This document shows positions 1 through 64,000 of a DNA stretch of 64,000 nt, piece after piece. The position numbers were made by a program, and so were the translations under genes. The DNA is taken from positions 28,781 through 92,780 of the forward strand of contig JBNAIG010000018.1 in assembly GCA_050031985.1 (NCBI GenBank). Direction: 5' to 3'. The notes beneath the pieces were generated by a model, which was not told the DNA's origin, ran no database searches, and saw nothing but the letters and a program-made list of their open reading frames with translations. Numbering within the stretch: position 1 is the stretch's first letter; each line of letters opens with the position of its first letter. The DNA comes from Spirochaetaceae bacterium. GTDB taxonomy: Bacteria; Spirochaetota; Spirochaetia; DSM-2461.

Positions 1-1066
1 CCATGGTGACATCAATTTTATTGGGGTTGTAAAACTCATCGTTGAAAGTGATGACATTGTTGTGGATGTTGTTGTAATCTCCCCATTCGGGCCATTTATC
101 ATTTACTTCAAAGGCGTTTTCAAAGTACTCATTGCCATTTTGATCACCCCAGTTGTAGGCGCATTCGGCATAATTACCCTTAAAGTCGATAAAGCTCAGA
201 CCTCCGTTAAGGATGTCGGTCATTCCGGCGGCATCAAAGGTGTTTCCTATAATGTAGGCATAGGAGGAGCCCTCTTTTAAGTCGATGTGCTCGGCCGTAA
301 CGTTAGGCCCAATGGTGTTATTCAGAATCTGAACATAGTCGCACTCCTTAAGATAGGAGCCGCCGTTTTCGGGCCACTTTTTATAGTCCGAACCTACGTA
401 TACACCTTCTCCGTATTTAATGTTCTTATGGCCCGTATCGTGGACGAAGGAGTTTTTGATAATGGTGTAGCTGCTGCCGTCTCTCACATGAATGGCTTCC
501 TGGCCAATATCGTAGACTTCCACATTGTTAATAAGAGAGTAGTTGGAGTTATCCAGAATGATTCCCTGGTTTCCTGTCTTAAAGGTGATGTTTTCTACGG
601 CCACATAGTCTCCCGTTATATAGAGGACGTAGTCGCTCATGTTGCTGCTTCCCTGGAGAACCACCTCTTTATTCGATTCGTTTACGACCCAGATGGGATT
701 ATCCTTGGTACCGCTGGCGCTAATGTAGAAGTAGGCCTTTGAGCTGCCGCACTGGCTATTACTGCCCGTGTAGCTTCCCGGTTTAATGACAATCTTATCT
801 CCTGCCTTGGCATTTTTGAAGGCCGAATGGATCTCTTCGGTCGTTGTACAGCTTATGGTATTCAGTACACTGCCCGGAAGGTCCAGAGTCATTTCCGAAC
901 CGGTTGCTACGTAGCTTTCTGCATAACCGGTAGTCCGGTCGATTCCGCCGTTTGTGGCGATTTCTGCTGTTATAGATGAATCCTGCGAAGGATTTGCCGA
1001 TGATTCCGTTGTGGTGCAGCCCATTAGGGCTATCATTGTTAATAGGGGAAATATTATTCGTTTCAT
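1..1066 (-). CDS. Secreted lipoprotein with right-handed parallel beta-helix repeats (pectate-lyase-like), 5'-partial at the window edge (the gene continues beyond position 1)
   Basis: Reverse strand translates from ATG at 1066: MKRIIFPLLTMIALMGCTT... (lipobox-like signal peptide). Downstream repeated segments such as VVLQGSSNMSDYVLYITGDYVAVENITF / GIILDNSNYSLINNVEVYD / IHVRDGSSYTIIKNSFVHD are typical of beta-helix repeats. Not in the ORF track because no stop lies in the window. Confidence 0.5.
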   Translation of the reverse strand, partial: MKRIIFPLLTMIALMGCTTTESSANPSQDSSITAEIATNGGIDRTTGYAESYVATGSEMTLDLPGSVLNTISCTTTEEIHSAFKNAKAGDKIVIKPGSYTGSNSQCGSSKAYFYISASGTKDNPIWVVNESNKEVVLQGSSNMSDYVLYITGDYVAVENITFKTGNQGIILDNSNYSLINNVEVYDIGQEAIHVRDGSSYTIIKNSFVHDTGHKNIKYGEGVYVGSDYKKWPENGGSYLKECDYVQILNNTIGPNVTAEHIDLKEGSSYAYIIGNTFDAAGMTDILNGGLSFIDFKGNYAECAYNWGDQNGNEYFENAFEVNDKWPEWGDYNNIHNNVITFNDEFYNPNKIDVTM

Positions 1067-1086
1067 ATGCCTATCTTACTATATAT

Positions 1087-2445
1087 TTATATTTCGTTCA
1101 CGTAGTTCCGCACAAAAATGAAGTATAAAACTACAGCAATAAGAGCCGTTATGACATTTGAGAAAAACATAGTATACCAAACTCCGTATTCCCCAAGGGA
1201 GGTAAAGACATAGGAGCAGAGAAGCAGGCCGGGTATACGGAGGCCCCAAAGGCGGATCACATTGATGCTCATACTCATTCTCGTTCTTTGGAAGCCGTTG
1301 AATATCCCCGAAAGAGAGGTGAAGAGGCCCCAGGGAATCAGGGTCCATCCTACAAGGCGAACGTAGTGGATCGTATGGGTGATGATGACCTGGTCTCCCT
1401 TGGCCAGAAAGGTTCCCAGGGGACGAATGATAAACTGGATGCACACCGCTCCGACAGTTCCCACGGAAAGGGTGAAAATAACTCCTCTTCGGATTGTCTC
1501 CTTAATCCGGCTTCCCGATTTTTGCCCCCAATTCTGGGCTATCAGGGGCACGAAGGCCTGGCTTATTCCCGTGGTTGGTGAAAAGAAGAGGGAGTTAACC
1601 TGATTCCCTATGGCAAAGGCCGCCACAACCTGGTAACCGTAGGAGACGATAAAGGTATTAATGAGAAGAAAGCCGAATTGTACGCTGGCCTGTGAAAAGG
1701 AGAGGGGAAGCCCGACTGTGAGAAGTTCTTTCCAGGTCTTGAAGTCAGTTTTGGAAGAGAAGAAGTTCCACTTCAAGTCAAAGCCATGCTTTTCCGTTTG
1801 GTAGCGGAAGTAGATATAAAGGGCCTGCCCCGCCTGGGTAATAAGTGTGGCATAGGCCAGGCCTTCTATTCCCTTATTAAAGACGAAGAGAAAGAGGGCG
1901 TTTAGAGCCGTATTACCCAGAACACCCATAAGAGCGATTTTGGTGGTGATGGCCATTTTCCCCTGAGCTTTGTAGTAAGCCATATAGAGTTGGACGAAAA
2001 TGGCAAAGGGAATACTGTAGAAGCGGATTTGAGTGTAGACAGCCGATTCCCGGAGCATGTCCCCTTCGAGGCCCAGAATAGCCAGGATATTTTCGGAGAT
2101 AAAGAGGCCCAGGATACAAATCAGGGTTGTGATAGCAAGGGTCAGGGAGCGGAGCTGGGTGGCATAATGGGAGGCCTTTTTTTCGTTGTTTTCTCCCAGT
2201 AGTTTGGCAATGATGCTTACTCCTCCGTTGGAAAGTCCCAACCCCAGGGCCTGGAAAATGATAAAAAGGGGAGCCACAAAGGCCACTGAGGCGACCTGGA
2301 CACCGCCCAGGCGGGAGGCGAAGAGCATATCCACAAAGCTGTAGGAAGTTCTGAGAAGACCGGCGAGCATAACCGGAAGGGAAAGTCTCACCAAGAGCTT
2401 GTTGATAGGGTCGTTTAAAAGGTCCGGATTCATCTTTTCTTTCAT
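1087..2445 (-). CDS. MATE family multidrug/oligosaccharidyl-lipid efflux transporter
   Basis: ORF 1087..2655. The likely true start is MKEKMNPDLL at 2445 (or MNPDLL at 2433), giving a 12-TM protein of about 450 aa. The N-terminal LLRTSYSFVDMLFASRLG and overall hydrophobicity are MATE-like. A divergent AraC gene sits upstream. Confidence 0.8.
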   Translation of the reverse strand: MKEKMNPDLLNDPINKLLVRLSLPVMLAGLLRTSYSFVDMLFASRLGGVQVASVAFVAPLFIIFQALGLGLSNGGVSIIAKLLGENNEKKASHYATQLRSLTLAITTLICILGLFISENILAILGLEGDMLRESAVYTQIRFYSIPFAIFVQLYMAYYKAQGKMAITTKIALMGVLGNTALNALFLFVFNKGIEGLAYATLITQAGQALYIYFRYQTEKHGFDLKWNFFSSKTDFKTWKELLTVGLPLSFSQASVQFGFLLINTFIVSYGYQVVAAFAIGNQVNSLFFSPTTGISQAFVPLIAQNWGQKSGSRIKETIRRGVIFTLSVGTVGAVCIQFIIRPLGTFLAKGDQVIITHTIHYVRLVGWTLIPWGLFTSLSGIFNGFQRTRMSMSINVIRLWGLRIPGLLLCSYVFTSLGEYGVWYTMFFSNVITALIAVVLYFIFVRNYVNEI

Positions 2446-2520
2446 AGTAGGTAATATAATGCTTTTTTTACCCCCGATAAATGGCCTAATAGTGGGAGAA
2501 TATTGTAGAATAGTATTATA

Positions 2521-3549
2521 ATGGAAATAAAACGGAAAAGATCCATAGAACATTATCTCTCTGATCCCACCTTTTCCCGGTATTATTTTAGAAAACCTGT
2601 CTTCCGGTATTTTAATCCGGTCCTTGATGTGAGTTGGGAGAATCGGGATTATCATTTTTCCGTTGAGAGGCTTACTGTTCGCCGTTTTTCCGTGACCGAA
2701 GAGGAGACTTTCACCGATAAAAGGGTCTTTTACAACCGCTCCTACCGCTTGGTGTTATTTTTAAGTGGTTCTACCTATGCCTATGGGGAAAAGGAGACTA
2801 TCCTCTGTAACGAGACGACCCTGTTTCTTATGGGACCGGGTCAGCAAATCAGTTTTATGCCCAAGGGCCCGTCGGAATACTCTATTCTGGAATTCTATTT
2901 TGATTTGATTGATGATGAAAATAAGCCTCTGAATCTCCCCCTTGTTGATTATCTTTCTCTGTTGAGCGGGATGGAATTTGAGGCGGAGAAGGAGGTCTAC
3001 GGGATTAGCAAAACCCAGAATGAGGAGTTACACTTGCGTTTTAACGGGCTCTTCCCTCTTCTTCGGGCTATTGAATCTCCCGACGGGCTTATTGGGGATT
3101 CCCGTGAGAGACGGGCGGAGATGGGGGCGCGCGGTTTTCAACTGAATCGGCAGATTCTGGACATTTTTTCCTACCTCATTGATCATGCCCTGCAAAGAAA
3201 GCACCCCGTGCGGGAAAAAAGTGACCGTTTGGAACGGGTCATTCAGGTTATGACAGAGAATTATGCCCGGCCCTATACTATTTCCGATCTGGCGGAAATA
3301 GCCTGTCTTTCCAAACACTATTTTCAGAATCTCTTTAAGAAAAAGTATGCCATGACTCCGGGAGACTATTTGAACAGGATAAGGATACAGCAGGCTATGG
3401 TTCTACTGGAGAAAACCTCCCTTTCCTGTAAAGAGATTGCCCGGACTGTGGGCTATGCCGACGGGGCCTATTTTAGCAAGGTCTTTAAGAAGTATGCCGG
3501 AAGAGCCCCAGTGGAATACAGGACGTTTAGGGAAAACTTCCCTCTATAA
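2521..3549 (+). CDS. AraC family transcriptional regulator (cupin-like N-terminus with C-terminal double HTH)
   Basis: C-terminal ISDLAEIACLSKHYFQNLFKKKYAMTPGDYLNRIRIQQAMVLL...TVGYADGAYFSKVFKKYAGRAPVEYR is the AraC/XylS HTH signature. It is divergent from the MATE gene. Confidence 0.8.
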   Translation: MEIKRKRSIEHYLSDPTFSRYYFRKPVFRYFNPVLDVSWENRDYHFSVERLTVRRFSVTEEETFTDKRVFYNRSYRLVLFLSGSTYAYGEKETILCNETTLFLMGPGQQISFMPKGPSEYSILEFYFDLIDDENKPLNLPLVDYLSLLSGMEFEAEKEVYGISKTQNEELHLRFNGLFPLLRAIESPDGLIGDSRERRAEMGARGFQLNRQILDIFSYLIDHALQRKHPVREKSDRLERVIQVMTENYARPYTISDLAEIACLSKHYFQNLFKKKYAMTPGDYLNRIRIQQAMVLLEKTSLSCKEIARTVGYADGAYFSKVFKKYAGRAPVEYRTFRENFPL

Positions 3550-3613
3550 AGGGGCGAGGCGGATTAGACCGGGGAGCCCTCGGCAGACAGAGGGCTCCCG
3601 GTTAAGGGGGAAT

Positions 3614-4087
3614 TTATTTAAGCAGGTCCACGTTGATTTTGTAGAGAACCTTGGTAATTTCCGACTGGCCGTCCCGTTCGCAGCCCGGTCTGTGCAGGTC
3701 GGTGGGGAAGAAAATGCAGTAGTCCCCTTCATTCATATTAATAAAGGTTTCTCCCTTAAGGTCCTTATAGAAGATGACATCCTTTTCTTCCAGTTTGTCT
3801 TCCATTACGCTGTGGCTGCCGTCGGCCATAACGATACCCATTCTTTCCTTTCCTTTGAAGAGAAACTGGATGTCCAGGTATTTGGCGTGGGTTTCGGGCT
3901 TGGCGTCTTCCACCTGCTTGGTGGTCATGTGCTTAACATTGATAAACTGGTCGCTTCCTTCAACGGGGTAGTATTTACCATTCTCGTACTGACTAAAGTC
4001 GGTGCTCTTGAGAAACTCCAGAGCGTCCTTGAGTACCTGGGGGTAGAAGGCCGCAGCGAAATCGTGATTAATTGATGAGTAGATCAT
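3614..4087 (-). CDS. YhcH/YjgK/YiaL (EbgC/TabA-like, DUF386) family protein
   Basis: 157-aa protein, MIYSSINHDFAAAFYPQVLKDALEFL...GDYCIFFPTDLHRPG. The size and the C-terminal cupin-like motif are consistent with the DUF386 sugar-related family. Confidence 0.55.
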   Translation of the reverse strand: MIYSSINHDFAAAFYPQVLKDALEFLKSTDFSQYENGKYYPVEGSDQFINVKHMTTKQVEDAKPETHAKYLDIQFLFKGKERMGIVMADGSHSVMEDKLEEKDVIFYKDLKGETFINMNEGDYCIFFPTDLHRPGCERDGQSEITKVLYKINVDLLK

Positions 4088-4107
4088 ATTTATCCTCTTT
4101 GACTATT

Positions 4108-4126
4108 TTTGAAACGTTGTTTCAAA
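4108..4126. promoter_or_regulatory. 8-bp inverted repeat TTTGAAAC-GTT-GTTTCAAA, candidate operator upstream of the YhcH-like gene
   Basis: Perfect palindrome 21 nt upstream of the start of gene 3614..4087, in the 210-bp intergenic region shared with gene 4299. Confidence 0.35.
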
Positions 4127-4298
4127 TATAACGGAATGGTTAAAAAGAATCTATCCCGCCAAGGTATTTGTCGTAGAATTCGGGGGGACTGCGGAGTGGT
4201 TTAAGTGCTATGCTTTTGGCCCGGGAAAATGATGTATTATTAAAGTTTAGCTTTACAATTCTTCTTCGGGAACTATATTTGAAGTAAGGAGAAGAAAA

Positions 4299-4766
4299 AT
4301 GAAAAGAATTTTTACTCTTGTTTTATTGGCTTCAACCCTGTTCCTCTGGGCCCAGGAAGGGGAGTACGGTACGGCTCCCGGTAAGGGGAAGATCCTGATC
4401 GCCTTTGAGAAAACCCGTTTTAAATCCGCCCTGGTAGAAGGTCTGGTTGAGAAACTGGAAGGAGAAGGGTATTACCTGAACGTGGTAAACCATCAGAAAG
4501 ATGGATTGGAGGGAGTGAATCCCGCCGATTATGACGGGGTTTTTATTACCAACAGTGGTGTGACCGCCAAGGTAAGGCCGGTGGTCTCCGAATGGCTCGC
4601 CGAAAAAGGGCAGCCCGCCCATGTTCTGGTTCACACCACTCAACGGAATGACTGGACTCCCGCCGTGGAGGTGGACAGTATAACTTCCGCTTCTTTTAAA
4701 AAGCAGGATGACATAGACCGGCTGGTCGAAGAGTATGCCGCTTTGATCAAGGGACAGCTTCCTTGA
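4299..4766 (+). CDS. Small secreted protein of unknown function (signal peptide)
   Basis: MKRIFTLVLLASTLFLWAQ signal peptide. A good RBS (aaggagaag) lies 7 nt upstream. The stop overlaps the start of the downstream ferric-reductase-like gene. Confidence 0.5.
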   Translation: MKRIFTLVLLASTLFLWAQEGEYGTAPGKGKILIAFEKTRFKSALVEGLVEKLEGEGYYLNVVNHQKDGLEGVNPADYDGVFITNSGVTAKVRPVVSEWLAEKGQPAHVLVHTTQRNDWTPAVEVDSITSASFKKQDDIDRLVEEYAALIKGQLP

Positions 4767-6034
4767 GGCGTTTTGCCCTCCTCGCCGGGGGAATTCTTTT
4801 TCCCCTGGTACCCCTTCTTTTCTACTTCTACGGGAATTTCTATGATCTGACCGAGCCCTATTCTCTCTCCATGATATTCGGGCTTATTTCCTATGTTTAT
4901 TTCCATGAAGTACTCTTTATTGCCGGCCGGATCTCCTTTCTGGACAGGATCTTTGGGCAGGACCGGGTAATGGTGTACCATCGGTATCTGGTGGCGGCAG
5001 CTCTCGTCACCGCCTTCCTTCACAGGCAGATCAAAATGAGCGTATTTAGTTATTCCAGTGGGCAAATCCTGCTGGGAAGCCTGGCTTTTCTTGTTTTTGG
5101 AACTCTCTCTCTGGCCTCCCTCTTTATGGTTATTCCCAGTAGGCTGGGATTCCTTAAGAAAATCAGTCCCGATTATAATCTGATTAAAGGGCTCCATAAT
5201 CTTTTAGTCCTCGGACTATTCCTTATGTCTCTCCATGTCTTTTTTGCCTCCTCTACCTGGGAAACATCGTCCAGACTGATTCTTGCGATCCTCATTCCCC
5301 TTGTCTCTTTGGGAGCCTGGATAAATCTTAAGTTTGTCCGTCCCCTAAAAGGCTGGCAGAGAGGTCTTGTGGTAGGGGAAAACCGTGGGTTAAATGATTC
5401 CATACGGCAAATAGGCTTTAAGGGAAATCTTCCCTCATTCCGGGCGGGGCAGTTCGGTTTTTTTCGCTTTGTTGACCCGTCCCTGTCCCGGGAAGAGCAT
5501 CCCTTTAGCTTCTCCTCCGCTCCGGAAGAGGTGGGGGGCAGCATTACAGTCAAAGCTCTGGGCAATTATACCCGGTCCCTGGCTGATTTAAAGCCCGGTA
5601 CTCCGGTCGTGCTGGACGGTCCCTACGGCCGGTTCACTTTGGAACCCGATTCGGACAAGCCCTTGATAATGATAGCCGGGGGAATCGGCATAACTCCTTT
5701 TTATTCCCAGTTGAAGAGCGGCGAGTTAAGGAATGATCGGGAAGTACTGCTCATTTGGGCTGTGAAAAGACGGGAAGATTTGGTTTACGATGAAGAATTA
5801 ATCGGCCTTGCCCAAAAGAAGAATCTCACCTACCTCCCCCTCATCCGTCATGAAGAAGGGAAGGAAGTCCCTACAATTACGGCAGAATTCATCAAGAGTC
5901 ATCTGAATCAGCCCCCCCTTAATTATACGGCTTATTTTTGCGGTTCCCCGGTCATGTTCAAATCCTTAAAAAGGGAATGGAAAAAATTGGGGATATTACC
6001 GAGGGACGTCCATTACGAGAAATTTTCTCTTTAA
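4763..6034 (+). CDS. Ferric reductase-like transmembrane domain fused to FAD- and NAD(P)-binding oxidoreductase domains (bacterial NOX/FRE-like)
   Basis: N-terminal multi-TM region with conserved His residues. C-terminal RAGQFGFFRF...HPFSFSS (FAD-binding RxYS-like) and IAGGIGITPF (NAD-binding GGxGxxP) motifs. TTG start overlapping the upstream stop (TTGA). Confidence 0.7.
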   Translation: MRRFALLAGGILFPLVPLLFYFYGNFYDLTEPYSLSMIFGLISYVYFHEVLFIAGRISFLDRIFGQDRVMVYHRYLVAAALVTAFLHRQIKMSVFSYSSGQILLGSLAFLVFGTLSLASLFMVIPSRLGFLKKISPDYNLIKGLHNLLVLGLFLMSLHVFFASSTWETSSRLILAILIPLVSLGAWINLKFVRPLKGWQRGLVVGENRGLNDSIRQIGFKGNLPSFRAGQFGFFRFVDPSLSREEHPFSFSSAPEEVGGSITVKALGNYTRSLADLKPGTPVVLDGPYGRFTLEPDSDKPLIMIAGGIGITPFYSQLKSGELRNDREVLLIWAVKRREDLVYDEELIGLAQKKNLTYLPLIRHEEGKEVPTITAEFIKSHLNQPPLNYTAYFCGSPVMFKSLKREWKKLGILPRDVHYEKFSL

Positions 6035-6109
6035 TCATTATTATGGGAAAAGGGAAGCAATCTTCCCTATAATGTCTTAAAGTTAAAAATATCCCTAACG
6101 GAGTTCTCC

Positions 6110-7186
6110 ATGTTTTATAGTCTGATTATTCTATTTTTATCTCTTTTTTTGATAGTTTTTATTGTCCTGTACAGAAAGGAGTCTCGTCAAAAGAAGGAAT
6201 TAGAGATGCTCCTGGCGGAGCTTCAGGAAAAATCCTCCGAGGAACAGGAGCGTGTGGAATACGGGAATGACACAAAACTGATATACGAAAAAGCCATTGG
6301 TGCCAAGAACGGTTTTAATGAAATCCTTGATGGCGCAGCGGAGGTAGGTAAAATGACCGCCGAGAAAATGGCGGTGGTTGAAGAAGCGGCCGAGTCTGCG
6401 TCACATATTGTGGCGAGTGTGGAGCGTATCACCAGTGAAATGAGCCGTTATTCCGAGTCCTTTCAAAAATCCATTCCCCAATTACAGAGTTTTATTGAAA
6501 ACACTTCGGCCCTGAGGAATCAGTCTGAAGAGATGAGGAGCTGTTCTCTTTCCCTGCAGGATAAACTGACTCAAGGGGACCGGACCATAGATCAGACTGT
6601 GGAGTCTATTGATAAAATAGAGGAATCGGCCAAGGCCATTGAAGCGAGCCTGGGGGAAATCTCTTCCATAGCGGATCAAACGAATATTCTTGCCATGAAT
6701 GCCGCTATCCAGGCGGCCCATGCGGGAGAATCGGGGAAGGGGTTTGCCGTAGTGGCCGGAGAGGTAAGGAAACTGGCTTCCGATACGGGCGCCATGGTTA
6801 CGGCTATTACCGCTCTGATAAAGGACATTTCCGAACGGATTTCCACGGGCAAGGAGCTTTCGGAAAAGACCGAACGGATTTTTAGGGATATTTTACAGGG
6901 AATCGGAGAGTCTCACGAAATGATTGGAGCCATAGATAAGGATTTAGCCGGTCAGATGGTCCTGGCGGAGCGAATGATTCCCGAAGTTCAGGGATTCTCC
7001 CACAAAATGCATGAGCTGAATGAAATGGCTCTGGAAGAGAGTGGCAAATCGGATAGAATTGAGCAGGATATGGCAAAAATAGCCCAGACTTCCGAATCTA
7101 TCCATTTGGCGGAACAGGAGCTGATTCGGAAGGATTACGAAGTACTGGCCCTTATTGATGAATTGATTCATGAGGCCGAGGAGTAA
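6110..7186 (+). CDS. Methyl-accepting chemotaxis protein (single N-terminal TM, MCP signalling domain)
   Basis: Highly conserved MCP hairpin motif [39 protein letters not shown]. Confidence 0.85.
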
Positions 7187-7226
7187 CCATAGGTAAAAGG
7201 CAATTGACTTTCTCAAAGTAAACTAT

Positions 7227-8213
7227 ATGATGTTCTCAGGAGTACTAGCCATGAAATCAACCCTGTTCGGTATTGTCATATGTGTTGCTTTGGGGATCGT
7301 GTCCCGTTTTCTCGCCTCATTTCTCCCTTTGGGGCAGGTCATGACAGCCATTCTTCTGGGGATTGTTTTAGGGAACCTGATAACCCTTAATAAAGAGCAG
7401 AATAAGGGAGTTACCTTTTGTGAGAAAAAGCTCCTGCCCCTGGCTATCGCCCTCATGGGGTTCAATCTGGACTATAAGGTGGTGACCCAAATGGGGATTC
7501 CTATGGTAGTTATTATTATTCTCACAATTCTTATTACCATCGCCTCCGCCCTGGCTCTGGGGAAACTCTTTAGGATTGATCGGGAAATGAGCCTTTTTTG
7601 CGGAGTGGGAAACGCCTTTTGCGGCAGCTCTGCCATTGCGGCCGTTCAAAGCGTAACCGACGGGGACGAGGAGAAGGCGGGGGTATCTATTGCTCTGGTT
7701 AACCTTTTGGGGACTGTGGGGATGTTTGCCCTGCCCGCAGCGTTTCGTTTTCTGATTCAAGTCAGTGATTTTCAGGCCGGGGCTTTTATCGGGGCGGCTC
7801 TTCAGGCGGTAGGGCAAGTAACTGCGGCAGGATTCTCACTGAATGATAATATAGGAGAGGTTGCGGTAATTGTTAAAATGTGTCGTATTCTCATGCTCAC
7901 CCCCTTACTGCTTTTCCTGAACTTTTGGAAAGGAAACGGGGGAAAGCTGAGTGTTCCTCCCTACATCCTCTTTTTTATTCTCTTTTCTGTGGTGGCATCC
8001 TTCCGGTTCATCCCCCCGGGGCTTAAGGAGGGACTTCATTTTGCAGAAAAGGCTTTTCTTACGGTGGCCATGGCGGCGGTGGGAATGAAAACCTCCCTTA
8101 AAAATCTTTCCCGGGAGGGAGGGGATGCTTTATTAACCGGACTGGGCAGCTGGATGTGCCAGCTCTTCTTTCTCTCTTTTGCTTTTTTGTTTCTTGGGAA
8201 AGTGCTGTTTTAA
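7227..8213 (+). CDS. YeiH/UPF0324 family putative sulfate exporter (PSE) membrane protein
   Basis: 328-aa polytopic membrane protein. MKSTLFGIVICVALGIVSRFLASFLPLGQVMTAILLGIVLGNL N-terminus and GxG-rich helices are typical of the YeiH family. Confidence 0.7.
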   Translation: MMFSGVLAMKSTLFGIVICVALGIVSRFLASFLPLGQVMTAILLGIVLGNLITLNKEQNKGVTFCEKKLLPLAIALMGFNLDYKVVTQMGIPMVVIIILTILITIASALALGKLFRIDREMSLFCGVGNAFCGSSAIAAVQSVTDGDEEKAGVSIALVNLLGTVGMFALPAAFRFLIQVSDFQAGAFIGAALQAVGQVTAAGFSLNDNIGEVAVIVKMCRILMLTPLLLFLNFWKGNGGKLSVPPYILFFILFSVVASFRFIPPGLKEGLHFAEKAFLTVAMAAVGMKTSLKNLSREGGDALLTGLGSWMCQLFFLSFAFLFLGKVLF

Positions 8214-10000
8214 TGTAATGTTGATATGAGATTTCTCCCATCGTGCTTACTTTTGTAAAGGGCCATATCTGCTAATTTTAGTAGGTCACTCTGTTTTTGG
8301 TTCCTATCGGGTACCATCGTAGCAATTCCGATGCTAAGGGTTAGATTGGACGCGGCAGATGAATATTCATGGGGGATTTCAAGGTCTTCTATGGCTTGGG
8401 TGATGCGTTTTCCCACTTCAAGGGCTCCTTCCGAATCGGTATCGGGAAGTATGATTGTAAATTCTTCCCCTCCGTAACGGGCGACAAAATCATGGGGGCG
8501 TGAGACTGACTTCTGAAGGGCTTCGGCCACATCCCTTAAACAGTCGTCTCCAGCTTGATGTCCATAAGAATCATTATACTGTTTAAAATAGTCAATATCG
8601 CACATTAGGAGGGATATTTGATGCCTGCTGCGGGTGTGGTGCTTCCAGTGGTCCGATAGGTTGGCATCAAAGAAGCGGCGGTTATATAGTCCTGTCAGTC
8701 CATCGGTTTTACTTATCTCTTCCAATTCACGGTTGGCTTTTATAAGAGCTTCCGTTCTTTCTTCTACCTTTGTCTCCAGTTGGGTTGAATATTTTCGTTC
8801 CGCTTCCATCTTTTCGTTTTTTATTGTGTTGATACGGTCCGAGAGGGCTAGGGACAGGAGAAAAACTTCTAGAGTTGAGCCGATATGAGGTATGAATTCA
8901 AGCAGGGGGATATTGCCCAGGATACCCAGATTTCGGAAATTGAAAAGCACAGCGCTCAGGAGGAAAATCGTCCAGGCAAGGGTGTAGTAACGGGCGATCT
9001 TTAGTTTTTTTATCCAGGCATTGATGCCGGCTGATAAAAGAAAGACCGGCCCCAAGGTTGCGGAGAAGTACCAAACCGAATACATACCTGCCACATAGCC
9101 CGATGTGATGCTTAATATCAGTCCCAGGGCGCTTCCTGCAACGAGAAGAAGAATCAGTTTATCAATTATGGGAAGGCAGTTTTTCTTCGTATTTAGAAAG
9201 CTTCGGCAAAAAAGGCCGCCGAAGAGAAAGGTCAAGTTATAGAAAATAGGCTGTTCCAGGTTGGCCATAAGGGGAGAGTTAGGCCACAGGTACATGGTAT
9301 CCAGCCGGTTTGCTCCCATTAGGGCGAGGACAAATGAGGTAAGGTAAAGAACGTAAAAAAGATAATTCCGGTCCCTGAGAAAAATAAAAAGGAAGAAATT
9401 ATATAGAGCCATAGCTCCCATTATTCCAAAGTAAAGTCCCAGGAACCACTGCTCCCTGTTAATTTTTTCTGCGAGGGCGATCGGAGTTAAGAGATTCAGG
9501 GATATAAGTAAGTTTCCGGTGCTTTCGAAACGCATGTAGACGGTTGTTTCCGAGTGGGGTGGCAGTGACAACTCTCTGACAAAATTATGATATTTCATGC
9601 TGTTGTTCTGAAGAGGATAGTAGTCTCCGCCCGTTCCCTCAGCAACTATATTTTCGGAGCGATAGACATAGTATTGGATATGGTCGATGTGGCCATAGTC
9701 ATTTTCCAGAATCATCGTCTGCTCTTTATTGTGTGGATTCCCGATGGTGAAGGCTGTCCAGTAAGCTCCAGCTACACGGCCAAAGCTGGGTTTCTTTTCA
9801 TTAGACGGAGTTAGATCGCCTTGTTTATCGAGGGTAATAATATCGGCAATATCCAGAGTGCCTACTTCGTCGGACAGATAGCGGAGATGAAAACCGGGGA
9901 AATAGGTTGTCCCAATGTTATCAAGGATAATGGCGGAATCAGCATAGAGGAAAGCGGATGCGAAAAAGAGAAAGACAATTAACCTTTGCAATTTATTCAT
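8210..10000 (-). CDS. Diguanylate cyclase with periplasmic 7TMR-DISMED2 and 7TM (7TMR-DISM) sensor modules
   Basis: Signal peptide, about 170-aa periplasmic domain, 7 TM helices, then GGDEF domain: GLTGLYNRRFFD...LLMCDIDYFKQYNDSYGHQAGDDCL...RYGGEEFTIILPDT. Confidence 0.85.
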   Translation of the reverse strand: MNKLQRLIVFLFFASAFLYADSAIILDNIGTTYFPGFHLRYLSDEVGTLDIADIITLDKQGDLTPSNEKKPSFGRVAGAYWTAFTIGNPHNKEQTMILENDYGHIDHIQYYVYRSENIVAEGTGGDYYPLQNNSMKYHNFVRELSLPPHSETTVYMRFESTGNLLISLNLLTPIALAEKINREQWFLGLYFGIMGAMALYNFFLFIFLRDRNYLFYVLYLTSFVLALMGANRLDTMYLWPNSPLMANLEQPIFYNLTFLFGGLFCRSFLNTKKNCLPIIDKLILLLVAGSALGLILSITSGYVAGMYSVWYFSATLGPVFLLSAGINAWIKKLKIARYYTLAWTIFLLSAVLFNFRNLGILGNIPLLEFIPHIGSTLEVFLLSLALSDRINTIKNEKMEAERKYSTQLETKVEERTEALIKANRELEEISKTDGLTGLYNRRFFDANLSDHWKHHTRSRHQISLLMCDIDYFKQYNDSYGHQAGDDCLRDVAEALQKSVSRPHDFVARYGGEEFTIILPDTDSEGALEVGKRITQAIEDLEIPHEYSSAASNLTLSIGIATMVPDRNQKQSDLLKLADMALYKSKHDGRNLISTLH

Positions 10001-10127
10001 TTCAAACCTTACTTGCAGAATAGATTGTATTATTTTCTATTAATCTTAAGGGCTGGAAACAGAATTTACAATGGTTAATTACCATTTCCCCCTCCCCGGG
10101 TTGGGGAGAGGAATCTGGAAGGGAGTG

Positions 10128-11630
10128 TTACATCAGTTTGTTTCTAATCTCCGCACTTACGTAGTCCAGAATGGCTACGGTTACGGCAATGAACCAGACC
10201 GCAATACCGGCGCTCCGATAGTCGAGAAGCCGGATGTACTGTACCAGCAAGAACCCGATACCACCGCCTCCAACCATACCGATTACCGTAGACATACGCA
10301 CATTGATGTCCCAGCGGTAGATGGAAAAGGAGATGAAGGGCGATATCATCTGAGGGATGACCGCAAACATGATGGTCTGAAGCCGACTGGCCCCGGTGGC
10401 CTGAATCGCTTCGATCGGCCCCTGGTCAATGCCTTCAATCGCTTCGGAGTAGAGCTTACCCAGAGCAGCGATAGTATGAAGGGTGAGGGCAACGATACCC
10501 GCAAAGGGGCCCAACCCTACCCAGACAACCGCAATGAGTGCCCAAATAAGGGGTTCGATACTTCGCACGATATTCAGGATAGTTCGGGTCAGGTAGTAGA
10601 AAAACATGGTGACCTTTGAACCGGCCATAATATTACGGGCCGCAAGGAAGCTAATGGGTATGGAGAAGATAATACCGAATACGGTAGCCATCATTCCCAT
10701 AAAGATGGTCTCCACCATTCTGTCTATCGTCTGAAGGAGAGCCTCACTGGCTTTTAAGGGACCAACCGGTGTAATCTGGCGGGCCTCCAGGGTGTGATAG
10801 AAAGGGCCTTTCGCGCTGGGGGGAGTCAGCTGGTAGGGCATGGTCATCTCAAACTCAAAGCTTCCCTGACTGTCGGTGGTCAGAATAAGGTACTGGCCGT
10901 TTTCCCGGGGGCGGAATTCGTTTCCAATGGGGTCTTCCCACCAAATCTCCGTTTCCCTATTGGGCTCAAAACCACTTCCGCTTACCTTTATCCGGGTTCC
11001 GGGAACCATTTGGTTGTTTTTGTCGCGCTGGGAAAGTTCGCCAAAGTTCGGCTCACTCATGATATACGGCTGCCCTTCTGCTACAGTTTCCCTTACGGGA
11101 GCCTCGCCCTCACCGGCCAGAATCATGGCCTTGGCATCAAGAACTTCCGTGTCCCGTTCGAAGGCCGCATCCCAGGGCCACATGATACGGGAGAGGGGAG
11201 GAAGGGCTTCGGGTGCCTGTTTTACCATCTTTACCAGATCGATTTCGGAAATCTGCCATCCCTGGATAAAAAAGCCTATGAGGATTAGGGCAAATATTCC
11301 TGTGGAGGGTTTCTTTTTATCTTTGGCGCAGCGGTAGGCATCATAGATCCCCAGAAGCCAGAGAGCCAAAAGAATAAGAGAGGCCATAACCATAAAGGCC
11401 GGTCTTCGCTCAAAGGCGCGTACCAGAGCGGGCCAACCAACGCCTGCGCGGCGGCCCAAATCGGCGGCCAGGCTGTGGAGAATGGCTGTCATGGTTATAA
11501 AGGAGAGGAGAATGAGAAAACCCCGGCGGATTTGACGGGCCAGAGCCTGTCCCAGGCCGGGAACGACGAGGGAGGCCGCAGCGGCAAGAACCGAAGGAAC
11601 CTTAACGTTTATTTCTTTGTCCTGGCTCAT
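10128..11630 (-). CDS. phnE: Phosphonate ABC transporter permease PhnE with about 230-aa N-terminal extension
   Basis: The C-terminal about 270 aa carry the PhnE permease signature (EAIEGIDQGPIEAIQATGASRLQTIMFAVIPQ). The N-terminal half adds TM helices plus an about 150-aa soluble domain. Overlaps phnC by 4 nt. Confidence 0.8.
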   Translation of the reverse strand: MSQDKEINVKVPSVLAAAASLVVPGLGQALARQIRRGFLILLSFITMTAILHSLAADLGRRAGVGWPALVRAFERRPAFMVMASLILLALWLLGIYDAYRCAKDKKKPSTGIFALILIGFFIQGWQISEIDLVKMVKQAPEALPPLSRIMWPWDAAFERDTEVLDAKAMILAGEGEAPVRETVAEGQPYIMSEPNFGELSQRDKNNQMVPGTRIKVSGSGFEPNRETEIWWEDPIGNEFRPRENGQYLILTTDSQGSFEFEMTMPYQLTPPSAKGPFYHTLEARQITPVGPLKASEALLQTIDRMVETIFMGMMATVFGIIFSIPISFLAARNIMAGSKVTMFFYYLTRTILNIVRSIEPLIWALIAVVWVGLGPFAGIVALTLHTIAALGKLYSEAIEGIDQGPIEAIQATGASRLQTIMFAVIPQMISPFISFSIYRWDINVRMSTVIGMVGGGGIGFLLVQYIRLLDYRSAGIAVWFIAVTVAILDYVSAEIRNKLM

Positions 11631-12418
11631 GCCTTACCCCCTGTAATGGACGGACCGGCACTTACCCGCTCCGCCTCTTCTCCGTAAATTTCTTTAAATT
11701 CTTCATCGGTCATATTGCGAATGTCTTCGCCCGTACCCCGGTAAACCACCTTACCGTCTCGCAGGCCGATAACACGGGTGGCGTAGCGCTGTACCAGGTC
11801 CAGGTAATGGAGGCTGCAGATAACGGTAATACCGTCTTCTTTATTCAGTTTTTCCAGGTCTCCCAGGATGGTGTGGGCCAGAACCGGATCCAGACTGGCT
11901 ACCGGTTCGTCGGCCAGAATAATATCGGGCTCCTGCATGAGGGTACGGGCAATCCCGACTCGCTGCTGCTGCCCTCCGGAGAGTTCGCTGGCCCGTTTCT
12001 GGGCCTGTTCGGTCAAGCCGACTCTGTCCAGGGCAGCTATAGCCTTATCCCTGTCTTCTTTAGAAAAGCGATATGTCATTCCCTTCCAGTTATCCATATA
12101 GCCCAGACGGCCGGAAAGGACGTTATTCATTACGGAAAGCCGCTTTACCAGGTTAAAATGCTGGAAGACCATGCCGATTTTTCGGCGGATGGGGCGGAGC
12201 TCTTTGGGGCTCAAAGCGGCGATATCGGTCCCGTTCCAGAGGATTTCTCCTCCCGTGGGATCGAGCAGTCGATTGGTACAGCGGAGTAGAGTGGATTTTC
12301 CCGATCCGGATAGACCGATGATTACCAGGAATTCTCCCTCTTCCACGTCAAAACTGACACCCTTCAAAGCCTGGGTGCCGTCATCGTAGGTTTTTGTCAG
12401 ATTCTTGAATTGGAGCAA
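11627..12418 (-). CDS. phnC: Phosphonate ABC transporter ATP-binding protein PhnC
   Basis: Walker A GLSGSGKST, ABC signature [15 protein letters not shown], Walker B ILADEP. Sits between phnD and phnE. Confidence 0.85.
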   Translation of the reverse strand: MLQFKNLTKTYDDGTQALKGVSFDVEEGEFLVIIGLSGSGKSTLLRCTNRLLDPTGGEILWNGTDIAALSPKELRPIRRKIGMVFQHFNLVKRLSVMNNVLSGRLGYMDNWKGMTYRFSKEDRDKAIAALDRVGLTEQAQKRASELSGGQQQRVGIARTLMQEPDIILADEPVASLDPVLAHTILGDLEKLNKEDGITVICSLHYLDLVQRYATRVIGLRDGKVVYRGTGEDIRNMTDEEFKEIYGEEAERVSAGPSITGGKA

Positions 12419-12500
12419 ATGAATGCCTCCTTACTTTTTTTATAAACGGAAAAACCCCTTCCCGGTAAATTCCGGAAAGGGGTTCGGTATTAAGCTATAA

Positions 12501-13403
12501 TTATTCGCCCATCAGGCTGGCGGCGTCAACACCGGCGGCCTGGAGAACCTGACGGAAAGGATCGTAAAAATCGTCCTGATGTCTTTCAAGTTCTTCCCAG
12601 GAGTAAGCCTTGTTAAGAGCTTCAACGCCCTCTTCATCGGCAGCGATTTCAAGAATAGCGTTGATGAGCTTTTCTCTTACATCTTCGGGAACGCTGGGGT
12701 GGAACTGCACACCGTCGTTGGGAATGGGAGCGGATACTTCAATTACCACAACCTTGTCCATTACGTCGGGATAGTCTTCCTGAATTCTGGTACGGGCGTC
12801 TACATAAGTAGCACCGGCATCAACATCACCGTTGTATACGGCGGTAACAACACCGGAGTGACCGCCGGCATCGATGATTTCGGTAAGGTCAGAAGCGGGG
12901 TCGATTCCGTTGGCTCTCATGGTAAGGGAGGGGATAATCCAACCGGAGGTAGAGAGGGGGTCGGGACGACCAAAGGTTTTACCGGCCAGGTCGGCGAGAG
13001 AGGTAATTCCCGTATCGGCCCCGGCAATGATCTGACCGTCGTAGAAGGGACGGCCGTAGCGTACGCTAATCAGTTCCGCTTCGGCAACACCGCGGTCGGC
13101 GGCAACTACGTAGGCAAAGGTAGCCAGAGACGCCATGTGGGCGCTGGGGGGATTACTGGAGAGAGCTTCAATAACTCCCGCATATTCGGTAGCGACACTG
13201 GCTTCAACAACCAGGCCGGTTCTTTCATAAATCATGTCGGCAACAATTTCACCACCGGCTGCAATGTCCTGGGTGTCGTTGGAAGGAACGAAGGACCAGA
13301 TAATGGGGTTGTCTTCGGTTCCCAATTCAGCTTCCTGCGATCCTTCTGCAAAAAGAGCAGCGGAAAGCGTAAAAGCAATCAGCAAAAATAATAGTTTCTT
13401 CAC
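12501..13403 (-). CDS. phnD: Phosphate/phosphite/phosphonate ABC transporter substrate-binding protein PhnD
   Basis: The ORF track gives 12501..13430 (GTG start). The more likely start is GTG at 13403 (MKKLLFLLIAFTLSAALFA signal peptide), preceded by AGGAGG. Periplasmic binding protein fold motifs are present. Confidence 0.8.
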   Translation of the reverse strand: MKKLLFLLIAFTLSAALFAEGSQEAELGTEDNPIIWSFVPSNDTQDIAAGGEIVADMIYERTGLVVEASVATEYAGVIEALSSNPPSAHMASLATFAYVVAADRGVAEAELISVRYGRPFYDGQIIAGADTGITSLADLAGKTFGRPDPLSTSGWIIPSLTMRANGIDPASDLTEIIDAGGHSGVVTAVYNGDVDAGATYVDARTRIQEDYPDVMDKVVVIEVSAPIPNDGVQFHPSVPEDVREKLINAILEIAADEEGVEALNKAYSWEELERHQDDFYDPFRQVLQAAGVDAASLMGE

Positions 13404-13520
13404 GGCAAATGCCTCCTTATTGTGTCCCACAATTATGAATGATTTGTTAGAACAGGAAAAGTAATTATTGCCTTTTAAATCGTTTTTTTACTAAAAAAAA
13501 GGAAAAAATACCCCTTTTAA

Positions 13521-14423
13521 CTAGGGTTTACCTTTGGATGAGTTATCCGATTCCGTTAATTCTATGTCCGGGTAGAGTTCACTTATGCAGTCAGGGCAGA
13601 GCCCATGGGAGAATTGAAGGTCCGAATAGCGGCTCATATAGGTTTCTACCTGGTTCCAGTACCCCTTGTCATCACGGATTCTTTTACAGTGGGAGCAGAT
13701 GGGAAGTATTCCCTGAAGTGTTTTTACCTCATCTAGAGCCTCCTGCATTTTAGTCATGTGAAGGAAATTTTGTCTTCTGACAGATGTGATGTTTTTGTGG
13801 AGGGCAAGAAAGATTATATAGTAGACAATCCCCGGGAGAAAGTAGGAGAAGGGGAGGTGGTTATACAGGTATAATTTCATATATGTGGCCAGAAGAAGGA
13901 GCAGAACGTAGGAGGAGAGAATCAGGTAATGCTTTTGCGAAAGCCAGAGGAAGGTTGATATTGACATAAGGGAAAAAATGTACAAAGCCAATTCTTGGCC
14001 GTAATGGAGGTCCAAATAGGAGAGAGCCATTGACTCGGTATAAAGGATAAGGAGGAAAAGAAAGATATGCCTATTATTTACGGTATTTCTCGCTCCTTTT
14101 ATCCTAAAAAAAATATAGAACAACAGGTTTGTAATGGTTAGGAGAAAAAAAATAAGGATGTAATAGGGGGTAAATTGATCGGCTATGCCGGTTTTGGGCG
14201 AGAAAATATTCTGAAGAATGAAGGCGGGAGATATGGCAGCAAAGAGCACGTTAACAATACGGCAGGTTTTTGTGTTGAACCGGATTCTTTCTTCTTTAAG
14301 AAGGTCTTTATCTTCCGGGTTTAATTGTTTGACTGCATCTTTTGAAAGTGAGAAGCCCATAAAATGATTATAGTTTCTTTGTAAGTAAATGGCCAATATT
14401 TTTTTCTTTCCAATTCCTCCCAT
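13521..14423 (-). CDS. Polytopic membrane protein with a short cytoplasmic coiled coil and a C-terminal 4-Cys (CxxC...CPxC) module; putative sensor or signalling protein
   Basis: About 7 hydrophobic helices, then LQGILPICSHCKRIRDDKGYWNQVETYMSRYSDLQFSHGLCPDCISELYP. The same module is found at the C-terminus of CDS 41374..42795. Last gene of the Tat/flavoprotein operon. Confidence 0.5.
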   Translation of the reverse strand: MGGIGKKKILAIYLQRNYNHFMGFSLSKDAVKQLNPEDKDLLKEERIRFNTKTCRIVNVLFAAISPAFILQNIFSPKTGIADQFTPYYILIFFLLTITNLLFYIFFRIKGARNTVNNRHIFLFLLILYTESMALSYLDLHYGQELALYIFSLMSISTFLWLSQKHYLILSSYVLLLLLATYMKLYLYNHLPFSYFLPGIVYYIIFLALHKNITSVRRQNFLHMTKMQEALDEVKTLQGILPICSHCKRIRDDKGYWNQVETYMSRYSDLQFSHGLCPDCISELYPDIELTESDNSSKGKP

Positions 14424-14466
14424 AGGGGTGAACCGGAAAGAGGTAGGGGCAATTTGTTAGTTTTCT

Positions 14467-15150
14467 TTACTTCTTCTTAAAGGCCCAGGAGAACTTCAAC
14501 GTTCCCTTAACAGGACAAGCGGCAATGCACTCCATACAGTTAATGCATTGGGCATTTCTTACTGCCGGGCGAGTGGAAATCTCTATCTGGGAGGGGCATT
14601 TTATGTCACACTTTTTACAGGAGACGCATTTTTCTTCATCCCGGGTGATGGTGAAAAGCCGGGCCAGACTGAAAACCCCGTAACGGGCTCCTTCGGGGCA
14701 GAAATAACGGCAGAAGGGTCTGTCTATGAAAAGGGAAAGGCCCAGGAAGGTACCAAGAAGAATCCAGGCCGTTTTGCTTATGTAGCTCATATTCTGGTCT
14801 ACGATTCCCATGAAAGAGGCAAAGGGGCTTTGGATCAAAAGAACCAGAGCCAGTCCCAGGAAGGATAGGCCAAAAAGAATATAGCGTAAGAGATTTACCC
14901 ATTTGGCCACTTTGGCAGGGAGCCGGAGCCGGGGGAGGCGAAGGAGACGGCCCAGTTTTCCCAGCCACTCCTGGGCAAAGCCGAAGGGGCAGAGCCATCC
15001 GCAAAACCAGGCTCCTCCCAGTAGAGTGGCACTGAGTAGAATAATCATATAGGCCAGGTTTTTGCTCATATAACCTTTGACGAGCAATACTGCGTAGGCG
15101 ATGGGCGTGAGGGCCCGGACTATCCGATACCATGTGAGTTTTTTTAACAT
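14467..15150 (-). CDS. NapH/MauN-like membrane-bound 4Fe-4S ferredoxin-type protein
   Basis: TM helices with CGWLCPFG and FCRYFCPEG motifs, plus two ferredoxin motifs CVSCKKCDIKCP and CINCMECIAACP. Confidence 0.75.
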   Translation of the reverse strand: MLKKLTWYRIVRALTPIAYAVLLVKGYMSKNLAYMIILLSATLLGGAWFCGWLCPFGFAQEWLGKLGRLLRLPRLRLPAKVAKWVNLLRYILFGLSFLGLALVLLIQSPFASFMGIVDQNMSYISKTAWILLGTFLGLSLFIDRPFCRYFCPEGARYGVFSLARLFTITRDEEKCVSCKKCDIKCPSQIEISTRPAVRNAQCINCMECIAACPVKGTLKFSWAFKKK

Positions 15151-15163
15151 TTTGTGCTCCTGT

Positions 15164-15337
15164 TTAGGCTTTTGTCTCTTCGTCGGCCTGGGCTTTCATA
15201 TCCCGGGCTTCTTTCATTCCCTGGTCGAATTCCTGACGGGCCTTACCTATATTTCGAGCAAATTTGGGGAGAGCCGAGGCTCCAAAGAGGAGAACTACTA
15301 CTCCGCTGATTACCAATACTTCTGTTGTTCCTATCAT
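15164..15337 (-). CDS. tatA: Twin-arginine translocase TatA/E family protein (second paralog, 57 aa)
   Basis: Not in the ORF track (under 60 aa). Translation MIGTTEVLVISGVVVLLFGASALPKFARNIGKARQEFDQGMKEARDMKAQADEETKA has the single TM followed by the FG..LP..R.GKA..EF amphipathic helix signature of TatA. Confidence 0.6.
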   Translation of the reverse strand: MIGTTEVLVISGVVVLLFGASALPKFARNIGKARQEFDQGMKEARDMKAQADEETKA

Positions 15338-15553
15338 CTATTTCTCCTTGTCTTCTTTCTCATCCAGTTCGGTGAGATATTTTACTTCATTTTCAAATTG
15401 ACCGTAAGTCTTTCTTACTCCGTTAATTTCCCGCATAATCGTGGCGTAGACTTTTCCCAGTTTCCTGACGATTCGGGGCATCTCCTTGGGGTTTATCAAA
15501 ACCAGGGCGACTATGACAATGACGATGATTTCCGAGGTTCCCAGTCCGAACAT
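15338..15553 (-). CDS. tatA: Twin-arginine translocase TatA/E family protein
   Basis: MFGLGTSEIIVIVIVALVLINPKEMPRIVRKLGKVYATIMREINGV is a TatA-like N-terminal TM plus amphipathic helix. Overlaps the 3' end of tatC. Confidence 0.7.
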   Translation of the reverse strand: MFGLGTSEIIVIVIVALVLINPKEMPRIVRKLGKVYATIMREINGVRKTYGQFENEVKYLTELDEKEDKEK

Positions 15554-16296
15554 TTGTCTTCTCCAAAGCGGAATATTTTCGCAATAATCAGGGTGAGATA
15601 GTAAAGCACTGTCATGGGCAGGGCCAGACCGATTTGGGTTATGAAATCGGGTGGGGTAAGTAGGGCGGCCACAAGGAAAAACAGCACTATCACATATCGT
15701 CCGAATTTAAAGAGGGCTTTCCTCTTGAGTATATTCATCATAAGAAGGATTTCCAGAACGATGGGCAGCTGGAAAACCAAAAGGGTAAGCAGAATGAACT
15801 GGAGAATATAAAAAATATTCCCGCTAAAGTTTAAAAGCATACCCGTGTTATGGGGAATGAACCCCTGTCCCGTTAAAAATACCACCGAAACGGGAATAAT
15901 GGTGCTGTAGCTATAGAAGAAGCTGCCCAGTACCAGAAGTAGACTGCAAAGCAGGGTAATCAGGAGAATCTGTTTTTCCTTCTTTACCAGCCCGGGAAGT
16001 ACAAAGGAGAGGGTGTTAAAAAGGTGAATGGGGCTGGAGATAATCAGCCCGGCCAGGGCGGAAATCTTGAGCCTTACCAAAAAACCCTCTGCCAGAGTTG
16101 TAATATAGAGGATCTCTCCGTTCTCCGAGGCTGTAAGCCCCTGGAGGGGGACGGAGAGAAACTCTATAATTCTCTCGTAGAAGGGGAGGGCCAGGAAAAA
16201 TCCCAGCCCCAGGGCTACCGCCGATATAATCAGGCAGCGGCGCAACTCCTTCAAATGGGAGAAAATGGGCATGTTCGCTTCGGCGGAACTCATCAT
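15511..16296 (-). CDS. tatC: Twin-arginine translocase subunit TatC
   Basis: 261 aa with 6 TM helices. N-terminal PIFSHLKELRRCLIISAVALGLGFFLALPF matches the TatC N-terminal consensus (hL.ELR.RL). Start abuts the stop of the upstream flavoprotein gene. Confidence 0.85.
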   Translation of the reverse strand: MMSSAEANMPIFSHLKELRRCLIISAVALGLGFFLALPFYERIIEFLSVPLQGLTASENGEILYITTLAEGFLVRLKISALAGLIISSPIHLFNTLSFVLPGLVKKEKQILLITLLCSLLLVLGSFFYSYSTIIPVSVVFLTGQGFIPHNTGMLLNFSGNIFYILQFILLTLLVFQLPIVLEILLMMNILKRKALFKFGRYVIVLFFLVAALLTPPDFITQIGLALPMTVLYYLTLIIAKIFRFGEDKCSDWEPRKSSSLS

Positions 16297-18081
16297 TTAA
16301 ACGGGCCAGCTCCCAAAGGGCTGCTTCTCAAACTGCATTTCCCCGTTCTCGTCCCGGTAAATATTGAGCCAGGCTTCCCAATTGTCGTAGTCTACTTCCG
16401 GGTAGTCCAGACGGTAGTGGGAACAGCGGCTTTCGGTCCGTGTCAGGGAGGCTTTGAGTTTCATCTCCGCATTTACGATCATATGGGCCGTTTCGTGGGC
16501 CAGTCTAAGTTCGTGAAGGTTCGCCGCCTTAAGCATGGGAGTGTGATGGTCCCGCAGCTCTTCCACATAGGCCAAAGCTGCTTTTAAGAGGCTCTCTTTT
16601 TTGATGTAGAGAACAAAGTTGGGAATGATCACGCTCTGGAGTGTCTGGGTTACCCAGGCGGGGCTGTAGCCCGAATCCTGATTGAGGGGGGCCAGTATCT
16701 CCTCTTTTATCTCTTTTATCCGACCGTTGCTGATGTTCTTTTGTGAGACCTTTTTACAGTAGGCTGCCGCCGCTTCCGAGGCTATGGCCCCCTGTACGGC
16801 TGAACCGGTGAGGGAAGAGCCTACCTGGGTATAAATGGTTCCCGCCATATAGGAACCCAGGGCATCTCCCGCAGCATAAAGGCCGGGAATGGTGGATTCG
16901 CAGTTTTCATTAATCGGTACAATCCCTTCGGACTTGTGAATCGCCAGTCCCGCAGAGGCTCCGCCGGAGGAGTTGGCGTTCATGCCGGGCCCGCCCCCTT
17001 CTCCGCCGTCTTTTCCTCCCGGGGGAGGTCCCTGTCTGTTATCATCGCCTCCGGGGGGAGGTCCTTGTCTATTATCGTCACCGCCGGGAGGAGGTCCCAT
17101 GGGACCGTCATCGCCGCCTTTCATGGCGGGCATACCAAAGCCTTCCGGTACATAGGGTCCCCCTTCGGCCATTTCTCCGCCGGGCCCCATCTGTACGGGA
17201 GGTCCGTTCACATAGGCGGTGTAGTTCATATCCACACCCAGGTCGTGATGGATTTCCATACCCGTGGTGGAGGGCTTCATGGCAAACATGCCGTGCCAGC
17301 CGTTGTAGCAGTCGGCGGGATTTTCCATAGAGCCCGAATGGCCGTCGTTCCACTCTTTTCCCGTAATTTTGGCGCCGATTTTATAGGCCATAACAGAACC
17401 GTCATGGGTTAGGTCGCAGATGGGGAATCCGTTGGGCTTGAAGCCCCCCGCTCCGGTACAGAGAACAACAGATTTTGCCTTGAAAATATGAATCTTCTCG
17501 TCGTCATAGCTAAATCCGGCAGCACCTGCGATTCTTCCGTCCTCTTTTATAAGGTGAGTTATCATAACCCGCTCTACCACGGGAATATCTCTTTCGTATA
17601 TGGGTGTGGCGAAGGAGTCGTAGCAGAGGGCCGAGTCAAAGAACCCCCACTCTCTCAGTTCGTCCACCCGGGCTTTGGAGTTTTCCACCATCTGTTTGGT
17701 AAAGACTCTGTTATTGGTATTGATTGCCGAGGCGGCGATCTGGTCCAGGTATTCATCCAGGTCCATTCGGGCCGATTTGGGGTCGTAACTGAACATTCCC
17801 TTGGCAAAAGGAGTTTGTCCGGAAGTCCCCAGGCGGCCTTTCACCACCATGGTGACCTTGGCTCCCGCATCGTGGCCCTTCACTGCTGCGAAAAGTCCCG
17901 CCATGCCTCCGCCGATTACCAGGATATCAGTCTCCTGTTCTTTAACCTTCATGTTGGCCGGGTCGATCTCCCGCTCGTTTTTAGGCAGGTCGAACTTTAC
18001 ACCTGAAGCGGCCAATGCCGCCGCACCAATGACTCCGCCGGAGAGTCCCAGAAATTGACGGCGTGATATATTTGTTCCCAT
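16297..18081 (-). CDS. Tat-signal FAD-dependent oxidoreductase (fumarate reductase/succinate dehydrogenase flavoprotein-like, FAD_binding_2) with an internal Pro/Gly-rich tandem-repeat insertion
   Basis: Twin-arginine signal MGTNISRRQFLGLSGGVIGAAALAASG. Dinucleotide-binding fold DILVIGGGMAGLFAAVKG. C-terminal region resembles the flavoprotein-subunit C-terminus. Insertion PMGPPPGGDDNRQGPPPGGDDNRQGPPPGG. Confidence 0.8.
   Translation of the reverse strand: MGTNISRRQFLGLSGGVIGAAALAASGVKFDLPKNEREIDPANMKVKEQETDILVIGGGMAGLFAAVKGHDAGAKVTMVVKGRLGTSGQTPFAKGMFSYDPKSARMDLDEYLDQIAASAINTNNRVFTKQMVENSKARVDELREWGFFDSALCYDSFATPIYERDIPVVERVMITHLIKEDGRIAGAAGFSYDDEKIHIFKAKSVVLCTGAGGFKPNGFPICDLTHDGSVMAYKIGAKITGKEWNDGHSGSMENPADCYNGWHGMFAMKPSTTGMEIHHDLGVDMNYTAYVNGPPVQMGPGGEMAEGGPYVPEGFGMPAMKGGDDGPMGPPPGGDDNRQGPPPGGDDNRQGPPPGGKDGGEGGGPGMNANSSGGASAGLAIHKSEGIVPINENCESTIPGLYAAGDALGSYMAGTIYTQVGSSLTGSAVQGAIASEAAAAYCKKVSQKNISNGRIKEIKEEILAPLNQDSGYSPAWVTQTLQSVIIPNFVLYIKKESLLKAALAYVEELRDHHTPMLKAANLHELRLAHETAHMIVNAEMKLKASLTRTESRCSHYRLDYPEVDYDNWEAWLNIYRDENGEMQFEKQPFGSWPV
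17021..17118. repeat. Imperfect 33-nt tandem repeat (about 3 copies) inside the flavoprotein gene
   Basis: gggggaggtccctgtctgttatcatcgcctcc / ggggggaggtccttgtctattatcgtcaccgcc / gggaggaggtcccatgggaccgtcatcgccgcc. Encodes (GPPPGGDDNRQ)n. Confidence 0.7.
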
Positions 18082-18093
18082 TCTAATCTCCTC

Positions 18094-18306
18094 CTAGCCC
18101 CAGGATACCACTACGGGTATCGATTTATCCGGTGAAATGGTAATAGCGTCCACCGGGCAGTAGAGCCGGCAGAGGTGACAGATTTGACAGTCCTCGGGGT
18201 AGGCGATGTAGGCCTTACCGTTAGGCTTGAGTTGTATCACATCGGTGGGGCAGGTTAGTTTACAGGTCCCGCAGCCAATGCAGCCGTAAATACTTTTAAT
18301 AGCCAT
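18094..18306 (-). CDS. 2x[4Fe-4S] ferredoxin (70 aa)
   Basis: CIGCGTCKLTCP and CQICHLCRLYCP cluster motifs. No signal peptide. First gene of the operon, 12 nt upstream of the Tat-flavoprotein gene. Confidence 0.8.
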   Translation of the reverse strand: MAIKSIYGCIGCGTCKLTCPTDVIQLKPNGKAYIAYPEDCQICHLCRLYCPVDAITISPDKSIPVVVSWG

Positions 18307-18458
18307 AGAAGCTCCTTCTTATACCACAAGTATAGTTGAAAGAGGGGATATGTGAACAAGCAGAAGTGAATATTATGTCAACTTAAGGTTGTCCATTCCG
18401 TCTTTCCTCCGTCAGGATGCCCCCATTATGCCTATTCGGAAAATCTATTCGTCTTAAT

Positions 18459-19568
18459 TTATAAAGTTGAACGAATTTCCCGGGAAATTTGGGAGGGGGT
18501 TTTGTTAAATTCTTTTTTGACCGCCCCATTAAATGTTGCCTTTGAGTTAAACCCGCATTCATGGGCTATGGCAAGAAAGGTAAAATCGGGGAAACGGTTT
18601 TCCTTTAGGCACGCTTTGAATTCCCGTGCCCTGTATCCATTGATGAAATGAAAGAAATTTTCTCCTGTTTCGTTGTTTATCAGTCGGGAGAGATCATTTC
18701 TTCCTATACCCGTTTCATCGGAGAGCTTCTGCAGGGAGAGGTTATTGTCCAAATAGATGCGGCTGTTGTTCATAAAACGGTCGAGCTCGTTGAATTTTCC
18801 GCCGCCGGAGCTTTTTACTTTTTTCAAGTCCGAAGGGGTGGGGGCTTTTGTCATCAGAAGCTCCGGTTTTTGCCTTTCCTGAAACTGGGCCAAAAGAGTA
18901 AAAAGGAAAAGAAAAATCAATACGGCCAGGGCGTGTAGTATATCAATAAATTCCGGGTCACCCAGGAATCTCTGCACCCGGGGAGGGCGGGAAGGGGCCA
19001 GATGGAAGAAAATCGTTACCGTCAGAGCCACCGTTACAGTGATTAGCATGAGAGCTGCTGCCATATAGCTCAGCCATCTGATCTCTTTGAATGTATCTCT
19101 GTAGGAAAGCTGGTTCTTTAACCTTTGGCCGTAACGGGAGAGGGAGATAAAAATCAACGTACTATAGCTCAAAAGAGAAAGCAGATTTGTCTGCCCGTAA
19201 ATCTTGGGAAGCCCCGGGAGCTGTATTTGTCTGCCGATGGTGAATTGAAACAGTATCCACCAGATGAGAAAGGGAAGGAGGTGGAGCCCGTCTTTTATCT
19301 GCCCCTTCCGTCCCATACAGGCTCGGGCATATAAGTAAAGAGTTGGCCCCAGCAGTAACACCCAGTGCCTTGTGGGAAGTTTTTCCAGGAACAGGCTTTG
19401 TTCTTCACCTACATGATTTTGAATGAGAGAAGGGATTTGGGAGAGGGCCAGGATGATTATTATGGCCATAAGATACTTCCGTGACAGGGTTTTCCGATTC
19501 ATAGAAAGGACCTGGAGTAAGGAATAAAGCGATAGGGTGACAATTGAGGTGACAAGGGCGCCGTGCAT
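18459..19568 (-). CDS. Membrane-anchored AraC family transcriptional regulator (multi-TM N-terminal domain with C-terminal HTH)
   Basis: About 6 TM helices in the N-terminal 230 aa. C-terminal LQKLSDETGIGRNDLSRLINNETGENFFHFINGYRAREFKACL...LAIAHECGFNSKATFNGAVKKEFNKTPSQ is an AraC HTH. Confidence 0.75.
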   Translation of the reverse strand: MHGALVTSIVTLSLYSLLQVLSMNRKTLSRKYLMAIIIILALSQIPSLIQNHVGEEQSLFLEKLPTRHWVLLLGPTLYLYARACMGRKGQIKDGLHLLPFLIWWILFQFTIGRQIQLPGLPKIYGQTNLLSLLSYSTLIFISLSRYGQRLKNQLSYRDTFKEIRWLSYMAAALMLITVTVALTVTIFFHLAPSRPPRVQRFLGDPEFIDILHALAVLIFLFLFTLLAQFQERQKPELLMTKAPTPSDLKKVKSSGGGKFNELDRFMNNSRIYLDNNLSLQKLSDETGIGRNDLSRLINNETGENFFHFINGYRAREFKACLKENRFPDFTFLAIAHECGFNSKATFNGAVKKEFNKTPSQISREIRSTL

Positions 19569-19576
19569 ATAGGTCT

Positions 19577-20956
19577 CTATCCCATGACCTTCTTAAGAAT
19601 CTTAAGCTGATTGGGGTAGCGGTGATATCTAAAAGGTGTATCTATGAGGGCTGATTTCTTTAAGAGAGCCCTTTCGTGGGAGAAGGTCTGAAAGCTTTTC
19701 TTCCCGTGATAACTGCCCATTCCGCTCTGTCCTATGCCTCCGAAGGGGAGATTGGCGTTGGCCAGGTGGACCACCACATCGTTGATACAGCCGCCCCCAA
19801 AGGAGAGGTTTGACAGAAGCTCTGTCTGGAAGCTCTTGCTTTCGCTAAAGAGATAAAGCGCCAGAGGGGTGGGATGGCGGTGAACAATTTCTTCCGCCTC
19901 TTCCCGCGTCTTATAGGTCATAATCGGGAGAAGGGGGCCAAAAATCTCCCCGGCCATGATGGGCTCGTCTCCTTGAACAGGGTAGAGGAGGGTGGGGGAT
20001 ATCTTTTGCTCTTCCACCTGTCTCTCACCACCGGCGTAAATCTTTGATTGGGAAAGAAGCTCCGATAGGCGGTCAAAGTGGCGCTGGTTTATGATCTTGG
20101 GATAGTCTGCGTAATGTTCGGCTTTTTCCGTGTAGAACAGGGCCATATTTCTTTTAAGGGCTTCCAGTAGTTCTTCCACAATGCTTTCGTGGGCCACCAC
20201 ATAGTCCGGGGCCACGCAGGTTTGTCCCGCATTGAGAAATTTTCCCCAGGCAATCCGCCGGGCCGCCGTCTCTATACGGGCTGTTTCATCCACTATGCAG
20301 GGGCTTTTTCCTCCCAGCTCCAGACACACCGGGGTTAAGTGGGCGGCGGCCTTTTCCATGATAATTTTTCCCACTCCCGTGCTGCCCGTAAAGAAGATAA
20401 AGTCAAACTTCTCTTCCAAAAGGGTCCGGCTCACCTCTACATCACCGTCAAAAAGGGCTACCAACTCCGGGGGAAAGCAGCTTTCCACAATCTCCTTCAT
20501 AACCTGTGTTGTGGCCGGTGAGTCTTCGGAAGGTTTGATGATAACCGTATTTCCCGCAGCGACGGCACCCACAAGGGGGGCAAAGGTGAGCTGGAAGGGA
20601 TAGTTCCAGGGGGAGATGAGGAGAACCCCGCCGTAGGGGTGGTATTCTATGCGGCTGGCCGAAGGGAAGTGGGCCAGAGGCGTTTTTACCCTTTTTGTCC
20701 GGGACAGCTTATAGGTGTTTTTAATAAAATAACGGATTTCTTCCCGAACCAGAGAGATTTCCGTCATATAGGCCTCTCCGTCGGACTTGCCCAAATCGGC
20801 CTGGAGAGCCTTCATTATATCCTTTTCTCTGAGACTGATTTCCCGAAGAAACCCCTTGAGGTACATAACCCGGGTTTTCAAATTTCGTGTATGGCCCTCT
20901 TTAAAAAAGGTTCGCTGGTCTTCTATTACTTGCATGATTTTTGCTGGGTCTGTCAT
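19577..20956 (-). CDS. NAD(P)-dependent aldehyde dehydrogenase family protein
   Basis: ALDH motifs: FTGSTGVGKII, catalytic ELGGKSP, and LNAGQTCVAPDY with the catalytic Cys. 459 aa. Confidence 0.85.
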   Translation of the reverse strand: MTDPAKIMQVIEDQRTFFKEGHTRNLKTRVMYLKGFLREISLREKDIMKALQADLGKSDGEAYMTEISLVREEIRYFIKNTYKLSRTKRVKTPLAHFPSASRIEYHPYGGVLLISPWNYPFQLTFAPLVGAVAAGNTVIIKPSEDSPATTQVMKEIVESCFPPELVALFDGDVEVSRTLLEEKFDFIFFTGSTGVGKIIMEKAAAHLTPVCLELGGKSPCIVDETARIETAARRIAWGKFLNAGQTCVAPDYVVAHESIVEELLEALKRNMALFYTEKAEHYADYPKIINQRHFDRLSELLSQSKIYAGGERQVEEQKISPTLLYPVQGDEPIMAGEIFGPLLPIMTYKTREEAEEIVHRHPTPLALYLFSESKSFQTELLSNLSFGGGCINDVVVHLANANLPFGGIGQSGMGSYHGKKSFQTFSHERALLKKSALIDTPFRYHRYPNQLKILKKVMG

Positions 20957-20967
20957 TTTTTCCTCTC

Positions 20968-21504
20968 TTACTGGAGCCAGGCTTCCAGGCTTTCCTCTGT
21001 TATGCCGTATTGGGCGGCCAATGCGCCCAGGGCTTTTTGATCTTCTTCGCTTAAGGTGAATTCTCCCGTGATGGCAAAGTCCTCCATGGCCCGGTCTATA
21101 ATCTCCTTCCCCTCCTCAAAGTCCCGGGGGGCTATTTCTAACTCCTCCCGAATCTCCTCAAAGGTACTCTCGGGCAGGGAAGTGTAAATATGGTGGGCCT
21201 GTTGGACCAACTCTTCCTGTGACGTTCCTGCCAGGGTCGCTTTTCGCAGTTCTTTTACCTCTGCGGAGACACCGGATTTCTGGACAATATTGTAGACATT
21301 GACTGCCTTTTCCAGAGTTTCCTTCTTCTCTTCGGAGTAACCGATCCTTGTAGCGGCATAGGAAACAGCTGCTTGGGGAACAGGGGCTTTGCCGTTAAAT
21401 AGGGCCACAACGTAGATGACCGCAGCCACAATCAAGGCCAGGATGGTAAGTAACACTATTTTGATAATCTTTCCTGCGAGGGAGGATTTGTTATTCTCTG
21501 ACAT
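20968..21504 (-). CDS. Hypothetical N-terminally anchored protein
   Basis: Single N-terminal TM (IIKIVLLTILALIVAAVIYVVALF) followed by an acidic helical soluble domain. No recognisable motif. Confidence 0.4.
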   Translation of the reverse strand: MSENNKSSLAGKIIKIVLLTILALIVAAVIYVVALFNGKAPVPQAAVSYAATRIGYSEEKKETLEKAVNVYNIVQKSGVSAEVKELRKATLAGTSQEELVQQAHHIYTSLPESTFEEIREELEIAPRDFEEGKEIIDRAMEDFAITGEFTLSEEDQKALGALAAQYGITEESLEAWLQ

Positions 21505-21806
21505 AGGGGTGTACTCCTTTCCTGAATCTTACTGTCTTTCCCGGTAGGTGGCAATGAAAATCGTCCAAAAGGTGGTTCCCTTTGACAGGGAGGATCGGAG
21601 TTCACCTTTTGCGTGGGTTAAAATGACACTAGTGTGTCAAAATACCTTTTCAGAAGGCTGATTATCTTGTTGTGTAGCTTAATGACTCACTTGGGTCAAA
21701 AAATCAGACTTTAATTGCCTTTGTAGGATGTGGGAAAATTAATAAAGAAATGGAAAAATTTTTAAATCCTTTTAATATAGGTAGATAAGGGTTTCTAATG
21801 TCAACT

Positions 21807-21822
21807 TGGCACAGCTTATGCA
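21807..21822 (+). promoter_or_regulatory. Sigma-54-like promoter upstream of hsp20
   Basis: TGGCAC-AGCTTA-TGCA, with GG and GC at canonical spacing. The -12 element is aTGCA (one mismatch). About 125 nt upstream of ATG 21946. Confidence 0.55.
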
Positions 21823-21945
21823 TTATAAGTCGGTGTAAGAGGCGCTTGTAAAAGAGCCGCCTGGGAAGGGTTCCTTTCCCAAGGCTTTTCTGCAAGCCCC
21901 TCAAAAAATTAAATGATCGTGCCAAAGGGCACCATGGAGGATGAT

Positions 21946-22380
21946 ATGAACTATATGGTAACAAGAAACAGAGTAAACGACGTGGACAGACTTTTCGATT
22001 CTTTCTTTAACTGGAATGAAGCACCCAAGACTGCCGCATCCCGCGTACCCGCTGTGGATATCACCGAATCGGAAAAGGGTTATGAAATCGTAGCTGAACT
22101 TCCCGGATTTTCCGAAGAGGAACTGGATCTTCAGGTTAAGGATAATCTCCTTACCATAACCGCCGAAAAAATGGAAAAGGCAGAAAAGAAAGACGAAGCC
22201 GATGAGGTACGCTACCTTAAGAGGGAAAGATCGGTAAAATCTTTTAAGAGGAGCTTTTACCTTCCCAAGGACGCTACCAATGAAAGTATCGAAGCGGTAT
22301 TCAAGAATGGGCTCTTGAGCCTGTCCATCGCCAAGAAAGAGGAGGCCAAGCCTATGGCAATTAAGGTGAAAACCAAATAA
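21946..22380 (+). CDS. Hsp20/alpha-crystallin family small heat-shock protein
   Basis: ACD-domain motifs (VDITESEKGYEIVAELPGFSEEELDLQVKDNLLTI...SFKRSFYLPKDA...KNGLLSLSI). Start chosen at ATG 21946 with GGAGG 7 nt upstream (track ORF begins at 21913). A sigma-54-like promoter lies upstream and a strong terminator downstream. Confidence 0.85.
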   Translation: MNYMVTRNRVNDVDRLFDSFFNWNEAPKTAASRVPAVDITESEKGYEIVAELPGFSEEELDLQVKDNLLTITAEKMEKAEKKDEADEVRYLKRERSVKSFKRSFYLPKDATNESIEAVFKNGLLSLSIAKKEEAKPMAIKVKTK

Positions 22381-22422
22381 TCCTACGGCTGGTACGAAAG
22401 GAACTATAAACAATGATGCAGA

Positions 22423-22453
22423 CCGGAGCCCCGAGGGACTCCGGTTTTTTTAT
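22423..22453 (+). terminator. Rho-independent terminator after hsp20
   Basis: CCGGAGCCCCGAGGGACTCCGG hairpin (6+3 bp stem) followed by TTTTTTTAT. Confidence 0.8.
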
Positions 22454-22460
22454 GGCCTGA

Positions 22461-23744
22461 TTATTTCGTGGCGGCTTTTAGGGCCTGGTCAAAGTCGGCA
22501 ATAATGTCTTCCGCCTTTTCCAGTCCCACCGATACGCGGACCAGATCGGGCAGTACGCCGCAGGCTTTTTGCTGTTCGTCGTTCAGCTGGCGGTGGGTCA
22601 TGCTGGCCGGATGAAGCACGCAGGTGCGGATATCGGCCACGTGAACCTGAATGGTGGCCAGTTCCAGGGCGTCCATCATGGCTTCGCTTGCCGCCCGGCC
22701 TCCCTTGACACCAAAGGTCAGTACGCCGCTGCAGCCACGCAGGTATTTTTTGGCATTTTTATAGTCTTCGTCCCCTTCCAGGCCGGGATACTTTACCCAG
22801 GCTACCCGGTCGTCAGCCTCGAGCCATTTGGCCACTTTGAGGGCGTTCTCCGCGTGTCGGTCCATCCGCACATGGAGGGTTTCCAGGCCCAGGTTGCAGA
22901 GCCAGGCATTTTGCGGGGCCATGTAGGCTCCAAAGTCACGGGTCAGTTGAACACGGGCTTTCACAATGTAAGCCGCCTCGCCAAAGGTTTCCGTGTAAGA
23001 AAGGCCGTGGTAGGAGGGGTCGGGCTCGCTCAGTTCGGGGTATTTTCCATTGGCCCAGTTAAAGTTACCCCCGTCTACAATCACACCGCCCACGCTGGTG
23101 GCATGGCCGTCGATGTATTTGGTGGCCGAATGAATAACAATATTTGCCCCGTGCTGAATGGGGTTGCAAAAGTAGGGGGTGGGGAAGGTGTTGTCCACAA
23201 TAAGGGGAACGTCCATCTCTTTGGCTATGGCGGAGAATTTATCCAGGTCCAGAACCTCTGTCCCCGGGTTGGTCAAAACTTCTCCAAAAAGGGCCCGCGT
23301 TTCGGGGCGGAAGGCCGCTTTTATCTCTTCGGCAGAAGCGTTCTGGTCAACGAAGGTAAAGTCGATTCCCAGTTTTCGCAGGGTGTGTTCGAAGAGGTTG
23401 AAGGTTCCTCCGTAGAGCTTGGTGGAGGCCACAACGTGCTGTCCCGTTCCGGCAATGTTCATAATGGCGAAGGCCGAAGCGGTCTGACCGGCAGAGGTGG
23501 CCAGGGCGCCCACTCCCCCTTCGAGGGAGGCCATTTTCTTTTCGAAGGCATCCACCGTGGGGTTGGAGATGCGTGAATACATGTGACCTTCCACCTTGAG
23601 GTCAAAGAGGTCCGCCACAGCCTGGGCCGTATCGTAGGCGTAGGTCGTGCTCTGTACTATCGGCAGTACCCGGGGTTCTCCGTTTTTCGGTTCGTATCCC
23701 GCCTGGATGGTTCGCGTTTCAAATCCCCAATCCTTCTTATCCAT
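22461..23744 (-). CDS. metY: O-acetylhomoserine aminocarboxypropyltransferase/sulfhydrylase (PLP-dependent, Cys/Met metabolism family)
   Basis: ETRTIQAGYEP...PIVQSTTYAYD...YSRISNPTVDAFEKKMASLEGG. PLP-lysine region IVIHSATKYIDGHATSVGG. Likely start is MDKKDWGF at 23744 (track ORF extends to 23816). Confidence 0.85.
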   Translation of the reverse strand: MDKKDWGFETRTIQAGYEPKNGEPRVLPIVQSTTYAYDTAQAVADLFDLKVEGHMYSRISNPTVDAFEKKMASLEGGVGALATSAGQTASAFAIMNIAGTGQHVVASTKLYGGTFNLFEHTLRKLGIDFTFVDQNASAEEIKAAFRPETRALFGEVLTNPGTEVLDLDKFSAIAKEMDVPLIVDNTFPTPYFCNPIQHGANIVIHSATKYIDGHATSVGGVIVDGGNFNWANGKYPELSEPDPSYHGLSYTETFGEAAYIVKARVQLTRDFGAYMAPQNAWLCNLGLETLHVRMDRHAENALKVAKWLEADDRVAWVKYPGLEGDEDYKNAKKYLRGCSGVLTFGVKGGRAASEAMMDALELATIQVHVADIRTCVLHPASMTHRQLNDEQQKACGVLPDLVRVSVGLEKAEDIIADFDQALKAATK

Positions 23745-23895
23745 ATTCACAGCTCTCCTTCTCCGGTAATGTACCGGATAAATCCAGATGATAGGTAAAA
23801 TAGGACGAGTCGTCAAGCGTGGTCGGATAGCTTATTTTTCATCTTTTTTATTAAGGAATTGCGATTTTACACACTGTGTACTAAGATAGGGGGAG

Positions 23896-25023
23896 ATGGT
23901 AGAACGTTTCCTTGCAGCCGATTTATGTCTTTTCCTCTTTTTTGTCCTATCCATGATAACCCTTCTTCTCTGGCAAAAAAAGGGAACCTGCTCCTATAAG
24001 GAAAGACTATTTATGGGGCTTTGCCTGAGCACTATGGCTATGCTGATTTTGGATGTGATTTTTCGTTTTACCGACGGCGGGCCCAGTAGACCCCTTATTT
24101 ATCTTGTCACCTGGCTCTATTTTTTGGTTGAGCCCATTCCCATGACACTTTGGCTCTGTTATCTGGATTATTATCTTTACAATTCCCGGGAGAGGCTGAG
24201 AAAGCGCCTCTATTACAGCCCCTTTTTTCTCATTATCCTTGTCTTCCTTGTGGTGAGTTTTTTCAATGGGGCTGTTTTTTCTATAGACGGGGAAAACTTT
24301 TATAGGCGGGGGCCGTTTGTTCCTCTTATCGTCAGCTTTAATATTATAATTCTCCTTGGCACAATTATTATTGCCCTTAGGAGAAAGCGAGACGTGGGGC
24401 AGAGAGTTTTTCAGGCCCTTGTCCTGTTCAGTCTTATTCCTCTTTTGGGGAACCTTTTGCAGTTTTTCTTTGACGGAACCATTCTTATTTGGCCCACCGT
24501 TGCGGTAGCAGTTACTTATGCTTTTCTCTTCCTCGAATTTCAGAGAGAGCAGAAGGATTACCTCACAGGCTTACTGAACAGGCAGCAGATTGACGATATT
24601 ATCCATAACCGAATCTCCCAGCTGGAAAGGAGAGGGGGATTTACCCTGGTAATGGTAGATATGGATGACTTTAAGCTGATTAATGACGAATATGGTCATA
24701 AGGAAGGGGATCGGGCCCTTGTTTTGATTTCCGAACTTATCTATTCCTCGGTACGCGCAGTGGACCGGGTGGCCCGTTTTGGGGGAGATGAGTTCGTTAT
24801 TCTTCTGGAAGAGGAGGATCAAGGGGAAGTGGAAAAGGTTCTGAGCCGTCTTAAGGAGCTCGTCGATTCGGAAAAGAGGAACAGGTCTTACCCCTATAAA
24901 CTGGATTTGAGTTGCGGCTATAAAATAATTCTTCCCGGAGAAACGCGCGGCTACTATGACCTGGTCCATGAGGCGGACCAGGAGATGTATCGTATTAAGA
25001 GAGCAAAGAAGTCGGTCTCTTAA
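23896..25023 (+). CDS. Membrane-bound diguanylate cyclase (GGDEF domain)
   Basis: About 6 TM helices, then LTGLLNRQQID...VMVDMDDFKLINDEYGHKEGDRAL...RFGGDEFVILL. Confidence 0.8.
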   Translation: MVERFLAADLCLFLFFVLSMITLLLWQKKGTCSYKERLFMGLCLSTMAMLILDVIFRFTDGGPSRPLIYLVTWLYFLVEPIPMTLWLCYLDYYLYNSRERLRKRLYYSPFFLIILVFLVVSFFNGAVFSIDGENFYRRGPFVPLIVSFNIIILLGTIIIALRRKRDVGQRVFQALVLFSLIPLLGNLLQFFFDGTILIWPTVAVAVTYAFLFLEFQREQKDYLTGLLNRQQIDDIIHNRISQLERRGGFTLVMVDMDDFKLINDEYGHKEGDRALVLISELIYSSVRAVDRVARFGGDEFVILLEEEDQGEVEKVLSRLKELVDSEKRNRSYPYKLDLSCGYKIILPGETRGYYDLVHEADQEMYRIKRAKKSVS

Positions 25024-26129
25024 TATTTGTACTTCATTCCCCCCATGAGGGAGAAATTTTCCCCGTGGAAGGTGTCGTTATCCCCCCCCAGAGCTGCCGA
25101 GGCGAAGCCTTGAAAGCTGAATCCCTGATAGACATTCCAGTCCGCTCCTATGGTTAGCTGCCCCGATTGGTCCACCGGCGACAGAACGGCCATGACCGGG
25201 ACGGACATTTTTCCCCATTCAAAGACCAGTTCCGGGTAGAGGTAGAGGCCGTAGGAATCGGCTTCGGCCTGTTCTTCCCACTCCCCCCAGGGATAAAGTA
25301 AAGCTTCCAGCCGGGCGGAGAGGGTTCCGCTGTATCCCAGACCAAACTGACGAAAAAGCCCGGCCGATATATTGACCGTTTCCCGGGTGTTCTCTTCCCA
25401 GTCCCCATTCTCAAAGGGCACAGCCAGGGAGGCAGAACCGTACCAGTCCACTTCGCCGTAGCCGTGGAGGCTCAGGTAGGGGCGGTGGCCGGTGACATCG
25501 CCGTCGGTTTTTTCCTGGCCCTTACAGAGGTAACCCAGTTCCAGATCCCCCCCGCCCAGGGAGCTGACGTAACGGCCGCCGGCGCTGGTCTGGGTTATGG
25601 TCGTTTCCTCTGCGCTGTCCGTATCGGTGGGATCTATTTCCGATGTGGCGGGCATGACTATGGCTTCCAGGTAGTTCCGGCCCATGCTGTAGCGGACCAG
25701 GGTAAGGAGGGCTGTGTCGTCCCGGGCTTCGTCGGCGGTCAAATCCACCGAGGGGTCCAGGCTGCCGTAGAGAACGTCCCCCGCGTTAAACACCTGGCCG
25801 TCTCCCCAGCCAATGCGGGTTTTCCCCATGGTGATCCGAAGGGAGGGAAATTGGACTTTGAGGGAGGCCTTGTCCAGATTTACCAGAGTCAGGTTGTCCA
25901 TGGGGATGAAATTCAGGGAGAGCTCCCCCCGAACGTCTCTGCTCCCGGTGGATTGAACGGACAGGTCTGCCGAGCCGCTTCCGCCGTAGCTCCACTCTTC
26001 TGTGGTATCTTCGTCTGTGTAATTATGGCTAAGAGCTTGGAGAATCTCCAGTTCCGCCGTTACTTGAGTTTCCGCCCCCAGGGGGAGAAGAGTTATTAAT
26101 GACAATAATAGGCCTATGTTTTTTTTCAT
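25020..26129 (-). CDS. Putative outer-membrane beta-barrel protein (hypothetical)
   Basis: Signal peptide MKKNIGLLLSLITLLPLGA (start at 26129; the track ORF begins further upstream in the GC-rich region). Alternating amphipathic beta-strand pattern, C-terminal ...GGMKYKY aromatic terminus. Confidence 0.45.
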   Translation of the reverse strand: MKKNIGLLLSLITLLPLGAETQVTAELEILQALSHNYTDEDTTEEWSYGGSGSADLSVQSTGSRDVRGELSLNFIPMDNLTLVNLDKASLKVQFPSLRITMGKTRIGWGDGQVFNAGDVLYGSLDPSVDLTADEARDDTALLTLVRYSMGRNYLEAIVMPATSEIDPTDTDSAEETTITQTSAGGRYVSSLGGGDLELGYLCKGQEKTDGDVTGHRPYLSLHGYGEVDWYGSASLAVPFENGDWEENTRETVNISAGLFRQFGLGYSGTLSARLEALLYPWGEWEEQAEADSYGLYLYPELVFEWGKMSVPVMAVLSPVDQSGQLTIGADWNVYQGFSFQGFASAALGGDNDTFHGENFSLMGGMKYKY

Positions 26130-26273
26130 CCTTTCCTCTGTTTTGCTGCGATGCGCCAGGGGGCGGCAGGGCGGCGCAGCCGGTCCTTCTGAAGGAAGGA
26201 CGGGAGCGAAGCGCACCCCGAAAGCACCCGGTCCCCCGCGAGGGGGAGGCGCCCCAAAAATACCGATTCGCTC
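26130..26273. other. GC-rich (about 70% GC) structured intergenic element between an FtsX permease gene and an OM beta-barrel gene
   Basis: Multiple hairpins (CCCCCGCGAGGGGG, TGCGCC...GGCGCA, TCCTTCtgaagGAAGGA) in a genome that is otherwise about 50% GC. No flanking T-run typical of a simple terminator. Confidence 0.4.
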
Positions 26274-27521
26274 CTAGGCGGCGCGGATCTCGTCGGTAAT
26301 GGGTTTCTTGATGATTTTGCGGACCGAGAGCCAGGTGACGCTCAGGCAAATGGCTATTCCTGCAATCAGGCCGTAGAGGTAGCTCGGGCCGTTCCAAACG
26401 CCGTGTATGAGGCCGGTAAAACGGTAGCCCATGTTAAAGTCCCGCATCATCCAGGAAAAATCCCAGCCATAGCGGACCAGGGGGATGTTGCCTAGAACGG
26501 CCAGAACCAGCCCCACAAAGGAACCCATAAGTCCAATCAGGATGGCCTCAAAGAGAAAAAGGCGGCGAACGGCGCTCTCCTTCATGCCCAAAGAGCGCAT
26601 CATCCCGATCTCCGGCTGACGCTCCATTACGGACATGAGCATGGTGTTGGCCAGCCCCACCGAGGCGATGATAAAAACGAGGAAGAGGATCACTCCGCTG
26701 CTGTAGCTGTCTCCTGCGGCCATCGCCAGATAATCGGCGGACCAGTCCCGCCACCCGTGGTATTCCAGGCCGTATTTGTCGGCCAGGGCTAGAAGGGCTT
26801 GTTCCGCCCGTATCTGTTCCCGGCGGCTCAGGGGCAGATCCACAAGCACCATGGTAGAAGCTCCTTCCATAGCCAGATAGTAGTCCGCCGTGTCCAGGGG
26901 AATAAAGAGGTAGGAACGGTTGATTTGGGCGTTCGGGGAGTTTACCAGGCCCACAATTTCCAGGTCCATCGCCTCCCGGGAGCCCCAGCGGTCAATCATC
27001 TGCAGGGTCAGTTCATCGCCTGGCTGGAGGCCCATATCCTGGGCGAGCCATTCCCCTATGGCAGCCTCTTCCAGCCCGGCTTGGGGGAAGCGTCCTTCTT
27101 TTAGGGTTTCCCGAATCCGGTTGACCCGGGTGTCTTCTTCCGGCTCCAGGGCGGTGACTATGACGGGAAAGCTGCCTCCCACTCCGGACCGGGTCACGGC
27201 GGTGGCGTCCCATTCGTTGCGCTTCACAGCCGGGATGCCCTTATCGGCCAGTTCCCTAATCAGCAGGTCCGGATCTTCAATTACCTCTTCCAGAGGCCGA
27301 TCCTTCCAATCCTCCCAGTATTCGGGGGTGACCAAACGGCCCTGGGACATCTCATAGTAGATCAAAGCCAGCTCCGACTCGCTCCGGGCCCCGATCAGCA
27401 GGGAATCGAGAAGGATGAAGCCTGCAATGCCCACAGCCAGAACGGCCATGGTAATGAGGGTGCGCCTTTTGTAGCGGAACAGGTTTTTGCCCGCCAGGCG
27501 TATAAGATAAAGGTGTTTCAT
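26274..27521 (-). CDS. ABC transporter permease, FtsX/MacB/LolC-E family (4 TM with large periplasmic loop)
   Basis: N-terminal LIRLAGKNLFRYKRRTLITMAVLAVGIAGFILL, a large periplasmic domain, and C-terminal FtsX-like 3-TM bundle. Start overlaps the stop of the LolA-like gene. Confidence 0.8.
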   Translation of the reverse strand: MKHLYLIRLAGKNLFRYKRRTLITMAVLAVGIAGFILLDSLLIGARSESELALIYYEMSQGRLVTPEYWEDWKDRPLEEVIEDPDLLIRELADKGIPAVKRNEWDATAVTRSGVGGSFPVIVTALEPEEDTRVNRIRETLKEGRFPQAGLEEAAIGEWLAQDMGLQPGDELTLQMIDRWGSREAMDLEIVGLVNSPNAQINRSYLFIPLDTADYYLAMEGASTMVLVDLPLSRREQIRAEQALLALADKYGLEYHGWRDWSADYLAMAAGDSYSSGVILFLVFIIASVGLANTMLMSVMERQPEIGMMRSLGMKESAVRRLFLFEAILIGLMGSFVGLVLAVLGNIPLVRYGWDFSWMMRDFNMGYRFTGLIHGVWNGPSYLYGLIAGIAICLSVTWLSVRKIIKKPITDEIRAA

Positions 27522-28252
27522 TAGAACAACGCCTCCTCCGTAAAGAGCCGATCCTCCAGTTCTATGTCTATTTTAATGTCATGGAGTTTCAGTTCCGTGT
27601 GGGAATCCCCCTTAATCACATCCCGGAGAATCATGTGGGAAATAACGAACTTGTCATCTACTTCCAGGTAGTCGAGCACCTCTATCGTTTTGAGGTGGAC
27701 ATCCCGTTTGGAGTAGTATTCTCCGTAGACCAGAACGTAGGACTCCTTGTTAATCCAGAGAATCTGCTTGTAGTAGGGGGCTGTCCTCTGCTTGGCGCTC
27801 AATTCCACCACATAGCACTCCTGGCCCTTTTTAAGTTCCGTCCCTTCCAGGGAGGTATAATATTTATCCAGAGTGTCATTCCCTTCGCTCACATCCTCGT
27901 AGGACACGTCGCCAAAAAGGGAATCTTTTAGGGCCGAACCGCTTAGACGAATGGTCTCTTCCGCATCCGGGTCGTAAAGGTACATGGTATCGTCCACGCG
28001 GAGCACCTTTTGGCCCGCTTCTTCCACGTTTGTGAATTCCAGAAGGAATTCCTTATCCCCCCGGCTCCAACTGTCGAAGGTGCTGGTAATATCACCAAAG
28101 CGGTCGTGGGAGATCATGGTTCCCGATGACGTTTGGGTGTCGAAGGACTGGAGGTCGTCGGCCTTTTCGATGATCTCGTCCCCTGTTATGGCGTAGAGGG
28201 AATTCAGGCTGAGGCATAAGGCGATTAAGGCTGACTTGGCTAGAAATTTCAT
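27521..28252 (-). CDS. Outer-membrane lipoprotein-sorting (LolA-like) periplasmic protein
   Basis: Signal peptide MKFLAKSALIALCLSLNSLYA. About 220-aa soluble domain with LolA-like beta-sandwich sequence pattern (COG2834-like). Embedded between FtsX permease genes. Confidence 0.6.
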   Translation of the reverse strand: MKFLAKSALIALCLSLNSLYAITGDEIIEKADDLQSFDTQTSSGTMISHDRFGDITSTFDSWSRGDKEFLLEFTNVEEAGQKVLRVDDTMYLYDPDAEETIRLSGSALKDSLFGDVSYEDVSEGNDTLDKYYTSLEGTELKKGQECYVVELSAKQRTAPYYKQILWINKESYVLVYGEYYSKRDVHLKTIEVLDYLEVDDKFVISHMILRDVIKGDSHTELKLHDIKIDIELEDRLFTEEALF

Positions 28253-28268
28253 GGTTGACTCCTTTTGT

Positions 28269-29516
28269 TTATATAGCCCTGAGGGCGTCCACCGGCTCGA
28301 TTTTCGCCGCCCGGCGGGAAGGGATGAAGGTTGAGAGGGAGGCTACGGCCACGGAGTAGACGAATACCAGGGCCGTGTTGCGCAGACTCAATCCCAAATA
28401 GAGATAGTTGGACATGCTGAATCCTTCTATGCCGTCCATCATATCTCCCATGGGGATGCCCGAAGTGCCTATTGAGAGAATAATCACTATCCCGATGACC
28501 ATACCGATCAGAGCCCCCAGGGCGCTGATGAAAAAGGCCTCCAGGAAGAAGAGCCGGGTTAGCTCTTTGCCCCGCATACCCATGGCTCCCATGGTACCGA
28601 TTTCCCCCATCCGCTCATAGATGACCATAATCGTCGTATTGATAATGACCGAACTTCCCAGGACAAAGAAGAACAGGGCGAACACGTTGTACACGTTCTT
28701 CCCCAGGTTCATCATACCCCAGATCAGGTTGGTTTCCAGCCAGGACTGAATAATTAGTTCCGGGAAGGCCGGTCCCTGTTCGCTGCGGAGAAGGGCGGCG
28801 GCCTCATCGGCGGTCATCACATCCTCATCTACCATAAGGAGAATTTCCGAAAGGGCGTCGTTCATAAGGAGCAGTCGCTGGGCCGTGTCCAGGGGAATAA
28901 GCACATGGGTGCCGTTGAGAGCTCCCACCGGGTAGGCCAGGAGTCCCACCACTTCCACGGTAAAATGTTTTTGCTGCCGGTTAGCCTTCATGGTAAGAAT
29001 GGTGATTTTGTCCGGTGTTGAATCGGTCAGGTCCAGCCCCATTCGCTCGGCCAGCTTAACCCCAATGACAGCTTCCCGCGATCCGGGGGTGGGGAATCGG
29101 CCCTGAATCAGGCTGTCCTCCAGCTCTTGGAACTCCTTCTCCTGTTCAAAGTCGACTCCCTTGCCCAGAACATTGTACTCCCGGTCTTCCCGGTAGATGC
29201 GTCCGGGGAAATTGATTCGTTCGGAGATTTTCGTTACCCAGGGATAGGAGGCGAAGGTTTCCGCCGTGGCGGTGGCGTTTTGTACCACCAAGTGGGAGGG
29301 GTTGAGCCGTTCGTATTTGTCAAACTCGGCGTTGCGAATACGAATCATTCCCGTATTGTAGCGCTGCTCGTTTCGGGCCATATCGTCGAGCATTCCGTCC
29401 ATCATACCGAACAGGAGGACAATGCTCATGGTGGCCACGGCGATGGCCGAGCCGGAAAGAATGCTTCTCCGCCGGTTTCGCAAAATGTTTCTGTAAGCTA
29501 TTTTCGCTAGTTTCAT
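28269..29516 (-). CDS. ABC transporter permease, FtsX/MacB/LolC-E family
   Basis: Likely start is MKLAKIAYRNILRNRRRSIL at 29516 (track ORF extends to 29651). Same architecture as the neighbouring FtsX permeases. Confidence 0.8.
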   Translation of the reverse strand: MKLAKIAYRNILRNRRRSILSGSAIAVATMSIVLLFGMMDGMLDDMARNEQRYNTGMIRIRNAEFDKYERLNPSHLVVQNATATAETFASYPWVTKISERINFPGRIYREDREYNVLGKGVDFEQEKEFQELEDSLIQGRFPTPGSREAVIGVKLAERMGLDLTDSTPDKITILTMKANRQQKHFTVEVVGLLAYPVGALNGTHVLIPLDTAQRLLLMNDALSEILLMVDEDVMTADEAAALLRSEQGPAFPELIIQSWLETNLIWGMMNLGKNVYNVFALFFFVLGSSVIINTTIMVIYERMGEIGTMGAMGMRGKELTRLFFLEAFFISALGALIGMVIGIVIILSIGTSGIPMGDMMDGIEGFSMSNYLYLGLSLRNTALVFVYSVAVASLSTFIPSRRAAKIEPVDALRAI

Positions 29517-29527
29517 AGCCTCGCTCC

Positions 29528-30784
29528 TTATGTGTACCTTAAACAATCGGTGATTTTCATACCTGTTAACTTCCGGGTAACCAAAAGGGAAATCGTTCCG
29601 CAAATCGCTACGCCGGCTACCAGGGAGATCAGGTAATCTCGGAGTATCCATACTCCGTACATCATCCCCGAAACGCGGTAACCAATTTTCATATCCTTAA
29701 GCAGGTTGCCGTAGTTTATCCCGATTTTTACCAGGATAAGATTGGCCCCGGCTCCCCAAATAATCCCTACGATTCCCCCTAGCAGGCCGATTCCCACCGC
29801 CTCAATCAGGAAGGTTTTGCGCAAATCCCCGTCGGTCATTCCCAGGGCCCGGAGCATACCCAGTTCCCGGGTTCGTTCGAACAAACTCATCAGCACCGTG
29901 TTGGAGATGCCGATGGCGGCGATGAGCACCACCAGGGAGAGAATGGCGTAGGCCGAGTTTTGCTTCCCCGCGGCGATGGCCATAAAGTCGGCGGCCCACT
30001 CTTCCCAGGAGTGAAATTCCGCCCCCGTGCCGGCGAGCAGATGGTGCAGTTTTTCTACCGATCCCCGGGGCGGTTGGGGGTTGGGGCCAAGGCTGACTAC
30101 GGCCTGGGTGTAGAGCCCGTCCATTTCCAGGTAGTCATCGGCCACGGTCAGGTCTATGAAAACTACACCGGTGTTCACATAGGGGTCGGGGCAGTCCAGA
30201 ATACCGGCCACTTCCAGTTCCAACAGTTCTTCGCTGCCGAATCGTGTTTTTACCCGTAAAGAGACAGGATAGCCTACTTGGGCTCCCATATCTTCCGCCA
30301 GCCACCGGCCCAGAAGCACCCCCTCTTCGTCGGGAGTCAGGAAATGCCCTTCCGAAACAACCCGATTCAGGTCGTAAACGTCACCGTCTCTCTCCGGATC
30401 GAGGGCCACCACTTCCACCGCCAAGTATCCCGACTCTTCCCAGGGCGCCCCCCGGAATATCAGTTCGCCTGTCAGTTCTATACGGGGTGTCCAGCTTACT
30501 CCCTCATCGGTCAGTTTTTGGCCCAGTTCGGGGGGGAGAGTTTCCTTAAGGGGGCGTGACTCCCGGTCTTCCCAGTAGGCCGGTGTTACAATCCGCCCCG
30601 AACCGCTTTCATAGCGCATAATATTGATGATGGAGTCCTCGCTGACCCCCATGAGGAGGGAGTCCATGAGGATGAACATCATAAGTCCCATAGCCACAGC
30701 GAAAGCGGTAATTATGGTCCGTCTTTTGTAACGGAGAAGGTTTCTGAAACCCAGTTTTACCAGCTTCATTTTCGGCCTCCCCAA
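29528..30784 (-). CDS. ABC transporter permease, FtsX/MacB/LolC-E family
   Basis: MKLVKLGFRNLLRYKRRTIITAFAVAMGLMMFIL..., large periplasmic loop, C-terminal FtsX domain. Confidence 0.8.
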   Translation of the reverse strand: MGRPKMKLVKLGFRNLLRYKRRTIITAFAVAMGLMMFILMDSLLMGVSEDSIINIMRYESGSGRIVTPAYWEDRESRPLKETLPPELGQKLTDEGVSWTPRIELTGELIFRGAPWEESGYLAVEVVALDPERDGDVYDLNRVVSEGHFLTPDEEGVLLGRWLAEDMGAQVGYPVSLRVKTRFGSEELLELEVAGILDCPDPYVNTGVVFIDLTVADDYLEMDGLYTQAVVSLGPNPQPPRGSVEKLHHLLAGTGAEFHSWEEWAADFMAIAAGKQNSAYAILSLVVLIAAIGISNTVLMSLFERTRELGMLRALGMTDGDLRKTFLIEAVGIGLLGGIVGIIWGAGANLILVKIGINYGNLLKDMKIGYRVSGMMYGVWILRDYLISLVAGVAICGTISLLVTRKLTGMKITDCLRYT

Positions 30785-30792
30785 TAGTCCCG

Positions 30793-31470
30793 CTAGCGGG
30801 TCTCGTCGCTTTGGATCAGCCCGTCATGAAGGAGGACAAGCCGTTTGGCATAATCCATCACCATCTTATCGTGGGTCGAGAAGATAAAGGTGGTGCCGTG
30901 CTTTTCATTCATCTCCCGCATTAGCTTGAGTATGTCTTCACCCGTGTGGGAGTCCAGGTTGGCCGTGGGTTCGTCGGCCAGGATAATCTTGGGGTTCTTG
31001 ACCAGAGCCCGGGCTATGGCCACTCGCTGCTGCTGTCCGCCGGAGAGCTTGTTGGGACGGCGGTTTTCCATCCCCTCCAAACCGACTTCCTTGAGGATAG
31101 CCATGGTGCGTTCCTTTATCTCTTTGTCATCCAGATCAAGGAGATTCAGGGCGAAGGCCACATTTTCATAGGCGGTGAGGACCGGAATCAGGTTGTAGCT
31201 CTGAAAGATGAATCCCAGAGTTTCCCGGCGGAAAAGGGCCTTTTCGTCCTTGTTCAGCTCAAAGACCGGCTTCTCATCAATCAGGATTCTTCCGCTGTCC
31301 AGGCTGTCAATGCAGCCAATCAGGTTCAGAAGAGTTGTCTTCCCCGAGCCGGAGGGGCCCGCTATGGAGATAAATTCCCCGTCGGAAATGGTCAGATCCA
31401 CACCGCGCAGGGCTTCTACTTCCACATCTCCCGTTACATAGGTTTTTTTCACTTGCTCGATGGTAATCAC
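30793..31470 (-). CDS. ABC transporter ATP-binding protein (LolD/MacB-ATPase-like)
   Basis: Walker [11 protein letters not shown]-loop, ABC signature [15 protein letters not shown], Walker B ILADEPT, H-loop STHD. 225 aa. Confidence 0.9.
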
Positions 31471-32534
31471 TGCTTTTTCTCCTTGCTCAAGGCCGCCGCG
31501 CCGAGGGGCACGCCCAGGTTCATCTGGTCCATGGCGGAGGAGGGCATCATCATAAGGGTGCCTTCCTTGGTTTTTAAGCCTTCATAAACCATGTTCATCG
31601 AACGCAGTTTAAGGGCCGTTTCGTTGTTCTTATATTTTTCCGAGGCGGCGTCAAAGTTCTCCGCCACGGCGATTTCCGCTTCACTCAAGATAATCCGGGA
31701 CTGCTTTTCCCGTTCCGCCTGGGCTTTTTTACTCATCGCATCTTCCAGGGCTTGGGGGATAATCACATCGGTGAATTCCACAGAGAGAATCGTAATACCC
31801 CAGGGGTTGGTTTTATGATCCAGGGCTTGCTGAATTTCCCGTCCCATCTCTTCTCTTTCGGAAAGGAGAGAGGCCAAGTCGTGCCGTCCTATGGCATCGC
31901 GCAGGGCCGTTTGGGCGGAAAGGGCCACCGCTTCCTCGTAGTTTTCCACTTCCAGAACGGCTTTTTTGGCATCCCATATCATCCAGAAGCAGAGGGCGTC
32001 CACATGAACGGGAACCGTGTCCAGGGTCAGGCTTTTTTCCGCCGTAAAATCGGTGGCCCGGATGCGGGTGTCCACATGGGCGGTCACTTTCTCCGCCAGG
32101 GGAATGATGAAGAAGAGGCCCGGTCCTTTGATTCTATGGAAACGGCCGAAGCGGAGTATAACTACCTTGTCCCAGTGATAAACCAGCTGGGTGGCGCAGG
32201 AGACATAGAGGCCGATTCCTCCAAAGCTGAGAAGGGTAATATAGTCCAGGCCGAATTCCTTGATTCCCAAGAGACCGGCAAAAAGGAATTCCATAAGAAT
32301 CGTCACACCCCAAAAGGAGAACACTGTCATTATTGCTCCGGCAATAAAGAAGTAGATAGACAGTTCCATCACCCGCTCAATATCTACGGGGAAGAAAATC
32401 AGCTGGACCAGGGCACCTATTCCCACAAACAGTCCCAAAACGAGCCAGGAAAAGGCGTTAAAGCTGTAATCGGGTCGGGGAAGCTTTAATTTGCTGTTCT
32501 TAATCCTTTCGCTTTTTTGTTTTAAGAGGTTCAT
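31467..32534 (-). CDS. SPFH/band-7 (stomatin/slipin-like) membrane protein
   Basis: N-terminal TM helices followed by the SPFH domain (KVVILRFGRFHRIKGPGLFFIIPLAEKV...DTVPVHVDALCFW...) and a C-terminal coiled coil. Overlaps the ATPase gene by 4 nt. Confidence 0.8.
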   Translation of the reverse strand: MNLLKQKSERIKNSKLKLPRPDYSFNAFSWLVLGLFVGIGALVQLIFFPVDIERVMELSIYFFIAGAIMTVFSFWGVTILMEFLFAGLLGIKEFGLDYITLLSFGGIGLYVSCATQLVYHWDKVVILRFGRFHRIKGPGLFFIIPLAEKVTAHVDTRIRATDFTAEKSLTLDTVPVHVDALCFWMIWDAKKAVLEVENYEEAVALSAQTALRDAIGRHDLASLLSEREEMGREIQQALDHKTNPWGITILSVEFTDVIIPQALEDAMSKKAQAEREKQSRIILSEAEIAVAENFDAASEKYKNNETALKLRSMNMVYEGLKTKEGTLMMMPSSAMDQMNLGVPLGAAALSKEKKQ

Positions 32535-32925
32535 TTTCTCTCATCTCCTGTAGATAGTTTATGACTTGATCCATATCAATGCCATAGGAATTCGCTTTTA
32601 CTATAAAATCCCGTGTCAGGGAGGCCAGGATCCTTTCTCGTTCCACGGCAGACAGTTCTATTTCCTTCTCTGAAATAAAGGTTCCCGTTCCCTGTTGGGT
32701 GTTTACCACTCCGCGGATTTCCAGTTCCCGATAGGCCCGTGAGATGGTATTCGGATTGATTTTAAGGTCCACCGCCAGACTGCGGACGGTGGGAAGCTGT
32801 TCTCCCGTAACCAGGCGCCCGTCGGCAATAGCCATTTCTACCTGAAGAATTACTTGCTTGTAGTAGGGAACACCGCTTTTGGGGTCGAGAGAGAAGGATA
32901 GGCTTTCAATTTCCTTTGCCGCCAT
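32500..32925 (-). CDS. GntR family transcriptional regulator (short, YtrA-like)
   Basis: winged-HTH GEQLPTVRSLAVDLKINPNTISRAYRELEIRGVVNTQQGTGTFIS. 141 aa. First gene of the SPFH/ABC/FtsX operon. Confidence 0.8.
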   Translation of the reverse strand: MAAKEIESLSFSLDPKSGVPYYKQVILQVEMAIADGRLVTGEQLPTVRSLAVDLKINPNTISRAYRELEIRGVVNTQQGTGTFISEKEIELSAVERERILASLTRDFIVKANSYGIDMDQVINYLQEMRENEPLKTKKRKD

Positions 32926-33018
32926 CGTTTTAATTTCCTATTTATATATTGTACTAATATTATAGTACAATATAAGTCTAGTCCGACTTTAGGGAATTGT
33001 CAAGGGAATGTTGCGGTA

Positions 33019-33672
33019 TTACTCGGACTTTTGGTGAATCAAATCCTGTACGCCAAAAGAAGAGACAGGAACTGTTTTTACCGAAGGAAAATCGTTCCGG
33101 CAGCTAAAAAGAAGATGGAGGCATTCATTAACAAGATTTTCGCCGCAATGATCCCTTTGGAAAATTATACTGGGATTGGTACAATTCATATGCCCCTCTG
33201 TTACGGTGGAGAGTGTGTCGGTAAAGCTCATATAGGACTTTTCCGCTTCCCGAATACTAAGACACTGCATAAGCATATAGGTTCTTTTGTTGCTCTGGAT
33301 TTGCGGGTAGTTGCGATTCAGTTTGTCTATGTCAAAGGGGATTCTCTTTGTGCTTTCGGACATGACCTGTTCTATCCACCAACTGAGCTCATCCAGATAG
33401 GGGGAATCCCTTCTATGGTGCAAATATTTTACGGCAAAAAGATTAGCCATGTGGTCTTCATAAGCTCCTCCCGGAGCGGTGTCATTGAGATTGAAATAGT
33501 CTCTCAATAGTTGACCGAAGGCATGAGCCACACCGAACTTAGGAAAATAAAAACGAGAGAACGCTCCGGCACAGGATTCGGACATTTTCATTCCTCGGGC
33601 GAATTTCTTTTTGTCCGTGGGAGAAATGTGATTCCAGGCACTGTATTCTATTGTGTATTGATTCATTGTCAT
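33019..33672 (-). CDS. Hypothetical protein
   Basis: 217-aa soluble ORF with good coding periodicity and several His/Cys residues. No recognisable motif. Sits 93 nt upstream of the GntR gene on the same strand. Confidence 0.4.
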   Translation of the reverse strand: MTMNQYTIEYSAWNHISPTDKKKFARGMKMSESCAGAFSRFYFPKFGVAHAFGQLLRDYFNLNDTAPGGAYEDHMANLFAVKYLHHRRDSPYLDELSWWIEQVMSESTKRIPFDIDKLNRNYPQIQSNKRTYMLMQCLSIREAEKSYMSFTDTLSTVTEGHMNCTNPSIIFQRDHCGENLVNECLHLLFSCRNDFPSVKTVPVSSFGVQDLIHQKSE

Positions 33673-33693
33673 TTTTTTAAATTTTCACTCCAA

Positions 33694-35295
33694 TTATTTT
33701 AACTTCTCCCCGAATACCTTTACGAATTCATTCAGTGCGTTGGATTTTTCCTGCAGTTCCAGGGAGGATTCGCGAATCAATTTTGTTCCCTGTCGGATCT
33801 CACCCATGCTGGAGCCCAGATTCTGGACGAAATTTCCCAATTTATCGATATTTTCTCGGGTTCCCGTTTCCTGCTGACGCACGGAATCCACGCTTTCGCT
33901 TACCCGGGAGGTAAGGGAGTTCATCGCTGTGGTGGCTCTGAGTATCTCGTCATTCCCGGCGGCCAGTTCCTTGACGCTGTTGCTAATTTCTTCCATGGCA
34001 TCTCCCACCTGGCGCACTTCCGTACTGATGCCGGAAAAGGTAGTTCCCGAGTTTTCCACATTGTTTCCGGCCGCCTCTATGGAGCTGACCAGCTGGGCTA
34101 TCGTTTCGCTTACCTGTTTCGCATTGACCGCGCTTGATTCGGCCAGCTTGCGTACTTCATCGGCCACGACCGCGAACCCCCGGCCCGCTTCCCCCGCATG
34201 GGCTGCCTCGATGGCGGCGTTCATGGCCAGGAGATTGGTCTGGCTTGCCACGGCGGAAATGATGGTGATCATCTGTTTGACGCTATCCAGATGGTCCAGA
34301 ACCTCTTTGAAGGAAAGGGTAGTCCGATTAATCACTCCCGCTCCTTCTTCGGCGCTTTGCACCAGTTGTTTGACAGAGGTCATTTTATTGTCTATGACCT
34401 GAGAGACATTGGCTATGGACGCAACCATTTCCTCCAGGGCGGCACTGGTCTGGGTTATATTGTTTGACTGATCCACAGCAACATTCTCCAATGTGTCCAT
34501 GTGGTGGGAAATCTGATTTAGCGAGTTCCGGGAGGATTCATACTGTCCCTCCAGATGGCTCACCTTGTCCACTATTCCCTTGATGTTTTCTTCGATTTCC
34601 ACAATGGCCGAGGCGGATTCTACGGCCTGGTCTTCCATCCCTTGTGCTTCCATGAGGCCCGATTGGGCTTCCAGAGCCAGAGTACGCATCCGTTTGCCGT
34701 TTATTACCGACTCTTCCAGCTTACTCATGGCGTCGGCAATCAGTTTGTCTATGGTTCTTCTAAGGAGGAGGGAGAACAGGATAAGGAGGACATACATTAT
34801 AAGGGGCGTTACCAGCTGATCCGCCAGAGTTCCGGTTAATTCGGTGAATTGTCCCGTGAGGGAAATGATGAGGATGTTGGCAAATGAGAGAGTTACCGTT
34901 ATGGAAAGAGCATAGGTGAGCCGCCGAAACTGATTCAGGAAGAAGAGGGCGGAGAGGATAATCAGGGTTGAAACAAGAAGATTCTGTCCCAGGACATACT
35001 CCCCGGAATATCCGTCGATAATATCGGAGACTCCTACGAGAAGGGCCAGGGTAAAAACAAAGAGGGTGGAGGATAATTCGTAATTCCCTTTGCGCAGAAT
35101 GATGAGGCTTACAAGGATAAGGCCCAAAATCAAGGTATTGGTAAAGAAATCCACCCAAGTGAATCCTCCCGCATACTGGAGGACAGAAAGAATCAGCATG
35201 AGCCCCACTCCGGCAAGGAGGAAGGCTTGAAGCACCGGGGCTTTAAGTTGTGTTTCATAGTTACTTTTGGCAAACGATTTTTTGATAAGGTTCAT
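33694..35295 (-). CDS. Methyl-accepting chemotaxis protein (multi-TM N-terminal sensor)
   Basis: MCP signalling hairpin [37 protein letters not shown]. About 5 N-terminal TM helices. Confidence 0.85.
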
Positions 35296-35405
35296 ATTAG
35301 CTCCTGAGAATAATTTTAAGTCTTACCCCGGGTAAAAGCAAATAAAAAGCCCCGGCCGTTGGAGGACGGCCGGGGCAGGTTTGGGGAAGTGAAAAAATCT
35401 ATTGT

Positions 35406-36350
35406 TTAGTTGGGTGTCGTCTCATACTCAATAATAAAAGCGTAGTTCTGTCCGGGGGATCTGGTAAGACCGTAGGCTCCAACAGCTTCCATATAGTCTC
35501 CCCAGGTGGGAACGGGAAGGTTCATTTCACCGTAACCCATGATAGGCTGGCTTTCGCCGGAGTTGTTGGGCTGGGTATTGTCACGGGGGTCCTTGTCGGT
35601 TACGCCGTCATCCAGGTTTACCGCCCAGTTGGTCCAGTCCCATTCGTTACCGGAGAGCCAGAGCCAACCGCCGGCCGGTTCGGCTGAACCTTCAGGCTGG
35701 TAACCGCCCAGGAAGGGCCCGATGCTGATGCCGTAGTGGTCGCCGCCTTCTTCAAAGTGCCAGAAGTACTTGTCATCGTTAACTAATTCAAAAACAAAGG
35801 CGTTTTCTTCTTCCGTTTCGGGACAGGCCAGGTAACCGCCGGCATCCTCGGCCAGGTAAGCCGCCTGGTACCAGTTCAGGTTACCGCTTTTTACGTAGAT
35901 AACTTCGTAGTAGTGGGTGTCTCCGGCAGCGTTTGTGAAAGTTTCAACGGGAAGTCTTTCTATATCCACATCGGCGGGAAGCTCTTTCCAGGAAAAGGTG
36001 GGGTAGGTGGTAGGAACTTCGATACCGTTCAGGTTAAGGATGTACTGGTCTACTTCTACGTTTTCTTCACCCATGGGAGTCAGCTTGCTAAATACTTCTG
36101 TCAATTTGGCTTCTTCTATGCCGAGTTTGGCTGCGGCGTCTGCCATGTTGGCTGGACCGGCTTTGGGATCGCCCAGGGCTGCTTTCAGTTCGTCACCTGT
36201 AATGCCCAGTTCTGCAGCGGCATCATCAATAGTAAAAGGTGTCTGGGGTGCTGTTTCAACTGTTGTTTCCGTTTCATTGTTTCCCTTGGCAAAAAGGGTT
36301 CCTCCCGCAAGAAGGGCGAAAGTCATAAGAATAAGAAGTGTTTTCTTCAT
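35406..36350 (-). CDS. Secreted protein with C-type-lectin-like domain
   Basis: Signal peptide MKKTLLILMTFALLAGGTLFA (start at 36350; the track ORF begins at 36389). C-terminal part has a CTLD-like pattern (WYQAAYLAEDAGGYLACPETEEENAFV...GGWLWLSGNEWDWTNW). Confidence 0.45.
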   Translation of the reverse strand: MKKTLLILMTFALLAGGTLFAKGNNETETTVETAPQTPFTIDDAAAELGITGDELKAALGDPKAGPANMADAAAKLGIEEAKLTEVFSKLTPMGEENVEVDQYILNLNGIEVPTTYPTFSWKELPADVDIERLPVETFTNAAGDTHYYEVIYVKSGNLNWYQAAYLAEDAGGYLACPETEEENAFVFELVNDDKYFWHFEEGGDHYGISIGPFLGGYQPEGSAEPAGGWLWLSGNEWDWTNWAVNLDDGVTDKDPRDNTQPNNSGESQPIMGYGEMNLPVPTWGDYMEAVGAYGLTRSPGQNYAFIIEYETTPN

Positions 36351-36496
36351 GGTAATTCTCCTAAAATATTCGGGGCGGCGACTTTTCATTGCCGTTGCGC
36401 CCTGTTTGGGTTGAAATTGTTGAAGGAAATGTACTTTTTTTTATTATTTTTGCCTTCTCCGCCGACCGGGAAGAAAAAAAATGTTAAAATAGGGCC

Positions 36497-37726
36497 ATGT
36501 GGGAAACGTTTTTTTTCGTCTTTTTGATTATGGGGGCCGGTTGGACTATTTCCGGTGTGGGAAATTTAGTTCTAAAAAACCGGGAAAGAGAAAAGGGAAA
36601 ATCCGCTGCCCTTTTTGTCTTGGTGGTCTTCTTTCTTAATATTCTGGACAATCTTATCCGTCCCGGTGTCTTTAGCCGGGAGTTTGCAGAGGCGATTTAC
36701 CACTTTAGCCGGCCCAGTTATCTATTAGTCGGCCCGGCCTTTTTGTTTTATGTACGGGCTCTTTTGAGGGAAAAGGGGGCTTTTAAATTTTCTACGGCCT
36801 TTCATTTTATCCCTTTTACCTTAGGGTTAATTCATTTTCTTCGTTTTCCTTCTACCTTACATCCTGAGATAAAATTCGCCTCCGATAACATCAATGCAGG
36901 TCCTGCTCTCAACATGGACTCTCCTCCTGTAGCACCGCTTACCGGCTTTGATTTTCATTGGGATTTCTGGAAGAATATCTCCCTCATAGCCTATACGGTC
37001 GTTGTCCTTTTTCTCATCTATCGGCATAGAAAAAGAGTTCCCGACCTCTTCTCGTCCCTGGATAAATACACAACCCTCTCCTGGTTCCAGTATTTACTCT
37101 TCTTTTACAGTGGGATTTATATTATAAATATGGTTCTCCACACCCTTTTACCGGATAGTTCTCCGATTCATCAGGCTTCCATGGCATTGGTCCGTGTCCT
37201 TCCTCCTGTGGGTTTTGTTTTTTTCTTCTCTCTTTTTTCCGGCATACAACAAGTACGGGTCCCTCTTCCGGAAGCGTCCCCTGTATCGACGGGATGCCCA
37301 AAGGAAAGCCTCCCCGTAACAGAAGAAAAAAAAGAGAAGAAATACGAGAAATCGGGAATGGGGATTGAAGAGGTCCGCGAACTTTTTCAGCAGTTAAAGG
37401 GCTACCTGGAAGAGGAAAAATCCTACCTTGATCCCGAACTCACCCTGGAGGAGTTGGCGAACCTTATGGGAGAAACCCGCCACCGCCTTTCGGAAGTTAT
37501 CAACCGGGAGTCGGGGGACAAGTTTTACCGTTTTATTAATCATTATCGCCTGGAAGAGTTTAAAAGCGCCATCGAAGAAAACCGTTTTCCCGATTACACT
37601 ATCCTGGCGGTTGCCTTTGAGTGTGGGTTTCGTTCCCAGTCAGCCTTCTATAACCTTTTTAAGAAGGAAGAGGGGATGACCCCCCGGGCCTACGTCCTCC
37701 GGGTAAGTGAAAAAGAAGCAGGTTAG
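36497..37726 (+). CDS. Membrane-anchored AraC family transcriptional regulator
   Basis: Multi-TM N-terminal half. C-terminal LTLEELANLMGETRHRLSEVINRESGDKFYRFINHYRLEEFKSAIEENRFPDYTILAVAFECGFRSQSAFYNLFKKEEGMTPRAY is an AraC HTH. Same architecture as the paralog at 18459..19568. Confidence 0.75.
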   Translation: MWETFFFVFLIMGAGWTISGVGNLVLKNREREKGKSAALFVLVVFFLNILDNLIRPGVFSREFAEAIYHFSRPSYLLVGPAFLFYVRALLREKGAFKFSTAFHFIPFTLGLIHFLRFPSTLHPEIKFASDNINAGPALNMDSPPVAPLTGFDFHWDFWKNISLIAYTVVVLFLIYRHRKRVPDLFSSLDKYTTLSWFQYLLFFYSGIYIINMVLHTLLPDSSPIHQASMALVRVLPPVGFVFFFSLFSGIQQVRVPLPEASPVSTGCPKESLPVTEEKKEKKYEKSGMGIEEVRELFQQLKGYLEEEKSYLDPELTLEELANLMGETRHRLSEVINRESGDKFYRFINHYRLEEFKSAIEENRFPDYTILAVAFECGFRSQSAFYNLFKKEEGMTPRAYVLRVSEKEAG

Positions 37727-37729
37727 AAA

Positions 37730-39205
37730 TTAAATCCCCAGTTTCTTCATACGGCTCTGTAGGGTCGTCGGCTTCATGTCCAACAGCTCGGCTGCCCCGT
37801 TTTTTCCGTAAATCTTTCCCTTCGTTCGTTCAAGAGCGGCTTTGATATGTCCCGCCATAGCCTCATCCAAGCTAGGGAAGGCTCCCTCCTTTTCCGGCGG
37901 GGCTAACTGTGGGAGGGACTTGTTCGGGTTTCCCCCCTCCAGGGAGAGATGCTTCCTTCCTATAGAACCGCCGCCGGCTATCAATGCCGCTCGACGGATC
38001 ACATTCTGCAACTCCCGTACATTACCCGGCCAATCGTGGTTTAAGAGGGACTGCACTCCGTCGGAGGAGAGATTGACTCCGGGATACTTTCCGCTTGTTC
38101 GTATTTGATCCAGGAAATGCTCCGCCAAAAGGATAATGTCCTCCCCCCGTTCGCGCAGGGGGGGCAGGCCAATGGGAAAGACCCCCAGGCGGTAGTAGAG
38201 GTCTTCCCTAAAGCTTCCTTTTTCTACAGCCTCTTTGAGGTTCACGTGGCTCGCTGCAATGACCCGTACATCGGTACGGAGGGTTTTCTCGCCGCCCACC
38301 CGTTCAAAGCTGCCCTCCTGAAGGGTGCGGAGAAGTTTGGGCTGCACCTCCGGAGGCAGGTCTCCAATCTCATCCAGAAAAAGTGTCCCCCCGTGGGCCA
38401 GTTCAAAGCGTCCTTTTCTCTGGGTTACCGCCGAAGTAAAGGCTCCCTTCTCATGACCGAAGAGTTCGCTTTCCGCCAGTCCCGCAGAAAGGGCGGAGCA
38501 ATTTAGGGCAATAAAAGGCCGGTCTCGACGGGTGCTGAGCCGGTGGATTAGCTGGGCGGCTTGTTCCTTTCCCGTTCCCGTTTCTCCCTGTATGAGGACG
38601 GGCAGGTCTGAGGCGGCCACTGTTCGAATTAGCTCCAGAACAATATTCCAGGCGGGGGATTCTCCAATCACGGAACGAAACTCCTCGGCTCGTTCCGTGA
38701 GCAGACGGTTTCTCTCCTCCAGGAGGCTTTTTTGCTGACTCAGAAGGTAACTCGAGGCATCGCTTTGGGAAAGGATGATTTCTATCATGCGGGAGATGGT
38801 GCCCACAAAACGGATGATTTGGGGGGAAAACATATGACACTGCCTGTGATCCAGAGTGAGAAGACCGATGGGAGCCCCTTCGCTGTGGAGAGGGGAAATA
38901 AGGCAGGAGTGGCCGTTGGGCATATCCAGAATCTCTTCGTAAGTGTCTTCGTGGTCGTCTTCTTCGGGGAAAAGGTAGGGTTCGGGGTAGTTGAGTTTTT
39001 CCGCCATATCCCGGCGAAGGCCCAGGTTTATGGAATAATCCTTCATCTTTTCATTTTTTAGGGGGCCCATGGCTTTTTGTACGGTAAGGGTGGAGTTGTC
39101 CGTTTTTTTGAGGATAACCGCCAGTTCGTAGTCGACGATGTCATTCAGGGCCGTCAAAATCAGTTCAAGAACACTGTCAATGTTGATGGGGACGGGAGTA
39201 TTCAT
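37730..39205 (-). CDS. Sigma-54-dependent transcriptional activator (GAF sensor, AAA+ sigma-54 interaction domain, Fis-type HTH)
   Basis: [15 protein letters not shown] (Walker A), GAFTSA (GAFTGA-like motif), [10 protein letters not shown], and a C-terminal HTH. The N-terminal about 170 aa are GAF-like. Confidence 0.85.
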
Positions 39206-39227
39206 AGGGTGCCTCCATAGAGTGCTA

Positions 39228-39258
39228 ACGATATACCGTTATATGACGATATATCGTT
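39228..39258. promoter_or_regulatory. Inverted repeat AACGATATA-N13-TATATCGTT, candidate activator (UAS) site
   Basis: Perfect 9-bp arms, about 110-140 bp upstream of the sigma-54 -24 element and 23 nt upstream of the activator gene start. Confidence 0.5.
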
Positions 39259-39312
39259 GATAATCTACCGGTATTTCGGTTACTGGTCAAGGGGAAGAAG
39301 ATGGGCGATATA

Positions 39313-39358
39313 TTGAAAACTATATAACTCCATGTATAGAAGAGATATATAGTTTTCA
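39313..39358. promoter_or_regulatory. Inverted repeat TGAAAACTATATA-N20-TATATAGTTTTCA next to the sigma-54 promoter
   Basis: Perfect 13-bp arms ending 10 nt upstream of TGGCAC. Possible repressor, IHF or second activator site. Confidence 0.45.
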
Positions 39359-39367
39359 GTATAAAAC

Positions 39368-39383
39368 TGGCACACCCTTTGCA
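39368..39383 (+). promoter_or_regulatory. Sigma-54 (-24/-12) promoter upstream of the peroxiredoxin gene
   Basis: TGGCAC-ACCCT-TTGCA is an exact match to the TGGCAC-N5-TTGCW consensus. It lies 38 nt upstream of ATG 39421, divergent from the sigma-54 activator gene. Confidence 0.8.
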
Positions 39384-39420
39384 ATATAGAAAGCATAAAA
39401 CAGTAAAGGAGATTTTTACA

Positions 39421-40068
39421 ATGGAAGATAACAAGATTAACATGCCCCTCTTGGGAGATGATTTCCCCGAAATGACCGTTAACACCACCCACGGTGTCAT
39501 GAATATACCGGGAGACCTTAAAGGCAGCTGGTTCGTGCTGTTTAGTCATCCCGCTGACTTTACCCCCGTTTGTACCACCGAGTTCGTAGGCTTCCAGAAT
39601 AAGGTTGCCGAGTTTGACGAAATGGGTGTTAAGCTAATCGGTATGTCCGTAGATCAGGTCTTCAGCCACATTAAATGGGCCGAATGGATCAAGCAAAAAC
39701 TGAATGTGGAAATCACCTATCCTATCGTGGCCGCCAACGATTCGGTAGCCAATAAGCTGGGAATGCTTCATCCGGGCAAGGGAACCAATACGGTTCGTGC
39801 TGTTTTTGTTGTCGACCCCCAGGGAAAGGTAAGACTGGTTCTTTACTATCCCCAGGAAATCGGCCGAAACATGGACGAAGTTGTTCGTGCTGTTAAGGCT
39901 ATGCAGGTATCCGACGCCAATGGTGTGGCCATGCCCGCCAACTGGCCCGAAAATGACCTGATTGGTAATAGAGTCATCATTCCCCCCGCATCCACAATGG
40001 AAGACGCGGCTAAGAGGCTTGATGAGTACGAAGGTTACGATTGGTGGTTCTGCCATAAAGAACTTTAA
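39421..40068 (+). CDS. Peroxiredoxin (1-Cys Prx/Prx6-like)
   Basis: [18 protein letters not shown] peroxidatic Cys motif. Start chosen at ATG 39421 with AAGGAG upstream (the track ORF begins at 39379, inside the promoter). Preceded by a sigma-54 promoter. Confidence 0.85.
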
Positions 40069-40080
40069 TATATAAGCTAT

Positions 40081-40122
40081 CGGCCCAGTCTGCTTTACTA
40101 GAGACTGGGCCGGTGTTATATT
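40081..40122 (+). terminator. Hairpin terminator/attenuator between the peroxiredoxin gene and pepT
   Basis: Perfect 11-bp stem CGGCCCAGTCT...AGACTGGGCCG with a 10-nt loop, followed by the U-rich GUGUUAUAUUG. Confidence 0.6.
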
Positions 40123-40129
40123 GAAAACC

Positions 40130-41371
40130 ATGGAACTACATAACCACATCCTAGACCGATTCATCCGTTACGCCGCTATCAGCACCCAGTCTGACCGGGA
40201 GCTGGCCGAAACCCAAAAGCCTTCCACCGATTCCCAATGGGATCTTCTTCGTCTTCTTAAAGAGGAAATGACCGAAATGGGGCTTTCCCGTATTGAATTG
40301 ACCGATCAAGGTTTCCTTTTTGGACGGCTCGATCCTTCCGAAGGTTGTGAAAAGTCTCCGTCTGTTGGTTTCATGGCCCATGTGGATACAGCCTCCGATG
40401 CCCCCGGAACGGGCGTTGTTCCCCGCATACACGAAAATTACGACGGCAGCGACATCGTTCTAAAAGGTGATACTGTCATCTCCCCTTCCGAATATCCCGC
40501 CCTTCTCTCTTATAAGGGCGATACTATTATTACTTCCTCGGGAGACACTCTCCTGGGAGCGGATGATAAGGCGGGTATCGCAGAAATCCTTACTATGGCC
40601 GACTATTACCTCAAGAATCCCCGGGTAAAACACGGCCCCCTGGAATTTATCTTTACCCCCGACGAAGAAACGGGCTGCGGTATGGATGGTTTTCCTTTGG
40701 ATAAACTGGAATCCTCCCTTTGTTACACCGTAGACGGAGGGGAAGAGGGAGAAGTTGAAGAGGAGTGTTACTACGCCTACTCGGCCGAGGTTCACTGTAC
40801 CGGTGCCGCTATTCATCCCGGTTACGGAAGGGGAAAACTGGTAAATGCCGCAGCCATGGCCGCTTTCTTTGGTTCTCTCTTACCCCGGAGCGAAAGCCCT
40901 GAAGCCACCGATGGGCGCTACGGTAATTACTGGATTCACGCCCTTTCGGGAGAGACCGAATCGGCCCGCCTCCAAATCATGATTCGCGACTTTGACCGGG
41001 AAGGTATGGACCGTCGCCTGGCTGCTTTGGATGCCTTTGCTAGAGCGACGGAAGCGGCTTTTCCCGGCGGGAAAGTAGGGGTGGATAAGAAAAAACAGTA
41101 TGAAAATATGGGAGAAGGTATCGCAAAGGAACCTCGCCTCATGTCTTACCTCATGGACTCTTTAAAAGAAGAAGATGTCCTTCCCATACATAAACCTATT
41201 CGAGGAGGAACTGACGGCTCCCGTTTGACCGAGATGGGAATCCCCACTCCCAATATTTACGGGGGCGGCCATAATTTTCACAGCCGAAAAGAGTGGATTC
41301 CCCTTTCCGCCATGGAGAGTTGCTGTCGGGTTCTTATTCGCCTGGCCCGTAAATGGGGAGAACCGGCCTAG
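40130..41371 (+). CDS. pepT: Peptidase T (tripeptide aminopeptidase, M20B)
   Basis: MELHNHILDRFIRYAAISTQSD N-terminus typical of PepT. Metal-ligand motifs HVDT, GADDKAG, DEETG. The track ORF begins at TTG 40121. Confidence 0.85.
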   Translation: MELHNHILDRFIRYAAISTQSDRELAETQKPSTDSQWDLLRLLKEEMTEMGLSRIELTDQGFLFGRLDPSEGCEKSPSVGFMAHVDTASDAPGTGVVPRIHENYDGSDIVLKGDTVISPSEYPALLSYKGDTIITSSGDTLLGADDKAGIAEILTMADYYLKNPRVKHGPLEFIFTPDEETGCGMDGFPLDKLESSLCYTVDGGEEGEVEEECYYAYSAEVHCTGAAIHPGYGRGKLVNAAAMAAFFGSLLPRSESPEATDGRYGNYWIHALSGETESARLQIMIRDFDREGMDRRLAALDAFARATEAAFPGGKVGVDKKKQYENMGEGIAKEPRLMSYLMDSLKEEDVLPIHKPIRGGTDGSRLTEMGIPTPNIYGGGHNFHSRKEWIPLSAMESCCRVLIRLARKWGEPA

Positions 41372-41373
41372 TC

Positions 41374-42795
41374 TTATTTCTTCTTTATGACTTCCGAGGC
41401 CTCGGGGTAGTATTTTTCGAGGCAGTCCGGGCAGAGGCTATGGCTAAATACGGCGTCCGTATTATCACTTAGGTACTGTTCCACTTTATCCCAGTATCCT
41501 TTGTCATTACGGATGCTTTTGCAGTGGGAACAGATGGGGATGATGCCCTTGAGGGTGTGGATTTGATTCAGGGCATCTTGAAGTTCCCTGTTCTGTTTCT
41601 CAATCAGGCTGATCTTTTCCCTCAGAGCCAGAGTTTTCTCATTAACTTTTAGTTCCAGTTTTCTATTTGTATCGGCTAGAATGCGTCTGGCCCTTTTTTG
41701 TCTATGGTAACGTAAATGGAGTATGAAGAGGGATAGGACAATAAAGATACCTCCCGTAAGGAAAAGGACGGGGTGGTTTTCTATTACTCCGGGAGGTTCA
41801 TTAAAAATTATCGCCCCAGGGGGAAGATCTTGCTGTGTAAGTCCGAATCTCTCCAGTTCATTGTAGTCAAAAAGGAGTTCCCGGGGACATTCGTTAATAA
41901 CCGGAAGGGACGCGACCTGTTCTCCTTCCAGTATTCTCCGAGCCAACATTCCCGCCGTCCGTCCCTGAGTACGGCCGGTAGTCAGAACACCTCCTACTAT
42001 TCCGTTTCCAAAATAGAAATCCCACGAACCGTAAATAGGGACTTCCGAGTTTTGTCTAATCATCCCTATTCCGTCCAGATAGGAAATAAAATCACCCTCC
42101 CTGTCCCTGTTAAAGGTCAATAGGTAAATAAGATCCTCTTTGCCCAGGCCGGAGAGGAAGCGGGGGACCTCATTCAGCTTAAAATCCTGGTAAAATTGGA
42201 AGGTGAAGCGGTCCGAATAGCTATTGAGAAGAGGGAGTAATTCGGCTTTGATGCGGTTTCCCGTATAGCTTTTGTCCAGGATGATTATAACCCGGTTTCT
42301 CTTCGGGTGAAGTTGAGCCATCAGATCCAGATTTGCTTGATAATCAATATACTCCACCACGCCGGTGTAGTTTTCCTTTCCCTTCAAGAGCTCCGGAGAG
42401 TAGTTGTTTATGCCGCAGAAAACCACCGGGATATTCGGATAAAGGGAATCTCCGTACTCCGTAAGAAAGCGGAGGGCGTTGTTGTCTGAGCAGATAATCA
42501 GGTCATAGTGGATATTGGTTAATTGTTTTTTACTCGCTTCAAAGAGGAGAAGTCTTTCAAAGTATTCTTCCCCGGAATTTCGCTTTGTATCGAGGTATTC
42601 AAAGTGGATTTCTACGGAATCGCTTTTTAGGGATTCCTTTATTCCCTGGCTAATACTGTCGGTCCAGTATAATCCCTGATGGTAGGAGTGAATGACCAGA
42701 ACGTTCTTTATTTTATTGGTTCCGTCCACACTTTGGCCGTAGCCCATAAGAGAGGTAAGTAGCAGAAGGATAAAGATAAATAAGTAACGCTTCAT
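41374..42795 (-). CDS. Putative sensor: periplasmic ABC-substrate-binding-like domain, one TM, a coiled coil, then a C-terminal 4-Cys (CxxC...CPxC) module
   Basis: Signal peptide MKRYLFIFILLLLTSLMG. About 330-aa periplasmic domain resembling ABC-type substrate-binding sensor domains. TM FLTGGIFIVLSLFILHL. Coiled coil, then IIPICSHCKSIRNDKGYWDKVEQYLSDNTDAVFSHSLCPDCLEKYYP. Confidence 0.5.
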   Translation of the reverse strand: MKRYLFIFILLLLTSLMGYGQSVDGTNKIKNVLVIHSYHQGLYWTDSISQGIKESLKSDSVEIHFEYLDTKRNSGEEYFERLLLFEASKKQLTNIHYDLIICSDNNALRFLTEYGDSLYPNIPVVFCGINNYSPELLKGKENYTGVVEYIDYQANLDLMAQLHPKRNRVIIILDKSYTGNRIKAELLPLLNSYSDRFTFQFYQDFKLNEVPRFLSGLGKEDLIYLLTFNRDREGDFISYLDGIGMIRQNSEVPIYGSWDFYFGNGIVGGVLTTGRTQGRTAGMLARRILEGEQVASLPVINECPRELLFDYNELERFGLTQQDLPPGAIIFNEPPGVIENHPVLFLTGGIFIVLSLFILHLRYHRQKRARRILADTNRKLELKVNEKTLALREKISLIEKQNRELQDALNQIHTLKGIIPICSHCKSIRNDKGYWDKVEQYLSDNTDAVFSHSLCPDCLEKYYPEASEVIKKK

Positions 42796-42837
42796 AGGGT
42801 AATATTAGGCTTCCTTGAGGATTGGGTCAAACGGAAA

Positions 42838-43650
42838 TTAGCAGCTGAGAAGCATTTTCCGGATGGTATCGTGGGGAGACATGGCTTTACGGCCCCTTTC
42901 TTCCAGCTGCTGCCGTAATAATCGGACTAGTTGGGCATTGGTAAAAACTTCAGGACCACCCAGAAGGGGAGAGTGTTCAAAGCCCACCCGGAGAAAATCG
43001 GCCCCCAATTCGGCAGCGCTTAGATAGGAGGTGAAATCGCGGGCTCCCGCAAAGAGAGCTCCCCAGTTACTTTCTTGGGGCAGTTGGCTCACCAGGTAAG
43101 AAAGGAGTTCCCGGGAGAAAACCATGCCCCAGGGGATGTTGAATTTAAAGGTAAAGTTGAAGGGGGGAATCAGGTGGCCCTCATCTATTAAGTAACGGGC
43201 GAAGGCCAGATGGCCCGTATCATAAATTTCCAGCGTGGGTTTTACTCCGTACTGTTCCATTCTATCCAGGTAGAGGAGAATCTGCTCCGTTGTCTGGGTG
43301 TAAACACCTTCTCGCCCGTTAAAGGAGCCCATGCTCAGGGAGGAAAAAACTGTTCCTTCCAGGGTGGCCGGCAATATTCTTTCTTCCGGAGCAAGGCCCG
43401 GCGCCCTATTGGTGCCTGCTTCGATAATCAGATCCGTTCTATCGTAGATTCCCCGGAATGTTTCCTCAAGTCCGCCCATCTTTCGGGGTGACATATCCCG
43501 GCTTTCTCCGGGATGGAGATGGATGATGGAGGCCCCTTCTTCGGTACAGTGTACCGCTTCCTCTATAATTTTTTCGGGGGCGAATCGGGGATTTTTCTCT
43601 TCTCCTTTCCAGGGAACAGAGGGCGCGACGGAAAGTATAATGTCATCCAT
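42838..43650 (-). CDS. BKACE family (3-keto-5-aminohexanoate cleavage enzyme-like, DUF849) protein
   Basis: TIM-barrel family motifs: IILSVAP...TEEGASIIHLHPGES...LIIEAGTN...TLEIYDTGHL. Confidence 0.7.
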   Translation of the reverse strand: MDDIILSVAPSVPWKGEEKNPRFAPEKIIEEAVHCTEEGASIIHLHPGESRDMSPRKMGGLEETFRGIYDRTDLIIEAGTNRAPGLAPEERILPATLEGTVFSSLSMGSFNGREGVYTQTTEQILLYLDRMEQYGVKPTLEIYDTGHLAFARYLIDEGHLIPPFNFTFKFNIPWGMVFSRELLSYLVSQLPQESNWGALFAGARDFTSYLSAAELGADFLRVGFEHSPLLGGPEVFTNAQLVRLLRQQLEERGRKAMSPHDTIRKMLLSC

Positions 43651-43702
43651 GTCATAGAATATAGCGCAGGAAAAAAGGAAAAACTGATCGGCCCGTTCTT
43701 TT

Positions 43703-44455
43703 TTACCAGAGCCTCATGAGTCGTTTCCACTCTTCGCTTCCCCTAAGGGAGTAGAAGGCTTCGTCCTTCTCCATAACCGTTTTTTTTACCGCACCCCAGC
43801 GCCTTTTGGCTATGAGCATGAGGATGGTCATCGATTCATCGGGGTAACCCATGGCCGCCAAAAGAGAGGCGTAAGGGAAGGCTCCCGTTCGGGGAGAGAG
43901 AGCGTAGGCCCGGGAAAAGTATCGGAAAACCCGTTCTATTTTCTCTTCGCTTATCCACCAGGCGTAGCCCAAGTCAATATATGCCAGGGCCATGGCGCTT
44001 TTATTGCGGAGTTTCTCCTCCTTGCCCTTCTCCTTGTAAAGAGTTTCCAGGGCATGAATGAAGAGGCCGATGTGTTTAAGCCGACTTTTGGACAGGGCCT
44101 TGTCCAGCTCGTCCAGGGCGTCGTTGCTGCCCATGGTCCGGGCAATGGTAAAGACCGATTCCCCGTCATCGTCTCTGATGTGGAGCATGGCATGGTTTCT
44201 AAGGAGTCGGGGGATTACCCGGTGGCTGTCATAGTAGACGGCATGCATCAGGGGGGTCCAGCTCTCATGGTCCCGTTTGTTTACGAGAGCTCCCCGTTCC
44301 AGGGCAGTTTTAACCAGAAGATCCGAATCGGTACGGCAGCCCAGAAGCATAAGAGACTGGGGGGACATCTCCTTTTCCCGGACCGAGAGCTCTTCCTCCT
44401 CGGAAAGGGTACGGGTGAGTTGGGGATTTTTTAACAAACTTTCCACTGCCGTCAT
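43703..44455 (-). CDS. Ankyrin-repeat-containing protein
   Basis: ANK repeats (LVNKRDHESWTPLMHAVYYDSHRVIPRLLRNHAMLHIRDDDGES) followed by an unrelated C-terminal helical domain. Confidence 0.55.
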   Translation of the reverse strand: MTAVESLLKNPQLTRTLSEEEELSVREKEMSPQSLMLLGCRTDSDLLVKTALERGALVNKRDHESWTPLMHAVYYDSHRVIPRLLRNHAMLHIRDDDGESVFTIARTMGSNDALDELDKALSKSRLKHIGLFIHALETLYKEKGKEEKLRNKSAMALAYIDLGYAWWISEEKIERVFRYFSRAYALSPRTGAFPYASLLAAMGYPDESMTILMLIAKRRWGAVKKTVMEKDEAFYSLRGSEEWKRLMRLW

Positions 44456-44562
44456 AGGGAGAAACTATAGCAGAAATCGCCGGGGCCGTAAAGAAAGGCT
44501 TAGGCTTAGCTGTGAAATTTCCCGGGCTTGAATTGCTTGCAGGGAACAGGCTAGGATAAGCT

Positions 44563-45411
44563 ATGCCCTCAATCTCCCTCATCATCCCCGTTTACAACCG
44601 TCCTTTACTTCTTCTTGAGGCCTTGAAATCAGTCTTGTCCCAAACCCGTCTGCCAGAAGAGATCATAGTCGTTGATGACGGTTCCGGCGATGAAACTGTT
44701 GGAGCTGCCCGGGATTTTCTGGAGAAAGCAGAGGCTGATTTGAACTGGAAGCTTTTTGAGCTTGATCACTGCGGGATGGCCGGGGCTGTACGGAATTACG
44801 GGGTGGCCGCGTCCAGGGGAGAGTGGATTGCTTTTCTCGATTCGGACGATTTGTGGGAGCCGGAGAAGCTGGCCCGTCAGGAGGCGTATATTCTGGACCA
44901 CCCCCGGATCCGTTTGATTCATACCCGGGAGAAATGGCTTCGCGGCGAAAAAACGGTGAGTCAGAAAAAACAGAAGCACCGGCGGGAGGGGGACATTTTC
45001 CCCGATGCTCTGAATAAGTGCATCATCGGACCGTCCACAGTGATGGTTCGGCGGGATCTATGGGACGAGACAGGCGGGTTCCGGGAGGATCTGGAGATTG
45101 CCGAGGATTATGAACTTTGGTTACGTATGACTGCCTTAGAGCCTGTGGGCTACCTGGATACACCGCTCATAACAAAGCGGGCCGGCGGCTGGGATCAGCT
45201 ATCGGAAAAATACGGGCAGATTGAGAAGTTTCGTTTGGAAGGGCTGGCGGGCCTGGTGGAATCGAAGTGGTTCGGGGATAAAAAAATAGCCCCGGCCCGA
45301 ATTGAACTGGCCGAGGCTGAGTTCCGCCGCAAATGCCTCATCTACGCCCTGGGCTGTGAAAAGCGGGGGCGCCTGGAAGAAGGGGCATTCTGGCGGAAAC
45401 GGGGAGAGTAG
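44563..45411 (+). CDS. Glycosyltransferase family 2
   Basis: ISLIIPVYNRPLLLLEALKSVLSQT...EIIVVDDGSGD...FLDSDD (DxD) motifs. Confidence 0.8.
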   Translation: MPSISLIIPVYNRPLLLLEALKSVLSQTRLPEEIIVVDDGSGDETVGAARDFLEKAEADLNWKLFELDHCGMAGAVRNYGVAASRGEWIAFLDSDDLWEPEKLARQEAYILDHPRIRLIHTREKWLRGEKTVSQKKQKHRREGDIFPDALNKCIIGPSTVMVRRDLWDETGGFREDLEIAEDYELWLRMTALEPVGYLDTPLITKRAGGWDQLSEKYGQIEKFRLEGLAGLVESKWFGDKKIAPARIELAEAEFRRKCLIYALGCEKRGRLEEGAFWRKRGE

Positions 45412-45427
45412 TTCTCCTGTCTTTCGT

Positions 45428-46441
45428 TTATTCCTTGTCGTAAAGGTAATCGAAATAGTCCATGTCGGTGGTCAAGGTTTTCTTTAAACCGGGCATGGTG
45501 TTTTTATAGGACTCCATGGCTTTCCAGAAGTTGTAGAAGTCCTCGTCCTGGCCGTAGGCTTCGGCGTAGATGGCGGCCGCCTTGGCGTCGGCTTCACCTT
45601 TTATAGCTTCAGATTTATCGTAAGCCTCGGATAGGATAGTGTCTTTTTTCTTGCTTAAGAGTCCAAGCCACTCTTCCTTTTGTCCTTCCCCGGCTGATCT
45701 ATTAAACTGGGCCTTTTGTGCCCTCTCCTGAATCATCCGTTCATAAACGGAAGGGGTGAGTTCATCGGAATATTTGATCTGTCTTATTACAATATCAATG
45801 AGTTCGATACCGTACTTTGGTGTATTCCCTTTTGCTAGGGAAAGCATATCTTCAGAGAGTTTTAGTCTACCCTGAGTTATTTCTTTGACTTCATCTTCTC
45901 CGGCAGCAGCCTGAGCTAATGTGGGCGAGGAATCAGCTCCCTCAGCTTGTCTCTGAGCTTCTGCTTCCGCTTCTGCTTCTGCCTCAGCTTTGGCTTTAAG
46001 TTGTTGAGATTCAATAATCTGGTTAGTGTTTCTTACGGACTCTTCAAGAGGATACTGGGCAATAACCGTCTTTACCGCAGACTCAATGATGTCGTCCAGT
46101 TTGGCGTGAGCCTGGTTTTCCGTCTTAACCGCTTCGTAAAAAAGTGTCGGATTCGTAATGCGCCACCGGGCTGTGGTGTCTACCCAGATATATTGCTGGT
46201 CGCTGTTGGGTATTTTTTTGGCATCCCCGTCCCAGGAGAGAGTCTTTTTGGGATAGTATTGGACATTGTCAATACCGGGCATTTTAATCTTAAAGCCTGC
46301 TTCCGTTTCGGTTCGAATCAGTTTCCCGAATCGGATAACCACGGCTTGTTGCCCTTCCTGCACGATAAAGAAGGGCCGGAGAATCATAACGAGTACGAAA
46401 ATTACCGCAATTATCACGGCGGTTCTCACTAATTTGTTCAT
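45428..46441 (-). CDS. hflC: FtsH protease modulator HflC (SPFH family) with internal (EA)n repeat
   Basis: N-terminal TM, SPFH domain (QQAVVIRFGKLIRT...), a KAKAEAEAEAEAEAQ repeat, and a conserved C-terminus. Immediately follows hflK. Confidence 0.8.
   Translation of the reverse strand: MNKLVRTAVIIAVIFVLVMILRPFFIVQEGQQAVVIRFGKLIRTETEAGFKIKMPGIDNVQYYPKKTLSWDGDAKKIPNSDQQYIWVDTTARWRITNPTLFYEAVKTENQAHAKLDDIIESAVKTVIAQYPLEESVRNTNQIIESQQLKAKAEAEAEAEAEAQRQAEGADSSPTLAQAAAGEDEVKEITQGRLKLSEDMLSLAKGNTPKYGIELIDIVIRQIKYSDELTPSVYERMIQERAQKAQFNRSAGEGQKEEWLGLLSKKKDTILSEAYDKSEAIKGEADAKAAAIYAEAYGQDEDFYNFWKAMESYKNTMPGLKKTLTTDMDYFDYLYDKE
45957..45990. repeat. GCTTCT-type hexanucleotide microsatellite inside hflC, encoding (EA)n
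   Basis: gcttctgcttccgcttctgcttctgcctcagctt encodes AEAEAEAEAEA on the coding strand. Confidence 0.6.
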
Positions 46442-47424
46442 TGGATACCTCCGGAAGTTATATTTTTGAGAGGAAGAAAGTTGTCCAGGTTTCTGTCTAT
46501 GATTTCCAAGTCTCCCTCGGAGGTAAGAATCTCTTCCATGGTTTCCCAGTAGAGTCGGTCTTCCATAATTTCCGGATTACGACGGTATTCTTCATAAACC
46601 GCCTTAAAGCGGGCCACATCCCCGTTAGCTCGGTTCTCACGGGCTACGGCATAACCTTCCGCTTCCTGTATCATTCTGTTTGCTTCTCCTACCGCTTTTG
46701 GAACTTCCGCGTTGTACCGTTCCTTACCTTCGTTTATGAGCTTGTTCATATCCTGAACAGATTTATTCAATTCTTCAAAGGCAGCCTGTACGGCTCCTTC
46801 GGGAGGAACGACATCCTGGAGCTTCACAGCTTCGATTTCTACGCCCATCCGATAGCCTTCCAGGGTTTTTTCAATCAGTTCTTCCGCATTGACCTCAATT
46901 TTCGTTCTATCCTCAGACATAACATCAAAAATACTACTGTCCCCCACCAGCATATTGATGGTGGACTGGGACACGTCGCGGATCGTTTTTTCCCGGTCGG
47001 CGGAACGGAAGTTGAAGAGCCAGGCCTGGGGGTCGCTGATCTTGTACTGGATAATCCAGGACACATTGGCGATATTCAAATCTCCCGTGAGCATAAGCGA
47101 CTCTTTGGAGTAGTCACCCCTGGAGTAAATCGTGGTAACTCCCGGTTCTGTGGTACGGAATCCGAACTGGAGTGTATGATTCACCGTGACCGGTACCTTG
47201 TACACCCGGTCGATTCCCAGGGGCGCCTTGAATTGAAGCCCCGGCTCGGTCGTTTTGTAGTAACGTCCCAGGCGAAGAACGACGGCCTCTTCTGTCTGAT
47301 CCACCATGTAAAAGCCGGTTAGGAGAGACATCACCACAACCAACCCCACGAGGATGGCCGTAATTTGTCCCTTATTGAGCGATCCCTTAACCGGTTTGAA
47401 GGGATTTTCACGCTGATTTGACAT
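46438..47424 (-). CDS. hflK: FtsH protease modulator HflK (SPFH family)
   Basis: N-terminal TM, SPFH domain (EEAVVLRLGRYYKTTEPGLQFKAPLGIDRVYKV), and a C-terminal coiled coil. Overlaps hflC by 4 nt. Confidence 0.85.
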   Translation of the reverse strand: MSNQRENPFKPVKGSLNKGQITAILVGLVVVMSLLTGFYMVDQTEEAVVLRLGRYYKTTEPGLQFKAPLGIDRVYKVPVTVNHTLQFGFRTTEPGVTTIYSRGDYSKESLMLTGDLNIANVSWIIQYKISDPQAWLFNFRSADREKTIRDVSQSTINMLVGDSSIFDVMSEDRTKIEVNAEELIEKTLEGYRMGVEIEAVKLQDVVPPEGAVQAAFEELNKSVQDMNKLINEGKERYNAEVPKAVGEANRMIQEAEGYAVARENRANGDVARFKAVYEEYRRNPEIMEDRLYWETMEEILTSEGDLEIIDRNLDNFLPLKNITSGGIQ

Positions 47425-47559
47425 CAGTGCCTCCTTTTGTCTCGAGCCTTAGCTCTTATAAAAGAACATAACAAATTCCCGGGCCAAATGAAAGGATAAT
47501 AATCTAAACCCTTCGTTTATCTCCTTTCCCTTGAGGACAAATAAGTATAAAATAGGCTT

Positions 47560-48144
47560 ATGGCGCGAATGAACAAGACACTGGCGATGAATCGGCTGGA
47601 CGGGGATGAATCTCTTTACCGCAAAATGCTGGACTATTTTCACCGGGATTACCGGAACTATCCGGAGCGAATCCAATCGCTGATAGCCTCACGGGACAAT
47701 GAAGCGTACGTTTTAACCCACAGCCTTAAGAATATCGCCGCCTCCCTGGGCGCAGAAGACCTTTCGGAAAAGGCCTTGAATCTGGAAAAACTCCTTAAGG
47801 AGGGGATTTTTGAGGGGACCGATTCTCTTTTGGAGGTACTCCTTGAAGAATTCGAACCGGTCAAGGCCCTCCTGGATGAGGAGGAGGGTGTCGTCAAGAC
47901 CGAAGAAAAGTCTGGGGGAACGGGCTGGACCGATTTGACCCAAATGATTGATGGGCTGATTGATGCCATGGGAAGCTTCTCTCCCGACAAGGCGGAAGAA
48001 GCTCTGGAAAAGGCATCTCTTTCCTACTCTCTTATACCCGAGTCCTGTAGTGATGAGTTTGAAGATATTCTGGCCCTTGCCCGGGACTATCGTTTTTTTG
48101 ATGCGGAAGAGAAGCTTATGGACTTAAAGAAGAGGCTCAAGTAA
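47560..48144 (+). CDS. Stand-alone Hpt (histidine phosphotransfer) domain protein
   Basis: YVLTHSLKNIAASLGAEDL matches the Hpt HxxKG....GA motif. 194 aa. The stop overlaps the start of the downstream LuxR-type gene (TAATG). Confidence 0.6.
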   Translation: MARMNKTLAMNRLDGDESLYRKMLDYFHRDYRNYPERIQSLIASRDNEAYVLTHSLKNIAASLGAEDLSEKALNLEKLLKEGIFEGTDSLLEVLLEEFEPVKALLDEEEGVVKTEEKSGGTGWTDLTQMIDGLIDAMGSFSPDKAEEALEKASLSYSLIPESCSDEFEDILALARDYRFFDAEEKLMDLKKRLK

Positions 48145-49064
48145 TGAACGAGCTCACCGGGGGAATCAGCCCCGACATACTGACCCACTTTTCCCTTCTC
48201 ATCTATTCTCTTTCATTTGCCATGTGTTTTGCCGCTCTGGCTCTTTGTATTGCCTGTTGGATCAAAGAAAAGGAGACCTGGCAGTACAAGACGATTCTTT
48301 TTATTATCTACTTTACCTTTCTTTTCTTTCTCGATGCCATCTATTTTTACTACACCCATATAATGTCCTACTCCGAGGGGGGATGGTATTTTGGGCTTTT
48401 CCTTATTATTCGAGATTTGGGTTATGCCCTGCTACTTTATTATATGGGGGCGACACTTAACTATATTCGCCGAAAGAAGTGGAGCCACTTCCAGTTATCC
48501 CTGGTTATTTTAGGGGGAATCTTCTACTTTGCCGGTTCTGTTGTGGACCGTTATACCGGTTCTCCTCTTTACCTTTCGGCAGCCATGTCTCTTCTTCTTT
48601 TTGGGGTACAGGCCTATCTACTGGCCAACAGTGCCCGGGATATAAAGCATGTTTCGGAGGTGCGTTTGCGTATCTCCCTCATCATAGTTTTTCTTGTTCC
48701 CCTGATTTTCCTGCCTCTTATCCTGATTTTCCGGTCCCTCATGCCGGAGAGACAGGCTTTGAACTTTATTGTTCTGAGTCAGTTTTACTTTTGGCTCTCC
48801 CTGGGGGCGGTCATCTATTTTCTCCAGCCTTTGGCCCTTCATCGGAGCGGAGGGGGGTTGAATTTGTCCCGGGAGAACAGGGATAAGTTCGGACTGACCG
48901 AACGGGAGGCCCAGATTATCAGGGGAATCGACCGGGGACTTTCCTACAAGGAAATCGCCGGGGAACTGGATATCTCTCCCAATACGGTGAGTAACCATAT
49001 AACCCGTATCTACCGAAAAACGGGAATCCGTTCCAAGGTGGAACTACTCAAAAAACTGCAATAA
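48144..49064 (+). CDS. Membrane-embedded LuxR family transcriptional regulator (about 8 TM with C-terminal LuxR HTH, no receiver domain)
   Basis: C-terminal LTEREAQIIRGIDRGLSYKEIAGELDISPNTVSNHITRIYRKTGIRSKVELL is a LuxR/FixJ-type HTH. The N-terminal 240 aa are polytopic. Confidence 0.7.
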   Translation: MNELTGGISPDILTHFSLLIYSLSFAMCFAALALCIACWIKEKETWQYKTILFIIYFTFLFFLDAIYFYYTHIMSYSEGGWYFGLFLIIRDLGYALLLYYMGATLNYIRRKKWSHFQLSLVILGGIFYFAGSVVDRYTGSPLYLSAAMSLLLFGVQAYLLANSARDIKHVSEVRLRISLIIVFLVPLIFLPLILIFRSLMPERQALNFIVLSQFYFWLSLGAVIYFLQPLALHRSGGGLNLSRENRDKFGLTEREAQIIRGIDRGLSYKEIAGELDISPNTVSNHITRIYRKTGIRSKVELLKKLQ

Positions 49065-49077
49065 AAGGAATTAACCC

Positions 49078-49686
49078 ATGGCTGGAAAAGGAAGGGCGAG
49101 GCCCGATCATTATACGCAAAAAGCCAAGAAAGAGGGCTATCCCGCCCGTTCTGTCTATAAACTGGAAGAGATCGACCAGAAAAACCGCTTGCTTAAACCG
49201 GGAATGCGCGTTCTCGATGTGGGGGCTTCTCCCGGCAGCTGGTCTCTCTATGTTATCCGTAAACTAAAAGGGCAGGGCCATCTGGCGGGAGTGGATTTAA
49301 AGCCTCTTAATCTGCCCAAAAAGTATCCCAACTTCTTCTTCTACCAGGGTGATATCTTCACGGAGGAGGCGGGCAACTTTCTGCGGGAAAAAGGTCCTTA
49401 CGACTTGCTTCTAAGTGATGCCGCTCCCAATACGAGCGGTAACCGTCTGGTAGATACGAGACGCTCCTACGACCTGGTGGAACTGGTTATTAATCTGGCC
49501 GATGAGCAGGTTGGTAAGGGGGGAGCCATGGTGGTAAAGGTTTTCCAGGGAGGCGACGAGGAAGAGCTCTTTGCTAAAATGGGGGAAATCTTTAACAAAG
49601 TAAAGCGTTTTAAGCCCAAGGCGGTTCGCTCCGAATCCTTTGAGATCTACTTTATCGGTTTGGACAAGAGGGAAGGATCAAGCTGA
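49078..49686 (+). CDS. rlmE: 23S rRNA (uridine-2'-O)-methyltransferase RlmE/FtsJ
   Basis: RSVYKLEEIDQKNRLLKPGMRVLDVGASPGSWS (SAM-binding) and ...DLLLSDAAPNTSG motifs. Confidence 0.85.
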   Translation: MAGKGRARPDHYTQKAKKEGYPARSVYKLEEIDQKNRLLKPGMRVLDVGASPGSWSLYVIRKLKGQGHLAGVDLKPLNLPKKYPNFFFYQGDIFTEEAGNFLREKGPYDLLLSDAAPNTSGNRLVDTRRSYDLVELVINLADEQVGKGGAMVVKVFQGGDEEELFAKMGEIFNKVKRFKPKAVRSESFEIYFIGLDKREGSS

Positions 49687-51869
49687 TTCATTATCAGTAG
49701 ATTCCCGTCAAAAGCCCCGGCCATGATTCGCTCATCGTATTCGTAAATGGGGGTGGTAATCTCATAACCCAACTCAATTCTCTTAACACTTTCTCCCGTT
49801 TGGGAAGAGTAGACAGTCATGGTTTCATCGCCGGTCATGGCATAGATAAATGAGCCGTGAAGCAGGGGATAGGTCTGGATTTTAGCCGCCAGGGAGGGGA
49901 GAGCCTTGCCGGTATTTCTGTCCAGGACGAAAAGGGTGTCTCCCCCATAGTAGTAAAGCCGGTCTTCGCTCAGTTGCACATTATGAATAAAGTTCCGTTT
50001 CTCCTCATGGGGATTACTCACCCATTCCAAAGACATGGAGGAGGGGGAAAAGGCGGCTACCTGACCTTCCGAATCACAAAGATAGCCCCGTCCTTCATCA
50101 AAAACAATCGATTGCCCCATGGGGGATTCAAGTCCGCTTTCCAGAGAACGGAGGATTTTCCCGGTAGAGGAAATTTCATATATTTGACCGTCTGTTGCTG
50201 CGGTGTAAATATTTCCTTCGTAAAGGGCAGGTGTCATGAGAGAGCCCCCGGGGATAAAGACTTCCCTGATTTTTTTTCCGTCCCCCGTAAGAAAGCGGAG
50301 GGAATCCTTGGTGGGATAGAGCACCTGGTAATCCATGGGAACCGTTTTTTGCCCGTTCAGATGGTTTTCCCGGTCGTTCATACGGGTTGTTGTGAGAATT
50401 ACTCCCGTCATGCGGTTCATAACGACCAAACTTCTTTTGCCGGAAAAATAGATATAGTTGTCCGTTATGACCGGGGCGGAGTAGTTGTTGGGATAGTTGT
50501 AGGTGCGGTTGTTGAACTTCAACCAGGCCGAAGGTTCGTGGAGATACCAGATACGTCCCGTCCAGTCGGCAATGTAGATATCTTCCCCTTCCGCTGTAAT
50601 TCCCGTAATTTCCTGATAGGCCCCGCGCAGAACTTTTTCAATGGTCTTTTTTAGTTCAAGCTGAATCGTATCGGGCCAGTCCTGCTCAATATCCAGGTAG
50701 AGGTAGAGCTCGTTGTACCCTTCCAGAGTAAAGTTGACTTCCAGGGGTTCATCGGGCTTCACATCAAGGACAATGTTGCCTTTCCCGCCGTAAATCCCGT
50801 TAATGGTGATTTCACTCTGGGGGGGCGTTACTTCTATGGCAATGGTCCGGGAGGTGAGTCGGGGCAGCTTAAAGTAGTGTTTATCTGTAAAATCCCCCGA
50901 ACTGTTTACCCCGACCGATTCTGTTATTTGGCTGTAACCGGGCTTGCTTATTTCCACGTCCACCAGTTGGGCCATATCAAGAATCAGGTCCACCCGTTCC
51001 CGGGTTTGGTTATAATCGGTGCTAATGAGGGTCCCTTCGTCGGAAAGGAGTGACAAGCGGTAGCGTGGGACATCTTTCTCTTTTCTAAAATGGTCGAATC
51101 CCTTCTGTACGTCATTGTAGTTGTCCCGGTTGTATTCGGAGATGGTAAGTTCGATGGTAAGAATATCCCGCACCAAATCTTCCAGATCTATCCGGTCCGG
51201 TTCCAGTCCCTGATAATCCAGAATCAGCTGTTCGTAACGTTTGTTATGGATGCGGAGTGTTTCGTCATCGATATACCAGGTTTCACCGGGAAAGAGAGGC
51301 CGCTCTTCTTCCTCGAGGGATTCAGCCCACAGTCGGTCTTCATCCTTAATAATCTCGGCCAGTTTGTCCCGGTCATCAATACCGGGGAGCATTCTCAGTT
51401 CCCCGTCCCGGTTGTACACTTCCACCCTCTCGTCTGTCATGCGGAGGGAAAAGAAGCCCTCCCGTGAGTAAAGAGTCATATGGGGGAGCTGGATTTCCAG
51501 GTTCACTCCCGGGTTTTCCACCGCTAGTTCTCCCCGATTAAGCATTATCGTCGTGAGATCGTCTTTTCCGGAGTAAAGCAGGCTTGCCTCCGTATTGCTT
51601 CCCAGGCGCATGAGAATATTTTCCTCCGTTCCCAGGTAAAGCTCTCCTTCGTCAATTCGTATTTCTCCACCCTCTTTAATAATTGTTCCGGCGATCAGGT
51701 TTTCCCAGTTGCGGTTTTTACGTGTACGGCTTCGTACGGAACCGCTTACACTGCAGCTAAGGAATTCTCCCTTTCCCGCTTCGCCCACCAGGTTCGCAGC
51801 CTTTCCCCCACAGGATGAGAAGAGGATAAGGGTAAAAAGAAAAAGAACCGTAAAACGACGAATAATCAC
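49647..51869 (-). CDS. Large lipoprotein with C-terminal PQQ-like beta-propeller repeats (hypothetical)
   Basis: Lipobox LILFSSCGG. C-terminal repeated YxGxxDGxxY-type beta-propeller blades (IYTAATDGQIYEIS, LYYYGGDTLFVLD, IYAMTGDETMTVY). 740 aa. Confidence 0.5.
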   Translation of the reverse strand: MIIRRFTVLFLFTLILFSSCGGKAANLVGEAGKGEFLSCSVSGSVRSRTRKNRNWENLIAGTIIKEGGEIRIDEGELYLGTEENILMRLGSNTEASLLYSGKDDLTTIMLNRGELAVENPGVNLEIQLPHMTLYSREGFFSLRMTDERVEVYNRDGELRMLPGIDDRDKLAEIIKDEDRLWAESLEEEERPLFPGETWYIDDETLRIHNKRYEQLILDYQGLEPDRIDLEDLVRDILTIELTISEYNRDNYNDVQKGFDHFRKEKDVPRYRLSLLSDEGTLISTDYNQTRERVDLILDMAQLVDVEISKPGYSQITESVGVNSSGDFTDKHYFKLPRLTSRTIAIEVTPPQSEITINGIYGGKGNIVLDVKPDEPLEVNFTLEGYNELYLYLDIEQDWPDTIQLELKKTIEKVLRGAYQEITGITAEGEDIYIADWTGRIWYLHEPSAWLKFNNRTYNYPNNYSAPVITDNYIYFSGKRSLVVMNRMTGVILTTTRMNDRENHLNGQKTVPMDYQVLYPTKDSLRFLTGDGKKIREVFIPGGSLMTPALYEGNIYTAATDGQIYEISSTGKILRSLESGLESPMGQSIVFDEGRGYLCDSEGQVAAFSPSSMSLEWVSNPHEEKRNFIHNVQLSEDRLYYYGGDTLFVLDRNTGKALPSLAAKIQTYPLLHGSFIYAMTGDETMTVYSSQTGESVKRIELGYEITTPIYEYDERIMAGAFDGNLLIMNQLDPSLLSKPIK

Positions 51870-51881
51870 TCGGCCTCCTGT

Positions 51882-53111
51882 TTACAGAAATTCTTTGGAG
51901 GGCACTTCATCGAGCAGGTCCATATTGTAGGCCGTAATTCGAGAAAGCAGGGCAATGCTAACCGTGTCCAGAAGGGCGGAGAAGCCGATGAGAACGGGAA
52001 GCATGGGGAGAAGTAGAATGTAACCTTTGTCCAGTCCCCGTCCGTAGGATCCGCAGAGTAGGGAAAGAAGGGCGTATATTCCCAGCCGGGGGGCATGGGA
52101 GAGGGCAAAGGAGTAGATGAAGGAGAAGAAGAACACCCAGAGAATCTGGTAGGGAGTCAAGTCCAGCGAAGTGTAGGAGCGAATGATGAGGAGCATAGAT
52201 GCCCCGCCTACCAGGGCCGTTCCGGAACGGGCAAAGAGGGTTAGAAGGGGGGTGGTTATACCGCCCACTTCCCGGGATATTCCCTCATTTTCTTTAAGAT
52301 GGGCCGTAAGAATTCCATAGTTAAAAAAGATATCGCCGCTCATAAGACCCGTAAGGAGGGGCGTCATAATGGAATAGACATGGTTAAGAGGATTACCCCG
52401 TCCTCCCACGAAGTAAAGTGTTATGGGGTAGAAGATAAAAAGCACCAGGGCCGAAGATATGGTGAGGATAATGATATGCTGACTATAGAAGGAGAAATCG
52501 CTCATTCCCTTGAGGGAGCGGATTGTCACAAAGCTGATAAAGAAGATAAGGAAGGCCTGAAGTTTTATTATGTACCAGTTGAGTCGATAGAAAATCCGGG
52601 AAAGGGAATCAAAAAGATTAAAAGTGGGCCCGGTTTGCTCCTTGTCAAAATGAAAAAAGATTCCCAGAAGAAGAGCTAGAACACAAAGGGGAAGAAGGAG
52701 GGAGGCATCTCCCGTAAAAACCTGAAAAAGGTTGGGGGAGACAATTCTATTTACCGTTTCGGAGAAGCCCGGATTGCTGTAATCCAGGTCTTCCTGAATG
52801 GTAATGGGGATTCGGTCTGAGGGGAGAACCAGAGCCACTGCCATTCCTACGGCCAGCATAACCGCTGTGGTAATCAGCATAGCCAAAATAGCCCGAATGA
52901 AGAGGGTGCGGAACTTGCCCAGTCGTTTAAGCTGGCATACGGCAATGGGAAGGGAGAAGAAAACAAGGGGGAAGAGGACGTAGCGGCCCACATTAATGGA
53001 AAGCCCACCCAGGAAAGTGAGCGCCTCTTCCAATGCTTCTATGGGAGGAAGGAAAAATCCCGTTCCGATTCCCAGGGCGACGGCTATTAAGTATTTCATC
53101 CACAGTTTCAT
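51882..53111 (-). CDS. Polytopic membrane transporter, possibly dicarboxylate/amino-acid:cation symporter family
   Basis: 409 aa, about 10 TM. N-terminus MKLWMKYLIAVALGIGTGFFLP resembles DAACS/SstT-type N-termini. The assignment is weak. Confidence 0.4.
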   Translation of the reverse strand: MKLWMKYLIAVALGIGTGFFLPPIEALEEALTFLGGLSINVGRYVLFPLVFFSLPIAVCQLKRLGKFRTLFIRAILAMLITTAVMLAVGMAVALVLPSDRIPITIQEDLDYSNPGFSETVNRIVSPNLFQVFTGDASLLLPLCVLALLLGIFFHFDKEQTGPTFNLFDSLSRIFYRLNWYIIKLQAFLIFFISFVTIRSLKGMSDFSFYSQHIIILTISSALVLFIFYPITLYFVGGRGNPLNHVYSIMTPLLTGLMSGDIFFNYGILTAHLKENEGISREVGGITTPLLTLFARSGTALVGGASMLLIIRSYTSLDLTPYQILWVFFFSFIYSFALSHAPRLGIYALLSLLCGSYGRGLDKGYILLLPMLPVLIGFSALLDTVSIALLSRITAYNMDLLDEVPSKEFL

Positions 53112-53136
53112 ATATTACCCCTTCCGGTTTGACCAA

Positions 53137-53799
53137 TCAGTTTCGTTTTTCCAAAGGCAGCGGCAAAAAAAGGTTCCTCTTTTCGCTTATTTTGAGCCAC
53201 TCCCCCCGGGCCTTTTCCGGAAGGTCTGAGGCATATTCCAGGATCGATTCGGCGCAGCTTTCCGCATTGGCGGTGGAGGAAATAAATCCTGCCGTTTGGA
53301 GTCTCTCCAACCGCTCACGCATAATGCCGTCGGCCAGTTCCCGGAAAAATTCTCCCATGCCCCTGTCCATTCCGCTTTCACTTTTGGAGTGATGGGGGCG
53401 GATAAAAAAGAGGGAGGAAGAGTTCTTTTTCTTTAAGGTATTAATGAGCTGATTGGTGAGGTAGAGGAAGCCTTTAATCTCCCGGTCTACCGTATCGTCC
53501 AGGTCTGCCAGGGAGAGGTCTGTAAAGGGGGCCGTTTCCCTGTTGCTGTTGTCTATTATGTACGCCCTGTCCGGGATGCCCCACAATCTGACGGTTTCCT
53601 GAATAACCGTTTTGGCAGAAAAAAGGGACGACCTATTCCAGGGGACAACAAGCAGGTTCTCCCGGGATGATTCTCCCGAACCGGACTCTTTGCTGCTGTT
53701 TACAGGAGCGGCCACGCGGTTCCCCCGGGCCAACTCTTTCTCTACTATTTTTCTGCCGAGCAGGGTTTCACTCCCTGCAATCAACACCACCTCGCTCAT
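53137..53799 (-). CDS. Hypothetical protein with degenerate Rossmann-like N-terminus
   Basis: VVLIAGSETLLGRKIVEKELARGNRVAAP resembles an NAD(P)-binding GxxGxxG-type turn, but the rest is Ser-rich and low-complexity. Confidence 0.35.
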   Translation of the reverse strand: MSEVVLIAGSETLLGRKIVEKELARGNRVAAPVNSSKESGSGESSRENLLVVPWNRSSLFSAKTVIQETVRLWGIPDRAYIIDNSNRETAPFTDLSLADLDDTVDREIKGFLYLTNQLINTLKKKNSSSLFFIRPHHSKSESGMDRGMGEFFRELADGIMRERLERLQTAGFISSTANAESCAESILEYASDLPEKARGEWLKISEKRNLFLPLPLEKRN

Positions 53800-53873
53800 G
53801 GGTTAGAGCATAGCACAGGAAGGGAGAAATAAACAGCCCCTTGGCCGCATCTGGCACAGGGGGAGAGGGGGTA

Positions 53874-54275
53874 CTACTTTCGGCAGTCCCCACAGATTCC
53901 CCAGACGTAAACATGGCTTGATTCTCTCCGGAAGCCTTCCGGAAGAGTTCCCATATCTGCACTACTTAAGGGAAAGTCAAAAACCTTACCGCAGCGGCGG
54001 CATTTGCAGTGACCATGGTCGCTTGTATCTCCGTCAAAACGAACCTCATCCCCGTCGATTGTAAGGGCCAGGGCAAGTTGTTTTTCCGAGAATAGCTTTA
54101 AGGTATTGTAGAGGGTCGTTTTGGAAAGACTGGGCATTTCCGGGTGTAGGCTGGAGTAGATCATCTCCACGGTCGGGTGGTTTTTATGAGAACTGAGATA
54201 CTGATAAACAGCTAATCTTTGTTGAGTAGCGCGAATCCCTTTCTCTTCAAGAATCTTTTTTGTTTCCACCATCAT
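53874..54275 (-). CDS. Fur family transcriptional regulator (PerR-like)
   Basis: RATQQRLAVYQYL...HPTVEMIY winged helix, and a HGHCKCRRCGKV...CGDC metal-binding Cys/His cluster. Adjacent to the rubrerythrin gene. Confidence 0.8.
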   Translation of the reverse strand: MMVETKKILEEKGIRATQQRLAVYQYLSSHKNHPTVEMIYSSLHPEMPSLSKTTLYNTLKLFSEKQLALALTIDGDEVRFDGDTSDHGHCKCRRCGKVFDFPLSSADMGTLPEGFRRESSHVYVWGICGDCRK

Positions 54276-54321
54276 AATTGCCGGGGGAATCGAATAGGAT
54301 TCCCCCGATCCTCCTTATATA

Positions 54322-54867
54322 TTAGGCAAAGTATCGCTTAAGGAGTCCCAGAAAGGCAGAACCGTGGCGGGCTTCATCCTTACACATCTCATGTACTGTA
54401 TCATGAATGGCATCGTAACCCAACTCCTTGGCTCTTTTAGCAATGTGAAGTTTTCCTTCCGTAGCGCCCCTTTCGGCTTCTACTCGAAGTTCCAGGTTCT
54501 TCTTGGTATCGGCATGGACCACTTCTCCCAGCAGCTCGGCAAATTTGGCAGCATGCTCTGCTTCCTCAAAGGCTATTCTTTTGTATGCTTCGGCTACTTC
54601 GGGGTATCCTTCTCTGTCGGCCTGTCTACTCATGGCAAGGTACATTCCTACTTCGGTACATTCGCCCATGAAATTTTCTCTAAGTCCCTGTACGACTTCT
54701 TTGTCCAGTCCCTGAGCTACTCCTATTTTGTGAGCGTCAGCCCAGACAATACCGTCGATTCCCTGAGACTTATCGAATTTCTCTTTAGGAGCGTTACACT
54801 GAGGACACTTCTCCGGAGCTTCGGGACCTTCATAGACATAACCGCAAACAGAACAAACCCATTTCAT
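54322..54867 (-). CDS. Reverse rubrerythrin (N-terminal rubredoxin-like domain with ferritin-like diiron domain)
   Basis: [31 protein letters not shown] (CxxC...CxxC rubredoxin) followed by a four-helix-bundle diiron region (E..H pairs). Start at 54867 with AAGGAG upstream (the track ORF extends to 54966). Confidence 0.85.
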
Positions 54868-54908
54868 AATTGTTTTCTCCTTAAAATTGAATACTTGATT
54901 TGTATAAA

Positions 54909-54923
54909 TTGTAATGATTACAA
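54909..54923. promoter_or_regulatory. PerR/Fur-box-like 7-1-7 palindrome upstream of the rubrerythrin gene
   Basis: TTGTAAT-G-ATTACAA is a perfect inverted repeat of the 7-1-7 Fur/PerR box architecture (compare TTATAATnATTATAA). It lies 42 nt upstream of the rubrerythrin start, within an AT-rich promoter region. Confidence 0.55.
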
Positions 54924-55013
54924 AGTTATAACGATTGCAAATAATAGTCAATAGTCTAAAAAACATGAAAATATAATGAAAAAATGATATTTGTCTTGCT
55001 ATAATGGGGGGGT

Positions 55014-56429
55014 ATGAAAAAATCTTTACTTATTTTTTTTGTTTCTCTTTGTTGCGTTCTTTTTCTGGTGGGTGAGGATGTTCTTTTTAATCCTGAAAAA
55101 ATCCTTTTATTGAAAGAAGATAGGTCAGATTTTTTCGGTCCTGGAGAATCGGTCAGTCTCGAAAATACCGGTTTTTCGGAAGTGACCCTTCATATCCTCT
55201 CTTCACGGCCCGAGCTCAAAGTCAGCCGGCCTCAGATCACATTGGCTCCCGGGGAGACGTCTTCTTTTGATGTGAGTTACGATGGCGAAATTCCTCCCGA
55301 AGGAGAAAGAATCTTTTCTTTAGTACTACTGGCGAAAGGAGGCACGGCTCCCAGCCGTTATATGATTTACTCTCCCCGTGACTATTCCGTAGCCCGGGAA
55401 TCTAAGGAAGATGAGGATATTAGTCTCGTCTATTACTACTCCCCTAATTGCAAGGATTGCCGGGATTTTCTGGATAGGGAGATCCCCCGTTTAGAGGAAA
55501 AAGTCGGCCTTTCTCTGGGGCTTGAAGGGGTTAATATCTATGAGGAAGAGGGGATGGAACGCCTGAAATCCCGCTTAGTCGAAGAGGGTGTACAAAGTGA
55601 TGTCTTGCCCGTTTTGGATACGGGAGAGGTGCTTCTCATCGGAGATGAGATGATCCGGCAATCTCTCGAAGATGTTTTGACCGGTAAATATGTTGAGGCT
55701 GATTCTGCCCCGGGATCTGAAGGGCGGGCACCTCTCTGGATACTGGTGGCCGGTGCGGGGCTTCTGGACGGGATTAATCCCTGTGCCTTTAGTACGCTTA
55801 TCTTCCTTCTCGCCTACCTGGGGTTACGAAAGCGGGACCGCCGGGAAATCCTTTTTGTGGGGATATTCTTTAGTCTGACCGTATTCCTTACTTATACCGC
55901 CGTGGGAGCGGGGGCCTTCCTCTTTCTCCGTCAGTCCATGAGTTATGTGTGGATTGGGCCGATTTTGCGTTGGGGCGGTGCGGGCGTTTTAACGGTTCTG
56001 GGTGCCCTGAGTTTGCGAGACTGGTACAGGGTAAGAACAGGCCGGGCCAGGGAGATGACTTTGCAGCTTTCGGATAAGGTAAAAAAGGCCGTTCATAAGT
56101 CTGTCCGGGAAGGTGTTCGTTCGACCGTTCCCCTTATGGGAGCCTGTGTGATGGGGTTTATGGTTACCGTTTATGAGTTGGGCTGTACGGGGCAGATCTA
56201 CCTTCCCACCCTCTACTTGATGATTCGCCAGGGAGAGGGGAGGGGGCTTCTTCTACTCATCCTTTACAATCTGGCCTTTATCGTACCGTTGGTTCTTGTG
56301 TTTTTTCTGGCCTATCGAGGGATGACTTCGGAGAAATTAAGTCGATGGTTTCAGGACCGATTGGGGTTGGTTAAGATTGTCACGGCCCTCTTTTTCTGGA
56401 TAGCCGCTCTTCTAATTATTTTCCTCTAA
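55014..56429 (+). CDS. Thiol:disulfide transporter CcdA/DsbD-like membrane domain fused to a periplasmic thioredoxin-like (CxxC) domain
   Basis: Signal peptide. Periplasmic domain with [12 protein letters not shown] domain with [17 protein letters not shown] and a second Cys helix (LGCTGQIY), which is the CcdA/DsbD beta-domain signature. Confidence 0.7.
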
Positions 56430-56787
56430 CTTCGGCTACCCGTGTTTTCAGGGCCTCTTCAATATCGTCATAGCCTACATAATACTCCTCTCCTATGAAA
56501 AGGAGAGGAAGGGCATAGGAGATATCCGGGAGATTTCGCTCTTCCATCATGGTCATGAGAAGTTCGGTCGATTCCGAATCGGCATAGGCCATATTCCAGC
56601 CCCTCCCTTCATACTCTCCCGAAGCGCTTAATACAATCACCAATCCGTTCAGGCTTTCCGCCCGGTCGTAGCTTTCACAGCCGGGGCAGGTCTCCATAAA
56701 GAAAAATCCCATGGGTTGGGCCGGAGCTTTCTCGCAGGCTGTAATGGTGAGGATAAGCAGGAGGATGGGAAGAAGCTTTCTTGTCAC
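56416..56787 (-). CDS. Small lipoprotein with CPGC redox-like motif
   Basis: MTRKLLPILLLILTITAC lipobox, then ETCPGCESY (CxxC). 123 aa. Convergent with, and overlapping by 14 nt, the CcdA-like gene. Confidence 0.45.
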   Translation of the reverse strand: MTRKLLPILLLILTITACEKAPAQPMGFFFMETCPGCESYDRAESLNGLVIVLSASGEYEGRGWNMAYADSESTELLMTMMEERNLPDISYALPLLFIGEEYYVGYDDIEEALKTRVAEVRGK

Positions 56788-57086
56788 GACAATTTCCTTT
56801 TCTGGATGAGGAAGAGAAGAAATCCTATGCTCATAAAGAGCAGGGGCAGAATAGTCAAAGTCACAGGAAGAAGGGGAAAATTGCCCGTGTAGCCCCAGTC
56901 GGGGTTGAGAACTTCCAGTTCAAAGAGAATGGAGTAGATTAGTTCCAGGTAGCGGACGAGGGTGCCCACAATGATGAAGAGCCAGGCGGCCTGCCTTGTT
57001 TTGGCCCAGGCCAGAATAGCCAGAAAGGCCAGGAGGAAGCCAAAAAAGAGCTTGAGCGAAATAAAAATCAGCGTTCCCGTTGCCAT
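56784..57086 (-). CDS. Small membrane protein (3 TM), hypothetical
   Basis: 100 aa, three hydrophobic helices. Translationally coupled to the CPGC lipoprotein gene (4-nt overlap). Confidence 0.4.
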   Translation of the reverse strand: MATGTLIFISLKLFFGFLLAFLAILAWAKTRQAAWLFIIVGTLVRYLELIYSILFELEVLNPDWGYTGNFPLLPVTLTILPLLFMSIGFLLFLIQKRKLS

Positions 57087-57097
57087 AAATCTTCTCC

Positions 57098-57823
57098 TTA
57101 TTTTGAACTGAATAGCTTATCCAGAGCTTTAAGCTCGTAGGCCGAAAGCTCCACCGGTAGATAGAGGGGTAGTTCCGGGCGGGCGGGAATGAGAACTTTC
57201 TGTTCCAGAGCCGCCTGTACGATCTCTTGGTAGTCTCCCTTTCCTATATAGCTCAGGCAAGGGCCCTTTCTTTCCCAATCTTTGTATTTGTCGAAGCTTT
57301 CCCACAGGGAAAAGTCCTTACGCTCCTTAAAGAGAGTAAAGTCGTGGAAGTTACGAATAATTCCTTCCAGAAGTACTGGCGAGATGGTATCTCCCGGGGG
57401 AAGTTCTTCCGTAGAGAGAATTATGACCGTCTGATCCAGACCGGGAAGCATAGGTTTAACAATAAGCCGGTCTTCCCGGGGAATAAAGGGGATCCACAGG
57501 GAGAAAGTGTCGTAAGACGTTCCCAAAGCCGCCCGGGCCCGCTCTTCATTGGCAAAAATCGCTATAAAGGGGTGTTTGGGAAAGAGTTTTCCCAGTTGTT
57601 TCTCCAGGCGGGCCGAATAGATAGAGGGATAGGCCGCCCAGATTCCCTTTTCCAGACTATTCTTTAGAGGAAGCATAGTTTTCCCCGGTTTGTGTCCCAT
57701 TAGGGCCCGTCCTCCGTCAAGGTAGAGGTCCAGGTAGCGGTTTCCCTTGTAATCGTATAGATGATAGTCCCGGCAGCGCTTTATAGGCGGCAGGCCGGAG
57801 GGTAGGTTATTGCCATTCGTCAT
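57098..57823 (-). CDS. Hypothetical protein with similarity pattern to the N-terminal part of class-III aminotransferases (truncated, no PLP-lysine region)
   Basis: HLYDYKGNRYLDLYLDGGRALMGH resembles the class III (e.g. GSA aminomutase) motif DxDGNxYIDY..SWGPxILGH. The protein is only 241 aa. Confidence 0.35.
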   Translation of the reverse strand: MTNGNNLPSGLPPIKRCRDYHLYDYKGNRYLDLYLDGGRALMGHKPGKTMLPLKNSLEKGIWAAYPSIYSARLEKQLGKLFPKHPFIAIFANEERARAALGTSYDTFSLWIPFIPREDRLIVKPMLPGLDQTVIILSTEELPPGDTISPVLLEGIIRNFHDFTLFKERKDFSLWESFDKYKDWERKGPCLSYIGKGDYQEIVQAALEQKVLIPARPELPLYLPVELSAYELKALDKLFSSK

Positions 57824-60005
57824 GGGCCAGTTTCTCCAGTTTGTGGGAGCAGAATTCCGGCATCAGTACGGCGGTCTTGCCCGACTCGAACTGTACATTA
57901 ATTACCAGATGTCCCCCGTTTTGTATTACATTAAATACCACGCCGTTTCCGTAATCGTCATGGTAAACCCGGGTTCCTACGGAATAGCCGCCCAGGACTT
58001 TGCCTCCCCCTTGGGGAATGTCCAGTTTTCCCGCTTCTGGGTAGGACACATCCTGGCTTTCGTTCCAGGGATCCTGTTCTTTAGAAGAAGAGGATCCTCC
58101 GAAATCATCGTAAGGGGCGGATTCGCTAATATGTTCGGCGGGGAGTTCGTTCAGGAAGCGGGAGGGCCAGCTCTCTTCCAGCCGTCCGTATCGGGGGCGG
58201 AAGCGGCAGCTTGTCATGTAGAGCTCCTTCATCGCCCGGGTAACGGCTACATAAAAGAGACGCCGCTCTTCCTCCGTATCCTCTTCGTTCTCATAAATAT
58301 CGCCGCCCCCCCGGGGAAAGAGTCCTTCCTCCATGCCGGTGATGATCACCCGTTCAAATTCGAGCCCCTTCGTGTTGTGCATGGTTATGAGAGTGACACC
58401 CTGTACATGTTCCGTCTCGTCGTGGGAGGGAGGATTGAGGCCCTGTTCTTCCATAAAGCGGACCAGTTCCTCCGTGGTGCCTCGATATTCGGAGGCGCTG
58501 TTAATAAGTTCGTGAATATTGTCTTCCCGGGTGGTCCCTTCCGCCCTGTCCCGGCCGCGGTAGTGTTCCATAAGGGAAAAGCGGTCCAGAAACTGGCGGA
58601 TATAATAGGCCAGGGAGTCCTTTTCGTCGTCCCAGAGGGGGCGGGCGTAGGCGGCGGTGAATTCTTCCAGACTCTTCTTTGCCTTGCCCCGCTGATGGGG
58701 AAGGGAGAGCTTTATTGCTTCCAGAACATCGTCCGTATCATCCAGAAAAGGATCTATTTTGGAAATAGCCCCGGCCCCAACCCCGCGGGTCGGTTTGTTG
58801 ATGATGCGCCGCATGGCCACTTCATCGGCATTGTTAAGAAGGAGACTCAGATAGGCCAGGCAGTCCTTAACCTCTTCCCGTTCATAGAAACTGAGGTTTC
58901 CCACAAGGCGGTAGGGGATATTGTTTTTTCTAAAGCAGTCTTCAAAGCTCTTTGACTGGGCGTTGGTACGGTAGAGAATGGCCGTTTCTTCGTAGCGTTT
59001 ATCCTTAAGCAGGTCTGTTACGTAGGCCGTCTCTTCCCGCTGGTCGGAAAAATAGAGGACCCGGGGTTTCTCTCCGTCTCCCTTTTGGGTCCAGAGCGTC
59101 TTGCCCAGCCGTCCCTGATTGTTGTTTACCACAGCCGAAGCGGCGGCCAGAATATGGCCGGTGGAACGATAGTTCTCCTCAAGGCGAATCACTTTTGTAT
59201 CGGGGAAGCGCTTTTCAAAGCTGAGGATGTTCTCTACCCGGGCTCCCCTAAAGCGGTAAATAGACTGGTCGTCGTCGCCCACCACGCAGAGCCGGTTCTC
59301 CGGTCCTACCAACTGCTCCAGGAGCATATCCTGGGCCCGGTTGGTATCCTGATATTCGTCTACCAGGATAGCCCGGAAACGCTGCCGTATCCGCTTCCGA
59401 ACTTCATCATGTTCTTTGAGAAGGCGTACGGGCAGGGATATGAGGTCGCCAAAGTCGGCATTGCCCACCCGGCGGAGTTTTTCTTCGTATTTGGCGTAGT
59501 ATTCGGGAAATCGGGGATCGTTGGAGACCTCCTTGAGATTGTCCGAAGGGCTCAGGCATTCGTCCTTGGCCTTTGAAATGAGGGAGGCATATACCTTGAG
59601 TTCATTACGGGGCTGGTCGGGATAAATGGTGCGGAGAAGCTCTACGGCGTCCTTGTCGTCATAGATCACAAAACTCGGCTTGAGGCCCATCAGCTCCGCA
59701 TTCAGCCTAAGCAGCCAGGCCCCAAAGGAGTGGAAGGTTTTAATCATGACCCGGGAAGAACCGGGGGCCATTTTCTCCACCCTCTCCTTCATCTCCGCTG
59801 CGGCTTTATTGGTAAAGGTCACCGCCAGAATAGAGGCGGGGTGAATCTGCTCGGCACCGATGAGGTAGGCAATGCGGGTGGTGATAACCCGGGTTTTGCC
59901 CGAACCGGCCCCGGCCAGAATTAACAGGGGGTCTTTCCCGTGGAGGACCGACTCCTTTTGCGGTTCATTTAGAAGATCCAGCTGTTTACTAAGGAGAGGA
60001 TGCAT
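57807..60005 (-). CDS. pcrA: ATP-dependent DNA helicase, UvrD/PcrA/Rep family
   Basis: LLSKQLDLLNEPQKESVLHGKDPLLILAGAGSGKTRVITTRIAYL (motifs Q and I), DEYQDTN (motif II), and C-terminal motifs V and VI. 732 aa. Confidence 0.85.
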   Translation of the reverse strand: MHPLLSKQLDLLNEPQKESVLHGKDPLLILAGAGSGKTRVITTRIAYLIGAEQIHPASILAVTFTNKAAAEMKERVEKMAPGSSRVMIKTFHSFGAWLLRLNAELMGLKPSFVIYDDKDAVELLRTIYPDQPRNELKVYASLISKAKDECLSPSDNLKEVSNDPRFPEYYAKYEEKLRRVGNADFGDLISLPVRLLKEHDEVRKRIRQRFRAILVDEYQDTNRAQDMLLEQLVGPENRLCVVGDDDQSIYRFRGARVENILSFEKRFPDTKVIRLEENYRSTGHILAAASAVVNNNQGRLGKTLWTQKGDGEKPRVLYFSDQREETAYVTDLLKDKRYEETAILYRTNAQSKSFEDCFRKNNIPYRLVGNLSFYEREEVKDCLAYLSLLLNNADEVAMRRIINKPTRGVGAGAISKIDPFLDDTDDVLEAIKLSLPHQRGKAKKSLEEFTAAYARPLWDDEKDSLAYYIRQFLDRFSLMEHYRGRDRAEGTTREDNIHELINSASEYRGTTEELVRFMEEQGLNPPSHDETEHVQGVTLITMHNTKGLEFERVIITGMEEGLFPRGGGDIYENEEDTEEERRLFYVAVTRAMKELYMTSCRFRPRYGRLEESWPSRFLNELPAEHISESAPYDDFGGSSSSKEQDPWNESQDVSYPEAGKLDIPQGGGKVLGGYSVGTRVYHDDYGNGVVFNVIQNGGHLVINVQFESGKTAVLMPEFCSHKLEKLAHDEWQ

Positions 60006-61369
60006 TAGGCTTCCCCTTCTTCCAGCGCAACTGCCTCCAGGTCAAAGCCGTTGGCCTTGATAATGCGGGCCCGAATGTGGTCGCCCGTTTTTAAATTTTC
60101 CCCGTGGAGAACGGTAAGCCCGTCAATTTCCGGGGCCTGGCCTACGGAGCGGCTCAGAAAGAGGTCTTCCTCGGGGATTTCTTCTTCCACAAGGAGGGTC
60201 ACTTCCTGTTCTATCCAGCGGGAGAGACGTTTTTCCGAGAGGGGAACCTGCTTCTCCTCCAGAATATTTTTGCGCTTTTCCCCTTTCGCTCTGGTGCGTC
60301 GGGCGGAGAAGGTGTGGCTCTCTTTGTAGGCGGGGGTGTCCTCTTCGGGAGAGAAGGAGAATACGCCCAGCCAGTCCAGTTCGGCCTTTTCCTGAAAATC
60401 AAGAAGTTCATTAAAGGCTGATTTGTCTTCGCCGGGGAAGCCGGTCATAAAGGTGGACCGAATCGTGCAATGGGGGAGTTCGGCCCTGATTTTTTCTATC
60501 AGTTCCAGGTAGATCTTACTGTTTCCTCTTCGTCCCATTCCGCGTAGAACCTTCTCCGAGGCGTGCTGGAAGGGGATGTCAAAGTAGGGAATGATCCGGG
60601 GATCTTCCTTCATAAGAGGGAGAATCTCAAATGGGAAGTGGTCCGGGTGAATATAGAGAAGGCGAATCCAGAAGTCTCCCTCCAGTTTGCTTATCTCTTT
60701 TAGAAGAACAGCCAGGTTGTCACCCCACTCTTCACCCCAATTGGCCAAGTCCTGGGTCACCAGATTGAATTCAAAAATCCCCTTGGATAGGAGGTCTTTA
60801 AGTTCATTGATGATCTCTTCGGAAGGCCGGCTGACTACAGGTCCCCGAATAAGGGGGATGGCACAGAAGCGGCAGTTGTTATTGCAGCCTTCGGCGATTT
60901 TAACATAGGCCGAGCCCTTGAATGAGAAGAGGTCCTTTCGCAAAGGAAAGCTGCTGTTACCCACCGGCTTCAGGAGTCGGTCTCCGGGAATATTTTCCAA
61001 AAAGTCCGGCACCTGTTCGGGGATCTTGTTTCCAAATACGGCGGTGAGTTCGGGGATCTGGTCGCGCAGCTCTTTGCCATAGCGCTGGGCCATACAGCCG
61101 GCGGCGATCACCTTTTTGCCGGGGTACTGTTGCAGGGTTCCCATTATGGTTTCCACCGCCTCTTTTTTGGCGCTTTCTATAAACCCGCAAGTGTTAATTA
61201 TAATAAAGGAGGCCTTTTCCGGCTCGTGGCGATAAAATTTCCATCCACGATCCAGAAGGGCGGATACCATAATCTCCGCGTCAACCTGGTTCTTGGAACA
61301 GCCCAGGTTTTCTATGTAAAAACTTCTAGTAGACGTGGAGAAGGAGGAGTTCGTATTGTCCTGACTCAT
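60005..61369 (-). CDS. rimO: Radical-SAM methylthiotransferase, MiaB/RimO family (RimO-like with C-terminal TRAM domain)
   Basis: MTTase N-terminal domain Cys (LGCSKNQVD...NTCGF), radical SAM CNNNCRFC, and a C-terminal TRAM-like region. The track ORF starts at 61417; start is uncertain because of the overlap with the upstream gene. Confidence 0.8.
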   Translation of the reverse strand: MSQDNTNSSFSTSTRSFYIENLGCSKNQVDAEIMVSALLDRGWKFYRHEPEKASFIIINTCGFIESAKKEAVETIMGTLQQYPGKKVIAAGCMAQRYGKELRDQIPELTAVFGNKIPEQVPDFLENIPGDRLLKPVGNSSFPLRKDLFSFKGSAYVKIAEGCNNNCRFCAIPLIRGPVVSRPSEEIINELKDLLSKGIFEFNLVTQDLANWGEEWGDNLAVLLKEISKLEGDFWIRLLYIHPDHFPFEILPLMKEDPRIIPYFDIPFQHASEKVLRGMGRRGNSKIYLELIEKIRAELPHCTIRSTFMTGFPGEDKSAFNELLDFQEKAELDWLGVFSFSPEEDTPAYKESHTFSARRTRAKGEKRKNILEEKQVPLSEKRLSRWIEQEVTLLVEEEIPEEDLFLSRSVGQAPEIDGLTVLHGENLKTGDHIRARIIKANGFDLEAVALEEGEA

Positions 61370-62438
61370 TTTTTGCCCATTGTATTTTTTTGGTCGCCAC
61401 TTCGCCCGCATCACCAAAGTCCAGTTCGACCCCGTTGATTTTGCCGTATACGGCGCCGGCGTTGGAAAGCCATAGTTCGATGCGGCTGTTTACTTCCACC
61501 CGGAGAGTATCCCCGTCTTTGTAGTATTTCTCTACCGCTTCGTCGTAGTCGGTTTTGTATCGGAGAAGACAGTAGCCGCGGAATTTAATATCCAGTGTGT
61601 ATCGTTCCCCGCCATTGGTTGAATAGATGAGAACCGGTTCCACCGTGCGGGACTGGACTCCCGAAGGAGCGCTGGTCTCAATTTCCGCCGTATCCAGGAG
61701 ATTGTCCGACTCTTCCCGATTCATTTCGCCCTGATTCAGCTTCTGGATGACAAGGATACCCCCGCCCTGGCTAAATCCGTAATCTTTGAGAGAAATACGG
61801 TAGTCCGGCGAATCCTGGAAGAGGGAGAAGAATTCCTCCTGTCCCAGGCTCAGGAAATAGCCCTGATGGTCGGGCGTTTCGTTGTTCTTCAGAGAGAGGC
61901 CGTTGCCCCGGTCGTTAATATTGAAAAGTACGCTCTTTTCTCCTTCTGTGAAAAGGATACTGTCCCCTTGGAGGAAGTGAAACTCCGAGATCTCTTCCAC
62001 AACGGGAAACTCCACGGCGGCGCGAACACTTTCTTCTACCCGGCTGGGTTTCTTCTTTTCCTTTTCGGGACGTTCTTCACCAAAGGGGAAAAGAAGGATG
62101 AAAGCCAGTGTCACAGCAATAACAGCCCCTCCTATAATCAGTATAAGGGGAGATACCTTAACTTTTTTCTTACCCACCAGAGCTTCAATGGGAGAGGGCT
62201 CTTCCTTGAGCTTGTGGTTCTTGTAGAGGGAAATTGTCTTTTCCGGGTCTAGTCCCAGGTAGTCCGCATAGGTGCGGAGGAAACCTATGAGATAGGCTTC
62301 GGCGGGGAAGTTTTCAAAACGCTCTCCCTCCAGATCTTCTATGTAGGACCGGGATATATTCGTTTCATGGACCACCTGATCCATGGTATATCCCCTCTCT
62401 TCTCTTGTTGTTCTTAACAGTTCACCCAATGCTTGCAT
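61326..62438 (-). CDS. rodZ: RodZ-like cytoskeleton protein (N-terminal HTH, single TM, C-terminal DUF4115-like domain)
   Basis: LGELLRTTREERGYTMDQVVHETNISRSYIEDLE (XRE-type HTH), TM LILIIGGAVIAVTLAFILLF, and a C-terminal beta-rich domain. Confidence 0.65.
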   Translation of the reverse strand: MQALGELLRTTREERGYTMDQVVHETNISRSYIEDLEGERFENFPAEAYLIGFLRTYADYLGLDPEKTISLYKNHKLKEEPSPIEALVGKKKVKVSPLILIIGGAVIAVTLAFILLFPFGEERPEKEKKKPSRVEESVRAAVEFPVVEEISEFHFLQGDSILFTEGEKSVLFNINDRGNGLSLKNNETPDHQGYFLSLGQEEFFSLFQDSPDYRISLKDYGFSQGGGILVIQKLNQGEMNREESDNLLDTAEIETSAPSGVQSRTVEPVLIYSTNGGERYTLDIKFRGYCLLRYKTDYDEAVEKYYKDGDTLRVEVNSRIELWLSNAGAVYGKINGVELDFGDAGEVATKKIQWAKNESGQYELLLLHVY

Positions 62439-62440
62439 AA

Positions 62441-63127
62441 TTACTCTTCCGGCTCAAATAGAAAGTTTTGTATATCGTTGCCCACAGGGGGCGATTCATA
62501 GTAAAAACGGGTGTTCGGAATATCCTCGTTTACCAGAAGGTTGAGGAAGTCGAACTGAATGATTTCGTACTTGGTAGAGGTGGCGGTAATCCGGCGGATA
62601 AGCTGATTTTCTCCTACGGCAATTTCCAGTTCTCTAAAGCCTTCCGAGGAGGAGAGCCATTCGAGGCGGAGTTTTACCACCATTTCTTCCGAACCCTCTT
62701 CCAACGCTTCCAGTCCGGGACCGGTTTTATAGCCGATCCGGTAGTTATCCTTTAAAAGGTGGAGCCCCTGGGAACCGGCCATGCTGGCGATAGTGGAGCT
62801 GGAGTGGCGCGCCAGAGTCTGGGTAAAGGTTACACTATGCTCGGGAAGGTGGAGAAGAAGAGTTTCCCCGTCCGTATTCAGTACAATGCCCTCGCTGTCT
62901 TCGTCGGTAAAATCCAGCCGAAGAAGGTTGGGGCTTTTGTAGAAAATATTGGCGGTCTGTACCACATCGCCACGGGTTATAATTATCTCTCCCTGGTAGT
63001 CTTTAACGGTTCCGTAATTCTCGGACAAACGGTCAAAATAGTTTTCCGCCGTCTCCTGAGCGGACAGAATGACCCCTGTAAATAGCAACAGGAAGAGCAA
63101 AAAGCACGATTTATTCAAAGTGAACAC
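62441..63127 (-). CDS. lolA: Outer-membrane lipoprotein carrier protein LolA family
   Basis: Signal peptide. The YQGEIIITRGDVVQTANIFYKSPNLLRLDFTDEDS pattern parallels the LolA motif around VKRPNLFNW. 228 aa. Confidence 0.6.
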   Translation of the reverse strand: MFTLNKSCFLLFLLLFTGVILSAQETAENYFDRLSENYGTVKDYQGEIIITRGDVVQTANIFYKSPNLLRLDFTDEDSEGIVLNTDGETLLLHLPEHSVTFTQTLARHSSSTIASMAGSQGLHLLKDNYRIGYKTGPGLEALEEGSEEMVVKLRLEWLSSSEGFRELEIAVGENQLIRRITATSTKYEIIQFDFLNLLVNEDIPNTRFYYESPPVGNDIQNFLFEPEE

Positions 63128-63309
63128 CTCTTTTATATTACCCTATATTACTCCATATTTTATCCCTATCTGTCAAGGACATATAAAAGGAGGGAAAGGG
63201 GGGCGTTTCCCGGGAGAAAAAGAAAGGAGATCCGGTGAATCTTGTGTGATTTTAATCTTATCCCTTGAAATCCTCTTCCCCATGAACGAGAATTCAAGCA
63301 GGTATTGTT

Positions 63310-64000
63310 ATGGAAAGGTATTTGCAGGATTTAAAAATCAAATGGCAGACATCCCTTGACTTACTAGCCGAGGAAGTAGGAGCCCCCTATGGTGTCTTCC
63401 TTCGAGCCCTTTCCGACGGTTGGGAGCTTTTTGCGGCAAATTCCGAAAGCCCCGCCAGCTTCCCTTCCGGGGGACAATGCCGGGGCGAACTAAGCGAACG
63501 GGATTTGAATGAACTCATTGGGAACGGAACCTATTGCCGGACCATAGATCCCTCTCTAATAAATAAAAAAATCCTTCCCTATATCGAAGAAACCGGAGTG
63601 AGTCACTATTGCGGTTTCTCCGTTGTCCATGAAGAGGAACTCTTTGGCCTGCTTTTCCTGGTGGGTAATTCTCCCTTTAAATGGAATCAGAAGAGCGAGT
63701 TGTTTTTACGCCGTTTCAAAACCCTTCTGGAAGAGGACCTGCAGGCTCTCTCCGACAAGGCCCGCTATTGCGATGAATTAACCCGTTCCCGCCTGGCGTC
63801 CCAGGCGACGGGATACGAAGCGGACAAGAGTTCCCGGGACCCGCTTGCCGCTATTCTGGATTTTGCCGGACGGGAGGAAATCCATCGGGCGACAACCCCC
63901 GTACTTCCCTTAATGGACGATATTCACCGTTCACATGAGCCCTATATGCCCACGGGAGTCAAATTGGTTACCCGTATCCGCTGCCCCTATGATTACTCCC
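63310..64000 (+). CDS. Hypothetical protein, 3'-partial at the window edge (possible GAF/PAS-like small-molecule sensor fold)
   Basis: Open frame from ATG 63310 to the window end (MERYLQDLKIKWQTSLDLLAEEVGAPYGVFL...). No recognisable catalytic motif. Confidence 0.35.
   Translation, partial: MERYLQDLKIKWQTSLDLLAEEVGAPYGVFLRALSDGWELFAANSESPASFPSGGQCRGELSERDLNELIGNGTYCRTIDPSLINKKILPYIEETGVSHYCGFSVVHEEELFGLLFLVGNSPFKWNQKSELFLRRFKTLLEEDLQALSDKARYCDELTRSRLASQATGYEADKSSRDPLAAILDFAGREEIHRATTPVLPLMDDIHRSHEPYMPTGVKLVTRIRCPYDYS

Follow-up and report, generated by a model that had tools for sequence, protein, structure and literature searches.

A conserved six-gene unit with a Tat-signal flavoprotein, a small ferredoxin and tatC-tatB-tatA in a Spirochaetaceae bacterium

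Gene content and arrangement of the locus

The seven open reading frames listed in an earlier note on this DNA were all confirmed, coordinates included, on the minus strand of the window, by which we mean the whole 64-kb stretch analysed. Read in the direction of transcription, they begin with a 70-aa 2x[4Fe-4S] ferredoxin (18094-18306; Fer4_21, Fer4_7), followed by a 594-aa FAD flavoprotein of the Sdh/Frd/Apr superfamily (16297-18081; FAD_binding_2 and Succ_DH_flav_C), tatC (15511-16296; PF00902), a TatB-like protein of 71 aa (15338-15553; PF02416, TIGR01410), a 57-aa TatA with an FG hinge (15164-15337; PF02416, TIGR01411), a NapH-like integral membrane Fe-S protein of 227 aa (14467-15150; Fer4_5, TIGR02163) and a Cys-module gene (13521-14423). 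From the ferredoxin gene to the napH-like gene the successive junctions measure 12, 0, -43, 0 and 13 nt, the negative value being an overlap of tatC and tatB, and 43 nt separate the napH-like gene from the Cys-module gene. The description of seven genes packed with gaps of 0-13 nt therefore needs correction: only six are tightly packed, two of these overlap, and the seventh stands off. The unit consists of six genes, from 18306 to 14467 on the minus strand, and their order is conserved.

The Cys-module product matched no family; it has five hydrophobic segments and carries a CxxC...CxxC pattern at its C-terminus. It had been taken for a sensor belonging to the operon. We place it outside the unit because of its distance, because no ribosome-binding site is visible in front of it, because a promoter-like site lies inside its 5' end, and because relatives lack it. 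Indeed, it is absent from all six syntenic loci, on which ground we rejected it as an operon member, and from every related locus in our comparison set of 98. A product with exactly this sequence is missing from the source annotation, perhaps because a different start was called there.

In the 152-nt gap 5' of the ferredoxin gene lies a promoter-like site on the minus strand (TTCACA, 16 nt, TATACT; 18329-18356). It is a consensus match only, agreeing at 10 of 12 positions and sharing the top score in the scanned region. Taken together, the packing, the ribosome-binding sites and this site fit a single transcript. Beyond the gap, on the same strand, an AraC-type protein is encoded (18459-19568), with HTH_18 at its C-terminus (E 1.1e-13) and five to six N-terminal hydrophobic segments, five strong ones falling in residues 1-226. 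A 60%-identical homologue directly precedes the ferredoxin gene in two related loci (L010, L011), a 27%-identical one follows tatA in another (L008), and L093 has one too. In our opinion this membrane protein is the probable regulator of the operon.

The flavoprotein and the Tat genes

The N-terminus of the flavoprotein (residues 1 to ~27, encoded at 18001-18081: MGTNISRRQFLGLSGGVIGAAALAASG) carries the motif ISRRQFLGL. The Pfam TAT_signal model recognizes it with E 7.5e-4 and 19.8 bits, below the gathering score of 22.7, and one could argue from this shortfall that the enzyme is cytoplasmic, its twin arginine accidental and the tat genes unrelated neighbours. We regard that as very unlikely. 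R7, R8 and F10 are invariant in all 31 aligned orthologues, which come from several phyla, and an Ala/Gly-rich hydrophobic stretch follows them. A strict twin-arginine pattern is found in 82 of 91 loci; the other nine comprise six RR near-variants, one SGRQF (GR) and two ORFs over-extended upstream, whose motif region was left out of the count. Essentially all of the 91 orthologues have the motif. Many paralogues without a signal exist, and they miss the entire N-terminal extension of ~45 residues. Moreover, in seven loci translation of the tat genes is coupled to that of the flavoprotein gene. Invariance across phyla, together with the existence of paralogues that lack the extension, marks the signal as a selected feature; hence the earlier assignment of a Tat signal is borne out, and the comparison supports the flavoprotein as genuine Tat cargo.

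The fold of this protein is nearest to the alpha subunits of PAPS/APS reductase and succinate dehydrogenase, and we propose that it is the exported catalytic alpha subunit of an enzyme. It scored below the cut-off of every curated subfamily model, so that none of them assigns it a substrate. Residues 321-367 (16981-17121) form a disordered Gly/Pro-rich loop with pLDDT <50. The loop is common to all orthologues, with varying sequence and length, and here it contains a 33-nt tandem duplication encoding GGDDNRQGPPP twice (Tandem Repeats Finder: period 33, 2.5 copies, 17015-17098).

No base separates the flavoprotein stop codon from the start codon of tatC, as the earlier note had it. TatC scores 155.8 bits with PF00902 and 129.9 with TIGR00945 (cut-off 132.7), has six hydrophobic segments by hydropathy, and is 100% identical to a protein annotated TatC in a Spirochaetales MAG (P0121). 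The next two genes had been described as tandem tatA copies, which holds for the second of them: the 57-aa product matches PF02416 (E 3.8e-12) and TIGR01411 tatAE (51.2 against a cut-off of 53.9), is annotated as a TatA/TatE family subunit in the source MAG, and is 78-96% identical in syntenic loci. The 71-aa product, on the contrary, is TatB-like. It passes PF02416 (24.6 bits, gathering score 21), its best NCBIfam match is TIGR01410 tatB at 45.3 bits against a cut-off of 56.5, and its N-terminal MFGLGTSE, with Glu8, and its NP hinge point the same way. Its gene and the 3' end of tatC share 43 nt, exactly as in L010 and L011, and tatA starts with the base after the tatB stop codon. The locus encodes TatC-TatB-TatA, a complete Tat set rather than two copies of TatA. 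It counts against the reading of an exported enzyme with its own Tat set that the TAT_signal score and the TIGR scores for tatA, tatB and tatC all lie at or just below curated cut-offs.

The presence of tat genes inside the operon of their substrate was thought to be unusual, but there are precedents. The phoD-tatAdCd arrangement is a documented case of tat genes in or beside a substrate operon (PMC3827258), and C. jejuni has tatA2 inside its nap operon although the product acts on other cargo (PMC4148689). The latter example, and the 11 substrate families handled by the Tat system of Leptospira (PMC4758666), speak for a reading in which tatCBA is the only, housekeeping Tat system of the organism, serving several substrates and standing, through co-inheritance, beside its most prominent cargo. 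The complete and ordinary-looking composition of the set agrees with this, as does the finding that distant members of the TatC clade (L013, L014) are solitary or adjoin unrelated genes. However, the tat genes come directly 3' of the flavoprotein gene in each of the seven loci of the tat-linked clade, be the membrane partner of one type or the other; they are 0-24 nt away from it or, as in L004, overlap it slightly. In addition, no second signal-peptide-like twin-arginine N-terminus was found among the other proteins of the window, where the remaining RR-pattern matches are N-termini of membrane proteins or lie deep in the sequence; substrates may still be encoded elsewhere in the genome. On balance a general-purpose role is nearly as probable as not, and the earlier proposal of an export machine dedicated to one substrate is overstated for a view of 64 kb.

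The ferredoxin and its membrane partner

Ferredoxin and flavoprotein are inherited together, and this holds regardless of compartment. A signal peptide is missing from the ferredoxin in all 82 loci, and in 64 loci no in-frame start codon lies 5' of its ORF, which leaves no room for one. Across phyla it is 69-88% identical, against 62-79% for the flavoprotein; 76 of 82 matches are 70-71 aa long, and the protein ends in a conserved tail with consensus IpV.VSWG, in which V-S-W-G occurs in at least 90% of sequences. Such conservation, exceeding that of the flavoprotein and extending to the tail, is typical of a tightly bound subunit. Its best small-subunit match in the PDB is the beta subunit of PAPS reductase (8a8o_C, E 8e-8); the alpha subunit of that enzyme is in turn the best fold match of the flavoprotein. 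Furthermore, the signal-less paralogues P0257 and P0416 adjoin a ferredoxin of 73-74 aa, 49% identical to the one in the window, and have no MsrQ, NapH or tat genes beside them. Since they keep the small ferredoxin without a membrane partner, it appears to be the flavoprotein's own AprB-like subunit. Export of the ferredoxin as a hitchhiker, already suggested in the earlier note, is for these reasons the better-supported reading, and co-export through Tat is its most likely fate as judged from sequence. Signal-less Fe-S subunits are known to travel in this way (PMC10924467), and the Tat-exported MfrABE complex carries its signal on the flavoprotein MfrA only (PMC3996566).

The NapH-like protein matches Fer4_5 (E 8e-15) and reaches 83.9 bits with the NapH/MauN model TIGR02163, whose cut-off is 213. 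Four TM helices are predicted, and the protein contains two CX3CP motifs and, at its C-terminus, a 2x[4Fe-4S] domain. Both motifs and the cluster domain are in K/R-rich loops, so that by the positive-inside rule all of its Fe-S motifs are predicted to be cytoplasmic; the only sizeable periplasmic loop would be the 17 residues between TM3 and TM4. This predicted topology leaves the electron path to a periplasmic ferredoxin unexplained, and NapGH itself poses the same gap. Oxidation of quinol, as expected of NapH-like proteins in the earlier note, is an analogy, weakened here by the low family score and by the predicted position of the Fe-S motifs. A role as membrane electron link fares better. 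About 70 of 91 loci have in the same functional slot an MsrQ-like gene, whose product shows two conserved His pairs 14 residues apart (a bis-haem pattern), and this gene is absent from every NapH-type locus; this displacement supports the NapH-like protein as the proposed link. The two types are described in the literature as modules for transmembrane electron transfer that serve extracytosolic redox enzymes and can stand in for one another (PMC8238504). L004 and L012 encode a NapH-like protein with 63-73% identity in the corresponding place. A frameshift splits the gene in the two closest relatives, and the L010 copy lacks part of a cluster motif as well; either the gene may be dispensable or the assemblies of those two relatives may contain errors.

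In a different view the ferredoxin would stay in the cytoplasm while the exported flavoprotein works alone in the periplasm. Electrons from a low-potential source, such as pyruvate:ferredoxin oxidoreductase in a fermenting spirochaete, would then pass from ferredoxin to the NapH-like Fe-S domain (or, in relatives, the MsrQ-like protein's inner haem) and across the membrane to the flavoprotein. The lack of a signal peptide throughout would be accounted for, and so would the cytoplasmic prediction for every NapH-like Fe-S motif. In most loci the order ferredoxin-MsrQ-flavoprotein sets the ferredoxin beside the membrane protein, and Ferric_reduct-type proteins typically take electrons from a donor in the cytoplasm and hand them to an acceptor outside. 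Transmembrane electron transfer through NapH-like clusters has also been proposed (PMC8238504). Nevertheless, we consider this route unlikely. The signal-less paralogues hold the same type of ferredoxin although no membrane protein is there to receive its electrons, the two proteins find their best structural matches in alpha and beta of one enzyme, and so high a conservation of the ferredoxin, its C-terminal tail included, is easier to reconcile with a fixed subunit than with a diffusible carrier. Flavoproteins of the Sdh, Frd and Apr fold take electrons through a bound Fe-S subunit, L-aspartate oxidase being the exception.

A possible function and the wider family

We think it fairly probable that the six genes form a cassette, complete in itself, for a redox enzyme working outside the cytoplasm. 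Flavoprotein (alpha) and ferredoxin (beta) would be loaded with cofactors and assembled in the cytoplasm, giving a heterodimer with an architecture like that of APS/PAPS reductase AprAB or the SdhAB head of complex II. TatC-TatB-TatA from the same operon would export the folded complex by the signal on alpha, with beta hitchhiking. In the periplasm the ferredoxin would relay electrons between FAD and the membrane partner, NapH-like in the window and MsrQ-like dihaem in most relatives, which may tie the enzyme to quinol or to a cytoplasmic electron pool. The FAD site would reduce, or less likely oxidise, a small periplasmic substrate other than fumarate or APS, and the upstream AraC-type membrane protein probably induces the operon.

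As to the purpose of such an enzyme, we tentatively entertain, as a minority reading, periplasmic detoxification or repair with a logic like that of MsrPQ and with envelope stress or a toxic compound as the inducer, rather than energy-conserving respiration. Among MsrQ-type loci an LTXXQ (Spy/CpxP-like) gene flanks the three-gene unit in 22, an OmpR-type response regulator with its kinase in 17 (best match BaeR, 296.9 bits against a cut-off of 380), and MarR (6 loci) or LytS/LytTR in others. The membrane partner is of MsrQ type, and the regulators are of diverse, inducible types, AraC in the window among them. However, an adjoining two-component system does not reveal its signal. Neither the window nor the other NapH-type loci have any of these stress-type neighbours, and respiratory reductases too are commonly under substrate-sensing regulators.

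A search for the gene order in relatives was fruitful. Ferredoxin-flavoprotein-tatC-tatB-tatA-napH recurs in four loci (L004, L010, L011, L012), and ferredoxin-MsrQ-flavoprotein-tatC-tatB-tatA is found in two (L008, L093); with six other occurrences the arrangement is not due to chance. In the five of these for which full-length identity was computed (all except L093), the flavoprotein is 70-79% identical to that of the window (P0001 in L010/L011) and TatC 61-82%. The widespread core, with 60-79% identity, is a module of ferredoxin, MsrQ-like dihaem membrane protein and Tat flavoprotein, present in Bacteroidota, Desulfobacterota, Thiothrix, Omnitrophica and Spirochaetes. Precedents for operon-embedded tat genes are known; for this module we found no published characterisation. 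In the flavoprotein tree the seven tat-linked loci, with tatC-tatB-tatA appended, group as a single clade within the MsrQ-type loci, and the named members of this clade come from Spirochaetes only. Some of them, the window included, have the NapH-like gene in place of the MsrQ-like one. It seems that the tat genes were gained once, in this clade, and that the membrane partner was swapped later. The main point beyond the earlier note is thus that the locus belongs to a much larger ferredoxin-MsrQ-flavoprotein family, of which, on sequence comparison, it appears to be a rare, derived variant.

The locus and the module from which it derives

Read along the minus strand from 18306, the locus begins with a gene for a 70-aa 2x[4Fe-4S] ferredoxin (18094-18306, assigned by Pfam and NCBIfam scans) and continues with genes for a 594-aa flavoprotein with FAD_binding_2 and Succ_DH_flav_C domains (16297-18081, N-terminus MGTNISRRQFLGLSGGVIGAAALAASG), for TatC (15511-16296), for two TatA_B_E-family proteins of 71 aa (15338-15553) and 57 aa (15164-15337), for a NapH-like protein with Fer4_5 and dicluster domains (14467-15150) and for a 300-aa protein with a Cys module (13521-14423). 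The ORF listing agrees with the earlier note that seven co-directional minus-strand ORFs lie here. However, the claim that all seven are packed holds for six of them only. In order, the coding-strand junctions measure 12, 0, -43, 0, 13 and 43 nt; translational packing therefore extends over the first six genes and stops before the seventh. Likewise, the gaps of 0-13 nt that had been described are found at most junctions, but not between tatC and tatB, which overlap, nor before the seventh gene. The 152-nt gap 5' of the ferredoxin gene contains a promoter-like match to the consensus (TTCACA, 16 nt, TATACT). The names given in the source MAG are generic: FAD-binding protein, ferredoxin family protein, 4Fe-4S binding protein, TatC and, twice, TatA/TatE family subunit.

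The seventh gene is not syntenic in any relative and is missing from all six syntenic loci, and its exact ORF was not found in the protein collection. Its product, with five hydrophobic segments and four Cys in a C-terminal module (LPICSHCKRIRDDKGYWNQVETYMSRYSDLQFSHGLCPDC), matched no family in Pfam or NCBIfam scans. The annotated ORF is without a ribosome-binding site, and a promoter-like site within its 5' end suggests that the real start is further downstream, perhaps at Met22.

The main point that we add to the earlier note is that the locus is a derived form of a widespread module, for which we found no published characterisation in the literature on the module itself and on spirochaete Tat. 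At E<=1e-10 we found 1502 homologues of the flavoprotein. The 120 best of them are 61-79% identical to it and belong to Spirochaetes, Bacteroidota (Labilibaculum, Marinifilum, Draconibacterium, Lutibacter and Maribacter), Desulfobacterota (Desulfobacter, Desulfuromusa and Desulforhopalus), Thiothrix and Omnitrophica; such identity across phyla is unusually high. Gene context was taken from 98 further loci, obtained by exact-protein look-ups and one metagenome scan (the metagenome loci carry no taxonomy) and compared by tblastn and ORF clustering; a scan of genome contigs with a single protein gave three loci only. The basic unit of the orthologous loci is a ferredoxin, an MsrQ-like protein and the flavoprotein, in that order. 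The window has the ferredoxin-flavoprotein pair of this unit (61-79% identity for the flavoprotein, 69-88% for the ferredoxin, and the VSWG tail) and has no MsrQ-like gene. Because that gene is absent, and a NapH-like gene is present downstream of tatA, gene content and sequence place the locus as a variant of this three-gene periplasmic flavoenzyme module.

No more than seven loci have tatC-tatB-tatA directly 3' of the flavoprotein gene: L004 (Oceanispirochaeta crateris), L008 (Pleomorphochaeta), L010-L012, L093 and the window. The synteny search called for earlier thus bears out the arrangement, since the tat-linked order recurs in six other loci, two of them with an MsrQ-like instead of a NapH-like gene; these two are L008 and L093, and the other five of the seven lack the MsrQ-like gene and have the NapH-like gene after tatA. 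On a simple neighbour-joining flavoprotein tree, of low resolution inside the clade, the seven form a single clade among the MsrQ-type loci. In loci of other phyla, no tat genes were found within ~4 kb of the flavoprotein gene.

An AraC-type regulator like that of the window (18459-19568, minus strand) stands beside the unit in L010 and L011 (60% identity), L008 and L093. An aldehyde dehydrogenase gene (PF00171; 19577-20956, minus strand) ends 8 nt before the regulator gene of the window, and one also lies ~1 kb 5' of a signal-less flavoprotein paralogue in the locus L096. It is absent from L010 and L011, and for this reason we think that its presence here is probably a coincidence.

The flavoprotein among its relatives

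A profile search of PDB sequences gave as top matches AprA (1jnr, E 1e-30), the SdhA of mycobacterial Sdh1 and the alpha subunit of archaeal PAPS reductase (8a8o). Alignment to the solved relatives is confined to residues ~46-217 and 383-586, and no solved relative aligns by sequence with the capping domain (residues ~218-382). The AF2 model is confident (pLDDT 89.8, pTM 0.89) except in a disordered Gly/Pro-rich loop at 321-367; its input was a 104-sequence alignment with distant representatives, the 31 close orthologues alone having given a pLDDT of 54. In the window this loop contains a 33-nt tandem duplication. Its RQGPPPGG repeats (16981-17121, minus strand) resemble the 'GPPP'/'GPPKPP' motifs of two families whose genes stand beside the module in other phyla (loci L090, L052 and other MsrQ-type loci): one of small secreted proteins of 96 aa, the other of LTXXQ proteins. 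We also observed a G+C content of 0.544 at 16001-18000, the region of the flavoprotein gene, against 0.45-0.48 in the flanking 2-kb bins. The Gly/Pro-rich loop accounts for part of this rise, which may also reflect a foreign origin of the gene.

The generic domains PF00890 and PF02910 are the only ones whose thresholds the flavoprotein passes. Its best curated NCBIfam scores are 161.9 against a cut-off of 587 (NF006131) and 103.4 against 567.3 (TIGR01812), and it falls far below the cut-off in all 25 listed families. For fumarate reductase, succinate dehydrogenase, TfrA, AprA, NadB, MFR and TcuA the shortfall is three- to twenty-fold; for example, it scores 85.5 against 641.75 on TIGR02061 (aprA) and 50.3 against 1100 on NF042982 (MfrA). 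Active-site residues of the Sdh/Frd superfamily are indeed kept, namely the C-terminal ESRxxH (R552, H555) and H382. On the other hand, the capping domain, which in FrdA/SdhA carries the catalytic proton-donor Arg and residues that bind the dicarboxylate, has no invariant Arg between positions 226 and 373 among the 31 orthologues. Since the former residues are retained but the invariant capping Arg is not found, and all subfamily scores are below cut-off, the sequence places the flavoprotein in the Sdh/Frd superfamily and outside every characterised subfamily.

The earlier note had proposed a profile-HMM search of the FAD_binding_2 subfamilies; in this search the flavoprotein stayed below every curated cut-off, and we reject an identity as fumarate, urocanate, methacrylate or APS reductase, given how far the subfamily scores fall short and how distinct the capping domain is. 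An exhaustive representative search found 298 representatives of the surrounding clade at E<1e-30, many of them without the N-terminal extension and RR motif. No Fer4 domain, and hence no ferredoxin-flavoprotein fusion, was seen in the ten longer paralogues (648-717 aa).

Predicted export of the flavoprotein and its ferredoxin

The N-terminus of the flavoprotein reads ISRRQFLGL, followed by SGGVIGAAALAASG, and R7, R8 and F10 are invariant in the 31 aligned orthologues. The strict pattern [STNDGK]RRxF[LIM] occurs in 82 of 91 loci. The remaining nine comprise six RR near-variants (RRQFF, RRKFV, RRQFT and HRRHFL), one SGRQF and two ORFs that are over-extended upstream and were left aside. The Pfam TAT_signal score is 19.8 against a gathering score of 22.7. 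It might be argued that an RR pair at this position is fortuitous. We consider this very unlikely from sequence, because the motif is conserved and the gene is translationally coupled to tatC in seven loci. The flavoprotein therefore keeps its standing as a predicted Tat cargo. No other Tat-like signal peptide was found in the 64-kb window, where the other matches to the pattern are N-termini of membrane proteins or lie deep in the sequence.

TatC scores 155.8 bits on PF00902 (gathering score 25.1), has six hydrophobic segments and falls marginally short on TIGR00945 (129.9 against 132.7). The 57-aa ORF recognised earlier as tatA is upheld: it scores 45.7 bits on PF02416 (gathering score 21) and 51.2 against 53.9 on TIGR01411 (tatA/E), and it has an LLFG hinge. 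The 71-aa protein had been taken for a second tatA paralog. Its best match, however, is TIGR01410 tatB (45.3 bits, below the cut-off of 56.5), and its N-terminal MFGLGTSE (Glu8) is TatB-like and is accompanied by an NP hinge. As the 71-aa protein best matches tatB and the 57-aa protein tatA/E, the cassette would encode a three-component set in the order tatC-tatB-tatA, with a TatB-like member below the curated cut-off. Apart from this gene, the number of genes and the overlap of tatC with tatB, the earlier observation is largely correct.

The presence of tat genes in the operon of their substrate is less unusual than had been thought. In Bacillus subtilis, phoD-tatAd-tatCd has tat components in or beside the operon of a Tat cargo (PMC3827258), and Campylobacter jejuni has tatA2 in its nap operon, yet the TatA embedded there serves other cargo (PMC4148689). 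What sets the cassette apart from both is a complete tatC-tatB-tatA set, translationally coupled 3' of a cofactor-containing two-subunit cargo; the named members of its lineage are spirochaetes. The Tat system studied in spirochaetes, that of Leptospira, uses an RKxFL motif (PMC4758666), whereas the flavoprotein of the cassette keeps the canonical RR motif common to its cross-phylum orthologues. This would be compatible with an acquisition of enzyme and translocase together, without being proof of it.

Two further loci, L013 (8001-9897) and L014 (8001-9123), hold distant members of the TatC clade of the cassette (41-49% identity) without linkage to a flavoprotein. In L014 (Margulisiibacteriota) a lone tatC-tatB-tatA set adjoins suf genes. 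The gene after tatC-tatA of L013 encodes a GFO_IDH_MocA oxidoreductase; we considered this protein as another tat-linked cargo and rejected it, as it has no signal peptide.

Identity of the ferredoxin across phyla is 69-88%, above that of the flavoprotein, and its length is 70-71 aa in 76 of 82 matches. At least 90% of sequences keep V-S-W-G in a conserved C-terminal tail (consensus IpV.VSWG). Upstream of the gene, 64 loci have no in-frame start codon before a stop, and therefore a signal peptide on the ferredoxin is excluded. Its best small-subunit match in the PDB is the beta subunit of PAPS reductase (8a8o_C, E 8e-8). The discriminating comparison is with paralogues that have no signal peptide. 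Two of these, P0257 (45% identical to the flavoprotein of the window) and P0416, are each adjoined by a 73-74-aa 2x[4Fe-4S] ferredoxin that is 49% identical to ours, and no MsrQ-like, NapH-like or tat gene lies near them; a third signal-less paralogue, P0252, is 42 nt from a contig end and has no upstream context. Because these paralogues keep a ferredoxin without membrane partner or tat genes, the ferredoxin goes with the flavoprotein, independent of membrane module and compartment, which is the behaviour one would expect of an AprB-like subunit.

How, then, would it be exported? The Fe-S clusters would be inserted in the cytoplasm, the alpha subunit (the flavoprotein) would leave folded via Tat, and the ferredoxin would ride along as a hitchhiker. 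Since cluster insertion is cytoplasmic and the alpha subunit is exported folded, we infer that such co-export is the most economical explanation. The hitchhiking proposed earlier gains support, as there is no room for a signal peptide and signal-less paralogues keep the ferredoxin. Direct precedents are hydrogenases and formate dehydrogenases (PMC10924467) and the Tat-exported MfrABE complex (PMC3996566).

Proposed electron supply, known systems and possible role

Four hydrophobic helices are seen in the NapH-like protein, together with CX3CP motifs (residues 50-55 and 147-152) and a pair of CxxCxxCxxxCP motifs. The CX3CP and cluster motifs all lie in K/R-rich segments and are therefore predicted, on the positive-inside rule, to be cytoplasmic; a 17-residue loop without positive charge would face outward. 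This agrees with the accepted topology of NapH. The protein scores 83.9 against a cut-off of 213.05 (TIGR02163) and 77.8 against one of 234 (PRK09477). No nap or mau genes were found among the scanned neighbours (~4.3-25 kb), the rest of the window being listed as ORFs only.

In about 70 of 91 orthologous loci an MsrQ-like gene (PF01794 Ferric_reduct, ~210 aa) stands between the ferredoxin and flavoprotein genes, and most of the remaining loci are truncated contigs. At least 95% of 70 MsrQ-like sequences have two His pairs 14 residues apart, which is the family's bis-haem pattern. The MsrQ-like gene is absent from the window, L004 and L010-L012, and in its place a NapH-like gene is present 3' of tatA, a case of non-orthologous displacement. 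The MsrQ-like gene is lacking in just those loci that have the NapH-like gene, which is the best available evidence for the proposed role of the NapH-like protein as the electron link of the enzyme. The quinol-to-periplasmic-flavoenzyme chain put forward in the earlier note is thus plausible by displacement, but its quinol side is by analogy and the NapH score is below cut-off. In L010 (12957-13585) and L011 (4615-5291), the two closest relatives, a frameshift interrupts the napH-like gene, at one and the same position in both, either through decay to a pseudogene or through an assembly error; that of L010 also lacks part of the second 4Fe-4S motif.

In these same two loci the cassette is directly adjoined by a gene pair that in the window lies elsewhere. 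There, a secreted 155-aa protein (4299-4766, plus strand) is translationally coupled to a NOX-like gene (4763-6034, plus strand), which encodes a 423-aa membrane oxidoreductase that matches Ferric_reduct, FAD_binding_8 and NAD_binding_1 weakly. We considered the NOX-like protein as a relocated MsrQ-like partner and rejected it; its TM domain has no meaningful similarity to the MsrQ-like proteins of the family (E 0.04).

Several known systems resemble parts of the cassette. In its working it would be most like MfrABE, which likewise consists of an Sdh/Frd-superfamily flavoprotein with a Tat signal, a signal-less Fe-S subunit and a membrane subunit linked to quinol (PMC3996566, PMC4148689); MfrA has an SRRDFIK twin-arginine signal, and its complex is said to reach the periplasm already folded. 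However, the MFR score is only 50.3 against 1100, and the capping domain is unaligned and without an invariant Arg. In the cassette a 70-aa ferredoxin with two clusters takes the place of MfrB, which is of the three-cluster SdhB type. The membrane partner is NapH-like or MsrQ-like, no MfrE-like gene is present in the operon, and, unlike MfrABE, the cassette has tat genes inside it.

The soluble part would be structurally most like AprAB or the archaeal PAPS reductase alpha-beta (1jnr, 8a8o). These are cytoplasmic enzymes with nucleotide substrates, ~20-23% identical, with longer beta subunits (104 aa in 8a8o_C) and without a Tat signal or a membrane partner of these types; the flavoprotein has no equivalog match to AprA.

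By analogy, the membrane coupling would be MsrPQ-like in most genomes and NapGH-like in the window. As in MsrPQ (YedYZ), in about 70 orthologous loci an MsrQ-like Ferric_reduct bis-haem protein would feed a Tat-exported periplasmic reductase, and stress-type two-component regulators are frequent around the module. The catalytic subunit is nevertheless an FAD flavoprotein with a ferredoxin, while MsrP is a molybdoenzyme, and the window operon has no MsrQ-like gene. As in NapGH, the membrane protein of the cassette has the CX3CP motifs of Fer4_5 and a 2x[4Fe-4S] region at its C-terminus and is paired with an extracytoplasmic redox enzyme, and the small ferredoxin could be in the role of NapG. 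Yet the score is 83.9 against 213, the genes napA, napB and napG are absent, and NapG, unlike this ferredoxin, is a four-cluster protein that bears a Tat signal itself. Meheust et al. 2021 (PMC8238504) catalogued NapH-like and MsrQ-like proteins and describe them as modules that move electrons across the membrane for extracytosolic enzymes. That catalogue required FMN_bind or ApbE genes, and neither domain was matched by Pfam in the seven cluster proteins or in the Pfam listings of L004-L012; because the operon lacks such a gene, it lies outside the systems catalogued. By the criteria tested, the cassette falls outside FrdA/SdhA, AprA, MfrABE, MsrPQ, NapH/MauN and the flavinylation systems.

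The neighbours of MsrQ-type loci give some indication of function. Beside the unit there is an LTXXQ (Spy/CpxP-like) gene in 22 of these loci, a small secreted Gly/Pro-motif protein in 18, an OmpR-type response regulator, best matched by BaeR, with a histidine kinase in 17, and DUF1566/Lcl_C proteins in 16; MarR or LytS/LytTR regulators also recur. Since MsrQ-type loci carry these neighbours together with the MsrQ-type partner, we regard a role in envelope protection or detoxification as a serious alternative, by analogy, to energy-conserving respiration. The LTXXQ, BaeR-type, MarR, LytS/LytTR, Gly/Pro and DUF1566 neighbours are absent from the NapH-type loci, which have an AraC-type membrane regulator instead. 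A gene set of VTC-domain, DUF4956, DUF2490 and CotH proteins recurs beside the module in MsrQ-type loci, for example in L002 (Lutibacter), L005 (Labilibaculum), L026, L038, L039, L056 and L070.

It is tempting to go further and regard the cassette as export-autonomous, with a TatCBA that serves essentially one two-subunit cargo and let a spirochaete lineage otherwise without a canonical RR-type Tat gain the enzyme by horizontal transfer, its MsrQ-like or NapH-like coupling being exchangeable. We hold this to be unlikely, though worth stating. If it is true, extracytoplasmic oxidoreductases linked to quinol or ferredoxin gain a new type, defined by the exchangeable membrane coupling. The swap of MsrQ-like for NapH-like protein around one enzyme is a clean comparative case for outward electron delivery by two poorly understood modules. 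The tat-linked spirochaete unit, being a compact set of six genes, could be moved to a heterologous host, where it could serve work on Tat specificity, on hitchhiker export of a mini-ferredoxin and on the minimal assembly of a periplasmic Fe-S flavoenzyme. More generally, the analysis exposes a large, highly conserved enzyme family in at least five phyla that is annotated only as 'FAD-binding protein'. Many of the named homologues are from marine or sediment anaerobes, and so conserved a periplasmic flavoenzyme probably deals with a compound or stress that is common in the environment; its substrate, if found, could add a new respiratory or protective reaction.

Follow-up and report, generated by a model that had tools for sequence, protein, structure and literature searches.

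A compact four-cysteine module in the output position of diverse bacterial sensor proteins

Two membrane sensors encoded in a 64,000-nt stretch of Spirochaetaceae DNA (the whole of which we call the window) end in the same compact module, in which a heptad helix leads into a core with four Cys. Judged from sequence, the module is a C-terminal transmitter (output) domain, because its partner domains are inputs only, it alternates with recognized outputs both on the PF04392 chassis of one sensor and between the other sensor and its relative P0168, and it is fused to REC domains with intact acceptor sites. The initial annotation had proposed a compact Cys4 output module, without a family name, that serves different sensors; this holds, and applies far more widely than the two genes indicated. 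What is new here is an unprecedented transmitter domain; modular sensors with exchangeable outputs are already known.

The two sensor proteins

Both annotated ORFs are present on the minus strand of the window. Protein 1 (13521..14423; 300 aa as the longest ORF) is a membrane sensor with the C-terminal module. Protein 2 (41374..42795; 473 aa) combines a signal/anchor, a periplasmic binding domain, a TM helix, a coiled coil and the module. Both have 100%-identical public entries from the same 112-kb contig of a Spirochaetales MAG. The entry for protein 1 (P0075, “hypothetical protein [Spirochaetales bacterium]”) starts at M22 (nt 14360) and is 279 aa long, and that for protein 2 (P0284, “ABC transporter substrate binding protein”) has the same length as protein 2. 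A promoter-like, sigma-70-like TTGGCC-18-TATAAT sequence occurs at 14396..14367 (minus strand), inside the 300-aa ORF and just upstream of the ATG at 14360, and weakly favors the M22 start (279 aa) over the 300-aa ORF.

BLASTP between the two proteins returned one significant HSP, confined to the C-termini (52% identity over 81 aa, E 1e-28). All remaining HSPs had E > 1, and the N-terminal parts are therefore unrelated, in line with the original description of unrelated sensors with a common C-terminus. The two 50-residue strings quoted in that description are exact substrings of the translations, but to call them “almost identical” was too strong, as 32 of the 50 positions match (64%). Over the 61-residue module the two copies share 57% identity. 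Copies from other phyla are 57–75% identical to copy 1, and the window's copy 2 is no closer; among species-representative genomes without the source genome itself, the best module match is 75% identical. A six-frame scan of the 64-kb window found just these two copies. We rejected chance similarity of the two C-termini, given the E-value of 1e-28 and a family of >20,000 clusters. Elsewhere in the window (53883..54002, minus strand) is a second stretch with paired Cys, CxxC-X32-CxxC (CRRCGKVF...WGICGDC), unrelated in sequence to the module; a small regulator may have its C-terminal metal site here.

The membrane domain of protein 1 (residues 51–209; 13797..14273, minus strand) has about six TM helices, rather than the seven first counted. 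This count comes from hydropathy and from the helix pattern of a full-length AF2 model of low confidence (pLDDT 54), used for helix counting only. Pfam has no model for the domain, and protein 1 as a whole matched no Pfam family at E ≤ 10. It was not recognized as MASE3 or MASE6 either (PF17159, PF20966; no Pfam match, and an NCBIfam MASE3 match of E 1.2). Its closest TM-domain relative, P0168, is 36% identical over 80% of protein 1 and aligns across all of the TM helices. The two diverge just past the last helix, where P0168 runs into GGDEF, its only Pfam family, in the place of the coiled coil and module of protein 1. The six-TM domain thus counts as a separate, unnamed membrane sensor domain.

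Protein 2 was described as a substrate-binding-like domain followed by one TM helix and a coiled coil, and this architecture is borne out. The periplasmic sensor domain (residues 46–321; 41833..42660, minus strand) belongs to PF04392 (ABC_sub_bind; Pfam E 9.4e-12, 45.2 bits against a gathering cut-off of 25.9). A single TM helix (residues 343–361; 41713..41769, minus strand) precedes the positive-inside stretch RYHRQKRARR and a cytoplasmic helical linker (residues 362–404; 41584..41712, minus strand), which has a heptad pattern and weak coiled-coil-type matches. Protein 2 is a sensor and not a transporter subunit, since it carries the TM helix, coiled coil and Cys4 module and since the relatives nearest to it, GGDEF cyclases and kinases, share the periplasmic domain. 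Mis-annotation like that of P0284 is likely in many family members. The cytoplasmic tails are 92 aa (protein 1) and 112 aa (protein 2), longer than the ~80 aa first estimated.

The shared C-terminal module

Copy 1 spans residues 226–287 of protein 1 (13563..13748, minus strand) and consists of a heptad helix (MQEALDEVKTLQG) and a Cys4 core with C243, C246, C276 and C279, and H273. Copy 2 spans residues 405–466 of protein 2 (41398..41583, minus strand), with the corresponding helix (LQDALNQIHTLKG), C422, C425, C455 and C458, and H452. The Cys spacing is CxxC-X29-CPxC, not CxxC-X26-CPxC as initially reported.

For conservation we pooled 355 proteins, in 354 of which hmmsearch located 398 module domains. 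The four Cys are conserved in these homologs: a regex demanding all four, together with the I/V-R and W positions, gave 391 matches against the 398 domains, and the first-to-last Cys span is 37 residues in 389 of the 391. The conserved His noted at the outset is likewise kept across the family, as the His of FSHG. About 24 of 60 module positions are at least 80% conserved in the pooled set. Numbered from the first Cys as 0, they are L-17, A-14, L-7, G-5, P-2, I-1, C0, C3, K4, I6, R7, D8, D9, G11, Y12, W13, E17, Y19, H23, F28, S29, H30, G31, C33, P34 and C36. K4, R7, D8, D9, Y12, W13, E17, Y19, H23 and H30 are both conserved and exposed, and many of the polar and aromatic residues other than Cys are at least 90% conserved across phyla.

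Ahead of the Cys core the helix has the consensus L-x2-A-L-x2-V-K-T-L-x-G, and its a/d heptad hydrophobics (L-17/A-14/V-10/L-7/L-3) run up to the first Cys with no indels. In PAS-containing members, the PAS-terminal “DITERK” stands at a fixed distance upstream of the module. The module lies 10–34 residues from the C-terminus in all 81 genome loci.

Stand-alone proteins of 70 aa, made of the helix and the module, also exist (P0004; locus L085, 3113..3325). A 166-bp gap lies upstream of this ORF on two contigs, and it looks like a genuine stand-alone module. A 92-aa protein with the module only (P0008; locus L087, 2708..3467) lies immediately next to a 159-aa PAS ORF, on a contig of 1.5x coverage; most likely the two are one PAS-module gene broken by a sequencing frameshift. 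Two modules occur per polypeptide in 44 of the top 150 representatives (P0020–P0062, P0066, P0169), in tandem forms such as MASE6-module-MASE6-module and REC-module-REC-module, and two module genes adjoin at locus L058 (2331..6222). Tandem fusion of paralogs or read-through in gene calling may account for these two-module polypeptides and the L058 pair.

Family size and distribution

An exhaustive hmmsearch of 1.84 billion representatives with the module profile retrieved 24,675 clusters (50% identity) at E ≤ 1e-3, and 20,151 at E ≤ 1e-10. A single-sequence scan of one-genome-per-species contigs with six exact octapeptide patterns gave >600 matches to the module, 561 of them confirmed. Among the best 80 module loci, the majority are from Desulfobacterota, and the others are from Spirochaetota, Leptospirales, Hydrogenedentota, Verrucomicrobiota, Nitrospirota, Acidobacteriota, Bacteroidota/Ignavibacteria, KSB1, Chloroflexota, Gemmatimonadota and Gammaproteobacteria. 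The range exceeds 10 bacterial phyla. The viral contigs of IMG/VR contained one match only, and we rejected a phage association of the module.

The first reading could assign the module to no named family, and profile comparison with Pfam, NCBIfam and PDB sequences agrees. With isolated modules as queries, Pfam at E ≤ 10 gave sub-threshold chance matches only (DUF3039, NMD3, Zn_ribbon_HMPTM and HVO_0758; E 0.06–0.22, 11–13 bits against cut-offs of 23–27), and NCBIfam had nothing for the C-terminus of either protein. A full-text literature search that included motif strings, with Galperin's 2006 response-regulator classification outside its scope, returned no description of the module. Residues 6–24 of the module (e.g., 13625..13679, minus strand) had a marginal PDB-sequence profile match (E ~0.02) to animal glutamate dehydrogenases, whose N-terminal “IRRDDGSWEVIEGYRAQHS” hairpin resembles “IRDDKGYWNQIExYxxxHS” of the module. 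The resemblance is probably due to chance, because that stretch has no Cys.

Partner domains and output position

We surveyed domain architectures in 125 representatives and in other module matches, and the proposed reuse on different inputs extends to many partner families. Partners among the 125 are PAS (~50), MASE6 (22), GAF, HAMP, REC, dCache, Reg_prop/Y_Y_Y, PocR, MASE3 and SBP_bac_3; the other matches add CHASE, sCache, VUPS and DUF4118. No kinase, cyclase or HTH domain is among the partner families listed for module proteins, in match lists (top 150 and word-indexed) that lean to consensus-like members, so that the ~24,000 clusters may include rare enzymatic fusions.

The position of the module was initially likened to that of a kinase, GGDEF or other output domain, and the relatives of protein 2 agree with this, in that one sensor chassis ends in the module, in GGDEF or in HisKA+HATPase. 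We searched with the sensor part of protein 2 only (residues 1–385) and counted the ends of the 120 best homologs. Sixty-one end in the module (mean 472 aa) and 51 in GGDEF (mean 578 aa); the rest are two with HisKA+HATPase and six that are partial or other. None of the 120 combines the module with a GGDEF or H-box motif. A 61:51 split on one chassis looks like a choice between alternative outputs rather than output loss.

REC-module proteins of ~205 aa are abundant, and their acidic pair, phospho-acceptor Asp, Thr and Lys are all kept. From the KP of REC to the Cys of the module the distance is 49 residues in 9 of the 11 REC-module proteins in which it was measurable.

Gene neighborhoods

We clustered neighboring proteins of at least 80 aa in 80 module loci to look for a linked partner gene. 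The sole recurrent cluster comprised other, multi-domain signaling proteins (37 loci), and no remaining cluster was found in more than four loci. Small flanking ORFs formed clusters within close relatives only, and three REC-module regulators and one stand-alone module shared no common partner beyond that of two near-identical REC loci.

In the window, protein 1 belongs to a minus-strand gene string and is flanked there by a Fer4 membrane protein/TatC/flavoprotein group on one side and a phosphonate-type ABC transporter on the other; protein 2 comes after a BKACE-family gene. Neither neighborhood was seen to recur at other module loci. At the downstream end of the string that holds the Fer4 membrane protein, protein 1 and the phosphonate-type transporter is a 7TMR-DISMED2/7TMR-DISM/GGDEF diguanylate cyclase (8210..10000, minus strand), which places two different sensor outputs side by side.

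Predicted fold and metal site

The AF2 model of the module is confident (pLDDT 85.8) and predicts a strand-helix-helix-strand-helix order with each CxxC at a strand-to-helix junction. Compared with PDB structures, zinc-finger structures included, the model had no fold match. In a zinc ribbon both ligand pairs come from beta-hairpin knuckles, and in a treble clef the first pair does. The zinc-ribbon or treble-clef fold suggested by the initial annotation is therefore not supported, as the predicted topology differs from both. In the model, the Cys pairs are placed at helix N-termini after parallel-type strands and not on beta-hairpin knuckles, in contrast to centers of the ZAS, Hsp33 and rubredoxin type. 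This topology suggests that the four Cys converge on one site. A single metal ion, most likely Zn, would be bound by CxxC-X29-CPxC, and the site could hold Fe or an Fe-S cluster in place of Zn. We rejected a c-type heme reading of CxxCK, because by topology the module is cytoplasmic or on soluble proteins. If the model is right, the fold may represent a new class of metal-binding domain.

Discussion

We lean, with reservation, toward a reading in which the module is a metal-stabilized Cys4 head, carried by a dimeric coiled coil, and would dock a shared target encoded at an unlinked position. The last turns of the dimeric signaling coiled coil would pass without an indel into a compact head held together by metal. 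A signal would rotate the coiled coil or shift its register and so change the geometry of the dimer's two heads, and this geometry would switch docking to one common, highly conserved target encoded elsewhere in the genome. GGDEF and DHp-type outputs are controlled by dimer geometry. The exchange of the module with such outputs, its indel-free coupling to the helix and its many polar and aromatic residues, near-invariant among the paralogs of one genome as well as between phyla, together suggest a metal-stabilized head with a single unlinked target. In the window, protein 1 (six-TM) and protein 2 (PF04392) would feed two stimuli into the same pathway. Metal binding, dimerization, partner docking and a non-enzymatic mode of action are what we infer for the module, and the docking step is much less secure than the reality of the domain, its output position and the conservation of the Cys4 set. 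The wider proposal that this putatively non-enzymatic transmitter links tens of thousands of sensors and response regulators in more than 10 phyla to one conserved hub or ligand is a tentative one, which we regard as possible rather than probable.

Several known systems resemble the module in part. GGDEF and HisKA/HATPase transmitters share its position and the upstream architecture of a sensor, TM or PAS/REC and a dimeric signaling helix; both are interchangeable with it on the PF04392 chassis, and GGDEF also on the TM domain of protein 1. The module differs from them in its size (~60 residues), in having four invariant Cys and no nucleotide-binding or catalytic motifs, and in lacking any sequence or fold similarity to them. 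By functional analogy only, it can be compared with the signaling tip of MCPs, a non-enzymatic output that is likewise near-invariant across paralogs with diverse sensors. Chemoreceptors with different sensors converge on CheA/CheW via this invariant tip, and a near-invariant output on diverse sensors may, by the same analogy, point to convergence on one shared partner for the module. The tip differs in being a long, metal-free, antiparallel four-helix hairpin, and its partners CheA and CheW are known and often encoded nearby.

Among Cys-rich sites, the Rad50 zinc hook and the C4 finger of DksA/TraR have, like the module, a CxxC at or next to a coiled coil, and their Cys4 Zn sites serve protein-protein contacts. 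The spacing is X17–19 in DksA and Rad50 has one CxxC per chain, against X29 in the module; the predicted topology differs too, and neither zf-dskA_traR (PF01258) nor Rad50_zn_hook matched the module even at E ≤ 10. The CPxC resembles the second knuckle of rubredoxin, and the ZAS anti-sigma domain has a His near its second CxxC (Hx3Cx2C, against Hx2Cx2C in the module). ZAS, Hsp33 and rubredoxin thus share Cys-rich metal sites with the module but have no sequence or fold match to it. The published domain closest in concept is HalOD2, an output domain of haloarchaeal response regulators that follows REC and a helical segment (Galperin et al., 2018, PMC5847659). Its two conserved CXXC motifs, 20–25 residues apart, are predicted to form a Zn finger of uncharacterized function, and it is known from a few halobacteria only and with REC only (PMC5847659). 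Compared by description only, the two differ in distribution and in spacing (20–25 against 29 residues), and Pfam searches of module proteins gave no match to PF08663 (HalX), the family that the helical part of HalOD2 resembles.

The published prediction for the archaeal REC-HalOD2 zinc finger (PMC5847659) is also a parallel for reading the module as a nucleic-acid-binding zinc finger. Its proteins would then be one-component or response-regulator regulators of transcription or RNA, some of them membrane-tethered like ToxR and CadC. DNA binding is typical of response-regulator outputs, REC-module proteins are abundant, and K4-K5-x-R7 and K10 form a conserved basic cluster in the module. We nevertheless consider this reading unlikely. 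With a net charge of −4 to +1 and a pI mostly of 5–7, the module core ranges from neutral to acidic, which argues against simple nucleic-acid binding. Moreover, the putative recognition surface is nearly identical across paralogs and phyla, which would mean one site for every sensor; the structure search of the PDB gave no similarity to DNA-binding folds, and polytopic membrane proteins, with tails of just ~90–110 aa, are numerous among the members. Quite unlikely, in our view, is that the module has no target and is a metal-dependent dimerization clasp or cap that closes the coiled coil in the manner of a zinc hook, with the proteins acting through their other parts, for example as decoys, as sinks for phosphate or by forming heteromers with kinases or cyclases that have the same sensor. 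CxxC pairs at the coiled-coil ends of Rad50 do form inter-subunit Zn sites and offer a precedent. The module always follows a coiled coil and always ends the protein, GGDEF paralogs with the same sensor occur in the same lineages and would allow heterodimers, and the module neighborhoods revealed no partner gene. For a clasp, however, the Cys and a few core residues are enough, whereas so many other residues are at least 90% conserved here. The confident monomer model places both CxxC pairs within one compact unit, 70-aa stand-alone forms such as P0004 exist, and the module/GGDEF split on the protein 2 chassis resembles alternative outputs and not the loss of one.

Cys4 sites can act as redox switches, as in RsrA and Hsp33, and the module might by the same token be a sensor that responds to redox state or metal through Zn release, disulfide formation or a labile Fe or Fe-S site. 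The conserved His residues adjoin the Cys, and the family is enriched in anaerobic and sediment lineages (Desulfobacterota, Syntrophales, Geothrix, Spirochaetes), but it also occurs in aerobic ones (Gemmatimonadales, Vicinamibacterales, Opitutales). Such proteins would be inputs only, yet a REC-module regulator whose phospho-acceptor site is intact requires an output, and the module trades places with GGDEF and kinase cores rather than with sensor domains. We judge this reading improbable. More improbable still is a mini-enzyme or phosphotransfer element that works, for example, through the invariant His of FSHG or a reactive Zn-thiolate. That the module replaces enzymatic outputs and is very highly conserved, including His, Asp, Glu, Arg, Tyr and Ser, would fit this idea, but ~45 structured residues that are mostly metal-site scaffold are very small for a catalytic domain, and there is no similarity to HPt/DHp or any enzyme fold.

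Members of the family are currently labeled “response regulator,” “PAS domain S-box protein,” “MASE3 domain-containing protein,” “ABC transporter substrate binding protein” or “hypothetical.” Signaling censuses count recognized outputs. In Desulfobacterota, Spirochaetota, Nitrospirota, Acidobacteriota, Verrucomicrobiota and other phyla, a considerable part of the sensory repertoire thus lacks an assigned destination. A name for the domain would correct thousands of annotations, and its target would reveal what these organisms regulate with it. The one-to-one exchange of GGDEF and module on identical sensors provides ready-made matched pairs for experiments. If the module, as a docking head with one shared target, does converge on a conserved hub, it would define a signaling route parallel to phosphorelay, c-di-GMP and chemotaxis, found mostly outside the classical model organisms and built, as the model predicts, on a metal-binding fold without structural precedent.

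Follow-up and report, generated by a model that had tools for sequence, protein, structure and literature searches.

A repressor-led operon of an FtsX-type ABC machine, a LolA3-type carrier and an outer-membrane barrel in free-living Spirochaetia: a candidate cross-envelope route

Genes and features of the locus

Eight ORFs run from 32925 to 25020 on the minus strand of the 64-kb stretch of Spirochaetaceae DNA that was analysed (the window), in the 5' to 3' order GntR, SPFH, ABC ATPase, FtsX1, FtsX2, PF17131 carrier, FtsX3 and barrel (Table 1). The ORF list, Pfam and, for the barrel, an AlphaFold2 model bear out the ORFs, coordinates and protein types of the eight-gene envelope operon proposed in an earlier sequence-only reading. 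The near-abutting or overlapping junctions it described among the first seven genes were measured at -35, -4, +23, +11, +16 and -1 nt in gene order, followed by +144 nt ahead of the barrel. The SPFH start overlaps the GntR gene by 35 nt and the FtsX3 start overlaps the carrier stop by 1 nt. Most of the genes are preceded by a GGAG-like ribosome-binding motif. Homologues and an independent gene call place the start of FtsX2 at 29516, not 29651, that of FtsX1 at the ATG at 30769 and that of the barrel at 26129.

Table 1. Features of the operon and its promoter region (window coordinates).
Feature	Coordinates	Strand	Basis
Sigma-70-like promoter, TTGACA-17 nt-TAGACT (putative)	32975..33003	-	consensus scan, 10/12 matches
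Putative GntR operator, 12-bp perfect inverted repeat	32945..32974	.	read from sequence
GntR-family repressor, 141 aa	32500..32925	-	PF00392
Stomatin-type SPFH protein, 355 aa	31467..32534	-	Band_7
ABC ATPase, 225 aa, MacB/LolD/DevA/FtsE type	30793..31470	-	ABC_tran
A-type FtsX/MacB-family permease FtsX1	29528..30769	-	FtsX + MacB_PCD
B-type FtsX/MacB-family permease FtsX2	28269..29516	-	FtsX + MacB_PCD
Soluble periplasmic carrier, PF17131 (LolA3 / TP_0789-like)	27521..28252	-	
Additional A-type permease FtsX3	26274..27521	-	FtsX + MacB_PCD; paralogue of FtsX1
GC-rich intergenic spacer, 144 nt, no assigned function	26130..26273	-	
Outer-membrane ~18-stranded beta-barrel, family without annotation	25020..26129	-	AlphaFold2 model

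The GntR protein (Pfam, 59 bits, residues 22-84) has a YtrA-like architecture, a winged helix with a C-terminal tail of ~55 aa. The sigma-70-like promoter, a consensus match only, lies 50 nt upstream of its start codon. The arms of the inverted repeat, TATATTGTACTA-N6-TAGTACAATATA, begin directly after the -10-like hexamer, and the core TGTAC-N10-GTACA (32950..32969) occurs once in the window, against 0.03 expected. The SPFH protein (Band_7, 126 bits) is closest among solved sequences to stomatin (1e-34) and QmcA (1e-26), with HflK at only 8e-8; its N-terminal region is multi-pass hydrophobic by hydropathy (segments from about residue 30 to 117, with K/R-rich flanks).

The ATPase (ABC_tran, 123 bits) scores 235, 223 and 218 bits for the NCBIfam models DarD, DevA and LolD, all under their cut-offs. 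All three permeases match FtsX (61-74 bits) and MacB_PCD (28-57 bits) in Pfam, and their hydropathy fits four membrane segments, with a loop of ~230 aa between the first two in FtsX1. FtsX1 (61 and 28 bits) has YtrF as its best solved match, then MacB and LolC, in alignments limited to the membrane-domain region. FtsX2 (65 and 57 bits) matches LolF (4e-18) and LolE (3e-14) over residues 88-413, nearly end to end, and is by sequence the most LolE/LolF-like subunit; it is only ~24% identical to FtsX1 and FtsX3. FtsX3 is 40% identical to FtsX1, compared with 24% to FtsX2, and groups in the tree as sister to its own clade's A subunit. FtsX3 and FtsX1 diverge most in the periplasmic domain (36% identity, versus 57% in the N-terminal segment).

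The carrier (LolA_like PF17131, 150 bits) has a signal-peptide-like N-terminus and no conserved lipobox. Its predicted structure is confident and closest to Porphyromonas gingivalis LolA3, with which the carrier groups on the basis of the model. The barrel ORF gave no Pfam or NCBIfam match. Its AlphaFold2 model (pLDDT 89.7) has ~18 strands and resembles the ChiP/AlgE/Occ/Wzi class. The N-terminus is signal-peptide-like, the C-terminal residue is F or Y in 35/37 family members, and conservation is highest in the loop joining strands 5 and 6 (residues 95-125, RxTxGKxRxxWGxG..FN.GDV). The protein scores under the DUF1302 cut-off.

The spacer before the barrel had been described as GC-rich and structured. 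The first part stands (68% GC); the second does not, since its fold compared with shuffles gives z = -0.28, no better than chance. An Rfam search gave no match and a sequence scan of the spacer no terminator-like site. It is unique in the window. Aligned with the spacer of L006, the closest relative, it shows 79% identity over 119 nt; in two other relatives, L007 and L009, the gap is only ~11-60 nt. A separate promoter could lie within the 144 nt, which leaves co-transcription of the barrel with the operon in the window putative.

Conservation of the core, the third permease and the regulator

A search of 185,579 species genomes gave 145 matches, of which the best 80 were compared; all locus counts below refer to these 80. 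They come from free-living Spirochaetia lineages throughout, with no Borrelia, Treponema or Leptospira among them. Cultured species that have the operon include Marispirochaeta aestuarii and Sphaerochaeta halotolerans. Eighty species-level genomes share this gene order, so the arrangement is far from chance. The ATPase is 67-84% identical among the loci. The upstream part (ATPase, A permease, B permease, carrier) is syntenic in 71/72 loci, and a barrel gene follows the carrier gene in 74/74, its start usually abutting or overlapping the carrier stop. The conserved core is ATPase, A-type permease, B-type permease, carrier and barrel, and the barrel, earlier a guess, is more strongly placed as a genuine component. 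No membrane-fusion protein, TolC gene or other conserved neighbour was found at these loci, which argues for a carrier-based route over a continuous duct. Nor were biosynthetic, catabolic or lipoprotein-maturation genes linked to the operon, so the neighbourhood gives no pointer to an endogenous cargo.

Three permeases bracketing the carrier, as the earlier reading described, are not a defining feature: 43/54 complete loci have two permeases, and in the remaining 11 the third stands at three different positions. The B-type FtsX2 is duplicated in no related locus among the best 80. Judged from the sequences, the A-type subunit has been duplicated repeatedly and independently in several lineages, and the third permease is such a lineage-specific copy.

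GntR and SPFH strictly co-occur: both are present in 51/65 loci, and SPFH is absent wherever GntR is. Where both are missing, a TetR gene usually abuts the ATPase gene; TetR takes the place of the pair in 12/15 such loci. The SPFH protein had been read as a scaffold of the transport system; it tracks the regulator and not the transporter, and a regulatory role is proposed here on co-occurrence and overlapping reading frames only. The operator core is found in the promoter region of 35 of the 51 GntR-bearing loci, compared with 0/14 loci without GntR and two background matches in 882 kb. The palindrome is conserved in sequence and is a putative GntR operator.

In Firmicutes, the YtrA-family modules (MbrR-MbrAB, YtrA-YtrBCDEF, PmtR-Pmt) likewise place a short GntR protein without ligand-binding domain first in an ABC operon. 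They share the palindromic operator, in which a G and a C 17 bp apart correspond to G3 and C20, the positions critical in the MbrR site, and YtrF, the best solved match of FtsX1. Repressors of the YtrA type that control ABC exporters bind palindromes, and sequestration on the transporter's ATPase releases them (bioRxiv 10.64898/2026.02.18.706565). The present module differs in its two-membraned host, in the strict coupling of the repressor to a stomatin-type protein, in being exchangeable with TetR, and in missing the NCBIfam cut-offs of its best matches, the Rv1152 family and PmtR.

The Ytr likeness also bears on whether the operon transports at all. An FtsEX-like device that transmits force to control a periplasmic enzyme would be in keeping with FtsX-family permeases that act as pure mechanotransmitters (FtsEX-EnvC and FtsEX-PcsB), and with Bacillus subtilis Ytr, which affects cell-wall synthesis and not antibiotic efflux (PMC12772383). 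Yet no hydrolase or coiled-coil activator lies in or near the operon at the best 80 loci and the conserved partners are a lipid-carrier fold and an outer-membrane barrel, which makes such a device extremely improbable.

Relation to the Lol pathway and to other carrier-barrel systems

Among the closest known systems is LolCDE-LolA(-LolB), also a type VII ABC complex of two different FtsX-type permeases and one ATPase served by a soluble periplasmic carrier of the LolA-superfamily open-barrel fold; LolF and LolE are nearest to FtsX2 among solved structures. The operon might then be the housekeeping LolCDE and LolA with one permease duplicated. The NCBIfam lolCE, LolE and LolD models are its best or near-best weak matches, and the 64-kb window holds no FtsX-type gene beyond those of the operon. 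The scores, however, fall far under the curated cut-offs (59, 115 for FtsX2, and 78 bits for TIGR02212 lolCE, against 362; 218 for LolD, against 308), and the carrier belongs to the LolA3/PF17131 subgroup. A separate lolA-family gene at 62441..63127 is real though marginal (PF03548, 25.2 bits against a cut-off of 23.6) and is not detectably similar in sequence to the PF17131 carrier of the operon. At the outer membrane, Lol has the lipoprotein LolB, where the present system always includes an integral 18-stranded barrel; the operon is under repressor control; and relatives number only 145 among 185,579 species genomes. The unit is not a member of canonical Lol, as the sequence-only reading had held, and a housekeeping role is very improbable.

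Another reading is that the operon is dedicated to the biogenesis of a component of the cell's own envelope, for example a glycolipid or one class of (surface) lipoproteins, with the barrel as outer-membrane acceptor or translocon where LolB is absent. Spirochaetes are without LolB, and Borrelia surface lipoproteins are undisturbed by LolA depletion, which implies a second pathway (PMC11326224). The LolF/LolE-like FtsX2 and the LolA-superfamily fold of the carrier fit this, as do analogous ATPase-FtsX-PF17131-hypothetical modules that lie close to biosynthetic genes of acyl or polyketide type in Aliiroseovarius and on an E. coli plasmid. We consider it unlikely all the same: control by a repressor of its own, GntR or TetR, is what inducible systems typically show, biosynthetic and maturation genes are unlinked, and Borrelia, Treponema and Leptospira are missing from the best 80 matches. 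The 18-stranded ChiP/AlgE-like barrel is not among known lipoprotein insertase folds. P. gingivalis LolA3 itself has a hydrophobic groove, barely binds LolB, is without the signature residues of LolA and LolB, and was assigned 'a separate function' (PMC13103446).

Related designs that join an ABC or RND pump, a LolA-like protein and an outer-membrane barrel are already known. [quoted passage not shown] It differs in its single, presumably homodimeric permease, its TPR proteins and the absence of GntR and SPFH, and no Borrelia plasmid was matched by the operon's carrier in tblastn (E <= 1e-3). AmeABCD of Castellaniella defragrans, an RND pump with a LolA-superfamily protein and a DUF1302 outer-membrane protein, and the Pseudomonas DUF1302/DUF1329 plus RND clusters share the plan of inner-membrane pump, LolA-superfamily periplasmic protein and dedicated barrel without TolC. 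AmeABCD has a proton-driven HAE3-family RND pump where the operon has an ABC machine, a true DUF1302 barrel and an additional AmeC protein, and is without SPFH or GntR. Deleting AmeABCD reduces tolerance to monoterpenes and increases Nile Red accumulation, an export/tolerance phenotype for hydrophobic compounds (PMC6394551). The PF17131 carrier family, which has a crystal structure (9TP6), recurs in Treponema pallidum TP0789/TP0790 and in Bacteroidota MMPL-PF17131-DUF1302 clusters, among them the P. gingivalis LolA3 locus and Prevotella, where the three genes stand in that order, again carrier then barrel with a one-component repressor. These clusters have an MMPL/RND pump, TetR and a DUF1302 barrel in place of FtsX-ABC, GntR and the unassigned barrel. 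MacAB-TolC has the same type of ATPase, and its permease is built on the same MacB-superfamily plan of an FtsX domain with a periplasmic core domain; the operon has no membrane-fusion adaptor or TolC-family duct, using a soluble carrier and a porin-like barrel instead, and its permeases are separate from the ATPase and are proposed to form a heterodimer.

The operon could also be read as an uptake route. The barrel would admit a hydrophobic nutrient (fatty acids, sterols or a haem-like compound), the carrier would ferry it inward and the ABC machine would place it in the inner membrane. Haemin limitation induces no P. gingivalis locus more strongly than the TetR-MMPL-PF17131-hypothetical cluster (PMC10470040), Pseudomonas putida needs DUF1302 and DUF1329 genes for growth on fatty esters (bioRxiv 10.1101/2020.07.04.188060), and uptake channels are among the barrel's structural neighbours. 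Against this, AmeABCD, the nearest studied analogue, acts as an exporter (PMC6394551), and no importer appears among the type VII ABC systems described in PMC11326224 and in the abstract of PMC12646458. The operon has no importer-type substrate-binding protein, and catabolic genes are unlinked at the best 80 loci. We know of no type VII ABC importer, and regard uptake as improbable.

A proposed route across the envelope

We favour, with a probability of roughly 0.55, the reading that the operon is a self-contained, self-regulated cross-envelope route whose cargo is amphiphilic and probably acyl- or lipid-like. A heterodimer of A-type and B-type FtsX/MacB permeases, driven by two ATPase copies, would form a type VII ABC 'mechanotransmission' machine and pull the cargo out of the inner membrane's outer leaflet. 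The soluble LolA3-type carrier would receive the cargo, shield it across the periplasm and hand it to the dedicated 18-stranded barrel, which would release it outside or insert it into the outer membrane. FtsX3 would give an alternative A/B pairing, probably with altered periplasmic specificity. The short GntR repressor would bind the palindrome by the -10-like hexamer and keep the operon off; having no ligand-binding domain, it would probably be released through contact with the membrane machinery, i.e. the ATPase and/or the co-encoded stomatin-like protein.

The analysis shows the gene set, the protein folds, the linkage of the genes, the conserved operator sequence and the separateness from canonical Lol; how the cargo would be handed over, what would induce the operon and the class of cargo are inferred. 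The direction of transport is assumed from known type VII ABC behaviour: characterised systems extract hydrophobic molecules or transmit force outward (PMC12646458, abstract). The closest structural matches of the modelled barrel include channels for water-soluble solutes (ChiP, Occ and maltoporin), a likeness that sits uneasily with a lipid cargo.

In the literature searched, no functional study of the operon as a unit was found, in agreement with the earlier claim that it is functionally uncharacterised as such. In the proposed route, the operon would link an ATP-driven membrane extractor to a lipid-carrier protein in the periplasm and to an outer-membrane barrel that had not been classified before.

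Gene content of the operon

The operon consists of eight ORFs in tandem on the minus strand, and the gene set of the sequence-only reading was borne out in its ORFs, strand and Pfam assignments. Independent gene calling on a public 12-kb contig of identical sequence yielded the same genes and also backed the shorter starts of the permease genes FtsX1 and FtsX2. The junctions measure -35, -4, +23, +11, +16 and -1 nt, with +144 nt ahead of the last gene, and most of the genes have a GGAG-like motif in front of them. The spacer before the last gene is GC-rich, and its earlier description as structured did not hold: its folding energy equals that of shuffled sequence and it matches no Rfam family. 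It includes no terminator-like site and is not repeated elsewhere in the window. Over 119 nt it shares 79% identity with its counterpart in the closest relative (locus L006), and the equivalent spacer is far shorter in loci L007 and L009. The window spacer may contain an internal promoter, or the likeness to L006 could be mere relatedness.

Downstream, a gene for a GGDEF-domain membrane protein is convergent with the barrel gene, and the 3' ends of the two share 4 nt. Upstream, on the strand of the operon, ORFs of 217 and 327 aa flank a methyl-accepting chemotaxis gene. Neither the GGDEF gene nor the 217- and 327-aa ORFs are kept beside the operon in the more distant related loci L002-L004. 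Elsewhere in the window is the gene of a possible envelope protein of 740 aa, which weakly matches PEGA and a PQQ/BamB-like beta-propeller.

Table. Positions and family assignments of the operon and of other features in the window
Feature	Position	Strand	Family or remark
Operon, eight ORFs	32925..25020	-
Promoter-like sequence	33003..32975
12-bp inverted repeat	32974..32945
GntR			Pfam PF00392
SPFH			Pfam Band_7
ATPase			Pfam ABC_tran
FtsX1	start 30769		Pfam FtsX, MacB_PCD
FtsX2	start 29516		Pfam FtsX, MacB_PCD
Carrier	27521..28252		Pfam LolA_like PF17131, 150 bits
FtsX3	26274..27521		Pfam FtsX, MacB_PCD
Spacer before the last gene	26130..26273
Last ORF (barrel)	25020..26129		Pfam: no match
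GGDEF-domain membrane protein gene	23896..25023	+
217-aa ORF	33019..33672	-	no Pfam family
327-aa ORF	35406..36389	-	no Pfam family
Second ABC ATPase	11627..12418	-
500-aa ORF	10128..11630	-
740-aa protein gene	49647..51869	-
Run led by canonical lolA	57098..63127	-
Separate lolA	62441..63127	-

Permeases, relation to Lol and conservation of the unit

All three permeases score above the Pfam cut-offs of PF02687 and PF12704, FtsX1 barely so for MacB_PCD (28.3 vs 27), and their hydropathy fits four membrane segments and a loop of ~230 aa. The ATPase gene lies directly upstream of the permeases, and the features of the type VII ABC/MacB superfamily are all present. FtsX2, the B-type subunit, aligns near end to end with the solved LolF (4e-18) and LolE (3e-14). 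FtsX1, the A-type subunit, matches YtrF, MacB and LolC in the membrane domain only, and the identity of the permease periplasmic domains to LolC is too low for reliable residue-level alignment. A function as an FtsEX-like regulator is hardly credible.

That the operon encodes the housekeeping Lol system is highly improbable, because the LolC/E and LolD cut-offs were missed. Against the LolC/LolE equivalog TIGR02212 (cut-off 362 bits), FtsX1, FtsX2 and FtsX3 scored 58.7, 115.1 and 77.7 bits, and the ATPase scored 217.7 bits against the LolD equivalog TIGR02211 (cut-off 307.75). The NCBIfam scores of the ATPase for DarD (235 bits) and DevA (223 bits) are as good as or above that for LolD, all of them under their own cut-offs. 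The operon carrier fails as a canonical LolA (PF03548). A separate lolA gene in the window narrowly passes the Pfam LolA cut-off (25.2 vs 23.6 bits), and its product has no detectable similarity to the carrier; neither a second lolCDE nor a further FtsX-type gene was found within the 64 kb. The missed cut-offs and the separate lolA agree with the earlier view of a unit distinct from Lol and, judged by these profile scores, the unit is not canonical Lol. As for parts of a MacAB-TolC system, the operon holds no HlyD/MacA membrane-fusion adaptor and no TolC-family duct, and no further family is conserved among 80 related loci.

The canonical LolA gene leads a close-packed, same-strand run that also encodes a RodZ-like protein, a MiaB-like radical SAM/TRAM protein, a UvrD-type helicase and a 241-aa ORF without a family. 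After a second ABC ATPase, 37% identical to that of the operon, comes a 500-aa ORF with no FtsX likeness in tblastn; the two apparently form a different ABC system.

A one-genome-per-species scan identified 145 relatives of the carrier, the best 80 of which were examined, with locus ORFs assigned by BLAST to the window proteins. These best 80 all belong to the Spirochaetota (Spirochaetales, Sphaerochaeta, Oceanispirochaeta and Thalassospirochaeta). The barrel gene follows the carrier gene in all 74 loci with room for it, which confirms the last gene, previously a candidate, as a component of the unit, and the ATPase and two permeases lie ahead of the carrier in 71 of 72. GntR and SPFH occur together in 51 of 65 loci, are both absent from 14 and never occur alone. 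Where there is no third permease, the barrel start usually abuts or overlaps the carrier stop. Except for TetR, no other neighbour family recurs in more than 12 of the 80 loci, and biosynthetic families are absent from these neighbours. One locus (L029, from 14042 onward) includes a second barrel paralogue ~3 kb downstream of the first.

The sequence-only reading had built its export system on three permeases bracketing the carrier. The third proved to be accessory, a recurrent duplication present in 11 of 54 complete loci, where it sits in the carrier/barrel gap, in the SPFH/ATPase gap or after the barrel. In the window and in L012, L013, L017, L031, L037, L052, L056, L059, L068 and L074 it is always a copy of the A-type subunit and never of the B-type; the window's FtsX3 shares 40% identity with FtsX1 and only 24% with FtsX2. 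FtsX1 and FtsX3 differ most in the periplasmic domain (36% identity, vs 57% in the N-terminal segment). In a neighbour-joining tree, indicative as it is without bootstrap support, each group of extra copies is placed apart and three of the four groups stand beside the A-type subunit of their own clade; this placement implies that the A subunit was duplicated independently at least four times and the B subunit never. Such repeated duplication suggests selection for alternative A/B pairings. Locus L016 carries an additional pair of FtsX-type genes upstream of its GntR gene (850-3500).

A putative operator and an exchangeable regulatory module

A consensus scan identified a promoter-like TTGACA-17-TAGACT, and a perfect 12-bp inverted repeat, TATATTGTACTA-N6-TAGTACAATATA, directly follows its -10-like hexamer. 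The repeat core, TGTAC-N10-GTACA, is unique in the window (0.03 expected by chance). With a gap of N6-12, the core was found in the promoter region of 35 of the 51 GntR-bearing loci. The background of 882 kb gave 2 matches, and none of the 14 loci without GntR has the core ahead of the ATPase gene. On this strong comparative evidence we regard the palindrome as the putative operator of the encoded repressor.

The repressor, encoded by the first gene, is a 141-aa protein composed of a winged helix (PF00392, residues 22-84) and a short tail, an architecture of the YtrA type. The features of this subfamily are present, i.e. a winged helix without effector domain, a position at the head of an ABC operon and a palindrome. 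The best NCBIfam matches, the Rv1152 family and PmtR, are both under cut-off. The YtrA-type regulator MbrR binds a palindrome with critical G3 and C20 and is released through sequestration by the ATPase of its cognate ABC exporter (bioRxiv 10.64898/2026.02.18.706565). The 22-bp site of the operon, TTGTACTATAATATTAGTACAA, agrees with the MbrR site at both of these bases, G3 and C20.

The SPFH protein is of the stomatin type (Band_7, 126 bits; stomatin 1e-34, QmcA 1e-26, HflK 8e-8). Its N-terminus is rich in K/R, and about four hydrophobic segments and then another K/R-rich stretch precede the SPFH domain, which by the positive-inside rule would be cytoplasmic. Prokaryotic stomatin operons typically include an NfeD-type partner; no NfeD-type gene was found in the operon or among the conserved neighbours in the 80 loci. 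SPFH had been taken for a membrane-scaffold part of the export system, and its strict co-occurrence with GntR places it with the regulator instead. Since it is inherited strictly with GntR, in overlapping reading frames, and both are lost where TetR takes over, SPFH is probably part of the regulatory module and not of the transport path.

Of the 15 loci without GntR-SPFH, 12 have a TetR-family regulator gene abutting the ATPase gene, and this regulator never co-occurs with the pair. The 12 loci are L014, L022, L030, L057, L062, L065, L070, L072, L073, L080, L081 and L083; in L081 the gene (5884-6663) ends at the ATPase start. New features of the unit are a GntR-stomatin regulatory pair that appears exchangeable with TetR, a conserved putative operator and the repeated duplication of one permease subunit.

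Carrier, barrel and a relay model of export

The operon carrier scores above the gathering threshold of PF17131 and has the extended, LolA3-like open beta-sheet fold. A lipobox-like motif is present in only 1 of 38 carriers, and the carrier is therefore most likely soluble. LolA3 of P. gingivalis (9TP6) has a hydrophobic groove and neither the LolA arginine nor the LolB leucine; it scarcely binds LolB and was assigned 'a separate function' (PMC13103446). Deletion of lolA3 in Flavobacterium caused neither a gliding nor a secretion phenotype.

PF17131 carriers are paired with two inner-membrane engines, MMPL/RND pumps or FtsX-ABC. Prevotella encodes MMPL, PF17131 and DUF1302 proteins in that order, TetR being encoded in the same stretch but farther upstream, and Haliovirga encodes TetR, MMPL and PF17131. 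In P. gingivalis a set of TetR, MMPL, lipoprotein-sorting-protein and hypothetical genes tops those induced by haemin limitation (PMC10470040). The FtsX-ABC engine accompanies the carrier in Aliiroseovarius and in Ralstonia, where the trailing protein weakly matches DUF1302. The E. coli IncK2/Z plasmid NZ_CP060058.1 (L089, 13490-27942) encodes an ATPase, FtsX, PF17131 and a 399-aa hypothetical protein. Ketosynthase-like, FeeM-like N-acyl amino acid synthase, TPR and crotonase genes lie in the same stretch, which looks like a biosynthesis-and-export cluster for a lipid or N-acyl product on a mobilisable plasmid. Of the four trailing proteins examined, three end in an aromatic residue and all four have a signal-peptide-like start.

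The PF17131 family is named after T. pallidum TP_0789, and TP0790, which adjoins it in number, is an RND-type pump. An ABC/FtsX/LolA-like operon at TP0786-TP0789 was rejected, as TP0786 is LptB and TP0790 the RND-type pump according to the literature. AmeABCD, which consists of an RND pump, a LolA-superfamily protein and a DUF1302 protein, is the one experimentally studied example of the pump-carrier-barrel design; cells deleted for it tolerate monoterpenes less well and accumulate more Nile Red (PMC6394551). For Borrelia BBJ23-29 a similar role, with an Omp85 barrel, was proposed in silico (PMC13078400). Direct homology to Borrelia BBJ28 was discarded, because tblastn with the carrier at E <= 1e-3 matched no Borrelia plasmid. 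Sister architectures are already in the literature; for the unit itself no functional study was found in the literature searched, as the sequence-only reading had supposed.

The barrel sequence has no Pfam, NCBIfam or PDB match. Its homologues, all annotated as hypothetical and without a Pfam domain, come from spirochaetes including cultured Marispirochaeta. An exhaustive profile search among 1.84 billion proteins gave only 410 representative clusters, all hypothetical, with inspection covering the best 150 hits, and a profile search of the word-indexed database returned no members outside the family. Nine of 37 family members weakly match Wzi (best E = 0.0012) and one of 37 matches DUF1302 at 0.14; the gathering scores of PF06980 and PF14052 are not reached, and the window barrel is without a match. 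The alignment of the conserved strand-5 motif to that of DUF1302 has a very low probability. Comparison with single DUF1302-like proteins by hhalign gave no decisive match, the probability for the Ralstonia trailing protein being 28%. A link to DUF1302/Wzi is suggestive only, and the barrel does not qualify as an Omp85 16-stranded barrel such as Borrelia BBJ25. The most conserved stretch is the loop between strands 5 and 6 (residues 95-125), with R98, T100, G102, K103, R105, W108, G109, G111, F114, N115, G117, D118 and V119. Classical porins have an inward-folding constriction loop at this position, to which the loop may be likened. On the AlphaFold2 model the last gene encodes a predicted outer-membrane barrel, and its linkage makes it a core component of the unit. 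The 18-stranded barrel family, not classified before and without exception linked to the carrier, appears to be new.

We favour, at a probability of about 0.55, a relay that would export an amphiphilic cargo from the inner membrane through the carrier to the barrel. The ATPase dimer would drive the A/B permease heterodimer to pull the molecule out of the inner membrane's outer leaflet, the soluble carrier would ferry it across the periplasm, and the barrel would take it for insertion or release; these steps are drawn from established knowledge of type VII ABC and LolA-fold proteins. Induction, for which linkage and precedent argue, would be relief of GntR repression via contact with the membrane machinery. 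An endogenous route of lipoprotein or glycolipid biogenesis is unlikely: the LolE/F-like B subunit speaks for it and makes an acylated endogenous cargo conceivable, but a controlling repressor (GntR or TetR), a patchy distribution and the absence of biosynthetic genes linked to the operon fit inducible export or tolerance better than bulk envelope biogenesis. It is quite unlikely that the operon would be a LolB-independent spirochaete delivery route, in which a second Lol-like extractor would pass a specific class of acylated cargo (surface lipoproteins or glycolipids) to a LolA3-type carrier and the 18-stranded barrel would be the outer-membrane acceptor or translocon, with the stomatin-like protein and the domain-less GntR as a membrane-tethered sensor matching expression to cargo load. 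That the unit takes up a hydrophobic nutrient is very unlikely.

The operon offers a compact, very consistently linked parts list of extractor, carrier, barrel and regulator. With it one can test, notably in spirochaetes, how hydrophobic molecules traverse the periplasm and get into or through the outer membrane in the absence of LolB, TolC or Lpt, and it gives a functional context to the barrel family and to the LolA3/PF17131 carriers. The full locus is present in cultured Sphaerochaeta halotolerans and the barrel family in cultured Marispirochaeta aestuarii, and cargo and hand-over steps are therefore accessible to direct testing. The strict GntR-stomatin pairing, swappable with TetR, is a possible new control of a ligand-blind repressor. 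More broadly, ABC-driven and RND/MMPL-driven systems of pump, LolA-like carrier and barrel may be variants of one architecture.
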